This document shows positions 1 through 64,000 of a stretch of DNA of 64,000 bases, piece by piece. Made by a program: the position numbers and the translations under genes. How positions within the stretch are numbered: position 1 is the first letter of the stretch; every line of letters begins with the position of its first letter. The DNA comes from Marsupella aquatica (lineage: Eukaryota; Plantae; Marchantiophyta), in NCBI GenBank assembly GCA_973895155.1, contig OZ316892.1, forward strand, positions 28,836,932 through 28,900,931. Reading direction: 5' to 3'. The notes below the pieces were generated by a model. It worked only from the letters and a program-made list of their open reading frames with translations. It ran no database searches and was not told the DNA's origin.

Positions 1-281
1 GGGTCCTTTTTTTGTGATGTGTGCATGCTTTTTGTCAAAAAACTTAGACCTCCTGATTAGTGGTCTAAAAAACTTGAGCAAAGGGCCGCTTCTTTTTCAA
101 GGAATTGCATTTCGTACTTTCATACCTTACACATTATTTTTGGTTCAGGCATTTTAACTTTTGTGCGTGGAAGTGGTCATCAGCTTTGCTCTGGATGGAG
201 AGACACTGAACTGCCTGCACCACATTGTAAAGCCCCCCTTAGCCCAAGGTGATGGGGACCCACCTTGTGAACTGGTGGCTT

Positions 282-608
282 TGTTGGGAAAACCCCAAAA
301 AAATCAGGACACAATAAACAAGCATGCACACATACCGAGATACATGGTTCACCTTAGTCAAGGCTACATCCATGGGAACACAAAGGGGCTTTACTAAGTT
401 TTGACCACCATGGCCACACAAAGCCTTGTAGCTCTCCTCCTAGCACCTAGCTAACTCTCTCAGCAATGACCACGACTCTCCAAGAAGAGCTCTCCCAAAC
501 CCCTCTATATGCTAGATGCAAGAGTCATGGCTAATCACCATTAACACCCTAATGGAGATTTAGCCTAAGTAACAAGAAGTTAACCTGAGACTAGAGTTAA
601 CCCTAACA
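282..608 (-). mobile_element. Solo LTR, copia-type
   Basis: TGTT...AACA termini with a perfect 5-bp TSD GGCTT (277-281, 609-613). The core 'gatacatggttcacct...aggctacatccatgggaacac' is the reverse complement of part of the copia LTR at 53239-53580. Confidence 0.85.
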
Positions 609-3600
609 GGCTTCCCTGTGTTTTGTTTCAGTCCATTTTGTTGGTCTTTGATGCCTATGCAGGTTGCTTCCCTATTGTTGTCTTGGCCTCATGGCTCCTT
701 TACTTTGGTTGTCCTTTCTTAAAATTTGATGGGTATCCAAAATGGGCCAAAAGAAAACCTAAAAGTTGATTGTATGAATTCTCAGTCAACCTGAATAGCT
801 GTCATTATGCTCCGGAAACACAAGGGGAAACACCAGCTAATGGTCCACATTCAGTGTATCTACTGGGTCAAACCAAGAGGTGCATGAATATCCTAGAGTA
901 GTGTAATTTGTAAGGTTTCCTTTTTTCCAGGATGGCAAATGTCACTTTTTTGAAGCAGAAGATGCTACGAGTATTCCTTGCCTAGTTTTTCCTGGACTAG
1001 CTTATGGACCATCAGATCTCCTTAGATTTAAGGATACCTGTTACATTCCTGCTAGTGAGGTTTGTGACTAGGTGCAACTGGAAGACAAAAAACCTACTAA
1101 ATTTCTGCCAAAGAGTTTAAGAGAGGTGGAATCTAGAGAATTTTGGCACAAAAAAAAACTGTCTTCAAGCCACTCGCATCAAAGGTGTGCTTAGAATGCA
1201 ACCAGGATGTACCAACGGAAAATATTCTTTAATAGTATGTGAGTAAAGTGCTATCCGTCCTGGTTCCACAGTCCATGGGAGCAAATTCTTCAACGTCACC
1301 GTCCATCAGGGAAATCTAAACGCTATGCAAACTTAAAAATCCTGTCCCATCTTAGTAAATAGAATGATACTCAGATGGACCACAATATGTAACTGAGCAG
1401 CTCCAATGGACCTCGAAACTTTTGAGCCCCACGAGTGTCACCATTAACTCAAGGAAAAGTACTGTACTATCTCAAGCTCCAAACATTGTTTGAAAACTGT
1501 TCATGAACGTTGAAACAGTCCATCCCAGCTACTTGTGAGACATCGTGGTCCATTGGAGTCTCTTTTTGAAACTTATAAGTTATAACTTTAAACTACTAAA
1601 CGTTATCTATCACACTGCAAAAGAATAAGTTGAGCCCAAAACGGGGATACAAGGTCACACAAGCAAAACTGCAAAAGGCCCAATTAAAGGGAGGCCAACA
1701 AATAACCCAAACAAGTAAAAAATGAGAAGAATTTCAAACCAGATTTATGAGAATGACGGCGCACCTTACAAGCGACAAAACTCATTAGAATTGGCGGCCC
1801 GTAACGGCCCCTAAGTGAGAACCTACGCTGTTAACTAATAATTTATTGGAGCCCTACCTTTGCTACAAACAACACACCAAGCTACAAATCGTCAAATCTG
1901 GTTTGTCCTTTGTTTGGCTGCACGATCCACTGTACTCCCAAACAGTACAAACTACAGTACACTCCGTTGGCAACAGTCAGTAACTTCCCGATCGTCGGCC
2001 ACAGTCCCGTTTGGAAAGATGTCAGTATGTAAGCCATTTGATTGGGGTGCGTTCGAGAATCGATGTTAAATATTGTAGAGCATCTCCAACTGTTACTACA
2101 ATTGGGTCTTGATTAAACCACCGGCTAAAATGTAAAAAGTATTATTGTACACACTGGGATTTCAGGCTAGGCATTTTTGACCATGTTATACTATACGGTG
2201 TGAAATACAATTTTCATGTTTTGTCATGATATTTTGTGTTTAATATTTTAATTTTAATGTGCCTTAACAAAGTGGATCATGTTTTGTCTAATTCAATTTT
2301 TGTGTTCGATATTTTGATTTTAATGTGCTTTAACAAGGTGAGTAATTTATATCAATTAGATTTTTGAATGAAATTTTCTACCACTTTTAATTTTAGTTAA
2401 CTTAAAGTATTTTGAATTTATTTTTGTCTACCCCATAAATATTTAATTTTTTCTTTATAATCACTCCTTATTAAATTCTATCTTTTCTTTTGAGAGTGAC
2501 AGAAATGTTTTTGACCAATGTGCATATATGGTGTACTAAATTATCTTTGTGATTAACTTTACAAAATTTATGATTTTATTTGAAGTGACTCTCATTATCT
2601 AGAAGCAAGTGAAAATCTGTAACATATGTACGCAATTGATTGCACAACTATTCAGTATCTTTGTACTTTACTGGTCATTATGTTGTTTTCTTTCGCTTGT
2701 ATACTTATGATTCTGAATCACTCATTCTTCCTTTAAACATATATTATTTTCTTGGGGTGTATTTTATATATAGTCTTTTTTTATCATAAATAAATTAGAT
2801 GAATTACATATCACTATAAGACAAAAAATAGGCATGTTCTTGAATAAACATGCTATATTGTCCACACTTGGATTTCAGGCAAGAAATGTGGTTTATTGGG
2901 TTTTACATAGTGTCTAGAAGGACAATAAAAATGATGTTTCCATGGACCACAAAGATGGTCATTGAAAACTCCCATGGATTGCACTTTTCAAAATCTGAGT
3001 TTAATTGTAATAACTTAATGTTCATACATTCAATATTTTTTAGTTGTGAGGATATGGTAAAGGGGTGATAATAGTTTTTTGATCATTTTGGTTGAATTAT
3101 TCATTGTGTAATGTTAGGGGTAAATTTTTTTAGATGAATTTTTACTGTGTGTTAATATAAAGTATTAGGGCTACTGTTTTTAATCCCTCCTGCTTTTCTA
3201 CTTGCCTTACAAGTGTAAAACAATTTTTTTTTTTAATACACCCATCGACCACCAAAGTGTGGGAACATTGTGTCCCTCATGCTGATTTTATTTTTGAGAA
3301 GACAATACACCGTAAACCTTTTATTAAGCTCATCATTACTTTTTCAAGATTATAATCTACAAGAATCGGCTGAATTTCATTTGACACGACTGTACTTACA
3401 CTACAATAAACTAAGAAATTGGGTGTTATGAGACCCTATATTTATTCCTCGCCGTAACCAAATCCAGTAACCATTATTGAGATGTCTACGATGACGCACG
3501 TCTGTCGACGTCACCCGGGAATGATACTAAAATGGTCCAGCACTCCAGAACGATATCTTTTTAGGGGTCTGCTAAAGGCGGTCGGGGTCCCGGGGGTCCA

Positions 3601-4853
3601 GGGAGAGAATCATGTCCAGGTGCGTCCCCCCTGGCGGGGCTGGGAACCAGGTCTTTTGCCGGGGTTCGACCGGGGCGACCGGGGCGACCCCTGTCCTCTG
3701 CTTCGAGCTGTCGAAAGGCCGAACGAAGAAGCCAGAACGAGAGGAGAAAAAGCTATGGAAGCTGCGGCAACACCTCCGCCTCCTTCCTTCCTGGCGGGCC
3801 AAAGTAAAAGGAGCTGAGGTGGGGGAGCACTCAGCGTCTCAGCGACGGGGTGGTGCATTGACGTGAGCGAAGGGGAGATTGGGTGCTTTGGTTAGAGATT
3901 GATCGATCGGGCGATTCAGTCAGCTCGTCGTTTATCTACTCGCATGCGCTGAGCCTTCATTTGCGTTACTCGTCTGTGCAGATATTGGAGCGGAGAAGTG
4001 TCACCAAATTGAGTGAGAGGTGATGACCGGAAACGAAACTCTCTTGTCAATTTCTTCTCATTATTCTATGCCCTTCTTCCGCCCCTCTTCCTCGTACTAA
4101 GGGCCGTGCATTTCCCCTGGTCCCTTCTCGCCTCTCTTCGTGCTGTTAAAAGCTTTCGGGAGAGTGTATATTAGTAAAGTTGTCTCTCTTCTCTCTGTAT
4201 TTTGAGAGCCCAGAAGCAAATTTCTGTAGGCGGAGCGGAGTCGTCTGGACTGATGCGCATTTGGTTTTGTGGTTGAGTGGAGAAAGAGAAACTTTTTGCC
4301 ACTGCTAGTGGCTTGGGAAATGTTTTAGGATAGTTCAGCAGTCGTCGAGACACAACGACAGTCCGCTTTTTGTTTGTTAACAAGGGGGGATTACTTTCTT
4401 GGAGAGGCCGCGATGTGTCGGACACTGGCGTGAGAGTTTTGAGTGGCGCTGGTTGAGAAGGTATTAATCGGTTTCCAGATTGAAATTTGTCAGGTTGCGG
4501 GAGGCTTGTCAGTGGTATCTCTGGCAAGAGGGACCAGTGTCGTATAGATAACCGAGAGATATCCTGCGGAGTGGTCGGAGAGCCGCTCATTATTTTGAAG
4601 AAAAGCCCAATCGAAGCGGAAGAAGCAGCCTAGTGTGTAGGGGGAGCGCAATCGGCGGGGTGTGCTGCTCGGAGCCGAGAAGGGAGCGATCTCACAATAG
4701 TATTTGTGCTCTGTTTTGATACACTCAACTGCCTAGTGACTGAATTGTTTAGGTGAGGAGCAAGGAAACGGCGAGTTCGCTTTGCCGTGGAGAAAAGGTT
4801 GGGCAAGGACTGAAACTCCGCGAGAAGGTCGGTAATCTTTGTGAGCGATCACG

Positions 4854-7734
4854 ATGGCGGCTGTAGCGGCAGGCGTCGTGGGAGGACTGCTGTCAGTTAG
4901 TAATGGTCTGCGGACCGGATCCCGTTGTCCCAAAGTGGCCCCTTCGTCAGTTGCCACTTCAGCTTTCGTTTCTCTCCGAAGGAATCCACTCTTACCTGCC
5001 ATTCCCTCCAGCAAAAGGCAGAGCAGGAGAGCAATCAAAGTTCGAGCGGCCTTGATTGAGCCTGATGGTGGACAACTGGTCGATTTAATTGTTCCTGCTG
5101 AGGAGAAAGCGGCGAAGGTGGACGAGGCGAAGACTCTTCCTCAAATTCAGATCACGAAGATTGATCTCGAGTGGGTTCATGTGGTGTCGGAAGGATGGTC
5201 CAGCCCGTTGAGGGGATTTATGAGGCAGGGCGAGTATTTGCAGGCTCTTCACTTCAACGTAATGAGGGCCCCTGATGGGACCTTGGTGAACATGTCGATC
5301 CCCATTGTGCTGGCCATCGATGATGCTCAAAAGGACAGTATTGGTAGTCAAATGGCGGTAACTCTTGTGGGCCCCTCCGGAAATGCCGTCGCCATTTTGC
5401 GCAAGTGCGTTCGCTCCCACATGTATTTTGATCGTAGTATGCGAGTCATGATGTGCTTGCTTGATGTTGTGTTCATGGGGGTTCAGCTTGATGTTTGTGA
5501 GTTTTGGAGTTCCTGGGTGCTGGTTTTTCTTTTCGAAAGGAGTGGAGTTCGACGGTGGAGCTTTAATTCGGTTGAATTTGTCCCATGCATGTACTCATTA
5601 GTAGTTTCCCTTTTTTTAAATGGTTCTCGCTACCAGGTTTAAATCTACAGTATTGTTCGGTCTACTTCGTGAAATAGAACTCTCTTTTGCACTTTTTTCC
5701 CATTTGGCAAGCTTATCTTGCCTGGAAGTTGATATATCACGCTTGTGGGGGTCTTGGATGGTTGAATTGATACATTCATTCAGCTTGTTAAATATTCTTG
5801 AGTGTGTCCTGGAAAGCTTGTCTCGTGCGTTTGATCGACATCCTAGCTTGGTAGAGTCCGTTCTATGATGACTCTGACCTCGGTTAGGGATTGAACTTAT
5901 AATTTTCGTCTGCGTTGGCTGTCCCCTCCAATGTTAGTTGTGTGGATCTAGATGGCCAATAGGCTTCTTCTATCCTTGGTCCTGCTCGGATGATTTTCGA
6001 TTCTACATCCATTTTTCTCAGCTGTTAACCTTTGAGAAATGGACCCTCTTGCAGCATTGAAATCTATAAGCACAACAAAGAGGAGCGAATTGCTCGTGTG
6101 TGGGGAACCATCGCTCCTGGATTGCCTTACGTAGACGAAGCTATCACCAACTCTGGCAACTGGTTGATTGGTGGCGATCTTGAAGTACTAGAGCGAATCA
6201 AGTACAACGATGGCCTAGATGATTACCGTCTGTCTCCAGCAGAGTTGCGTGCTGAGTTTGAAAAGCGCAATGCTGATGCTGTCTTCGCATTCCAACTCAG
6301 AAACCCTGTGCATAATGGTCATGCTTTGCTCATGACGGATACTCGTAAAACCTTGTTGGAAATGGGATTTAAAAATCCTATCTTGCTACTCCATCCTTTG
6401 GGAGGATACACTAAAGCTGATGATGTACCATTGAACTGGCGTATGAAGCAACATGACAAGGTGGGTTTATCACTGTTTGTGAAATTAACCTGATTCATCC
6501 ATCCCATTTCCGGCGAGGTTTTACGAGTATCGGTCATGAGCAAAGCATGATCATTGCTCATGGGTCTTATACTCGCTAAACCTTGTCAACGATCCATTCC
6601 AACCTCTGTGTGACTTTTTTCTTTCTTTCAGTCTGAGCTGACTCTCTGGGACCCAACTGATACAGGTGTTGGAGGAAGGCATTCTGGACCCAGAGACCAC
6701 TGTCGTTGCGATATTCCCATCTCCCATGCATTATGCTGGACCAACTGAGGTGCAATGGCATGCAAAAGCACGTATCAATGCTGGGGCTGATTTTTACATC
6801 GTAGGCCGCGACCCAGCTGGTATGGGTCACCCAACTGAGAAACGTGATCTTTATGATCCTGACCACGGAAAGATGGTGCTTAGCACAGCTCCAGGACTTG
6901 AACGATTGAACATCCTCCCATTCAAGGTACTCAATAGATGGGTGTGTTTGAAGCTTTCTGTCATACGTTGCCATATTGATGATGTGATTTGTCTGAGACG
7001 TCATGGGTCTTGGGGTGAAAGTCTCTGCAATCAAATGCACCGTATTGCTTGTTACACTAATCTAGTAGGTCGGAGAGACTGGGGAAATATGATCACCATC
7101 CTCCAGTTATTAAATTATTCAGTGAACCTGTGCATTGTCCTGGATACGAGTATCATGCTTGTCATTAGGCGTACTGCACGGTGCCACAATCTATGCCCTT
7201 GTGCCGCCCTCTTCTCACTTGATCAACTGTTATTTGACATAGTTATGGGGTAAATGTGTGATTGTGCAGGTGGCCGCGTATGACAAGAAGGCTGGTCAAA
7301 TGGCATTTTTTGATCCATCTCGGGCAGAGGATTTCCTTTTCATCTCTGGTACCAAGGTGTGTTTAGGTCCAACATTCCCTTTTTAAATCTACTATCGCTT
7401 CGATTAGATTTGTACACGCTCTGCTTGAGGATGCGAGCAGGATTGCGTCCTATTGTCTGCCACAGCTGACATTTGCCTCTATATATAATCGTTTGACTAG
7501 GTTTAGGGGTCTCTAATTGTCTCTCATTTTGTGCGTTACGTGTTCTCGCTTATGCAGATGAGGAATTTTGCCAAAAGCGGGGAAAGCCTCCCAGATGGAT
7601 TCATGTGTCCTGGAGGCTGGCAAGTGTTAGTTGATTACTATCAAAGTCTCTCTACCAATGGGGCTGCAGTAGCTCAAGCAAAGCCTGCTGAGTCAGCAAA
7701 CTCTGTTCTACCTGGCAGCCCCGTAGCGGTCTAG
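4854..7734 (+). CDS. APS: ATP sulfurylase, plastid-targeted; exons 4854-5404, 6055-6460, 6666-6926, 7270-7356, 7558-7734
   Basis: Motifs [50 protein letters not shown] and GFMCPGGW. Ser/Arg/Ala-rich transit peptide. All four introns are GT-AG and phase-consistent. Confidence 0.97.
6501..6590 (+). repeat. Intronic inverted copy of APS exon 2 (6501-6555) followed by a degenerate direct copy (6554-6590); foldback hairpin
   Basis: 6501-6555 equals the reverse complement of 6314-6368 at 50/55 nt. The minus-strand ORF 6319..6561 re-reads [11 protein letters not shown]. Confidence 0.95.
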
Positions 7735-9205
7735 TAGGATTTATGTGAGCGTGTATCCGTAACTCAAGAAATTTTGTAGGATTGTTGATCATTGCATTGT
7801 CCGGGCCTTTGAGGCAAGTCATCCTGTAAATTATGTTTCGTTTGTAGACCAAGATGTAATTTAGGTCTCCCGAGCCTGGCCAGACAACCCAAGGAGATGG
7901 ATTTCATGCTCCTTTATCTTGCGAGCACATAGTTATCTACCTTGTCAACATAAGTTGACAAACTCGGGTTCTTGAGGAGAGAGACTTCATGGATAGTAAA
8001 TCTGTTATCCTTCATAATATTCAGGCCACTTGGAGTTTAGCACTTAATAAATCATCTCGCTGATATTTGCTATTGTCTAGATTACTTGGTGTTGAAAATA
8101 TTGTAGGCCACGGTGGGATGCTGTGAAGGCTTGGTAGGTAAAGCACATTTGTCCGGCTGGTTTATCAGATGATGCAGTTCGGCCATCTGGATGGGCCGAT
8201 GCTAAGGGGTTCGATAGCTATTCTGGCACTATGGGCTTATACGTTTCTGGCATATTGAGTTACTTCCTCTGTGTTTGCCCTGCTGGTAATCACACATCAA
8301 AATGTGACTGCATTCATTGATTGAAAGAAAAAAACTAAGGTTATCACGGTATGCAAGGGTGTCGAACATCGTAGATGTCATGTGTTTGTCTCCATCAATC
8401 ATCAGGACATTTTATCTCTGCTACACCGCTGTAGTCTGGCATTTAATGTGGGTTGGGTGGGTGACTCAGTATTTTTTGCTTTGACCATAACGGTATTTGA
8501 CTTGCGAGGATGACAGACTTGAATTGCCAACGTCACCGTTGTGTTTCATGAATGCCACCACCATTATCGAATAGCTTTCTCACTTGCCGACGCAAATCTC
8601 CAGTTCAGAACACTTTGCCGTCTCCTCAACCGCACTTATATCTTGAACCAGTGCCACAAGAGAGACCATTACCACTACGCAATACTCAACTGGTCCAATG
8701 TCTGCCCCCAAGTCTGCCATCATCAGCCGAACGCCAATCCTTCTATCTTGCGAACGCGTGTCACTGGGGAGATCTCGTGCAAGACAGACATTCTCAATCC
8801 TTTGCTAAACGCATCAAACACGTTCTGATGATGACACAAACCTGCAAGGGTTCTTCGTAGGGTCTAGTTTTGATTGGCCGGTTTAATGTGACGAGGCATC
8901 CCTGCGATATACAGGAATCGCCAATTATCGGTTCAAGCCATCTGTTCCTTGTCACCCAGACGAGATGTCACGATTTGTTAGAAATTTGACCTGCGAGGAC
9001 TATTCTTTCGTCTACCCGATCATTGGTCAAGAGCTCTCCTGACGTTCTTTTCTCTTGAACAGGTTGCCCTCGTCGGCCTCCATGTATCAACATCTCTACA
9101 GTGGATTAAGGAGCCGAAATGCAATTGAGAGGTGTGCATTTCCGAGAGCAATTGCACCATAAGCATGGAAAGTAAAAATTCGACTGAGCGTGTGTGTGCG
9201 GATTT

Positions 9206-10322
9206 CACGACTCGGGATTACAATGTCAGTGTATGGTACAAACGATTACACCGTCGGGATGACATCCATGATTACACGATCACTTTTGACTCGAGATTAC
9301 ACCCTATATAGCAAAGTGTGACATCCATGATTACACTATCACTTTTGACTCGAGATTACACCCTATATAGCAAAGTAAGTACAATTACATAGTGGGGAGC
9401 CAGGCTTTCACCCTCTTTAGTAAGACTCAGGCTTGGTTTTAGGGATTCCCATCAGGTTCCTTTGAGACCCTCCTTTGGGGTTTATTCCAAAGTTCTACCA
9501 GATTTTTCAGTTCTATGCTCTGCTTTGAGACCCTCCTCCCTCCTTGGTTTATTCTAGAGTTCTACCAGATTTTTCAGTTCTATGCTCTGCTTTGAGACCC
9601 TCCTCCCTCCTTTGCGGTTTATTCCAGAGTTTTACCAGATTTTTCAGTTCTATGCTCTCTTTGAGACCTATGCTCTCTTTGAGACCCTCCTTTGCGGTTT
9701 ATTCCAAGAGTTCTACCAGATTTTTCAGTTCTATGCTTAGTAGGATGTTAGCTTTCATGACTCCTTTACAGGTTGCATTTTAGTAGGCTTTTGGGTTAGG
9801 GACCCCTTCACTTGTTTTTTCTTGTCACCTTTTCTTTCCATTTCATTGGGTTGTTTTGCCTTTGGGATCTTGTCTTCAGATTATGATATATGGTGATAGG
9901 GTTAGGGACCCCTGCACTTGTTTTTTCTTGGGGCCCTTTCCTTCCCTTTTCATTGGGTTCTTTTGACTTTGTGATCTTGTCTCCAGATTTTTTGCCCTTG
10001 GGCACTATGATATATGGTGACATCCGCTTTCATTATACTGTTACTTTTGACTAGGAATTACACCGGTACTGTACCCTAAACGATTACATCATCGGGATAA
10101 CATCCAACATTATTACACTGTCACTCTTGAGTCGAGATTACACCGTCATTGTAACGTTGGAAAGATTACATCGTCATTGTAACGTTGGAAAGATTACATC
10201 GTCAACATGCAATCCACTCTTATTTACACTGTAACTTTTGACTGGAGATTACACCTTTATTGTAACGTAAGAACGACGATATCGTCGAGATGACATCCTA
10301 ATCGTTACTGTCACTTTTGACT
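9206..10322. repeat. Composite repeat block: GATTACAC-rich degenerate units (9206-9376, ~10040-10322) flanking other tandem arrays
   Basis: Repeated 'cacttttgactcgagattacacc'. There is a ~59-bp direct duplication at 9260-9376 and a 27-bp duplication at ~10143-10200. Confidence 0.7.
9461..9737. repeat. ~62-66 bp tandem repeat, 4 copies
   Basis: Unit tttgagaccctcct...gtttattccaragttctaccagatttttcagttctatgct. Confidence 0.9.
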
Positions 10323-12128
10323 GCCAAAATCTTTACACCTGCGCAAAGGGTGACTTCTGCAGGAAGCGCCGTGTTCTTTACCTTCGAGAGATCTTCACAC
10401 GACCTCTCAACCACAGCCAAGAGCCATGCGCCACTCCGGTGACGAAAGCTGCCTCCTGATTGAATCACTCAGTGCCTCTCCGATCTGGTTGAGAAAGTCC
10501 TGAAACCACGATGATTTATATTCCTGCAATTGGATTTTCGAATGTCAAGATTTGATCGATGATGCATAGCAAATAATCTCGAATTGAGTTATCTCTGGCC
10601 GTTGTCGAAGTCCTCCTCTCTTAGACGAGACGAATTTCTATTCTACGTGCGATGAGGCCAATTTTCGGAACAACAACAATTAATAGGACTGCACCGATAT
10701 GCGTTTGGCCCTGTTGCTAATGGGCGAGGATTCGACTGTTTTGAAGGGGGCGCGCCCTCTGCGACGGAGGAATAGGAGAAGGCGTGCAGGGCTGCAGGCT
10801 ACACACCTCTTTGTTTGGTCTCCAACACCGTCTCCAACACCGGCCAAAGGGAAGCTGATGAAATTCGTCCGTAACGATTTTTGAGGTTTCCGTCAGCGAT
10901 TGGAGTTCGCAAAACTTCGTCACCCGGCAGACTAAATAAATCTCAAATGGAAAGGTTTCATTCACGACAACCACATGCTGCAGATTGTCCCTATTCGTGG
11001 ATCGTCAGTTTTCATGTTAGATAACTGTCTTCTGCTCGCATACTTTGAAGATTAGCAGTGACGGTGTACAGCACTGAGCGCAGGCTTTTCGTAAAAAATA
11101 GCAGGATCGATTGGTGGCCTCTTGCCATGCCAGTGAATTCGCTGCCGAAGAGATCGTTCTTTGTGCGGCTCTTTGTGCTGCCGGCATGATTTGTGCGTCC
11201 GTCAGGAATCATGCCGGCTGCACAAATTTCCCACTTCTATCAAAAGCTTGTTGTCCCATTATGCACGGAAAAATTGTTATGCACGTCGCTGACTCTAACC
11301 TACTACGAAAAGGCTTGTATCAGACCACATGAAGATGGTTCCAAAGATTCCGAGGTTCAAGATGAGAAAAGGTATGCATCAAATGATGAGGATTCCGCAG
11401 AATCTACTGTAGCAGAATCTACTGTAGGATGAAAGGACTCGACCGAAAGATGAGGTTTCAGCAAAATGTTATGACGAGAGAGCCTTTGATCAAAGGATGA
11501 TACAGCAGAAGTTACACTCGAAAGACGGATTCGATCAAATGAAGAGCATCGAGCAGAGGTCAAAGATAAGAATGGGAATTCATCAGTTGAATGTTCTTCA
11601 GCAGAAGTTAAGATTTAAGATGACGGGATTCGATCGAGCGAAGATGATTAAAAATATCAAGATCGATCGGGCGAAAATTATTCAAAATATCAAGATCGAC
11701 CGAGACACTCTCGCTACTTGTGGTGAGCTGAAATCCGCTTCAACTCGCGTCTGTCGACAGTATCAGATTCCATGATTGCACACTTTTATAGAGCTGAGAT
11801 GCACGATAAGGGACTTTCGGACTGCCACATTGACCTTCTGTTTGTCCACACGCGGTCATCTTCATATTCAGCATCGAATTATCCATGTCGGGAGAACGTG
11901 TACACGTAGTTTGACTTCTGTCAACTGATCAAACAAGTCAATCGGCCTAGGAGATGCACTTTGTAAAAGCGTAGTAGCTGACAGCTTTTGGATACGGTCC
12001 TTTTAGCATACGGAATTTCCGAGTTGTTAACTCAGAATTGATTCTGATTCAATCTAGCTAACACGGGTGAACGATCATGATTGATTTCTAATGGCAAACG
12101 TGGATGGGGAACAGGAGGGGCTCAGTCA

Positions 12129-15100
12129 ATGTATTGGATGCGCTTTGTAAATAAAATCCTAGTCGCCTCCAGGACTGGACTAGCGTGCCTGATTATTGGA
12201 GCAATGATAACGTATGTTCCTTCAAAACAACTGCTGGATAGAATGCTGGCATTCACCACTTACGCACCAACTATTGCAATAAGTGCTTGTGATGCCACAG
12301 TGGGGAAGGTGATAAGCAACATATGGACAATCATGCAGGTGGCTCTGTTTGTGATGCTAGAAACGATGGTTATACTTCAATTCCTTCCACCTCCGATAAA
12401 TAAGGTCCATATGCTCACCGTCATTTTCATGTCCAGCTTTATAGTTTCACTTCCAAAGCGAGTGACCATAACCGGGAAGAAAGTAGGTCTTGCACAGATC
12501 TGCATGACCTTCATAGCTGCGAATTTGGACCCGCAGCTGGACGTCGTATGGATGCCTCTCAGATTTCTGGCCTCGATTTTTGTTGGAGCTACGGCGGCCA
12601 TGCTAGCGCTACTCATCCCATATCCTCTACTCGCCACAGTGGAGGTAATCAATCTCGCTGATGCCCTTGAATTGTTCCTCTTCGTCTCCTCATCGAATAC
12701 ACCTTCTCATCACCATTAGTCCAGCACTATGTAACAGTGTTCTCTATCATCGACTCTTGTCCTGCCTAACAATGGCTGACACCCTAGCGTACAATGATCA
12801 AGTATCTCGTGCCGAACTTGTCACAATTCCTACAAGATTATAAAGTTAAACCGCCGAATTGTAGTTGTACTTATCCCTTTTTAGTTTGTAATTGCACTTT
12901 CTGTCCCATGTCCTCAAGGACTATTGAACACAAGGTTCATTGTGTCGTTCGCTCATTTGTTCATACCTTGAATCTCTAGGATTTTCGTTCCAAGGGTATC
13001 GGGAATCGACCATCTACGCATCTCCTGGAAAAGAAACTTGAACTTCACCGTTTCTAATAATCTACGGTTCTACATACTACGTCGACGTTGAAACGTATTG
13101 TTCTCGTTCCTGGGATGGATCTCTGCAGAGTGTTTCCGACTTCTCAAGAAAGTTTTAGCTCCCTCTTCCGAAGCACTGCGCTCAAATTAGGATGGCTTCA
13201 TTGCGAGATTTCTGTACCATTTATGATCGATTGAATTTCCTTGGACAGTGACAGGCAAATGACCTCAGTTTCGCTCAAATTATTTGCAGGTAAAGCGACT
13301 GTCGAAAGCTGCTGTGAGCAGTACATCAGACCTGCTCCAAACAGTGGCGAGTGCATTTTGTGCAGCTGACGCGAGCACATCCTACTCCAGATGCCTACAT
13401 TCAAGGGTGCTCAGTCAAGCAGCATCTGACATCCTCGCCGAACTCCGAATAAAGCAGGTGTGATCTGATCACCTTCCTGTCCCATCGCACTTCTTTGCAC
13501 CCTCTTCGAATTCTCTAGCACTGACTCACTACTGCCGCAGCGGTAAGCTCTCTTGTTAAACAGAGGGGGCAAATCGTGAGAGCTTGAAAATTGTGAGATT
13601 TCTATTGGTCTCACCTGCTGTGTGATACAGAATATGACTACAGTATTGTTGCCATATATTACAGAAGGACATTCCGTGGGAGGTGAGGGCTTGTGGGAGA
13701 ATACGTCGTTTTGCAAATTTGACGAAAGGTTTGGAAAAGCTCCATCTACATCTTGCAGGTATGGAATTGGCTCTCAAATCTCACTACTTGTTGCAATCGT
13801 CCCACATCCTTCGAAACACGCTAGAAATGCCTCTCATGAGAGTTGTCCAAACGAGTATGGCTTTGCTAAACAGCTTCGGAGAGGTGCACTTGTGCTCCTC
13901 CGAAGTCATCGATTGCAAGGGGCTCGTCAAAGAGGGCAAAGAAGCCTTGGCTTTGTTTGATGAAGCTCTCTTCGTTGCGAGGACCAAGGCCTTCTACTCA
14001 GAGAAAGTAAGAGAGCCGCCTATAACGATAGGCCCGCTGACCACCAAACGAAGCATGGAGAAGTTCTCCCTGGATGAACTTCTCAAACTTCCCACCATTG
14101 AAGCGATTAGAGGCTTTAACGGCCTCAATGCCCTTGAAGGGTCCACCATTGAAGTGCCCGACGACATAATCTCACCCACTAAGAGGGCATTCATGTCTAG
14201 AGTGACAACTTATTTCTTCCTCTTCAGCTTGAGGCTCTACGTTGAAGGGGCTATGACGTTAGTGGATGCCGATTGGAAAACTCCTCTCATGACAACAGAC
14301 ATAGGTTCAGATCAAGACTGGAGGCCTGGGCTTGAACCCCTCATGACAGATATAGAGACTGGTCCAGCTACTGAGGAGTCCAATCAGACCGGCCCCCTTG
14401 ACAAAGCAAATAATGCCAGTGAACCGCATCAATTACCCCCTCCATATCCCCTTCCTGGCCAATGCATCCAATGTGCTGTACCGACATTAACAGTACCGGA
14501 AGTGAACAAAGAATGTGTGTGGAAATTCTTGAAGAGAAATCATCCCACCAGGGGTCAGATACGCAAGGCGTTGAAAATCTCCCTCGCCATGATGCTGGCC
14601 ACGATTTTCGGCATGCTAGCCCTTCCAAATGACAGCCACTGCGCATGGGCGCCCGTGACGGTGGCCATCTTTCTTGGCAACCATCAGGGTGGCTCCTTCC
14701 GGTTGGCAATCCTGCGTATACAAGGGACCGTTCTTGGATCCATTTTTGGGTATCTTGTGGTCAGAACCACACAGAATGGCTATTTGCTTTTGTTCGCGCT
14801 TACAATTTGGGTAACTGCGTCCGACTTCATTCGTTCTAGCAAGATCCATGGATACTCAGGGATAGTGTCAGCACAGACAGCAGCCACCATGATTTTGGGT
14901 GATTTTCCCAAGGAGATCAAATTATTTGCAATGGACCGTGTGACGGAAACCTTTGTGGGCGTAATGTGCTTCGTGTTTGTGGAGACAGTCCTCTTTCCAG
15001 AGAGGGCAGTCATTCTAGCTAAGAGGGAGCTGATGTCCAGCTTGCAAGGTTTGAGGAACTGCGTTGCGAGTGTTTGCACTGCATACGCGGGGAGAAAGTG

Positions 15101-15884
15101 TGAAAGCTGCCGTCGTCACGCAATTGACGAGATCATGAAGATTGAGCAGGGCTTGAGGACCAGTTTTGACAGGCAATCCATGTTGTGCGCTGAGGCAGTG
15201 GCTGAGCCGGATCTCTGGTTCGTGCCATTTCCCGGGGACGTGTTCGCTCGGCTAATTGCCGTGCAAGAACGTATGTTGAACCCTTTGTGTTTTATGAGAT
15301 TTTCCCTACAAGCCACTGTGGAGGAGAATCTAGATGAGCACATGCAAACTTTGTTGAAACCACTCCTGGCGTCTCTGCTGGACTTGGAAAAACAGGTGGT
15401 GTCGGCCATAGATTTCCTCCAGACTCTTTTCATTGTGCCCGGGCTTTTGACCCCAATGGAGAGAATTGTCAAATGGTTTGTCCCTCCCGGCTGGATGTCT
15501 AAGCGGTCGAAGGAAAAGGTCGCAGAGAGGAAAGCTGCCTTGTCTCGGAAGATAAACACTCCACTACAGTTGCTTGGAAATCGTAGACGGTCTGTGGCTG
15601 GGACGCCTCTGCATCTCAAAGCCTCCCAGAAACACTTTGAAAAGGACTTTGAGATTATGTTGGATGATATTGTGCAGAAGAGTAAGGCAGGCCAAATTAT
15701 TGTGAGCAACTCCGTGATGTTGTCGCTCAGCTCCCTCAGCTTTTGCCTGCATGAAATCATGAAGGAAACGGTTGAATTGGAGAAGACCGTATACGAGCTG
15801 TTACAGGCAGAAAGGCCTTGGAGTGTTCTCGACCAGTGGGACAATGATATTCCCAGCAAAGCAACGTGGCAACAACAACAGTAA
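12129..15884 (+). CDS. FUSC/aromatic acid exporter (ALMT-superfamily-like) membrane protein, At2g28780-like; exons 12129-12644, 13290-13457, 13665-15884
   Basis: Two hydrophobic helix bundles with motifs ALLIPYPLLA, WAPVTVA...GGSFRLAILRIQGTVLGSIFG, GYSGIVSA, RVTETFVG, LFPERA and EPDLWFVPF. Both introns are GT-AG, phase 0. The start codon is uncertain. Confidence 0.85.
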
Positions 15885-17375
15885 CAGAACCACCGAAAGC
15901 AGAATTAGCCACAACAACCAGAAAAATGATCCACTAAGCTAACAACACCATGATTGAACGATGCTCAGGTGCTCTTACCGAACTTGTGTCAAGCATTATC
16001 ATCGTCCCAACTTCTGATGTTGCGGACACTGCGCCTGGCCCAAAATTGGACTTCAATTGTCCCAGCTGATCAGGACGGTGCAGCATGGACACGTGAACTC
16101 CATATCTCACTGACCTCTTTAGAGTATGTGGTACATTTCGCTCCCCCACACCCTTCCCTTATTGCGTCAAGCTCTACTCACCGGGAAGGTGGCCAGGTGG
16201 ATTTCTTCAAATTTAAGAGGAGCTGGGGGGGGGGTGGTGGGGGTTGGGGGAGGGTGTTCGTAGAAGCACAGGAACAGATGAGAATGTGTGGAAAGCATTC
16301 GACTAAGGTAGGTTTGTCTCACATTGGACAAGTGCTGGTTGTTTAGGGATGACACGCTGAAAGTTTTGTGGTGCTGAGGATAAATCCATGATCATATTGC
16401 GTCAACTTATAGTTAGACATAAAGGAAAGTCCCCGCCGCGCGCACGCGCACCCCCCCCCCCCCCCCAACCCCTCTTAAGCTGAACGTGCTTCAGGAAGAG
16501 ATAAAATCTTAATGAATTGCTTAGATAAGATCTGCACCTTTACCAAGTCGATCAACCTTGATTCGATCACAGCTTTCACCCACTGAGGATAGAATGTCCT
16601 GGTCTTAAGAGTCAATATAGTACAAACAGAACTCTTTGTGTATTGTGTAGAAGCATGGTATGCGATGTCTACTTGCCATGCGAAGTTTATCAAGTGAAAT
16701 CCTCGGATCCTCTCGACCATTTGAATTAAACTGCAAGGAAGCTACACAATCAAAGTGAAAACTCAGACAACTGCTAGATGCATAGACTGCAAATTATGAC
16801 AGAATCGAAACAATGACAAGTTTCTGATAAAGAACACAGGGTACACGAGTAGACATTGTCAACAACATTGATTTGGTACAAGTCTAAAGACTTTTGACAA
16901 CGAAAGGCAGGCTCCACGAATGGGAACTGTCGAGATCTTGAAGATGAAATTAAATACTCACGAATTCTTCAAATGTGAAACGCCGGATAAATGTATGACT
17001 AGTATTTTGCTTTAGGGTCGACTTGTCCAAGACCACACATCAGAAAAAGCCATGCCTGTAAGTACCTTTGAAAGTCGAATAAATAGCCCTAGTGTAATCC
17101 CTAAGGAGAACAAACTGTACACCTCCATGACTGATTGGTACGTAGGTCCTCATAAAGATCTCTCCTCATTTGATTACTTGATAACTCATGACACCCCGTT
17201 GTGGAGGTTGGTGCAGGTAGTCTGAAAGATTTGGGTGGGGCCTCAGGGGCTACTGTGAGTAAATGGCTTTCAACAAAGCCCACTCAGTTGGCCTTAGTCA
17301 TTCCAGGTATTCTCTTGATCCCCACTTTCTCCTTAAGTGAACTCGATAATATAGATTTCTCCATGCATGATGACC

Positions 17376-19298
17376 TCAATTTCGGGGGACATATCGGACA
17401 TTATTGTATTCACAAATAGCCTGCACCAGCCACAAAAAAACCAGCACCAGTATTACATATAGCAACATTCCTTATTCGAGCTAAACAAAGAACCTATAGG
17501 AAATGACCGACTTCTCCCATTAAATGACGTGGATGACCATGAAATGAAGGGCAGGAGAGTCAACAAACCTGCATCTCCTCAGGAAGCACACCAGTTACAG
17601 AAAGGGCGTAACACCCTGGCGCACACTTGCCTATATGGAAGATAAAAGGACAAAGTTAGTTTTCACTAGTTATGGCGCAGGCAACGAACAACTTGCAACC
17701 AATGCATACTCTACTTTTCATGAATTGGGAGTTGAAGAGCAGTTTTCAAATCCTCTTAGAACAGAAGGAGAATTAAATGAAAAACAGACGCCAATATCTC
17801 ATGTTGATCGGTTGTTGGGATGCCCAGATAAATCCTATTCATGGTTTGATGAAGACTTTTATTGACAATGACCTAATGGATCTACACAAACAGTCCTCAG
17901 TAAGGCTGAACACTCTTGGATATTTCCATTGCCCTGCTCTAGTTCTTCAATCTAGATAACACAGCTCCAAAGAAACCCAACCAAGAACAGATGACCATAA
18001 AGTCCAGTGTTTACTTATTCTCTGCCATCGTGCTGCCCAGCTACCGGTCGGCTCCATCGATGCAATTATCCTGCACAATTATGTATCGCTCTCAGGGTCT
18101 TGATCCAAGAAGGGGCCAATGATGCAAACCTAAGTCAAGAGGAACAGAGATGCTAATTGTATTGTCTACGAGGATTCGACTCAGAATTGGAAAACTGAGA
18201 TTGCCCTAAGCAGTTTATTACTCTGATCAACTAGGTGGAAATAAAAACAAACAAAGACAAAGACAAAGACAAAGACAAAGAACACAGAATGCCTTCCGCA
18301 TTGTGAATCTTGCACTGTTGTTAAGGTTCCTTGTCTGCCAGATCCTTATGACAAAGACCTCTCGATTTCAGGGGCGGAGTATTGTGCATGATGCTTCAGG
18401 AAACTCTGAAAAGAGGAAGAACGGCAAAACCCCAAACAATGTATGCCAGAGGCAAGAAGAAGGGCCAAGAAGACATACCCTGAAAATTCGGGTGTTGTGC
18501 ACTCGAGTACTCGATCATTATCCTGGTCCATGTTAAAAAATGGACAGTTTTCGCATCCAGCATCAGTGAACTGCACATGCATACGAACGTTCATGAGCTT
18601 AAGCAACTTGCAGATCCGCATCACGACAGACTATCCCACGGATTGGGTTGAATTAGGTTTACTTGATGGGCTTAAATAATCCTAATTCCGCGAGACATTT
18701 TCAGTTTGATTCGAAATCCCGAATAGGTGGAAGGAAGCCTCCTAACCGTAGATGGGTCATGGAAGAGGACACACGTAAACAAAGCTGGACAGCAAAGACA
18801 AGCTGACAAAGCCTTTCGCTTCCGACAACATGTTGGAAGCGTTGAAACTCTCAGTTAAATTCGCAATCACCCAAAACTGATACGAAACATTCTAAACCAC
18901 AAATGCATAATAGGCGAAGACAACAAGGTACAAGAGTTCCACTATTGTACAATTTCTAAGTTCATTAATCATACATTCTGAACAGCCATAAAGTCATGGA
19001 GGACCCTCGAAATGATAAACCCCAAACCCAAAGATTCATGGCTGATCGTGTCACTGTAGATAATCTGTGTCATTGTCCACTTGGCCGTTTGGCTCTCCAT
19101 TCATCGGCAAACTCAACCTGAGAATCTCGAAAGACACAGAAAAGATCGAACGAACTTAGGAAACATCAGGTAGAGTTGCAACCAACAGCGAAGAGACAGA
19201 AACGGCACCTGACTATACGTTTTGACGAGGCTGCAGCGTAGGCATGCACGGAGCTCCTTGCCGAAGCTGGTGGGAATTTGTGCATTGTGGCTTCCCAT
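17376..19298 (-). CDS. SPT4: Transcription elongation factor SPT4; exons 19298-19209, 18570-18479, 18070-18015, 17630-17569, 17420-17376
   Basis: Spliced product MGSHNAQIPTSFGKELRACLRCSLVKTYSQFTDAGCENCPFF...CTTPEFSGIIASMEPTGSWAARWQRISKCAPGCYALSVTGVLPEEMQAICEYNNVRYVPRN. Introns are GT-AG with consistent phases. Confidence 0.95.
18250..18281. repeat. (CAAAGA)n microsatellite in SPT4 intron 2
   Basis: About five consecutive caaaga units. Confidence 0.85.
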
Positions 19299-19636
19299 TT
19301 GTGCACCGTAGTCCAAAAATAAATTCAGCTCTCCTCTGCTGGTGAGGGCTCCCCTTGCAATAGTGTTGACCGTCCGTCCGTAGGAAGTAAACGCACGGGA
19401 CAGGGCAAGAAACTGGGCGGGATTCTTAAATTTTGTCAGTTGCCTGTTGAACCACGACAACCGGGAGTTCCGATTGCAGCAGAGCCATTCAAATACGTCA
19501 AATTGAAAGATCACTGGATGCTCGCAAAGCCCGTGCTCTGTAAAGCTAAGATTTCTGTGCTGAGTGTCGACCAAAGGCTGAAACCTAATGTAGTAGCAAG
19601 AACGAAACCGAGACAGTGTGTGAGCAGATCGAGCTG

Positions 19637-19745
19637 AGATTTCTTTGCAGGAGCTCGAGAAAACGCTTCGACTTTGTTGCGAACTACGTGAACAGATTTG
19701 TTTGCGGCAGCTCGAGAAAACGCTTCGACCTGATTGCTAAGAACT
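19637..19745. repeat. ~57-bp tandem duplication upstream of SPT4
   Basis: 'agatttntttgc.g.agctcgagaaaacgcttcgac' occurs twice. Confidence 0.75.
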
Positions 19746-22507
19746 TGAACGAGATAGTGTTACTTCAAAGAGTTCGGATTGCCACGCGAAGCCTGAACCC
19801 AATGCTTCTACCTACTATTGGACCCTGTAATTGCAGACGAATAGTCTAATGCCTTTTAATTACATTGCCATTAAGGATGTTCTAATTTACAAAATATCAT
19901 TCTTTTTATGATATTTATAAATAAAAATACTAGAGTTTTTCTTAATTCACATCCTTGTTATTTGGTCAAACTTGTCATCTTTATTTTTAAAAAATGGCAT
20001 ATTTATAAATTAAACAAAAAACATGGCACTATTATCAATTTGAACATTTTTAGGGGCAAAGTAATTAAAAGTTGTAGTCTAATGAAAGCACTCCAAAAGA
20101 CTGATGGAAGGAGAGCTCTCTGGCAATGAGAATAATGCTCTTGCACCAACAGAACACTGCAGCTTGTTATAGGTGCACTAGCCCAATGCCCTGTGGTACA
20201 CATAGGCCAGAAAATGTGAGTGAGGCAAGAAAATGCTAGTAGGGCAGGGTGAGACAAGGAAATGCAAATGAGGGAAAGAAATGTGAGTAGCACAAAGAAA
20301 TGCAAAGTGACAAAAACAATGAAAAGGAGACGTAGAAATGCAAGTGATACAAGGAAGCTGTTTAGGCATGTAACAAGTCATAGCGGCCAAGTTGTTGTCA
20401 TTGTCATGAGGTCGTTGAGGATGCGATCATTGCTGCCATATTATTGTTATTGTAAACAACCGTCGGCTCCAAACTAGACAACAATGCGAAAACATGAGAG
20501 ACACTTAATCAGACGCTACACCGACAAGACACCCCGAGTGGAGAAACTCCTGAAGGCTCCATAGCAAATGAGAGTACATGTGAAGAATGAGGGAGAGAGT
20601 GCTTCCCTCCAGCCTATACCCCCCAAGGGCGCCAAGGTGAGTGGGCCTAAACTAAGTGGATCTTATCCTAATGTAATCCAGGGTTAACAAACCCTAGTAA
20701 GGCCAAACTAACTAAGTCGGGAACTCGAGTCAATTCCTAACAATCCCCACCTTGACTCAAGTTCACACAATGAGTCAGGTGATATACAATATGTAACTAA
20801 GTAACATATCTACATAGTCTCCGGTTTGGCCATAACATTAATAATATCCACACAATGACTAAAGCTACTGGTAGGTAAAATTTTGGTAAGCATGTCTGCC
20901 GCATTCACCTCTAAAGCCACCTTCTCCAGAAACATTTGCTTCATCTCAATCACCTCACGGATGAAGTGATAACGAATATCAATGTGCTTTGTCTTGGCAT
21001 GGAACACAGGGTTCTTAGCTAGATGCAAAGCACTTTGACTGTCACACAGCAGCACCGGTCTTTCAGGTGTAAGACCCAGATCACTCACTAATCTTTGTAG
21101 CCAAATCAGCTCCTTGGTTGCCTCACAGGCAGCCATTTATTCAGCCTCAGTAGTAGACAACGCAACATAGGATTGGGTTGCCGACTTCCAACTGATACAA
21201 CCTCCACCTAGCATAAACACATAGCCTGTAGTAGACTTCTTGTTATCCAAGTTACCAGCATAATCTGAATCTACAAAACCTTCCAACTACAGTGTAGAGT
21301 TTGCTTTATCGTCAAATAAGATCCCACAATCTAAGGTACCTTTCAGATATCGCAAAACCCACTTCACTGCTTCCCAGTGAAGCTTACTAGGATTTGCCAT
21401 AAATCCGTTCAAAATGCTAACAGTGTGGGCAATGTTAGGTCTAGTGCATGTCATTGCATACATCAAACTACCCACAACACTATCATAGGGAACATGTTTC
21501 ATCGCCAGTCTATCACTCTCACTAGAAGGGCAATCATTCTTTGAGAGTTTAAAGTGGGAAGCCAATGGAGTACCAACTGATTTTGCATTCTCCATTCCAT
21601 ACTTGGCAAGTACCTTCTCCAAATGCTGCCTCTGGGACAACCATAATTGCCTCTGCTCCTTGTCACGATAAATCTCCATCCCTAGTATCTTCTTGGCCTG
21701 ACCCAAGTCCTTCATTGAAAACTCCTTACTCAACATTGCTTTCAGATGAGCAACATCAGACTTATTCTCAGCCAGGATGAGCATGTCATCCACATACAAT
21801 GTTAGCACAATGTAACCAAAGCGTGAGTAATTCTCCACCTCCTTCATGTAAATACAACAATCATGTTCACTCCGTGTGAACCCCTAAGACAACATGAAGG
21901 AATCAAAATGCTTATTCCACTGTCTGGGACTTGCTTCAATCCGTATAACGAGCGCAAGAGCTTACACACCAAGTGTCTGGTCTTCTCGTCAATAAAACCT
22001 GGAGGCTGAGTCATATAAATCTCCACATCAAGCAATCAATGCAGGAAAGCAGTAATTACATTTATCTGATCTAACTCAAGATCATAGAATGCCACAATCG
22101 CAAGTAAAACACAGATAGTAGCGAGTTTGACAACAGGTGAGAAAATCTTCGTGTAGTCCAAGCCCTCCTTCTGGGTGTACCCTTTGGCCACAAGGCATGC
22201 CGTGTAAGTGTCATCCTGCTTCTTCTTGTACAACCATCTACACAGAACCAGTGTCTTCCTGCGAGGCATGTCAGTTAAGCGCCAAGTTGAATTATTTTTC
22301 AAAGAATTTATCTCCTTCAACATCGCCTCCATCCACTTATCCTTCTCTGGAGAGGCCATAGCTTCTTCATAGCTAGAGGGGTCTCCATCTTCAGTGAGCA
22401 AAACAACACCAGGATCATCGTCATGCTCAACAACGAGAATACGAGGATCTGCAAAACCAAATCTATTAGGGGGTTGGCCAAAATTGGCCCTCGTGGAGCA
22501 CTGGAGA

Positions 22508-22891
22508 AAATGCATAAATCAAATTGATTCTATTATTTTATATTATTTATAGGAGAGACTATTAAATTCATGTTTATTTTTCCAAAATAGAATGAGCTAG
22601 TATTTTTCTTATTCGAGAGAGACGATGAGCTGCAATAGATATCTAGATATATCTATATATATAGATATATAATTTATAGGTCAGGGGAGGAGATAGCCTT
22701 GACCTCTAACCTTTGAAGATACTAAGGACCTGGATGTTCCCTTACCACGCTCTTGAGATCTGTTACATAGGCCTCTAGTTTTCCCTTGGGAATGCTCAGA
22801 GACTTTGTGGAAGTGACATAGGAACTTCGGGTGAGGATCATGGCACTTCTACTAGAACCTTAGGTATGCTTTCGCTAGGAGCTCAAACTGG
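22508..22891. mobile_element. 384-bp unclassified insertion in the copia integrase-RT linker
   Basis: Partly AT-rich non-copia sequence bounded by an 8-bp direct repeat ACTGGAGA (22500-22507, 22892-22899). No terminal inverted repeat is visible. Confidence 0.55.
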
Positions 22892-25682
22892 ACTGGAGAT
22901 GGGAAGCATAGATCGGGGTGAGGAACTGCACCTCTACCAGAGGGACCAACAGCTTCCTCATCACCACCAAGCTCCACCATAGTGGGTTTCTCCACCTGTT
23001 CTTCCTGAATATCCTGGGGTCTTAACAACCATTCTTCGTCAAAAACAACATTTCTACTCACAATTGTCTTGCAATCGACAGGATCCCACAATTTATAGCC
23101 CTTCTGCCCAGGACTAAAGCCTAGACAAATACATTTCTTAGACTTGGGATCCAACTTAGACCTGTGTGTCTGCTCAATGTGAACATAGGCAGCACAACCA
23201 AAAACTCGGAGTCTAGAGTAATCAACAGGTCTCTTATACCACAACTCAAATGGAGTCTGCATCAACTTACTACTGTGCGGTGACAGATTATAGACGTATG
23301 CAGCTTGGTTGACAGCTTCAGCCCAAAAGTTGTTGGGCAACTTGGACTTACATAGCATGCTGTGTGCTTTCTCCAATAATGTCCGATTCAAACATTCTGC
23401 AACTCCATTCTGTTGCGGGGTCTCCGGTATAGTGTAATGACACTTGAGGCCAAGGTCCCGACCAAATTGGTCAAACTCATTAGACTTATACTCACCACCG
23501 TTATCTGACCGAACACACTTCAACTCCTTCCCAATTTGTAGCTCCACCATGGCTTTCCACTCCTTGAAGATCTCAAATACTTGAGATTTTTCCTTCATGT
23601 AGTACAGCCAACACATTCGAGAGTAATCATCTACAAACATCACAAAATATCTGGCTTCATCCAACGATGGTTCCGGCGCTGGACCCCAAACATCCGAATG
23701 TACATACTCAAGAATCTCATGAGAATGGTAGAACTAGAACTGAAACTCACTCTCCTCTGCTTGCCAAAGATGCAATCTTCACAGAAAGGTAGTTTACCAG
23801 ATTGAGCACCTTGCAACAAATCTTTGTTTGCCAAAGCTGTCAATCCTTTACCACTCAAGTTCCCCAACCGTGCATGCCTCAAATCTATGGCTTGTGTGCG
23901 ACTGGATGTTGAGGGTGCTTCAATTGAAGCAGCCATAGATGACTTCGTGGCAGATGTTGTCACTGCATTCGAACGTTCCACCACAGAATCCACATGCTCC
24001 ACTTTAGGAGCAATGACATCTCCTTCCAAGATGTATAAATTATTCTGCCGTAGCGCCTTAATCAAAGATACATCATCTTTGACGACAAAGAGCGCACCAT
24101 CACGTGCAGTGAAATGAGATCCACCAACTTCCAAAGCACCAAGAGAAATCAAGTTCTTAGAGATGTTTGGTATGTGTCTGACTCCCGTCAGTGCTCGCAC
24201 AACACCATCAAACATCCGAAATTTGATAGTCCCCATGCCAACAATCGTACATCGGACTCCATTTCCAATTTCCACAGTACCGGTACAAGGTTGGTAAGTG
24301 GAGAAATATGATTGCATTGAACACACGTGATAAGAGAAACCCAATATCCATTTATTGTTATACACATAATTCACAACACCAATACACAGCACTTTAGCAG
24401 CATCCTCATTATCAGCAATCACAATACCAGTTGACAATGAGGATGCACCATTGGAAGTAGGATGCTTCTGCTTCGATAGAGAAGGACAATTCCACTTGGT
24501 GTGGCCCTTCTCATGGCAATGCCAATACTAAACTTTCTTACTACGGGACTTAGATTTAGATCTACTTTGTGATTTAGATCTAGACTGATTCGTAGTACGC
24601 TCCGTCGATCTGCCTCTAACCACTAAGGCAGCAGATTCATTATCACGGCCAGAAAGTTGTCGCTTGCCCCATTCTGCAAGAACGGTAGCCTTCACCTCAT
24701 CCAGCTTCAACTTAGAATTATCATGTGTGATGACCGTCACCAATGTTGAATAGCTCTGAGGAAGCGACATCAACAAATGCATCGCAAGATACTCATCGGT
24801 CAACTTGTCTCCTGCCGTGACCACCTCATGCACAATCTCATTGAAGAGACTGAGGTGATCACACATGTTGCCACCATCCTTCAACTTCAACCTGAATAGC
24901 CGCTCCAAGTGATAAATGTGAGTAGTCAATGAAGTATTCTGGTAGAGTTGAGTAAGCATATCCTAGATCTTCTTGGCGTTACAATCCATTCCCAACACGT
25001 TCTTGAGAATGTTGTTTGCCAAGAACAACTCAATTGTGCTACACGCCTGCACCGACATGTCCTCCCACTCCTCATTTGTTAGATTCGAGGGTTTCACTCC
25101 AGTGAGGGTCTTCTCAAGACCCTGCTGGATCAACACATTGGTCACCTTCCGAGTCCAAATGCTAAAAGCTGACCTTCCCGTCAAACTTCTCCACCTCAAA
25201 CTTTGGCGCCGTAAGCTTTCTTGAAGTCATTGATGCTGTCACAAACACACAGGAAATACACAACCGAAATACCTCCACCCAAAAATTCACCAAAAAATGA
25301 AAGTTGGCGAAAGTGGAAATGGAATGCACCGCCGCGTAGCCTGCAAGGTACACTGCCAAGATCTGAAAATGATTAGGCAAAAAACTTCTTCAGCGAAAAC
25401 TTATTCAACCTGGACCGGAGGGGGGTCAAAATGGCCGTTGTTACTCCCATTGGGTATCTTAGGTCTTGAAAATTTTTTGCAATAGCAACGCACGAATCAA
25501 ATTCACTAGCCCGTGCTCAACTCCCTTGAATATCCCCTTGCAAAGTCTCACAAAAAAATTCTGCCTCGACGACCGCCGAATTTGAAAATTTCGGCCAAAA
25601 ATCAGCTCTATGGAAAAGTATATTTTCCAAGGAATCAAAGTACAGTCAAAATGTACAGTAGAAAGAACATGGAGCTGACACT

Positions 25683-27856
25683 TGTCCGATCACGGAAAGA
25701 AAGGAAGAACACAGAAAGAAAGGAAGAACACAGAAAGAAAGGAAGAACAGCAAAAGAAAGTCCCTTGTATTTAAACAAGTGACAAAAAGAGCCAAGGGCG
25801 ACGATCGCCCCTCCAGGCCTCCGAATTCTTTCGCAAATAATACGCCCCTTGTGCATAGGGTCATGCGCCAGCCCTGGATCTCCTACTCCCACTCAAAACT
25901 GCATAGGGCTACGAGCCCTCGTGGCTCATCCCCTTGTCAACAATTAATACCAAGTACAGGGTGCACATCCCTGTATTTATAGTCCCCTCTTAAGTGATTA
26001 AGCACAAAAGACAATCTCGAGGACAATCAATGCCCCTAATCGTACTAATCCGGGCAGGGAACCCTTCGGGCAGTTTTTGCTGCCATGTTGCCCTTTCAGG
26101 ACCGGCCCGGGTCCAGCACTCCAGGCAAGCAGGTCCCACTCGCCTTGGCGCCCTCCACCCTACAAATGCCCTCCGCCAGCCCTCTGTCCGCCCTTCACCC
26201 GTCCGTCAACCAGAATGGGTCCCACAACACCCCCGTCGGGAAGCCATCGCATCAAGCTCGTTGCACTATGGCTACGGGGATTCTGGATTCTGAATTGTGG
26301 ACTAGAGTGGAATAGAGTGGACTATGGCTACGGGGATTGGAAATTTTTAGCATCTCTAAGGTTCAGCAAAGTCAGAGAGGACTAAGCAGATTCAGAAGGA
26401 CTTACCAGATTGGAGAGGACTACCGAAGTAATAGATCTGGAAGAGAATCAAATTAAAGCAACAAGAATATTGCTTGGAATACAGTGGGGCCAACATCTAT
26501 AGCTATGGCTATTGAGAAGCTAGATTCCAAACAGCCAACAAGTGAAAGCGTGAAGGAAACAATTCAGAATCCATTTCACAAGGTACTTATATTGCTTATT
26601 CCAAGAAGTTTTCTTTTGTGCCCTAAGTGGACTATCGGTTCCCAAGGAAGTTTGTCAGTTTCTTGTCTTTCATTCATTTCTTTCTCTAATTTTCATTCAT
26701 TCTTTCATGCAAAGTCCAACATTGTACAATCTGGCACTTTACAGAGTTTAATGCAATTTTATATGCAAATCTGGACAATTTTTTTAGTGGCCGTGACTCT
26801 TTGATCTGTTTTTTTACAAAAATTTGCTTTTCAGTTTACTCTACTGAGTTTAATGCACATTTTTTATGCAAAGGCTGACGGCGAACAATCTTTTGGTTGG
26901 AGTGACTCTGTGATTTGTTCTTTTACGAAAACTTTCCTTTTCAGATGCCTGTGCAAAAATCTACATAGATTTGCAGAATTGTCAATAGATTTTGGTCTAT
27001 GTGCTATGTGATCTGTTCTTTGACAAAGCCTTTCTTTTTCACTTATCTTTGCAGAGTTCTAAATAGATTACCGTGGTCCAATCTGCATAAGGACAATCAA
27101 AATCTTGTTTACTTCAATTCTCTCTTTGAAGTTTTTTTTAAATACTTGGTCACTTGTGTACGTAACTGCGTTAACATTCTAGTTGAGGGGAGTATAACTG
27201 TACATCTCAACCAGGACCAAGTATTTAAAGAAAATGAAACCAAAACATAAAGAAGTAAAAGAAGATCGAAAGAATGTGGATTATTTTTCAGGGCAACCTG
27301 GAAAGAGGAAGCAAGATGAAGACTTTGAGAAAAGTGAAGGTAAACAAAATCGACACCACTGTTAAAGACTTGATTCAACAAAAGCATCAATTCCACTCTG
27401 GTTGACAGACGGGTGAAGGGCGGACGGAGGGCTGGCGGAGGGCATTTGTAGGGTGGAGGGCGCCAAGGCGAGCGGGACCTGCTTGCCTGGCATGCAGGAC
27501 CTGGGCCGGTTCTGAAAGGGCAACGTGGCTGCAAAAACTGCCCGAAGGGTTCCCTACCCGGATTAGTACGATTAGGAGCATTGATTGTCCTCGAGATTGT
27601 CTTTCGTGCTTAATCTTAAGTGCCTTGGGCCTCCCCTCTTAAGTGCCTTGGGCCTCATACGAGGTCTCCTCACACTTGGCTCCCCCAAACAAATGGGAAG
27701 TGTACCTACACCTTTTCTCCCTTCAAAAAACCATGTAAGGCTTATGCTCCCTTGTACATATAAATGCTCACCCTACTCTGTACTTGATGGTACAGAATGT
27801 ACCTTAAACTCTACACCTTCTCCTCTTAAGTGCCGCGTACCTTCTTGTGTAGTACA
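25683..27856 (-). mobile_element. Solo LTR (~550 bp net) in the copia 5' leader, itself interrupted by a TIR element
   Basis: TGT...ACA termini, perfect TSD ACACT (25678-25682, 27857-27861), and a minus-strand TATA box CTATAAATA near 25975-25983. Confidence 0.75.
25996..27615. mobile_element. Non-autonomous DNA transposon with ~223-bp terminal inverted repeats (MULE/foldback-like)
   Basis: 25996-26218 and 27393-27615 are near-identical inverted repeats. They are flanked by a direct repeat TTAAGT (or CTTAAGTG, depending on end placement). No transposase inside. Confidence 0.88.
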
Positions 27857-30800
27857 ACACTCGTACCGGGATTAGAGTTGTACCTCCCACTGGACCCACT
27901 CACACCAAACCAAGTCGTATTAGTATACGATGATACACCGTATATTGTATAGTGCATCCGGCCGCACCGCCGTAAAAGATTGCGCAACAACTCCTGAATA
28001 AAAAATTGAGGGAAGTAGAAAATACAACTTCGAGCGAACACTCTCTACAAGGTTTATCGAGAGAAACGGGACCCCACAGGCCCCACAAGGAATACCGATA
28101 CACGAATTACACCTTAGCCAAGAGCTTAGAGCTCTAATCAGCAAAATGCAAATTGATATTGCTCCACACTCGCCGGATGAAAATATGTGAAACTATCACC
28201 GAGATGTAGTGCCCGCCGCTGCGCACAATAAATTGTCAGACTGTCCTCCCGATAGTACCCGTTGGAAACACTATGACATGTCCAATACTTCAACAAAGTT
28301 TCAATTGGGAAACCGTCACCACTTCCAAACACAAAAGGATCAACGCAAAACGGCTAGTGACATGATCATGCAATCATTGATGACGATTCAATCTTCCACC
28401 ACGATCCAACACACAAACGCTCTCACCACTGCCCAAGCCACCAAACCACAAACACGAAGATCTGATACCACTTGTAAGAAACCGTCGGCTCCAGACTAGA
28501 CAACAATGCGGAAACATGAGAGACACTCAATCAGACACTACAACGACAAGACACCCCGAGTGGAGAAACTCCTGAAGGCTCCATAGCAAATGAGAGTACA
28601 TGTGAAGAATCAGGGAGAGAGTGCTCTCCCTCTAGCCTATACCCCCCAAGGGGGCCAAGATGAGTGGGCCTAAACTAAACGGATCTTATCCTAATGTAAT
28701 CCAGGGTTAACAACCCCTAGTAAGGCCAAACTAACTAAGTCGGGAACTCGAGTCAATTCCTAACAGTTATATCCATGCAGTTGTAGTGGCCATGGTGTCA
28801 TCGCAACCATGTTATTGGGCGTGCAAGTTTTGTGTGCAAATAAAGTTGAAGAATTACAGTTATTCATCTCAATAAAAACATTATGTGTAAGATGTTTAAA
28901 TACAAATGTGAGGCCTTGTTGTTCAATGCTCACAACATGCAAATGTTAAATATGCGCAAGCTGATTGCAAAGATAGAAATAAACTGATATGATCATAAGT
29001 TGATAATCGCAGATAAGATTAAGTGCTGAAAACACGAAACGTCTGTTGGAAGACGTAAACTTCCATAGCCTTGGGCCCAAGAGGAGCTCTCACTCAAGCC
29101 CTCAAAAATCAAAGTTTGTCCTGGGATCCAGACGGTCCACCCTGAGTCTGGCCCTTCCCATGACCCGCCCAACTCCCACGCTAGTCCAAGTCTTACTGTG
29201 CGTCACAAACTTAGGGCATTGCCCTTGCTAGTGCAATGCTTCGTTGCCCACTAGTCCCCTCTGGATGGCCGTTCCGGAGGCCCGGACCATAGAGGGGCTT
29301 GGTGTTGGAGTCAACGATGCCAGAGCTAAGCGTAAGGGTAGTCGAGTTCCGCGACTGTGACTTTGTGAAGGAATTTTTGTGTCTATCCTTTAAAAAAACT
29401 AGAAGAGGGTGTCACAGATGTTAAGAAGAGAAAGGAGAGGGAAAATAACATGGGTTGCCTTTCGTTGTTGGGTAATTAGGCATGTGTCCTTCTGTTTAAA
29501 GCTAGAATTTAAAAAGTCAGGCAAAGAAGAAACAGAGAGAACAAATAGACACAAAACAGTCAGGCAAGGAAGGAGGCCCAAGGATTGTACTTCAAGCGGC
29601 ACAGTGGAGGTAGAGGTAATACAGGGGTCAATGCACCGCAGATGGCAAGGCCAGGATCTGTCCATGTGGGCAAGCAGGTGCCCAAGGCTTGAGGGGCTCA
29701 ATATATTTTGTGATCTAAGAGTCAGCAAAAAATGCCAAGAGATCAATCAAACACTATAATGCCAAAAGATTTCAGCTCCCAAGAAGAAATTAACACTTTT
29801 TTTGTGTTGAGCAACAAGAGATTGTTGACAATTTCATGAAGGAGAGTTGTAGCATGCACAGTTATCAAACCATCAAATCCTGTCAAAAAATGTGAACCCT
29901 AATATTTATATTAACAGAATGAAAAATAATCTAATCAAACCCTAATATTTCTATTAAGAAAATGAAAATTAATTTAATAGAATTTACCCCTCTGCATTCC
30001 ATGATGAATAATGCAACAACATGGACCAAAAATCCATTGTCACTTTGATGGAAGTGTAACTTGCTTAGTTCTCTAGCACATACTCAAAACCCAAAAACAT
30101 TTGAATTTATGAAGATCAAGTTACTACAGTCTAAACTCAAATTTGGTCCATGGGAGTTTCAAAAGACCAACTTTGTGATCAATGGGAGCATCATTTTGAG
30201 CATTGTGAGCTAGAGTTTTCCTTATAGGTGAAGTAACTTTGACTTTTGGGCATTGTGAGCCAGAGTGATTGGTCTTCTGATCTGTTCTTCATTTATATAA
30301 ATGAAAGAATATATGCGGGCATCATTAAAGGTTTCCATAAGTCCAGCATCCCAATGGGATGCAGTCATGTTTAACTTGAAGGGAAACGTAGTTTACTCTC
30401 CTGGCAGTGTACACAAGGGTGAGACTCAACTCGCTTTTTCTGCTGGAGAGAAGTCACAAATCGTAAGTCCATTTATTTTCTCTCCTGGCGTTTCTCTCTG
30501 TAGTCATTTTTCTAAGCGCCTAGAATCGCTGTTATAACCTAGAGAGAGAAGATTGGGCAAAAGAAAATACTTACCAAAAATTTCAATGTGACGGTTCAAC
30601 AATTCAAAATTAGGGAACTCAGAACTATCAGTCTCTACTCTTTTCCGAATCTGTGGACTCAGCTTGTTCATACTATACCCATCGAGATTATAACGGGGCA
30701 TAGCATCGACCAATTGAGCCATTCGTCCCAGCATCTGCCCTAAACAAATTTCTCCATGTCGCTTGATCTGCTGAGGAGAAGAGGAGAAAACATGACCTCT

Positions 30801-31262
30801 CTAAGAAAGATCTATAGTATTACTCTATTTGGCCGATTACCTATAAGAGTCTATATCTTAATTCAGAGTACTCCACTAACAGCTTCAAATCGTTTCAATT
30901 ACGGAGTATATTCTAGCAGACGGGTAGTTGGACTCCTGCGACCAGATTTGTAAATTACAATAAAATCATTTGCACAAATTTAAATGGACTGGCACTATTC
31001 CCTTACATTCTCATAGCTCCTCCATCCTTGCCATCTCCATTGGAAGAGGAGTTTTGCAGGGACCAACCAACATGAACCAGTGACCCAACTGATTTTGAGG
31101 TATCCATAGGTGTCAATTTGCACCTTTAGTCCTTGGTGGAAGACAGAATCTGCCAGTTGAATTAGTCATTGAGTACAAACGCGACCTTCAGTAAGTGGAC
31201 TTTTCCGGTCGCTTTCCTTAGGCTTACGGAGCATTGTGAAGAAAAAACCACTTCGAAATGGT

Positions 31263-32126
31263 TCAAGCTGCCATTGATTTCTCTTCTGTTCTTTCAGAAA
31301 GACCAAAGCTGTTCAAAACCACCTGAGTTTCTTCTAAAGCACTCCCATCACGTACTATTCTGAATGTTCCAGGTAGAGTTAGGTCAACAATCGTAGAGCC
31401 AGCCCTTCCAGGAGGCAGCAGACCAGAATCAAAGACAAAAGAACAATGCGCCCAGAGATGCCGGAATTCGTCAACACTGACAGTGCTGGCCTGGCTGCTC
31501 AGATTGGCACTTGTGAGCGCAAGAGCCCCTCTGAATGTCCTGCAGAGGCGGCGAATGAAAGAATCATCCGGTATTCTCACCCCAATGCTTGGTAAGCCAG
31601 GGTTCAAAGACTTGTCCAACAAGCTGGAATTCCCTCGAGGCAGAATCAGAGTAACGGGTCCTGGAAAGAGAGCTCCTAACAAGCCATGTGGTAGGTGCTT
31701 CACCGTCCCGTACAGCTCAATATCCTCCACATCGGCCACACAGATGGCCAGAGGTTTCGTTGCGCTACGGCCTTTGATGTTGTAGATTTTCTGTATGGCA
31801 TTTTCAGAGCGTGCATCACAAGCAAACCCGTAAAGTGTATCGGTGGGAACTGCAATGACCTGCGACCTGTTCAAAGCGTCTGCGGCGCTAGAAATGTGAA
31901 CAGCTTCAGCAGGGAGCACCAACCCATTTTCCCAGAAATCTTCCTTGGTTTCGATGGTGGGAAAGTTATTTAGAGCCATAGCGGGACTTGGAGAAACTAG
32001 CTTGAGCCTTCCAGCAGCAATTCTACCCCTTCCAACCCAGCCCACGGATCTCACGCCGACTTGACTGCCATAAGTTGCGCACATACCAGTTTTGAACAGC
32101 CGAATCCATTCCAGGTTCATAATCAT
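31263..32126 (-). CDS. YRDC: YrdC/Sua5 (TsaC) threonylcarbamoyl-AMP synthase with an N-terminal extension; single coding exon
   Basis: Motifs VIAVPTDTLYGFACDA, IKGR..KPLAICV, PGPVTLIL, GVRIPD, LALTSANLS and GSTIVDL. First in-frame ATG is at 32126, with further ATGs downstream. Confidence 0.93.
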   Translation of the reverse strand: MIMNLEWIRLFKTGMCATYGSQVGVRSVGWVGRGRIAAGRLKLVSPSPAMALNNFPTIETKEDFWENGLVLPAEAVHISSAADALNRSQVIAVPTDTLYGFACDARSENAIQKIYNIKGRSATKPLAICVADVEDIELYGTVKHLPHGLLGALFPGPVTLILPRGNSSLLDKSLNPGLPSIGVRIPDDSFIRRLCRTFRGALALTSANLSSQASTVSVDEFRHLWAHCSFVFDSGLLPPGRAGSTIVDLTLPGTFRIVRDGSALEETQVVLNSFGLSERTEEKSMAA

Positions 32127-32414
32127 CGAGAATTCGCCCCCTTGGAACAAGATCAAACCAAACCATCATGCCAAGACGATAAATTCCTGTCCATACTACG
32201 GTAACAATCCGATTTCAATCCACAAAGAAACAGGATAGCTGTCCAGAGCTGTAGCTTCACGGGACAGAGGTCCGACAATGAAAGACGGAGAAAAATCTTA
32301 GTCATCAACAGCGAGAACAGAAGTTCTCGAGCGACGTGGGGCTCTCCCTCACAAAAGTGCCGTCCGTCCGCAGGGCCCTTGTAAGCTCGAAGCAATCGCA
32401 CGAGACAGAAGAAG

Positions 32415-32431
32415 AAACCCTAACCCCTAAA
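32415..32431. promoter_or_regulatory. Telo-box (AAACCCTA) repeat upstream of YrdC
   Basis: aaaccctaaccctaaa; telo-boxes are common near plant translation-related genes. Confidence 0.45.
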
Positions 32432-33409
32432 CCTCTGGCATCCGCGCCCGGTTCCCAATAATCTCTCCACCCTGGATCACAAAACTCTGGATGTCGAGGT
32501 GAGCTATAACGACGACGTTGTTAGAGCAACCTCGCAACAACTGCTCTTACTACCAATTTCTGTCTCGCCGATCATTGACGACGTTCTAATGACCACACTC
32601 CGAGACTAAGATAAACCCTGAAGACTATTGCTATATCACAACGGTTTCACGAATCTCACACAAAGCAAAGTGACTTGGTTACATTTATTCAAAGATAAAA
32701 GGTACAGTTCTACCGAAACATTCAGAATCTCTTCAATATCTGCAGGTTTCGCGAGAAAGAGAACATCACAAGAAAACAGCTCTAAAGAAACATTCAGAAA
32801 TCTCTTCAAAATCTGCGCGTTCGCAAGAAAGAGAGTTCAAAAGAAATATGAGGGATACAAGAGCGACATTGTGGGGAACGAGCGGAGGACAAACCATAGC
32901 ATCAGAGGCGCTCCTAGCCGGGACACCGTCGAAACTCCCGAAATCGTCGATCCAAAAGATGGCACAGGTCTACGCTAGCTCGTCTGCCAGTAAGTTAAGT
33001 TAATGAACTTCTCAGAATTATGTCGTTGGCAAAACCTTCTGAGGGCAGCTCCACTCAGTTTTCTTTATGAAAATCTCAAAATCCAGAATGGAACGATTCA
33101 AAGCGGCTGTCCCTGGAAAGCCATTGGGATGGGTACCAGTTGCCACAATTGCCACAGCCTGCCCAAACAGCCAAAAGTGTTTTAGTGTAACTAGCCCCAT
33201 GTCTCTGCATTATGTTCAGTGCGAATAAAAGATGTCAAAGAAGAGAAAAAATGTTAAGGAGAGAAAAGATGGATGTGAAGACAAAAACAATGTCAAGGAG
33301 GAAAAGAGATGTTGAAGTGAGGAAAAGAAGACAAGATATCAAGGTAAAAAAACAATGTTGAAGAGAGTAAAAGATGTGGAGTTGAACAAAATATGTCAAG
33401 ACACTACTT

Positions 33410-33509
33410 TTGGCGTGGTATATATAAGACTAGGAGAACCAGGTTTTTGTGCTCTTTATTAGCGTGAAGACTTCCCTGGTTCTTCCTAGTCTTATATATA
33501 CCACGCCAA
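33410..33509. repeat. Near-perfect 34-bp inverted repeat with a 31-nt spacer (MITE-like or hairpin)
   Basis: ttggcgtggtatatataagactagg-agaaccagg / cctggttcttcctagtcttatatataccacgccaa, differing by one bulged base. Confidence 0.9.
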
Positions 33510-33929
33510 TAAACCAGGTACCTTGCAATGAGTCAGGTTTGCACTCCCGTAGGTTGCACTTAGAAAGACGCAACTGTAGTCATGCAGTCAAGAGTTTAGG
33601 GTACATTATCCTCAGTCCACTTCCATCACAGCACATCATTATTTCAATGGCTTAACGTGGTGTATATTACTTCCATTTATTCCCTAGAATGCTCTCGAAG
33701 CTCCATTCCATACTTTCCCTTGAAGAACTCTCCACTTTTGACTTACTGGCAGCATGAAAAGCAATGGGATCATTTTGGGAGAAGGAAACTACTTCAGACT
33801 TTATTAATAACTTTGTCCTTTCCATCCCCACGACTGCGTAAAGTGACAGATGTTCCTTACTTGGGGAAAGGCAAAAGATGGCCTGCGATGACTGCAAGTC
33901 AGCTCACCTCTGTCCAAGTTTGAGGATAG

Positions 33930-34450
33930 CAAGGGTGAGGGATCAATGAGGGCATTGTGTGGAGGGCGGGGGCATGTACTCACAATGATAGCAAGTACCA
34001 CCTCAAGAGGGTGCGCGCCAGGCTCAGGACATAGGCAGCTTCCCTGATTCAGGGAGACACCTGTTTTGTCATTAAATGCACCTCTATCTCCCCCACACCC
34101 ACCGGAAGACTCTTCCCATTTTTAGGTCCCACTTCACTTTCAGGCCAGCCTTTTTGGTCCCCTCGCTGCCCCTGCCCACCTTAAAACCCTGCCAGTTTGG
34201 TAGCCCCTTGACTACTTCATTTTTTATAATGGGTTCTCTGGCACACTCTCTGGGTTTTGAAAGTTTGCAAGGAATTGGTACAAGCATGGGTCCTAGTTCT
34301 TTGAGTGTCTTGACAAATGTGTCAAGCACAATACCTTTGGCAGACCCTGTTGTTTTCCAGGGTAGCCAACTTAGACTATTCTCAACCTTGTATGTAAAAA
34401 GATATGTGATTGAGTGATTAATTGTAGGGTGGTAGACTGCCATTGGCATC
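33930..34450 (-). pseudogene. Possible highly degraded retroelement gag fragment
   Basis: The minus strand gives 'LDTFVKTLKE' and, downstream, CYHCEYMPPPSTQCP, a CCHC-knuckle-like spacing that lacks the His. Weak resemblance only. Confidence 0.3.
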
Positions 34451-35324
34451 TTTGATGGGTCCAAGTCTACATCACACAGCCATTGGGTTACAAGAGGTTG
34501 GTTTGCTCCATGTGCATATGTCGAGTCATTGAACCTGGGTTCCTCAATTTGTTTCCGTTTTCCTGACATGATTAGGCATGACTTTGTTCCAGGTTCTTGT
34601 AGATTGTAGTGCTGGAGAACAAGATGAGAAGACACCCAAGAGTGCCTTTGTCAACAAGAGGAAGGCACTTTTGCAACTCGTAGAGCAAAGGCCTGTCGCC
34701 AAGACCATTATATTCTGCAACAAGGTCAGAATTTGGTGCTGAATGCCTCATCTAATGGCAACGTCAAGGGGACCTTATTAATTGTAGAGTTTTTTTAGGC
34801 AAGGAGATTACTACAGCTTGGAAGAGTTATTTTTGCGGATTTTCTTGTCCCAGGTGGAGACGTGCAGAAAAGTGGAGAATGGTCTTTTTCGGTATGACAG
34901 GTGGCAAAAAGATCACTGTGCTACACTACCATGCAGCTCTGTCCTTGGAAACACGCCTTGAGAGCATGGAGACCTTTTTAAAGTCCCATCGAAAGGAACA
35001 CTTGTTTTTGGTATGCACTGACAGGTATGAGCAGCACAAATTTTGGAGTCCTCCATGTGCAGCAGTGCAGCAGTACAATACTTCAGTTCCATAGCTCAAT
35101 TCACCCATATGGAAGTCCTGGAAAAAGTCATGACAATACTTCATTGGAGACATCTGAGATCCCCATGTTTAATCAAGAAGTTAATGAAACTCTGAAGATT
35201 TGACTAGAAAAAGGAATTGATTAAGCTTCAATACTCTCAAGCACAGTTTCAAGCTGGCATAGTGAAATGACTTGGGATTGTTGTCGGTTGACATAGCATG
35301 GCTTGGGTTCTAGAGATACTGAGC

Positions 35325-35450
35325 TGATTTGTGGATGGGGTTCCTTGGCAGAGCATAAAGTGATTGACTCCTTGGACGCACAGTTAGTGATTTGTGGATG
35401 GGGTTCCTTGGCAGAGCATCAAGTGATTGACTCCTTGGACGCACAGTTAG
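35325..35450. repeat. 63-bp tandem duplication
   Basis: Two copies differing at one base. Confidence 0.95.
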
Positions 35451-37277
35451 TGGTGCCGGTGGAACAGGGAAGGTTTCAAAAAACCACAACCACTCAAAAG
35501 GGTTTTGGCACAAGCCTTACTCATTTACGAAATGCGAGACTGCAAAGGATAACCTCCACGTTCCGACGTTCCTAGAGACGAGCAATTACACAAACGGGTA
35601 CCAATAACGCGAGGTATGTTTCAGTGGTATTCAGGTTCCTACCTGTCTGGGGCTACTGAGACTAGCATCTTTGAATTCGATCGAATACATATCTCGTGCT
35701 TTCATTGTATGAAAATGACGTTAATTTGGTACATCATTTGGTGTGAAGTTCAAGCAACTACGAAATCAGAATCCTTCAGACACTGGGGACATCCCACCGT
35801 TCGAGAATCTTAATTCAAAATATTTGAAATACAGAGATTAATCTGAGCTGACGAAGACCGATTTTATGATCAAATTTGCTGTATGATCGTATTCCCATCA
35901 CTAACTGCCATGTTTCCTTCTCTATTCGTCATCAAGTTCGGACCCATCCGACTGGGGAGATAACTAGTTGACTGTTTCCTTCGTTGAGTAGGATCTCTCA
36001 ACAGCCGCTGCTTTTCCTTCCTCGCAGACTTCAGACTTCTTATTCCTCGATTTTGACCTGTAAATTTCGGGTCTGCAATTTAGCTCACTGGCCGCACCCG
36101 GGGCTTCGTTTGAAAGACTAGTTTGGCTCAGTTAACTCACATTGATATGGAATGTCTATTGCAAGTTTGTGAAAGGCCTTTCTTGGGTCATCCCCTCCAC
36201 AGCACTGCCATGTTATGTGCAATTGATCCACTGGTGTCGTCATGAATGAATAGAAATTTGGAGCTGCAGGGGTCAGTAGCCACAATGGTCCCTGTGCATT
36301 GAAGGCGTTATAACTGCCAGCGTTAGTGATAGGTGAGACCGATTGCTGAAACACTGAGCAAGGGAGATAGAACATAAACATCGATTTCTGTTATGACTAG
36401 GCGAGACGGAGATACTAGGCATCAAGATTTCAGTCACGTCTCAAGCAAGGATACTCTTGATCTCTAGCAAGAGCAGTATGTGCGGACTCGTCTTCTGCTT
36501 CCTCCCAGGGCTCCAAACGAAGACACCTCGAAGGGATTAAATGGTTTCTCGAAAATTGATTCCCTGTCCAACCTGTATTAGAGGTGGATTGGGGTATAGA
36601 CTCTCAAAAACACCGTACTGGACGCATCTTCGAGAAGGCTTCGATTGTTCTAGGAGTGAGAAGGAAGGAGGGGTGGCGAGAGATGTAGAGGCGCAAATAC
36701 AAAGCAAGTGAGCCACTTGCTTTCATTACTCCCTGAATAACTGGAGCCTGCTTTCAGGAGGCACACAACTCCTCTTCCGACAAAACACTCCCAATATCGT
36801 CTAAAGTAAATCCGAGATTCGCTGCGCCAGTACTTCCGGTGGCTACCTCATTTTAGGGATTCTTCAACTCAAGTAGGCAAAGGATAGAAAGAGATCCAAT
36901 TGCATGACTTTGAACATCTCCGATTCAAACGATGTAAGTTTCAATATGCACATGATCAAACAAAGACCCAGACTCCACCGTACAATTAGCCACTCAGTAA
37001 ATTTCTTTATTAATGTTACAATCTAAAGATTGCCTCTACGCTCTCTTTCAGTTTGACTTCCGCCAATCAGTGTTCAGCACATACTGTCACTTGGAAAGGA
37101 CAAGATAGATGGAGCGGTCTAGCCTCTACATACCAAAATTAAATCAGGCTACTTTGTTGGCTCCACTAGGATGCAAATGAGGTTGCTCCTGCCAAGGAAA
37201 CTCAGTGACAGGACTCATAGGCTACTCACTGAACAAGCTGATTGTCGCTCCCAAAACTCTGTGAAGCATGGTCCTGC

Positions 37278-38115
<838 letters not shown>

Positions 38116-38316
38116 CGCAGCGACAGATAGAACAACGGAAAGGAAGGATCGAGGGAGGCAGAATCGAAGGGAGCGTCCCTGTGCGAGTATCGTCCGTCCC
38201 ACTTCGAGGTCGCGAACAAATTGCCTCGCAGCAGATCAACGCTGAAGGAGAAAGAGAATTTGGAGGTTAATTTGCGATAGGTATCAGTGAGGAAGCAGGC
38301 TATTCTGGTCCCCAAC

Positions 38317-38536
38317 CCTAACATCAAGGGCTACGATGTCACTCCGTCGAAGCCCGAAGGAACCGATCGCCGTCCATTCCCGTCTCCGTCCCCTAGCATC
38401 AAGGGTCACGATGTGACCCCATGGGGATGACTGGAGGGCAGGGATCGACAAGGATCGCCATCTATTATGGTCACTGGACCTAGCATCAAGGGCTCCCTTG
38501 TCACTTCCATGGACATCCGCAAAGAACTGATCGCCA
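38317..38536. repeat. Three 75-87 bp degenerate units upstream of RPL37A
   Basis: CCTARCATCAAGGG starts at 38317, 38392 and 38479, each followed by a downstream GATCGCC. Confidence 0.75.
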
Positions 38537-38597
38537 CAACTATATTTTAAGGTGCATTAACATAGAAACCTAGCCCCATGCCACTGCATTGGAGGAA

Positions 38598-39125
38598 AGG
38601 CAAGATGTGAGGTGAAGGCAAGATTTTGAGTGATCTAGATGTCAAGGTGAGGGCGAGATTTCGAAGAGAGGCAGCAATGGCAAGATGTCGAGGAGAGGCA
38701 AAGATGTCAAGCGAGGGCAAGATGTCGAGGAGGCACAAAGATGTTAAGCAAAGGCAAGATGTCGAGTGAGAGCAAGATGTCGAGGAGAGAAAGATGTCGA
38801 GGAGATGGTAAGATGTCAAAGCAAGCACAAGATATTGAGGCGAAGCAAAGTTGTTGAGGCGAGGGCCAGATGTTGAGAAGAGGCAAAGATGTCCAAGCGA
38901 AGGTAAGATATCGAGGGGAGGGAAAGATATCAAAGAGGGGCAAAAATGTTGAGATGAGTGCAAGATGTCGAGGCTAGGGCAAGATGTCAAGGCAAGGGCA
39001 AGATGTTGAGATGAGAGCAAGATGTAGAGGCAAGGGCAAGATGTCAAGGTGAGGGGAAAGATGTCGGGACGAGGGCAAGATGCTGAGATGAGGGAAAGGT
39101 GTTGAGGCAAGGCGAAGACGTGAAA
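38598..39125. repeat. ~18-bp degenerate minisatellite (GCAAGATGTCGAGG core); related tracts at ~33230-33400 and ~39430-39500
   Basis: More than 20 recurrences of aagatgt(c/t)rag, purine-rich on the + strand. Confidence 0.9.
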
Positions 39126-41150
39126 ACGAGGCAAAAGATAAATAATTGCGGAGAAAGACAATGTTCAAAAATAAATCAAAGGAAATAAAAGCGAAAAGAC
39201 AAACACAAAAGGCAAAGTGGGAGAAACCCAACAAAAGGGACTTAGAGGTTATCGTATCCATAGCTATGGAGTTTTGCAGATCAAGGGTCAACAAAAAAAC
39301 TTCTTTAATTTCATTGAATGGTTGAGGTCAAATCCAGCCTAATCTTGCGACTTTAAGCATATGATGCCCTAAAATGGATGGGATCCCTTATTATATTGTG
39401 TGATAGCCCAATGCCCATGCTTTATAGAGAAGATATTGAGGCAAGGTAAGGATGTCGAGGCAAAGGAAAGGTGTCAAGGCAAGGCAAGAATGTTGACCGA
39501 GGCTACAAAAAAATGTCAGATTGGCTAGTCAAATCCATGCAGCTTCTCTAAAGTTGGGTTAGAAGGGACATAATATTTGCTGACAAAGACTCTTGCTTCA
39601 ATGTCTGCACAAGAAGATAAGAGATTTGCAAATGTCCAATTGTGCTAGACATGTGCAGTCGAGGGCAGGCCTTCCACTCCAATCCCTCTCCTCCAACATA
39701 GTGTGCCTTGTGCAATTAACTCACTGACTCACTCAAAAAGTTTTGACTTGGACCATAGACTTGGGACCACCAAATCCTATGATTGACTGTAATTTTCATT
39801 GTCATTAATGATTGAATCCAAGGCCCCATCCTCTTGAGCAACCTACCTCTCCTCCAAGGAGAGCTAGAAAGTTGGCGATGAAATCTAACAATCTTCACGA
39901 AGGGCATGACTTTCTTGGGGTCTCAGTTCAATTCAAGAGCCCTGCAACCCATACATGCAATAGTGAAAAGACAAAGTTTAAAGGAGAACCCGTCTACTTT
40001 TACCATGATTTGTCAAATGCCAACAGAACTTGTCGTTAAAACAAATATTCAAGTCTAGAATGCAAGGAAAAACTAAGGATTATTAGGTGGTCACTGATTT
40101 CTCTTGCACTGCTCCAAGTAGTTTTTTAAACACGCAACCAAGATTTATTCCCTATCTACCGTTGATGACAAAACAAAAAATAAAAGTCAAAACACAATCC
40201 AATAGATAAGCTTTGATAATCCATTAGGGATAACAATGGCTTTTAGCAAAATGATAACTTAAACACATAGCCCTAAACAATTTTTACCTAAGTCTCTAAT
40301 CCTAAAGAGGCAACTTGTGTGATTCATAGCACCTTGCAACACCTTGGGAGCTTCAAGGTTGATGTTGGGGAAGAAGCAAGAACTCCAAAAGTTTAGCTCA
40401 CAACACTAGCTTGCATAGCAACTCCAGAGCGTACCAGCAACTCAAACCTCCACAAATTTTATTCAAAAATGGGTTATTCAATCTGTAAACTTCAACATAA
40501 AAAGGGTGGAATTGGAAAATTACAGTTTCAAATGCAAGGCTAATGAAAGGGACCTCATGTACCTCAAATGCACAATGTTAAAAGTAGTTGAAGCCAAACC
40601 ATTCCCTAAACAAGAATGCAGATAAGCTCAATTGCCTTGCACCTCACAAATTAAGGAGACATGTGAAAGGAAGAACAAATATCAACATTCAAGGGTATAA
40701 CCATTGTGACAACAAATAGCAAACAACAAACAATTACTTGTAATAGCAAATGGGTGTAACTTTTTGGATTTTTTTTGGATTTTTTTTTTTGGAGTCGATA
40801 TTTTTTGCTAGCGCCGGGAGCTACTAATAGTATCACCTTACACTAGCACAAAATTGTCATGTTTTAGATTATTTTGAAAATTGTGACTTTCAATGATATA
40901 TTTTTAGATTGTCTATTTTGCTTGTAACAATAAAGTTTTTCTTGTAACAGGAAATGTTTCAATGCTCGTATAGTATATCTGTTTGTTGTCACGATGAACC
41001 CTCAACATTCAACAATCATAAAAAGCTTATTGAAGAAAAAACATTCAACAATCTAAAATTTATTAACCTCTAGGGTTGCAAACTAAAACTAGTCAATCAT
41101 AAGTTTAAATTTAAGTTCTTTCAATCAAAATTGAACTTTGTAGTCGTGCA

Positions 41151-41442
41151 TGTTGGGGATAATCCCTATCTCAAGACACCATACACATGTGAACACCATA
41201 CAAAGTAGTCGACATAGCGAGTACGTGATTCACCTCGATCATGAGGCTACGTCCACCGGAAAGCAAGAGACCTTTATTTCTCTCTTGCCCAACTCCAACA
41301 ATGAATTGAAGATCCACCAGGGGCTGGCATTAACCCTGGTTATATACAACATGCATCACTACTAACCTCAGCTAAGTTCTAACCTGAGTTAGCCTAACTG
41401 TGGTTAGCTCTAGAATCATAAGACTAAGAGCAATACTCAACA
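41151..41442 (-). mobile_element. Solo LTR, copia-type, related to the LTR at 57619-57946
   Basis: TGTTG...CAACA termini with TSD GTGCA/GTGCG (one mismatch). Shares 'gtagtcgaca', 'ttcacct..aggctacgtcca', 'ccctgg.tatatacaa' and 'ctaactgtggttagc' with 57619-57946. Confidence 0.8.
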
Positions 41443-43849
41443 GTGCGCTTAGAGTCAATAAGTGCATACAAGTCAGTGCTATGATGACAACAAATTACAA
41501 GATGATTTAAGGTAAGACTCAGTAGCGGGGAAAAATTATGGCAATGACCTTCCCGACCACCCATCAATCCATGTAAGAAATAACAGCAAATGCAAACAAC
41601 ATAGGCTCGCGATTGCTGTTGGATCACATCAGCTGAAGTTTGTTTTCTCAAGGATGACTCAAAGATGGCGCCAAGCACTACTTGGGAGGTGAAGGGACAA
41701 CTGACAAGATTAATAAGAACACCATGATTGACTATAAGGGGTTGGTGATGTTACCTAAATTGACAAGCCTTATCTCAGATTTTTAATGCAGCCATAGCAG
41801 CCCATGCTATAGCAACAGCAATGGAAGCAACAATAGCTTGTCCACTCGAGAACTTGATGGGTCCTTGTATTTGGTCTCATCAATAGTCTACAACTTAACA
41901 TATAATATTTTCATGTCACAAAGAATAATGCACATCCCTTCAAAACCCTAATCTCCCTCTAATAAGGACAATGACAATACTAATTAAGGTCACAGACACT
42001 ATTATTAACATTCATTATAGTAGGAACCACATTGAACATACATAAATAAGCTAGAAATACTACTCTCAAAGCCTTATCAAATTTTCCGTTATCACTCTAT
42101 ACTTTCTCCTTGGGTTGGTATTTATTCAGGCTGGTCCAAAAAATCTGCACATGGGAAGTCGAGAGAAATAGGAAGTTCAATGAAAAGCTCACCCATGGGA
42201 TAATGCTCAGACAACAAGGTAATACTTTGTCATTAAGGGGAGGATGTGTTAACTGAAAATGACTACATTTATTTTGCCAACGTTACACATTTGAATAAGA
42301 CACAAAAACAAGATTGTAAATAGTTGAAACTAATGTGCTTGCCGGTAGATATGGAGAAAGATTGGATTTTTCTATGGACTTTTTGTGAGGAGATATACAA
42401 ACCAGGAACAAATGGCTCACAAAAAAAATTCAAATAAAATTTCAATGGTCGCAACATCAATACATGAAAATCAATCAATCAAAAGAATTTCACAACAAGA
42501 AAACCAAAACACGGATCATCAATGGTTGCCTCTTCTTCTTTCCATAAAACAAAACCAAAAGATACAACATTGCCTACCAAGGAGACCGAAATGACAAGAC
42601 CATAGAAAGCACCACAAAATAAGCTCAGGTTCTCTGAATGCAAGCCTTCTCATCTCTATGCAATGAACTTGACAGCTTCCGCATAGAACCAAGGAATGAG
42701 GTAGCTAATCAATAAGCACTCAACTCAAGAGCAAGCAACAACTTAAAGGCCTAAGTAAGTCTAATTTGCACAACACCAAATAATGCTCACCTCCTATTGA
42801 GGACTCATGATTTCGTGATCCTTGCTTCCTTCCCATCTCGAACCTCTTGTCAACAGTGAGAAACCCTAACATCAATGTTCCAGTGTTACAAGTAAAACTC
42901 ATACTACACAGTTGCACTTGACAGAACCTACATTCGGTAGCTGAACCTTAGAAATACTGAAGGATTGAAAAAAGTTACTAGATAGGGCAGAAGAATCACA
43001 TTGGCTTGGGGATACCTACTAACTATGTCTAGTGGAACATTAAGATGAATAGCAAAACACACAAAAAAGCATATTAACCTCCAAAAAATCAACCAAACTT
43101 AGCACAAGGTAACATCTAGGTACTCATCCCTTCTACAATAATATTCTCAACTAACTACAAAATTGGAATTATAGTAAAAGAGATTGTCAATAAAAGGCAA
43201 TTTATGTCACATCTTAAAATCCTCGTACAAGAGAGATTTCAATCTAGGGTCCTAGACACACTCCTCCACTATTATCAAACAAGAACCTTTTATCTTCAAG
43301 TCAAGATCTTCAACACACAACACAAACTCCATCCGCCTCCCCCCACCAAAGCTTCTCCACTTCAAATCATCATTGAATAGAACCTAGGACCGAGCCTAGA
43401 AAGTATGCACATAAACCCCTACACAAGCAAAAACCCTTGTTAAAACACCAAAGCTTCAAAACATTAACCTAACAAATAGGGAGACTGAGGGCAATGCTGA
43501 GAGACAAAATGTGGGGAAAAATGACCAAAAAATGTGTCTCATGATAAAGCACCCCTCAGATTGCCCTCCTTGGTGGTTTGGTCCCTCCTTCAAAATCCCC
43601 TTACTTAGACTATCTAATCTAGGGCATAAAGAGATCAACGTACCGAGGACAAGAGCAATTTTGCCTTTTCATCATACTTCAACTCTAGCTCTTCTTTCAT
43701 CTTCAATTTTTTTGGATCAATTTCAGTAAGAGGGAATCCTCCATTAGCAAAAGTTCCTCAAACATTCACCACAAATTTGCCGCCACCTTTAGCTCTTCAT
43801 CGACTTTTAGTTCATCATATCATGTAGTCATTTCATTGTTCGCCTTTTC

Positions 43850-44052
43850 TATCTCCATCTTCTTACATTGTGCTAGGTTTGACCAATGTTAGCTTGCCTC
43901 CTCGTCTCCATCCGCCAACAACGTGCCAAGTTTGACCAGTGTCAATCCATCTTTGTCTTCATCTTTTGACAATGTGCTAGATTCGACTAGTGTCAGCCCA
44001 TCTTTTCTGTCTCCATCTCCTAACAATGTGTCAGGTTTGACGACTGTTAGCC
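43850..44052. repeat. ~55-60 bp degenerate tandem repeat, 4 copies
   Basis: Unit ctccatc...acaatgtgctaggtttgaccartgtyagc. Confidence 0.75.
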
Positions 44053-45424
44053 TCATAGCTTGTACGTGTTCTTAGAGAGCTAGATGTGTTGTGCGCTCCC
44101 TAAAAGGTATCACATGGGGTTATTAAATAAATTTTTGAGCTTTTTAAGAATTATAGTTACCTCTTTGTATATAATTTTAGTCTAGTGTAAGGTTTTAGGC
44201 CTAAGTCAACTTTAAACCTAGAAGATTGAGTAAGGAATTTATTAACAATAAATTTAAGGGATAACAATTGTCTTTTGACGATATTTTAATCAAATCTTTG
44301 CAGATCATAAAAAAATCTGATTTCTAGTAATTAGATACATTTTTAGACAGAGAAGTCTACCCTAAAAATTTCAGGCAAAACGGACGTGTAGTTAGGAAGT
44401 TATGGCCATTACCATCTCGCAAGTTAACACTTTGACTCTTTGACACTTCGATTAATTTTTTGGGTTTTGTGATTTTCTACTATATTGACATCTTTCAATA
44501 TTTTATGAATAGACTTAGATTAGTCCAAAACATCTGAGTGTTTGCTAGGTGATAGATTATAGATAGAGGAAGGCACTAGCAAACTTTTAATGCAAATAGA
44601 GTTCAGATTAGATTTTTTAAAAATCATAAAAAATAGGGGTTTAATAGTTTTGTTGTAGAATCGCTAAGCCACTAGTTTAGCCGTTTCATCGCAAGTTAAC
44701 CAAGGGGTATTCATGAGTGAAAAGATGGTACTCTAATATGGGCGAGGATATTCAAAAGAAGATGAAAGAAGAGGTAGAGGATAATCAAAGGAGTAAAAGA
44801 GATATATAAAATTACTTTGTCGGTGATCAGCCTGATTGAGACATGAAATTAGGTACGAATGAAAACTCAACCTACCATTGATTGATGAGATATGGTAGTT
44901 GGAAAATTCACTGATTACAAAGAGTGTAATTGAAGAGCCAGGTCGAACTGAAGATGACAATGTCAACATCACAAATTGTCAAAGAGAAAATCACAGAAAA
45001 TTCATGGTAAGAAAACTCAGCAACAACAAATATTTTCTAGAGCCACATTTGCTTGACCAAATTGGCTAATATATTTTATAGATTTAGAAGGGAAGTAGAT
45101 GCACCAAAATGATAATTCTAGTAACAAGGGTTTAGGGTATTAAGAAAGGTTCAGGTGAAACTAAAATACTATTAAACCCTACTTCACCATACTTGCAGAC
45201 CAACACATCACGGAAATTAGTTTTCTTACGACATATGATCCTAATATTTTCAAGAGAAAATAAAACAAGAATATCATCTGGACTCCTATTCAGATCCATG
45301 ACTTCAATAAAAGACAAAGATAATGCATTCTCACTCTTTTCGGTACGACACTATTGAGTATACTATTGGCTCGTTAGAAGCCATAACAGCAGTTGCAAAC
45401 TGAGCTCCAAAATGATAGGTTAAA

Positions 45425-48262
45425 TGTTGCCTCATGGATGGTTTGTCTAAAAGATGGACTCTAATCAAAAACGGATTACGAAAGGGAAAATCAAGGATAA
45501 TTCTCTCCTGGATTCATGATGACTCTCCTATTCCTTTGCTATCCGGGCCAAAGGATGCCTCGCCCCTAAATTCCCAAAGAAACCTTATTCCCTAAGGTCC
45601 CATCTATAAGTCTACCACTCATTCCTTTGCTATCCGGGCCAAAGGACGCCCCACTACTATGTTTAAGGCGCAAAGAACTTCACAACCTTGAATGATAAAC
45701 ACTGCGGAATGAGGGGAGAGTGTCTCTCACCACTTTATTTATAGTGCACACCAAGAGGGCATGGATCAAGCCCAAGCACTTGGATAAAGGCCAAGTGGCA
45801 AGCATCAAATACCTAAGAGTGTGCTAGTACTGTTCATAGTTGATGAAACTACTTTTAGTAGGTAGAACTACCATGCATTGATGGAACTACTGTGCGTTGG
45901 TGGACCTACTATGCGTTGGTGAAACTACTATGCGTTGTGGACCTATTATGCGCTAGTGGACCTACTGTGCGTTGTTAGATCTATTGTGTGTTGGTAGAAC
46001 TACTCATATGCATTGGTGGAACTACTGTAATCTGTTAATATAGCTAAAGAAGTTAATAAAGTCTAAAATTAATAATTTAACTATTAAACTACTTATATAA
46101 TCTATAACATATTAAAACAAACAATTTTTTATAACTTAAGAGAAATCACGACATATCACCCCTACCAAACCTGTGCATCCTCCGGTATGCATCACACCTA
46201 GAATCACTACATGTCTTCTTCATCTAAAGCCTCATAGTCGTCTGGTTCAAACTCTTCCTCTGTCACAAATCGAGTTCGTCGTTTAAACAATTTCACTCAC
46301 TTCCCTGCATAGGGATTGCGATGAATTGCTCCATCAAGTTCTCTTACCACATATGTTGCATTATGACGAACCTCCTCCACCACAAATGGTCTTCTCCAAC
46401 GACGTGCAAACTTCTTCAGAATAGAATATTGCTGTTCCAACCCTCCCTCATAGATCAAGACCCAATCTCCATTCTAGATGGGAATTGGTCTCAAACGATG
46501 GATCTTGTCAAATCGCTCCTTATTATTTTCATGAGCCTCCTTTAGCCTTAGTAACGCCTCCTCAATCTTCTTCTTGGTCTGGCTAAAGTGCTCAATCCTT
46601 CGCTCCAACAACTTTTCTCGGGAGATTCTATCTTGTCATTCAATCATCCTCCAACTTTGAATATTTTCCTCAATCGGCATCAAAGACAAATGTCCAGAGA
46701 CTAATTCGGTAGGCGTAATTCTTGTTGTGATAGTGCATGTCATTCGATCTGCCAAAAGAGCAAACGGTAGAAGATTGAGCCAAAGCGATGGTTTTCCTCG
46801 GCAAAATTTCACCAAGGCATTCACAATCAGTGGGTACCCTCACTCAATCTTTCCATTTCCTTCTGGGTTGTAGGCAATAGTAAGTTTGAGCTTGATGTTG
46901 AACCGGTCGAAAAATTATGCAACTTCTTCATAATTCAATTCTCCTCTATCTGCTCTCATTTGCACAAAACAATCATGACGTGCTATAACGTTTTCAAGTA
47001 TGAACTTGCATACTGCTTCTATAGTGTTAGAGGTCAAAGCCCTTCCTTCAACATCAGAAGATAAATTTTCTCTTGCAAGGACAAGGTACTTTGCCCCCCT
47101 AATTCTCCATGGCATGTGCACCACATCTATTGCCCATTGAAAATGTAAAGAAAGAGGACTAGTGTGATTAAGTCCATCTCTAAACCAAACTTTAGAGTAA
47201 TATTGACAACTCTCACAAGATCCAACATAGGATTTTACATCCACATACATGTTTGACCACCAGTACCACCTTTGAACCCGCTCATAGGTAGCTCTAACTC
47301 CTTGATGTCCTACTTCAACAACATCATGAAAATCCCATAAGACTCTCTTCTTCTCTTCATCTGTATCAAGAACTCTACAAAGAACATGTCCTTTCTTCAA
47401 AGATTTTCTCCATAAAACACCATCCTTTAGCATGAACTTGTAAGCCTTCTTTCGTAATTGTTGAAACTTCTCTTCTATCATTTCAATAGGCCTTTGAAGA
47501 GTACTAAGGTACCTTCCAATCAAGAGCAACTCTCCAAATAGAGGTCCTCTTGAAATGTTAAGATCTCAAACTCTCCATTCATCACTTGAACCGCCTCCAC
47601 TTCATTCTGATCATAGCGGGCTCTTAAAAGCATATCTGCTACTGGATTATCTTTTCCAGCAATGTGTCGAAGCTCGGGGTTGATCATCCTAATAAAAGCT
47701 ATCCAACGTAGCATAGCAATGTCTGGAGTATCACAGTTAGCAATCATCCCTAAAAGTGGTAAACAATCAGTCTCAAGAATGACTTGTGCTCCAATCAAGT
47801 AGACTTTTTCTTGACACAAGGCTATCCTTGCTCCCCACAACTCTCGCTTGATTTGAGGGTAGTGCCTTTATCTTGCTGAAAAGATCTTAGCTCCAAACCT
47901 TGCTGCAAATCTTCTTCCCTCATCATCCTGCCCTACCGCCCATCCAACAGCATCAAGACTTGAATCTACAGTGACAATGATGGGTCTTCCATCATAGCAT
48001 AAGGGACGTAAAATAAGAGGACTAAGTAAGGTCTCCTTTAACCTTTGCATAGCCTCCTTATGTGCCTCTGTCCAAACAAAGTGCATATTCTTCCTCAATA
48101 ATCCGTACAAAGGATTAGCAATATGTGCAAAGTGAAGAATCCAGATTATATAGAACAAGCAAGTGCCAAGGAACCTTCGCACCTCCGAAGTTGACCTACA
48201 ATCTTTCATCTGATTGATTGCATCTACCTTTCCTCCATTTGACTTCCTCCCATCAACTCTAG
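45425..48262 (-). mobile_element. Ty3/gypsy remnant: RT C-terminus, RNase H, integrase, PPT and probable 3' LTR
   Basis: Domains KVDAI..EVRRFLG, VTVDSS..AVGW, ETDCLPL, HIAGKDNPVADML, GHQGVRATY..YWW..VKSYVGSCESCQ, WAIDVV and ADRGE occur in RT-RH-INT order. PPT GGTAGGGGTGATA is followed by TGT at 46153, with TATA near 45740. The left LTR boundary is tentative. Confidence 0.85.
45840..46027. repeat. ~20-bp tandem array inside the gypsy LTR
   Basis: Unit tggaactactrtgcgttgg, about 9 copies. Confidence 0.85.
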
Positions 48263-49364
48263 TGGTGACCCTCCCACCACGTGCCCGTCCAAACTCGTTT
48301 CTCAACCTTGAAACAAGTCGAACCTTGCACTAACATGGAATGTTGGGGCAAGTTCTCCCCGACTATACTCCTTGTCGTTAGCGACCCCTCCCATACGAAG
48401 CCGCACTTGCCCTCGTCAGCACAACCGTCGCTCAACGGTCTTTGCTATCTGCACAAGCAACCAACCAACCGGTAAGAACTTGTCTTGATCTCGGAACTCC
48501 CAAGACCATTGTCTTGCCTCAAGCTCAACAGTCGTTAGTACGTAGGTCAGCGGATAGAGCCTCCCAGGCCCGCATGGCCTTGCCATAAGCTGAAACTAAG
48601 GTCGACATCACTGTTCGTCCAGAACAGTCTATCTACCGGATGTCGCCCAAGCTTCCCTACTTTCTACCCGTCAATGGCTGACCGCCCTGCCTCCAGGACA
48701 TGCCCATGGCCTAAACTCAGTTTGTCACAAACTAGTAGTAACACGCCGGGACCATTCAGTTTCTAGATCTTAGCCACCTCTCTCCGAAACCGGGTTCCGC
48801 TCAACCTCTCACCATGCATCAGGACCAGATCTCAATGGCAGCCCCCAGAGTCTACTTGGTTCTACCTCTCCAACATCAGGTCCCCGTGGGAATCAAATGC
48901 AATTTGGTCACTGTTCGACTTCGGATCGGCAAAAGGGACTCCCCCCATTGCAAGCCTCAAAACCAAAATCATCCAATACACAATCAGAGAGCATCATGAG
49001 GTAGCTTTCTTCATTAGCTTTCCAACGAGCCCAAGAACTCCCCCAACGGAGATCCGGTCGTCGAGTTATGTTTGTTTCCGCCTCAAAACTTGAAACGACG
49101 TATCTTCGTTGATTGCGATCAGCTCGAGCTCAAACTTGAGAGGACCACTCCCCTCATATATGCTTCTGGGGACCTGCCATCCCCGGACCAGCTTTGGTCC
49201 CCTATCTTTGGCCCCCTACCCGAGGGTAATTAAAACCTTCTGTAACTTGGCCTCGAGCGCAAATTATGCCATAAGGAACTAAAAGTTACGGTCCTAATCC
49301 CGCTCTGGTCCAGGCAACTCCCTCTTGGTCCATCGATGCGCGGCGACTCTAATCGAGTCTAAAT

Positions 49365-49580
49365 CGGCCATAACTTTTGGCCCCTAGGTCCGTTGGCCAA
49401 AAAATATGCGGCCCCATGATCGGGCTCATGTGGGGCTTCTCAGGCCCCTATGGTGATCCGTTGGAAAAATAGTTCATTTTTCTGTGATCGGCAACGGGCC
49501 CAAATTACAAGTATGCGGCTTGAGTCGGCCATAACTTTTGGCCCCTAGGTCCGTTGGCCGAGAAATATACGGCCCCATGA
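49365..49580. repeat. Direct repeat cggccataacttttggcccctaggtccgttggcc...cggccccatgat, 2 copies (probable retroelement leader)
   Basis: Copies start at ~49365 and ~49527. Confidence 0.7.
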
Positions 49581-51054
49581 TTGAGTTCACAGAGGTGGCA
49601 AAAGCATTAGACTGCAAGTTAGGCTTTGACAAGTGTTGGGGAGGCTTGGATGGTGGTTGGAGCTTGAGTTTAGGTTGTTTGGAATTGGTCCATGATTTTG
49701 TTGTTGTCTGGTCTTTATTTGCTCAAAACATTCACTTGGATTTAGTATCTGGTTTATGGTGGAGAGGCGGCGGGCAGTTGTTGGGCTGCTAGTGAATTAC
49801 TGGCAAGTGCTTGGTTGGTGTGAAGTGGGCTGGAGGAGAAAGTTGTAAATTCTGATGGGGGAGGCAGGTCAGGAGCTTAAGGGAGAGCTTGGAGGGAATG
49901 AGGGGATTTATTCTTCATTCTCACTTTCTTAGAGTTGAGAGCTTGGAGATGGGGAAAAGAGATATTGCCATGATTGTGAGTAAAAGAGCCATAGCTTCTC
50001 TCTTCTAGGTGCCTACTGTTTGAAGGGCCTAGTTGAGTGTTGGGAGGTAAATTCTATGATGGAAGAGGGACCTGGGAAGTAGATGTGAAGGAATTGGGCT
50101 TATGTGTGCTTGGAGGTGTGTTGCCTAACCTTGAGTGCATCTGCCTTGGTAATTGACTTGTTCATTCACCTACCGGTGTGAATTTGTCTTGCCTTGGGGG
50201 TTTGTATAGCTTGGAAGGGGCACCTTTGTTGCAATCCTTACCCAATATCTAGAACATTGAAGGTGAGGTGGAAACTATTGGCTTCACTCTTGAGCGGAAA
50301 TGCTGGCCAATTTTCCACTCAGTTTGGGAGAATGAAACATTGAAGGATGATAAGTAACGAGTATGGAAGGAGAAAAGCTTTTCTCCATGGTTGAGGCTTT
50401 GCTTGCTTGAGAGTTGAAGTTCTTGAAGTTATTATGATGGTGTAGGACAAGAGTAGATAGGCTATTTTGAAGCCTTGTTTTTGATAGACTTGTTGGAGGG
50501 GTTGAGATGCAATCTTATACATACTATTTGGTGTTACTTGCTAGGAGGGTCTTGATGGAGACCTACTTTTGACTTAGAAAAACCTATAGTTATTGATTAT
50601 TGAGGAGAAGTTGTCCTCAATTTTGTAAATGGATGAGTTATTTTGCTTTGGCTATGGATGAGGTGGATAAATTTGTGATGCTTAGTTGATTAGAAGTCTT
50701 GTTGCTTAGAGTTGTCTTGTTGGTAACCGTCTACTATCTCAAGCAGCCATACACCGAGCGTGTTTCTCAAGACCTTTCCCATTTTTTTGCTTATCCTTAG
50801 GATAGCGTCCTGATGGAGAAGCTTGCAAGTTCTTTGCGGCCTCCACAATAAGTAGCTTTTGCTTAGTTTGTGTCAACAACTCCAAATTTTATTTGATGTA
50901 GTGCTTGAATTGAGAGTTGCATCAAACTATGTAAAAACTTTTATAAGACTTTGATATATGCACATTTCACTCTCATTTTTTTCAATTTGCTTGAAGCATG
51001 TGGAAACACAAGTGATCACAATGTATCATCCCTACGGGTAGCACGACGCCTCTG

Positions 51055-52370
51055 TCATTTCTCCTCCCATTCTATCTCAGGTAACAAATGATTCATTATT
51101 GCAACATGATATTTACGCTCATTGTCATAATTCCTTCGTGCGGCAAAGGACTGTCCAGGTTCATAAGAGGGGTCTAGATCCAACCCCCTAGCTGAATCAT
51201 ACACATCTCCACGATCAATATGAATATTGTGAAGAATATATGCATAAGTAACATAATGTGATAGTCGATAAAGAGATGACCGATACATTTTGTGTGAAAT
51301 AAACTATTTTTCAACTGCCCAAAAACTCGCTCCATGCACATCCTAGTTGAGGTCAATATATAATTAAATTATCTCTTATGACTACCCTCTCTTGTACCAG
51401 GGAAAGGGTTAAGCAACCAGGGATAAGCAGGGGAGCCAGAACCTCCAATAATATACTCCCTTGTATTGAATCTTATTAAAAAATTAAATACCGGACCAGA
51501 GAGTTTTGTGTGGTATTCCATAACATCATTAAAAAAACCAGACACCTTTAGAAGCTGAGAGTCTTGAATGCTACCAGGCCATCATGCAAAAACATCCAAA
51601 AATCAAAGACGGCTATCAGAGATAATTTGCATGAAATTTTTTTGACTACATTTGTAGTCACGATAATCAACAAAACTTGTTCCAGGAGGTAACTCCACTT
51701 GAAAATGAGTTGCATCAATTACACTACAACAATTAGGAAATCTCTGCAATTGTCAAAATTCTTCTTTTACCCTTGCCATGGCCTTTCCTTGCGACCAACT
51801 CAAATGTGTCCCCTTTTCTCACGTGATTAAAGCCCTAACAAATTACCAAACAATATCCGATATGCATTGGACAAAAACCTCAAACATCTCTGAAAGTGCC
51901 AATAACAAACAACCACTGGAAAACCGCCGAAGGGCTATGGCAACTTGACGCTCAATGGACAATGTTCTGTTTATCAAATTGCGAAGGCCAGGTGGTGGGT
52001 TTGTTGTCATGTCTTCTCTAACTAGGTCACAAATGTACATGAATATTGGCGGTGACACTCGAAACAAGTATTTGAAGCAAACAGGATCATGCTTGATGAC
52101 ATGCATAAAATACCAATCACTCCACTCTCTTGATCTAGGCTCAATATAATTCCCAGATATTTGATGTTAGTCTCTGTAAAATGCGTGTTGAATAGTCTGA
52201 AAGAGTCGACAAAAATTTGCAAATTATGTATCGTTGTCATCCGCCACCCGTCTTTGTGGTAAAGAATCGGTGGTAACAAAGATGGCCAATTGTAGTTGCA
52301 ACAAGAGCAGTTGTTGCAGAGCGAGAATTATGAACAATATGATTTCTAATTCCTTATTTGAAAGCACCAT
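51055..52370 (-). pseudogene. PIF/Harbinger DDE transposase (DDE_Tnp_4-like) pseudogene
   Basis: Fragments FKYLFRVSPPIF..ICDLV, LSIERQVAIALRRFSSG, FPNCCSVIDATHF, WPGSIQDS, YPWLLNPF, STRMCMERVFGQLK and ILHNI, with multiple stops and frameshifts. A Tourist-like end AAACACACCA followed by TAA lies near 52640-52652. Confidence 0.88.
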
Positions 52371-54199
52371 TGCTTCAAAATAGTGCAAATTGAAAAGGCA
52401 TGCACAATGATTTGAAAAAGAAAAAATGTGAATAGTGAAGGCAAAAATGTAGGGTAGTAAGTAAGTGAGTGAACCCAAATTTTATTGCTCAAGTAAATTA
52501 AGTAGTATCCAAAGTACTTCAAATATTATTTCTTAGTTTTTACTGACCATCCATGTGCAATCTCACTCGAAGGAAACCAAGCTTAGGAAAACACTACACT
52601 CAAGCAGGTGTATTTCTATCAAGTACATTCAAAGTAACGAAACACACCATAACTCATTCTTTGTATATCTATAGTAGTACCTTTTGGTCTACTATACGTC
52701 TAATATGGCTATCACAGAATACATAATATTACGCATATTGAATGCTACTTCCGCCAGCTTTGCTCGAAGTGTTTATGTTTGGAAGTGCTAATTTATGTTT
52801 ACTTCACACTCAAAGCAGCATTGAGAGGACTCATTTCAGACTCAAAGCAACATTGACATTATCTTTGGTTCAAAGTGTGCTGCGAATCTAGTTCTTCATG
52901 AATTGGAAAGGAGACACTACACTCGGAAGCGAGGAGCAAGGTGCCACGGACTTAAGTGAAGTATACACAATGAGCATAGCTTTCCAACACAGTCACGGAT
53001 TGAAGCATAGGTATTGAACAGGAGCGCAAGTCTGGAGTAAATTCAATTCAATTCTTGGATGCATCAAGGCACTATTATGTTCATCGATGAACTCTGCTGT
53101 CTCAATCATTGTAATTAGCCGTTATAGGAATGACGGAGAGTAGTTTCTAGCGCCAAGGAACAAAACAACAATACCATGGAACGATGCAACAGCGCCAAGG
53201 AATGGCGCATTAGTAGAGAGCAGCGATAGTGAGCAAACTGTTAGGTATTTACTCAAGGTCTAGGGTTATAACATGTAATCGTAGTTAGGCTAACCATAAT
53301 CGGAGACATGGTTAGGTTAACTAGGATGCATACTATATGTCAAGCGGTGTTTACTTGGATAAGTGGAACTTAGGCTCATTGTTATGGAGCCACTTGAGAG
53401 ATGAGGAGAATTTACATTGTGGAGACTTGGTATAGCCGACAGACTTAGAGTTCAGTAAAGCTCTCTTGTGTGTTCCCATGGACGTAGCCTCGAGGAGGTG
53501 AACCACGTATCTCTCGTGTCGATTACTTGCAAGTTGGATGTGTCATGTGCTTACCATGTAATTATCGTCTATGCTCAACAATTAGTATCAGAGCATGTTA
53601 GGGAGGTGACATTGTTCGTGATAGGATCTTATGACGGTTTTTTCTAGCATTGAGTGTCGATAAATTTCTCAAAGTTTCGTTGCATGGAACTTGGAGTTTA
53701 TGGGCTCAACGGATAGATCGGGGCAAGGGCTTTCTAACGGTGCAAAGAAATTGCTGAATGGAGATCGTGGTGCGAAGAGATCTAAGTTTTTATCATTCTA
53801 GAATTTGTGAAGAAACTTGGCAACATTCGTGTTTGACGGTTTTTTGGAGGAGGGACCAGAGTTCATTTTTTTGACGATGTGAGCCTTATGGTGCATAAGG
53901 CGTTGCATGTTGTAGCTCCGCTTATAGATCGGAATGAGCTGATCATTTTGGTAAATGGTTTGTTGTCGAGTGTGTAACAAGTGCAACGCAACGAGCAAAA
54001 GAAACATTCTGATTTTCTGACCGGCTATGGAGTCTTCTTTTGCCTGAGCGAGGTTTCTCGTCGTTGCACTCAACTCAGAGGGAGAGACATGAAGTGCTTG
54101 GGCTGAACAAAGAGATCACGAAGAGGTGATCGTTTTGAGTCCAAGATTGACATTTTTGCCCATAGGAGGAAGGAGTTCTGAACTTTTGCCACTGATTGA

Positions 54200-54967
54200 C
54201 TAGCAAACAGTGCGAGTGCACAAATCTTTCCAACCCACCGACATCGGTTTTTGATTCCTCACCGTAATCCGTACGTTACAAGGTGCAAGTTTTTTTTGTT
54301 TGATTTTTACAAGCATTTTTGAATTTCTTACGTGCCAATTTTTTGTTCCAAAAATACTCCATTTACGACTCTCTTTCTCTCTGTAGAGACCTCCATAGCA
54401 CATTGGAAAGAAATTTCTTTAGGTGACAAGTGTAAATTTGGTTTCTTTGATGATCATTTCCTTTGTATTGTTGGGGGCATTTTTTGGGTTGCACACACAC
54501 GATTGCCCTCCCTCCCCCTTCCTAAACGTCGACCCACCCCCCTCCACCGTGAACTGCTACCGGGCCGGCGCGAAAATCCCCCCGCCCCTTTGCAACCCCT
54601 GTCCCGTCCTGCCTTAGACGTGGCCCCCTCCTTGGGACCCCATATTTTTTTCTTTGACCCGACTGACTGTAGTTCCCGCCGGCCCCACCTCCTTGCATAC
54701 GCGGCTGCGTATGCAGCCACCCTGTACCTCCCCACGTGTCACCCTTGCCCCGGCCTACATACAAATAAATAAAGGGGCTTTAAACCCCACTTTAGGCCCT
54801 ATTCTATTTTTTCCTCCCCAATTTTTGATTGGTAGCCGCATCCTGGGACCTGCCGCCCTCCACTTTAACCACTTGGATAGGGGGAACGGCCCCCTGTGAG
54901 CCCTGCTACTCTGTGCGGGAATATTCCCAAAAAAATAGAGAGCGTATTTTTGGCCGTCCATCAAAGA
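54200..54967 (-). mobile_element. Candidate non-autonomous Helitron in the copia leader
   Basis: The minus-strand 3' end reads GTGC-actc-GCAC hairpin, then 6 nt, then CTAG|T (54200-54203). An A|TC 5' end is possible at 54967. The interior is GC-rich and unlike the flanks; the 5' end is tentative. Confidence 0.35.
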
Positions 54968-57618
54968 TTCCGTCCGCCAAACGGTAACTTTTTTTATTCG
55001 TCTTCGGCAAGGAGGTAGCCATCGGAGTTGGCCACATGGTGCACCAATTGAAATTGTATTTTTGACTTTGGGTACTAATTCACATTTTGATTATTCCCTG
55101 AGGTGGTCAAAACGGGGGAGAATTCCAAGTTTTTTCCACCCCGACCAAAAAGTGAATAGTTTTACGTTAGAGTTTGGTTTTGATTCTGGTTTTCAACATT
55201 GGAGAGCTAGGCTCGTGGACTACGTGGCGGTGATAAGTTTTGAGTTTTTTGGAAAATTTGAGAAAACATAATTTGCATTCTCACATGAGTGATTTGGAGG
55301 AGATTTTTGAAGACGTGGATCTTGAAGCACGAGGATCACCTTGGTTTGAGGTGGAGAGAGAAGAGCAAGAGGAAGAAAACGTGACACCGGTACGATTACC
55401 GGTGCAGCAAGTAGAGGGGGTTGTGAAGGAAAAAGAGATGGCATCCAGGTTTGGAGGTGTCAAATTTAAGGTGGAATAGTATAATGGTCATACGGACTAC
55501 TTGCTTTGGAAGAAGCAAGTGAAAGGAGTTCTTCGTGCTATGGGCCTAGATCATCCTCTCACTACGCGAGAGATGAACGACGATGAAGAGGAGATTCCAC
55601 TGAAGAGGTGGAGGCAGAAACAAGTGATTGCAGTGAATATGGTGATGTTTTATCTGAAACCGCATATCATCAAGAAGTTGGATGACTATGCGGATTGTGC
55701 ATCTTTGTTCAAAACCCTAAGGGAGAAGTACTATCGAGAGGATGTATCAGACCAATTGTACAAGAAGTCTCTCTTGATGAGCCTTAGGCTCAAGAGGGGA
55801 ACAAGCTTCAGGATCACTTGGATGAATTTGACAGCTTAGCCGTTGATTTGTCTAATCTCGGTAAGGGCGTTGAAGAAGAGGACAAGGCCTTGCTTCTTCT
55901 TAGCTCATTACCCCCATCTTACCAGGGTTTGAAATAGATTCTCTTGTATAGATACCTGAAGTCTATTTCATACGATGAGGTGGTAAGCTTTTTGTTGTCA
56001 GATGATGCACAGAAAAAATTAGGTCAAGCCCAGACAGCATCGTCATCTGATACTGCCTTGAATGTGAATTGTGGAAGGTCACAACGACGTCCCGAGTAGC
56101 ACATGAATGACAAGGGACGAAGTAAATCTAGGACGAGATTGCTTCAAGGGGGAAATCCCAGGAGAGAAAGTCAGTAGTCTGCTGGAAATGTCACAAGATT
56201 GGTCACGTTAAGAGGGATTGTAAAGGTAAGGCAGTTAAATCTTCATCAACCAATGTGGCTAGTGCTGATAGAGAAATTGATGGAGAAGCTAGGAATATGC
56301 CCTATGCACATCATCTAGGAGAGCAAACGATGTGTGGATTCTTGATTGTGCTTGCTCCTTTCACATTTGTTATTTATATTTTAATTCTTTTTCTGTGTCA
56401 AACGATTTAGTTTTGATAGAAAATGATCACTCCTGTCGAGTTGAGGGTATTGGGTCTGTAAAGATTCAAATGTTTAATGGCATTGTGCGCATAGTGTCCG
56501 GAGTCAGGTTTGTACCTGGCATACATAAAAATTTGATTTCACTCGGTGTGTTGGATACAAATGGTCATCAATGGCGAGTAATTGATTGTGAACTTCAAGT
56601 CATGTCGGGAGAGACAGTGATTTTGAAGGGAAGCAGACAAAAGAATTTGTATGTGCTATAGGGCAATACAGTATGTGAAGAGGCCAATGTAACCAAATCT
56701 CGTGAAGAAATGACTCAACTGTGGCATTCACGGCTAGGTCACATGAGTGAGAAGGGTTTGGCTATCTTAATTACGGAAGAATGGGCTCATTTATGATTTG
56801 CATTCTTGTAAATTGGATTTTTGTGAGCATTGCATTTTTGAAAAGCAACATTGTTGTGCTTTCGGTGTTGGAATTCATCGTTCCAAAGCGGTTCTTGAGT
56901 ACATACATAGTGACGTGTGGGGACCATCCCCGACTCCCTCACATTCTGGAAAATTGTACTATGTATCATTTATTGACGATTACTCAAGATTTGTATGAAT
57001 TTATTTCATGACGCATAAGTCTGATGTCTTGTCCATTTTTACAAAGTGGAAGGCCCAAGTGGAGAATCAGACGGGAAACACGGTTAAGTGTTTGGATACC
57101 AGGGTGAAGAATGTGAGGTCAGACAACGCCGTGGAGTACACTTCAATAGAATTTGAAGAGTACTGTGCAGAACAGAGGATAACTCGTCATCTCACCATAG
57201 TTTATACTCCGCAGTAGAATGGTGTCACTGAGAGGCTCAATCAAACATTATTGGAGCGGTCACAAAGTATGCTGAGCCAATCAGGTTTACCATAGGAATT
57301 TTGGGTAGAAGTTGTCAATACTGCAGTTTATTTGGTAAATCTTTCTCCTTCTAGTGCAATCAATTTCAAAATGCCGTTTGAAATGCGTTATAAGTGGCAA
57401 GCAGACTATCATGGCTTGGTAGTTTTTTGAAATGATGCATATGCTCTCACACCAAAGCAGAATAGAACCAAGTTGGATCTTACGTCCAAGAAATGTATTT
57501 TTCTTGGGTATCAGAGTGGTGTGAAAGCCTACAGACTATGGGATCCTATTGCCTGTAAGCTCGTTGTCAATAGAGATGTTTCCTTCAATGAATCCAGATT
57601 ATTGAAGGAGGGGGAGAA

Positions 57619-59410
57619 TGTTGAACTAAGACGTCATTTGCAACCACCATACAACCATGACGCATTCTATGCACATGTAGTCGACACAATCTCTACGTGG
57701 TTCACCTCTTCTCCAAGGCTACGTCCATACGAATACTCAAGTTTTATTTCAAGAGTAGATGAACACACATTGTCTCCCTCTTCCTCAAGTTGCTCCGTTA
57801 CAAATGAGTAAGCACACCACACCAGCGACACTAGCCCTGGTATATACAAGGTCACACACGACTAATCTAACCTCAGCTAAGACCCTAACTGTGGTTAGCC
57901 TAAGTACCGTAACCTTGAGTCACAAGACTAAAAGCAATCCTTAACAAATTCCCCCTTGACTCTAGTCTTGGGGACTGCAATTTCTGTTATCCATATGAGA
58001 TACTCAACGGGAAATTCTAGACAATCATTTAAAACCATATGTGTCCCCCTAAAAACCATTTAAGGTTAACTAAGGGTTAACTAAAATTAAGCCGTAGCCA
58101 TAACAGGATTGAGTAACCCATATACAGAAATTACATATTGTTAAGTTACTCTCCTAGTGCTGCAAATGTAAAACTTGCAAAGTAGCACGGTACCTTGAGT
58201 AACTCTCCAAAGGAATCACTTTGGTAAAGGCATCAGCCGGGTTAAGCTTTCCATCAATCTTGACTAGCTTAAACATTTTATCAGACACTGCTTGCCTAAT
58301 AAAATGGTATCTGATGTCAATGTACTTCACCCTGCTATCCATAACCTGGTTAATAGCTAGGTGAAGCGCATTCTGGCTGTCACAATGAAGAGCCATTTTT
58401 CCGTGCTCCAATCTCATCTCAGTGACTAGCTTATCCAACCAAATTGCTTCCTTTGTTGTTTCTGCTGCTGCAACATATTCTACTTCTGTAGTAGACTGAG
58501 ATACACACTTCTGCAAGGTAGATCTCCAACTTATGCATCCTCCCTCAAGAATAAACACATACCCAGTTGTTGACCTCCTTGTTTCCAGACAGCCTCCGTA
58601 GTCAGAATCTACATAGCCAACCAAAGATTTGGTTTTGTTTGATCTACTTTCAAACAACAGACCATAGTCTATTGTGCCCTTAAGATACCTGAGAATCCAT
58701 TTCACAGCCTCCCAGTGTACCTTCCCTGGATTTGACATGAATCTATTAACTTTGTCCATTGTTAGAGCTAGATCAGGCCTAGTACATGTCATCAAATACA
58801 TTAGACTGCCCATTGCCTTCTCATAAGGAACCTTAGTCATCAAGCCTCTCTCCACTGGATCCGTGGGGCAGAAAGCCGATAATAACTTGAAATGTGGAGC
58901 CAAAGGAATACTTACTGGCTTACAATTTTCCATGTTGAATCTTGCAAGTACCTTTTCAGCATATTTGCCTTGATTCAGCCATAACTGTCCAGTTTTAAAG
59001 TTCCTCGTAATCTCCATACCTAGATCCTTTTGGCTTTCCCAAGATTTTTCATTCAGAATTCAAAACTCAATTTTGCTTTGAGTTTGTCAACCTCAGTTTG
59101 ATTCTTAGCCGCAATCAACATGTCATCCACGTAGAGCACCAAAATGAGTAAACCAAACATACCATTCTTGACTGATTTTGCATACACACAAGGGTCATAT
59201 ACCATTCTAGTGAATCCTTGTGCAAGCATGAAATCATCAAACTGTTTGTTCCACTGCCGATGAGCTTGCTTCAATCCATACAGGGACTTAAGCAACCTGC
59301 AAACTAAACTTTCTTGACCCTTCTTCACAAAGCCCAGTGGTTACCTCATGAAAATTTGTTCCTCCAAGGTGCCATAGAGAAAAGCAGTAACAACATTCAT
59401 TTGATCTAAC
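57619..59410 (-). mobile_element. 3' half of a second copia element (RT, RNase H, PPT, 3' LTR) in opposite orientation inside the outer element
   Basis: Motifs LLKSLYGLKQ, LYVDDML, HWEAVKWILRYLKGT, GYVDSDY and CDSQNA. PPT AGGGGGAATT lies at 57947-57956 and an LTR at 57619-57946 that differs from the outer LTR. Confidence 0.9.
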
Positions 59411-60183
59411 ACTATGGAAACTTGGTATAGCCGACAGGCTTAGAGTTCAGTAAAGCTCTCTTGTGTGTTCCCGTGGATGTAGCATCGAGGAGGTGAACCA
59501 CGTATCTCTCGTGTCAATTACTTGCGAGTTAGATGTGTCATGTGCTTACCGTTGCAATTGTCGTCTATGCTCAACACAAACGGCAGAGAGCAAGCGGCAG
59601 TGGGCAAAAGGCAGAGAGCAAGCAACAGTGAGCAAACGGCAATGAACAGGAGTGAGCACATCGATTGCCACTTGTAACCTGGAACTTGACAATCGATTGC
59701 CGCTTGTAACCCGGAACTTGACAAGGAATATGCAGGGACAGACTTTGCAGGGACATGTTTTGGTGAAACAGTCCCTGCATCTTGCCCTCTAGAAGTTGTG
59801 CAAAAAATGACAGAGGAGTAAACGCAATTGAGTGGGCCCGTGACACATTTTATGTTCTTTGATTTTCTTTAGATTTGGTTTGCACTTTTACCCTACGTTT
59901 GTGGGCTGGTAAGGGCCACTTTTTTGAGGACTCTTGCACATGCAAGACAGCCCTAAACCATCACAATCCATATAAAAAGAGAAATGTCCAAGACTCCTCA
60001 CTTTTCATGTTTATCTCCTCTAGCATGAGACTTTGCTCCATAATATAATTTCAAGAGAAGGGTACTAAAAATGGTGTAACCAGTTTTGTCATGTACGGTG
60101 GTGCTTTAATTCAATAAGGTGGAATGTAACATTGGACAGGCATTGCCACTATGGCACTTCCCAAGGGCCCCATCGCACCCCCC

Positions 60184-60264
60184 ATATTAATTGCAGTCGT
60201 CCCCCCAATTATTAATCGTCGCCCCAAACATTAATTGCAATCGTCGCCCCAAATATTAATTGCG
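60184..60264. repeat. Short tandem repeat attaattgcartcgtcgccccaaa, ~3.5 copies
   Basis: Directly visible. Confidence 0.75.
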
Positions 60265-61086
60265 GGACAAGACAGTATAGTACGCAAGGCACGTCGCCCA
60301 CGTCTGACCCTTCGCACCAACCTCACTGTGAAATCGTGTTCTCACACAAAAATGGATCTCTGCTCAGGAGCCTCTGTGCAAATGTCCCGAACTGCCAAAT
60401 CTCCCGCTGTCTTGCTCTTGTAGAAATCTTGTGCTTCTCCCACTCTCCCAGTTCTTGAGCGACTTCTGTTCATGTCTTGAGCGACATAGTTAATGTGTTC
60501 AGACTCATCTCCCTTCAATTTTCGCTGGGTGCTTTAGGCCATTTGGGTCAGGTTATAACACCAGCATTATAACACCCGATTGATTAGGAAAGGAGTAAAC
60601 AATCCCGCTCTGAGAACGAGCTTCACATGTCTGGATTATGTCCGTCGCATTTTTCCTGTACTACATCAGGGGGCAATGTTGCTCTTCAAACCTTTTTCTA
60701 CAACTGGGGCTTGAATTCCCCATGTGAAATTTTTCAAGGGTTGAGGCAGGGACTTACGTTAGAGTAGGCCTTCAATTTCGCTGCGCTGTGATTAATCTTC
60801 TCGGTTATGAGCTTAGATTTCAGTCCATGATGTGCTTTGACCCGAGTGGATATGGTACTGTCTATCAGCTATACGTCGTAGAGAGTCTCTGGTTTTTATG
60901 ACCTAATTGCTCGTCCTGCACCTGCCACTTAGTGTGGTTTTTGAGCCCATAACTATTCCTCCACCAGCTTTGGAGCAGGAGTGGGCTCCTGAAACCACTC
61001 CACCAATTGAGGCCGCCACATTTGAGACTTTTGGTTTCGAGTTAGCGCCGTCTCCTCGGCGAAGTCAACCTCTCTACGATTCTATC

Positions 61087-63573
61087 ATGGCTGACGATGA
61101 CGACGGCGTCGTCTTAGAGGCAGAGTTTGTGGAGACTGAGAATTCGGAGCTGATCCTATCCCGCATTGAGAATAAGACGCGCCAAGTTGATCGCTTGTTG
61201 CGATTGTAAGTTTATATATTTGCGCTCTGCTTCTCGATAGGTGTGCTGTGCGTATGTCAGACCGATGTTTCTCCTTCTACCGTGACCTTGCAATAGTTTC
61301 GTAATTTTCCCAAGAGTTGTGTTTCAAATTTGGTCAAATGGAAAGTTTCGCTGTTGCAAATCTGCTCATCGTATTTTTTTAAGCATATTGCTGTCATTTA
61401 GGTCATTCCATTTTGATTTGATCGAGATGGGGAAACTATCAGCTCCAACAGCTTGATTAGATCAATTGTTTTTGGTTATGTTTCCCCTCTGTATAGTATC
61501 TGTCCGTTGCCAATGTGCCCTAATTTGCCAATGTGAACACTGGCTTCTTTCAAATGTGCTCAGCCATCTGTCAGACGCATTGTTGTTTACAGATTACCGA
61601 CAATATTATCAGAACTTAATTAAAGCCTGTTTTGGTTCATGTTTCTTCGTTGTATGAGACACTGGCACCACTCTTGCACCCAAGCATTGCCAAGCCCAAC
61701 ATTGTCGCCATTCAAAATTGTTCAGCCATTTCAGATACGTAGTATTGTCACGTATTACGAAAGTGTTTGTGAACTCGATTACACCAAAGTTTTTGGGTTA
61801 ATCTTTCTTCACTATGTGAACATATTACTACGTTTGAAATGGTTGGCTGAAATTCTGGGCAGAATGAACACAATCCAATATCGCTCTTTGTTCCAGCGTA
61901 TTTTGTGCTTACATTTGTGTTTGGAATTAGTATCCGGCATCCTGTGGTGAATTCTGGTCGACAATACGGAGGGGCTAGGTAGTATTATCACCACGCGGTA
62001 GTTGATGGTTGATGTTCGTAACCAACATTCCGTACTTGCAAGCAGACTGGACTTTGGAGTTGGTCATGGTCTGTATTTTTGTTTCTACTATCTTATGATG
62101 TTGCCTGTCCTCACTCATCTTACTGATGTTCAGACTGCAGTATACACAAGCTCTCGAGGTCGCCCTTGAAGATTCTCCGACCAAAACTCGAGATGAGAGA
62201 TGCAAGGTTTGTAGCCACTGTCTTTGGCTTAATCTTTTAGTCGATGGAAGGATGTATCAATTATCAATATGGTTTGAGTAGGTCTCCTAGCAGAAAATCA
62301 TGAATTTCTGGTGTTCACCATCGTTATTGAGGTTGGTGTCTTGTTCGGTTGTCAAATCAGTCAGCAAACTGGACGCTGGTGCACCGTGTGTTGATGGCAA
62401 CTAAGGATGTCGATGGACTATTGGCCAATTTGAACTGTGACTATTACGATGTGCTAATGAAGTAAGTACACCTGCGTCCTGCTTTCTATTGGTAATTTTG
62501 ATATCTGTGATGGAAACTTAAATTGCTTAAGTGTGAGAGTGAATTGGTCGGCAGAGAGCACTGTACCTTACATATTCGTTCCATAGTGGGATAGAGAGAA
62601 CCTCACACGGCACTGGCTTAGAACCCACACACGGAAACGAAGGGAATACGAAGGTACTGCCAGAGTCTTGGACATGAAAGTTCTACATGAATAGAGACGC
62701 GAAATCAACCTTTTGAACGAAGGCCACGGATGGGCAGGCACTGGTAAGAGATGTATATTCGGTGACTTGAACCAAAAGGCTTGGTATGGGAGTTTCCGAA
62801 AATGGTCACGGACGGATACAATATGGTGATCCCGAGGAATATAAAAGTCGTTGGAATCTCAATCTACGCCATTTTATATAGTCCTGACTAGAGGGTGAAA
62901 GATGTTCTTGCTGGAAATTTTTATTTTGTCGCCTTCCGTTGGCATTTAGCCTGCAATTTGAAGAGCAGATATTAGTGGAAATTGGGTAAATTGTTATGAA
63001 ATCTTGACTGTTTGTAATGAATGGGAAAGGCATGTCTTGTTCTAAAGATGGACGTCAAGGTAGATGTCGGTACCAGGTACACGTTTGAACGAAGCGTAAT
63101 AATATTATGTATTGTCGAACTTCTCGTCGGTTTCTAACATTTAATCTTCATCAGCACATTTTCAGGGGTTCCAATGGAGGATGTCCCTGGATGTTTGATA
63201 GAAGTGATGGAGTCACTTCTCAATTTCTTTGCGTGTGGTGCATTTGTATGTCTCGTTGCAAGGAGTGATGAGTAAGTTCAGGTAGAATGTATCCAACAAC
63301 GGGCAGAGAGCGTTAAACAGCCATACGGATTTGAACAGTGGCTTTCGTGGTTCCTCTCTCATTTGTCTAGGAACAAACACATGCCACAGTGAAGCTGATG
63401 GTTATAATACGTGTTGTTGGTTGTCCGCTCTCCGCAGATATCTCTACCGTGGGTTGGCAACTGGGGATCGATCTACGTGTGATCAATGTTTGCGGTTGCA
63501 TGAGAAATTGACCGAGAAAGGAGGGATGGGCTGCATTATGCGTGCCCTTGTGGACACCTGGAATGTCGTCTGA
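61087..63573 (+). CDS. ARPC5: Arp2/3 complex subunit 5 (ARPC5/p16); exons 61087-61205, 62134-62206, 62361-62461, 63438-63573
   Basis: Spliced product MADDDDGVVLEAEFVETENSELILSRIENKTRQVDRLLRLLQYTQALEVALEDSPTKTRDERCKSANWTLVHRVLMATKDVDGLLANLNCDYYDVLMKYLYRGLATGDRSTCDQCLRLHEKLTEKGGMGCIMRALVDTWNVV, which matches plant ARPC5. Introns are GT-AG with consistent phases. Confidence 0.95.
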
Positions 63574-63858
63574 AGCAGATTCATGGGTTACGACATCTCT
63601 TCCTTTATCAATGTAAAAGTATCAAGTACAAAGAGTTTAGGTTATCCTTTTGCGGCCAGTAGGAGAACTCATCACACAGTTGATTACACCCTTCATTTTG
63701 TAGCTGACAAATGCAACAGAAAGTTGCGTGTTTCTTTTTCCAAGAGTTATGAATGAAACAGGATGGAAGCAGGGTGAACCTGGGGCATAATTGTTGGTGT
63801 CTCCTCACGATAACTGCTGTTTTGAAAGGTTTGGTTGGTACTCTTCAGTACCTAGTGG

Positions 63859-63990
63859 ATTCTCAAGTTCAGGTCTTATTTAAAGCTCAGTCTGACCAGC
63901 AGTCTGCAAGTTGATGTTGAACTTGACTCTATTCTCAAGTTCAGTCTTTTGTAAGGCTTAGTGTGATCAGCAGTATGCAAGTTGATGTTG
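63859..63990. repeat. ~72-bp tandem duplication downstream of ARPC5
   Basis: attctcaagttcag...cagcagt.tgcaagttgatgttg occurs twice. Confidence 0.8.
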
Positions 63991-64000
63991 TGCCTGCCAC

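What the first reader, a model, noticed from the sequence alone, without database searches (positions are those of the whole stretch)
6314..6555. ATP sulfurylase intron 2 carries a 55-nt antisense copy of its own active-site exon, with wobble-preserving substitutions
Seen: 6501-6555 is the reverse complement of exon 2 positions 6314-6368, which encode [18 protein letters not shown] and overlap the HNGH (HXXH) active-site motif, at 50/55 identity. All four transition differences (three A>G, one C>T on the intron strand) still pair as G-U, and only one position is a true mismatch. In the pre-mRNA this duplex would loop out ~130 nt containing the 5' splice site at 6460/6461. Inference: the pairing may be maintained at RNA level and control splicing, or supply dsRNA to Dicer. 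Caveat: four of four transitions falling in the wobble direction has a 1/16 chance probability, so a neutral template-switch duplication is not excluded.
Basis: partly seen in the sequence, partly recalled or inferred. Interest (0 to 1): 0.85.

Follow-up and report, generated by a model that had tools for sequence, protein, structure and literature searches.

The report
Liverwort gene with built-in antisense hairpin
An intron of a liverwort sulfur-metabolism gene (ATP sulfurylase) holds a backwards copy and a shorter forwards copy of a piece of the gene's own coding exon, so the unspliced RNA is predicted to fold back on itself and would likely be cut by the plant's small-RNA machinery, damping the gene's own output, although a functionless DNA-repair scar is almost as likely.

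Summary
The gene is a leafy-liverwort ATP sulfurylase. A second haplotype (5.5% intron divergence, one contig) has 0 changes in the 55-nt arm (p about 0.03-0.05; 0.35 if the place is not pre-chosen). The wobble argument is weak: three of the four G-U changes lie within 4 nt and some are matched by C in the intronic sense copy. The 5' splice site is not predicted to be specifically masked. The exon:arm stem is predicted to beat the local hairpin by 40 kcal/mol and fits Dicer-like geometry better. Best reading: a proto-MIRNA-like, self-damping foldback (0.42); a neutral repair scar is close (0.38). No RNA data were available, so processing and function are untested. No such copy in 33 distant plant loci.

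The parts
4854..7736 (+). ATP sulfurylase (APS) gene, five exons (4854-5404, 6055-6460, 6666-6926, 7270-7356, 7558-7736), 493 aa
   Evidence: Pfam PF01747 and PF14306; sister to Calypogeia fissa APS, 433/493 identical, support 100/99
6314..6368 (+). exon 2 source/target stretch (N-G-H of HNGH to E-M-G)
6461..6665 (+). intron 2 (205 nt, GT-AG)
6501..6555 (+). antisense arm: reverse complement of 6314-6368, 50/55; unchanged in second haplotype
6501..6511 (+). 11-nt part of the arm left unpaired in the local hairpin and perfectly complementary to exon 6358-6368 (predicted toehold)
6519..6542 (+). candidate 21-nt small-RNA registers with 5' U (starts 6519-6522), one mismatch to the mRNA at position 14-11; predicted only
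6554..6587 (+). decayed sense copy of exon 6326-6357 (6 substitutions and a 2-nt insertion); 3' arm of a local hairpin 6512-6587
6497..6600 (+). insert with junction microhomologies: near-direct repeat 6497-6505 / 6592-6600 (8 of 9 identical) and 2 shared bases at 6554-6555
   Evidence: sequence

Best explanation
Intron 2 of this liverwort ATP sulfurylase gene carries a 55-nt antisense copy and a 34-nt decayed sense copy of its own exon 2, likely made by foldback template switching during DNA repair, and the antisense arm is predicted to pair with the exon in the pre-mRNA as a 55-bp stem that is likely cut by a Dicer-like enzyme, which would destroy a share of transcripts and would release 21-nt antisense RNAs against the spliced mRNA. 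Shown: the two copies, their junctions, the arm's invariance in one other haplotype. Computed: the stem, its dominance over the local hairpin, the 5'-U registers. Inferred: foldback origin (a 3' end at ATCCC primes on GGGAT 132 nt upstream, copies 55 nt, folds back again on itself for 32 nt, rejoins), Dicer-like cleavage, a damping effect, weak selection keeping the arm. It is a proto-MIRNA stage locus lying in cis inside its own target.
For: Architecture (long inverted plus short direct exon copy) matches inverted-duplication MIRNA birth, e.g. Aha-miR217, 263 bp inverted plus 66 bp direct (passages). Arm has 0 of 55 changes against 63 substitutions (72 events with indels) in the other 1143 intron sites between two haplotypes: p 0.044 / 0.028, Fisher 0.048 / 0.030; 8 of 941 other 55-nt windows have none. 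All five arm/exon differences are shared by both haplotypes, so recent conversion has not erased them. Exon:arm stem -93.8 kcal/mol, 40.5 kcal/mol better than the forced local hairpin and formed once 12-20 nt of the arm exist. Base-to-loop processing needs about 15 nt of lower stem and tolerates terminal regions of 254-569 nt (PMC3787264 passages); counted from 6314/6315 this gives 5'-U 21-mers starting 6519-6522. Precedent for processing a host pre-mRNA: miR838 in DCL1 intron 14. 51 intronic pre-miRNAs in Marchantia.
Against: No small-RNA, degradome or RNA-seq evidence. The invariance rests on one contig of one run (X3 record 7); an 80-nt invariant run somewhere in these introns has p 0.35. 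Arm-versus-sense asymmetry is not significant (Fisher 0.09-0.51; sign tests 0.03-0.29 depending on how events are counted). The G6337:G6532 mismatch is uncompensated and, in one register (start 6522), falls at position 11. The cutting register depends on where the stem base is placed (6303 gives other products). Co-transcriptional splicing or exon-bound proteins could prevent the duplex in vivo. Targeting one's own source gene is expected to be mostly deleterious and short-lived. Earlier scan cases of inverted exon copies were judged neutral (unchecked notes).
Confidence: 0.42

Rival explanations
1. Neutral repair scar: a double foldback templated insertion that is tolerated because splicing outruns pairing; any small RNAs are inconsequential. 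The G:C pairs between arm and sense copy are copying errors passed on in the second foldback and now decaying by C>T.
For: Junction microhomologies and flanking near-direct repeat; foldback inverted duplications at breaks are documented in yeast (PMC11724301 abstract); three A>G changes lie within 4 nt; post hoc run p 0.35; the window lineage has T6577 where exon and second haplotype have A, i.e. the local hairpin has lost a pair; absent from 33 of 33 distant plant loci tested; most young MIRNA-like loci drift and die (PMC1790633 passage).
Against: 0 of 55 changes at a site chosen before the comparison (p 0.03-0.05); sense-only changes outnumber arm-only changes 6 to 0 in 6516-6543 (p 0.03, but 0.25 if clustered changes are merged); a -94 kcal/mol duplex over a coding exon is unlikely to be wholly silent (inference).
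Confidence: 0.38
2. Cis-acting splicing element: the exon:intron duplex slows or modulates intron 2 splicing without Dicer.
For: Duplex predicted to dominate; more stable on the transcribed strand than on the opposite strand (-93.8 vs -78.0 kcal/mol); it could cover exonic enhancers (inference).
Against: 5' splice site lies in the loop; its predicted accessibility is within the range of shuffled controls and the 3' splice site is unaffected; no retention data.
Confidence: 0.1
3. Mature intronic miRNA cut from the local hairpin 6512-6587 after splicing, with the sense copy as miRNA*.
For: Hairpin z -3.4, 0 of 200 shuffles; MFEI -1.01; 0.87 pairing probability in the excised intron; 5'-U candidates have 4 unpaired and 2 asymmetric nt; second-haplotype changes 6577A and 6586C both strengthen it (-36.7 to -40.1; 15 of 96 random single changes in that arm improve it).
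Against: Stem of about 32 bp with a 10-nt loop leaves only 7-10 bp below and 2-5 nt above the candidates, short of both the ~15-nt lower stem and the ~42-nt terminal region described in PMC3787264; no Rfam family at gathering level.
Confidence: 0.08

Closest known systems
[quoted passage not shown]
   Same: Long inverted plus short direct copy of an exon; extended complementarity to the source gene beyond 21 nt; decayed star-like arm
   Different: Lies inside the source gene's own intron on the same transcript, so the real exon is itself the strongest partner; no small RNA shown; local hairpin short
Arabidopsis MIR838 in DCL1 intron 14 (PMC12825306 passage); moss miR1047 (seen in search listing only; role recalled)
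   Same: Intronic fold-back whose processing would destroy the host pre-mRNA and compete with splicing
   Different: There the hairpin is wholly intronic and the host is the Dicer itself; here the stem is exon:intron, copied from the host exon, in a metabolic gene
miR395-APS module of seed plants (PMC4923854 passage: ATPS1, 3, 4 are targets)
   Same: Same target gene family
   Different: No sequence relation; other site (exon 2 rather than the exon 1 stretch recalled as the miR395 site, from which this gene differs at 6-7 of 21 nt); no sulfate inducibility shown
Foldback / template-switch templated insertions at DNA breaks (PMC11724301 abstract)
   Same: Local inverted duplication, microhomology at junctions, two pieces of one locus in opposite orientation
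   Different: Longer than most yeast events (5-34 bp); possible later constraint on the arm

Membership tests
Plant MIRNA locus | Single-stranded precursor folds into a stable stem-loop | tested here: met
   z -3.4, MFEI -1.01 for 6512-6587; exon:arm stem z -9.1; prediction only
Plant MIRNA locus | miRNA/miRNA* duplex with few mismatches (at most 5, at most 3 asymmetric nt; thresholds recalled, the paper was not held) | tested here: met
   4 unpaired and 2 asymmetric nt in the local hairpin; 1 mismatch in the exon:arm stem
Plant MIRNA locus | DCL1 determinant: ~15-nt lower stem or ~42-nt terminal region, local intronic hairpin | tested here: not met
   7-10 bp below, 2-5 nt above the 5'-U candidates
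Plant MIRNA locus | DCL1 determinant: ~15-nt lower stem, exon:arm stem | tested here: inconclusive
   fits if counted from 6314/6315, other register if counted from 6303
Plant MIRNA locus | Precise, replicated miRNA and miRNA* reads | not testable with these tools
   no RNA holder listed
Plant MIRNA locus | Target cleavage (degradome / 5' RACE) | not testable with these tools
   no data
Inverted-duplication-derived foldback (proto-MIRNA) | Arms similar to a protein-coding gene beyond a 21-nt site | tested here: met
   55 nt and 34 nt
Inverted-duplication-derived foldback (proto-MIRNA) | Transcribed and yields small RNAs | not testable with these tools
   transcription inferred from position in an intact gene; no reads
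MIR395 family | Sequence/structure match to the family | tested here: not met
   Rfam scan of 4500-8500: 1 match at E<=5, mir-3126, 24 bits against a gathering score of 80
Mirtron | Hairpin ends coincide with splice sites | tested here: not met
   hairpin 6512-6587 lies 51 nt and 78 nt inside intron 6461-6665
MITE / transposon-derived hairpin | Terminal inverted repeats of a dispersed family, unrelated to host exon | tested here: not met
   both arms derive from host exon 2; no further copy in the 64-kb window; whole genome not available
Templated (foldback) insertion | Local template, inverted orientation, junction microhomology | tested here: met
   the pre-insertion allele was not seen, so the junctions are inferred

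The most novel reading that the evidence does not exclude
A leafy liverwort has evolved a self-contained substitute for the seed-plant miR395 brake: its ATP sulfurylase pre-mRNA is its own pri-miRNA, with the coding exon serving as the star arm and an intronic sense copy plus an 11-nt toehold setting the balance between splicing and dicing.
Probability: 0.13. Interest if true: 0.78.

Novelty: new variant of a known kind. Interest (0 to 1): 0.42.

Why it matters
If functional, it would catch a small-RNA gene at birth inside its own target, needing no new promoter, and show convergent small-RNA control of ATP sulfurylase in a lineage whose model species (Marchantia) lacks miR395. It is cheaply testable with one small-RNA and one degradome library. 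If neutral, it is a tidy but ordinary repair scar that shows a 55-bp exon:intron duplex can be tolerated in a housekeeping gene.

Tried and rejected
No whole genome is held for this window, so copy number and other targets could not be searched. Sequencing-run search: 5 runs, no RNA holder listed; no evidence either way on expression. A pattern for exon motif plus antisense echo 50-80 nt into intron 2 found 0 matches in metagenome contigs; those contigs hold no close liverwort locus among the 43 fetched, so this says nothing on close relatives. Run X5 did not cover the arm; X2 was read only in part (57%) and covers 6523 onward. Assembly artefact rejected. Known RNA family rejected. RNA editing rejected: the differences are in DNA contigs. 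Copy from a paralog: not supported, no second high-depth APS-like contig at 80% or more was listed (tables were cut), and the arm carries the R-K-T codons seen in only 1 of the 120 listed homologues. Conservation of the exon target itself is uninformative (0 changes, about 0.6 expected at synonymous sites counts). Weak antisense echo in intron 3 set aside (broken by indels in the second haplotype). The annotation-criteria paper (Axtell and Meyers 2018) was not held; thresholds are recalled. No paper describing this element was found in searches (listings only); subscription journals and supplements were not seen, and supplementary miRNA lists of liverwort papers could bear on novelty.

Full report
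Gene and organism. The region is a five-exon plastid-type ATP sulfurylase of 493 aa (Pfam). Exon 2 is 94% identical to a Calypogeia fissa protein, the best identity among the 120 listed of 2862 hits; in a tree of 20 proteins chosen from those hits the protein is sister to it (100/99) inside a liverwort clade (98/95). The source is therefore most likely a leafy liverwort. No whole genome is held.

Observation. 6501-6555 is the reverse complement of 6314-6368 at 50/55 with four G-U positions and one G:G mismatch, as reported. It is far beyond chance and is present in contigs of three runs from two studies. Three of the five differences would change the protein if they were in the exon (G>D, L>S, L>S), so they arose in the intron; 6337 is a synonymous third position and may have changed in the exon.

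Directly behind the arm, 6554-6587 is a sense copy of exon 6326-6357 with six substitutions and a 2-nt insertion (0 of 2000 shuffles against the target stretch). The intron therefore folds by itself into a hairpin 6512-6587 (z -3.4; 0.87 pairing probability in the excised intron). The junctions share bases: 6554-6555 belongs to both copies, and 6497-6505 and 6592-6600 are 8 of 9 identical. This geometry is what two successive foldback priming events would leave (inference; yeast precedent PMC11724301, abstract only).

The wobble argument. With the transition share seen between haplotypes (24 of 41) the chance that 4 of 5 changes are G-U compatible is 0.044; if the three A>G changes within 6512-6515 are one event it is 0.11-0.25. 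G6512 faces C6587 in the sense copy in both haplotypes and G6513 faces C6586 in the second one. These are double changes relative to the exon; they fit either compensation in the local hairpin or errors copied during the second foldback that are now decaying. Neither needs selection on the exon duplex.

Comparison with a relative. Runs X3 and X4 (one study) each hold a window-like and a divergent haplotype; whether these are homeologs, alleles, duplicates or a mixed sample is not known. Over introns 1-3 (1198 sites) the divergent one differs by 63 substitutions and 9 indel events; none falls in the arm. All 13 substitutions and 3 gap letters of the contig that spans the arm (X3 record 7, 6284-6905) are accounted for outside it. 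For a site named in advance p is 0.044 (substitutions) or 0.028 (all events); 6497-6576 is the longest invariant run (80 nt; next 61, 55, 51), but a run that long somewhere has p 0.35. X4 adds only 6548-6555 for that haplotype and X5 does not cover the arm, so this rests on one contig. The sense copy has two changes, both strengthening the local hairpin, one of them the exon-like state. Arm-versus-sense asymmetry is suggestive only. Among 43 plant APS loci from metagenomes I examined 39 (four partial matches left out); 5 were spliced and 1 too short; in the other 33 (30 with a delimited intron 2, many redundant, exon identity mostly 0.69-0.76) the best antisense score was 14-24, within shuffled range, against 86 here. 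The element is not a general plant feature; close relatives remain untested.

Which RNA structure. In the pre-mRNA the exon:arm stem is predicted at 0.73 once the transcript reaches 6512 and 0.96-0.98 from 6520, and it beats the forced local hairpin by 40.5 kcal/mol; 6501-6511 stays free in the hairpin and could seed displacement. Splice-site accessibility is not specifically altered. Against the DCL1 determinants described in PMC3787264 (passages) the local hairpin is too short by either route, whereas the 55-bp stem with a 132-nt loop has room for a ~15-nt lower stem plus a 21-nt duplex; counted from 6314/6315 the arm-side products start with U at 6519-6522 and have one mismatch to the mRNA. 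Near-perfect stems of young loci are said to be handled mainly by siRNA-making DCLs (PMC12825306 passage), so heterogeneous siRNAs are as likely as one miRNA. All of this is prediction; no RNA run was available.

Known systems. It works most like an inverted-duplication proto-MIRNA (PMC1790633 passages; Aha-miR217, passages) combined with the host-transcript destruction of MIR838. It cannot be filed as a MIRNA: reads are untested and the local hairpin fails the processing determinant. It is not MIR395, a mirtron or a MITE. Cases where a miRNA's host is also its target have been listed computationally (PMC3464803 passages). Marchantia has 51 intronic pre-miRNAs (PMC9291395 section 10) and miR395 is not among its seven conserved families, while a miR395-like read was listed for Pellia (PMC4368373 passage). 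The exon 1 stretch recalled as the miR395 site is near-invariant in seven fetched loci and differs here at 6-7 of 21 nt. Searches (listings) showed no description of this element.

Verdict. Real, more elaborate than reported, with a well-supported foldback origin. Function is open: a self-damping Dicer substrate (0.42) narrowly leads a neutral scar (0.38); splicing control (0.10) and a mature intronic miRNA (0.08) trail. New variant of a known kind; interest 0.42.

Noticed in passing
window 6946-6976 (intron 3): Weak antisense echo of the start of exon 4 (7270-7292): 16/20 complementary; 1 of 1000 shuffles against exon 4, 2 of 500 against the whole CDS. Broken by a substitution and several insertions in the second haplotype. 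Possibly an older decayed copy of the same kind, possibly chance.
   Followed up: partly
runs X3 and X4 over window 5380-7400: Each run holds two haplotypes at similar depth, one identical to the window and one 5.5% divergent in introns; would fit an allopolyploid or a recent duplicate.
   Followed up: partly
window 6344-6352: The protein reads R-K-T where most homologues read R-R-R or R-K-R; among 120 listed hits only the Calypogeia fissa protein shares it. The intronic copies carry these derived codons, so they postdate or track that change.
   Followed up: partly
window 5232-5252: Stretch homologous to the seed-plant site recalled as the miR395 target; differs at 6-7 of 21 nt from the near-invariant form in L001-L003, L006, L008, L009, L011.
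   Followed up: partly
window 25989-27620: 1.6-kb element with 223-nt terminal inverted repeats, 94% complementary; likely a non-autonomous DNA transposon; no clear target duplication seen.
   Followed up: no
window 19853-20071: Degenerate AT-rich inverted repeat with the same 10-nt word close to both flanks; MITE-like.
   Followed up: no
window 33410-33509: Perfect 26-nt inverted repeat with a 48-nt spacer.
   Followed up: no
window 21290-24527 and 46918-47565 (minus strand): Retroelement remains: RVT_2, rve, gag_pre-integrase and Integrase_H2C2 domains in separate frames; 294-nt direct repeats at 20450-20742 and 28472-28765.
   Followed up: no
window 13638-15884 and 31263-32165: Long open frames with FUSC/ALMT-like and Sua5/YrdC domains.
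   Followed up: no
window 9200-10320 and 38590-39500: Degenerate tandem repeat arrays.
   Followed up: no
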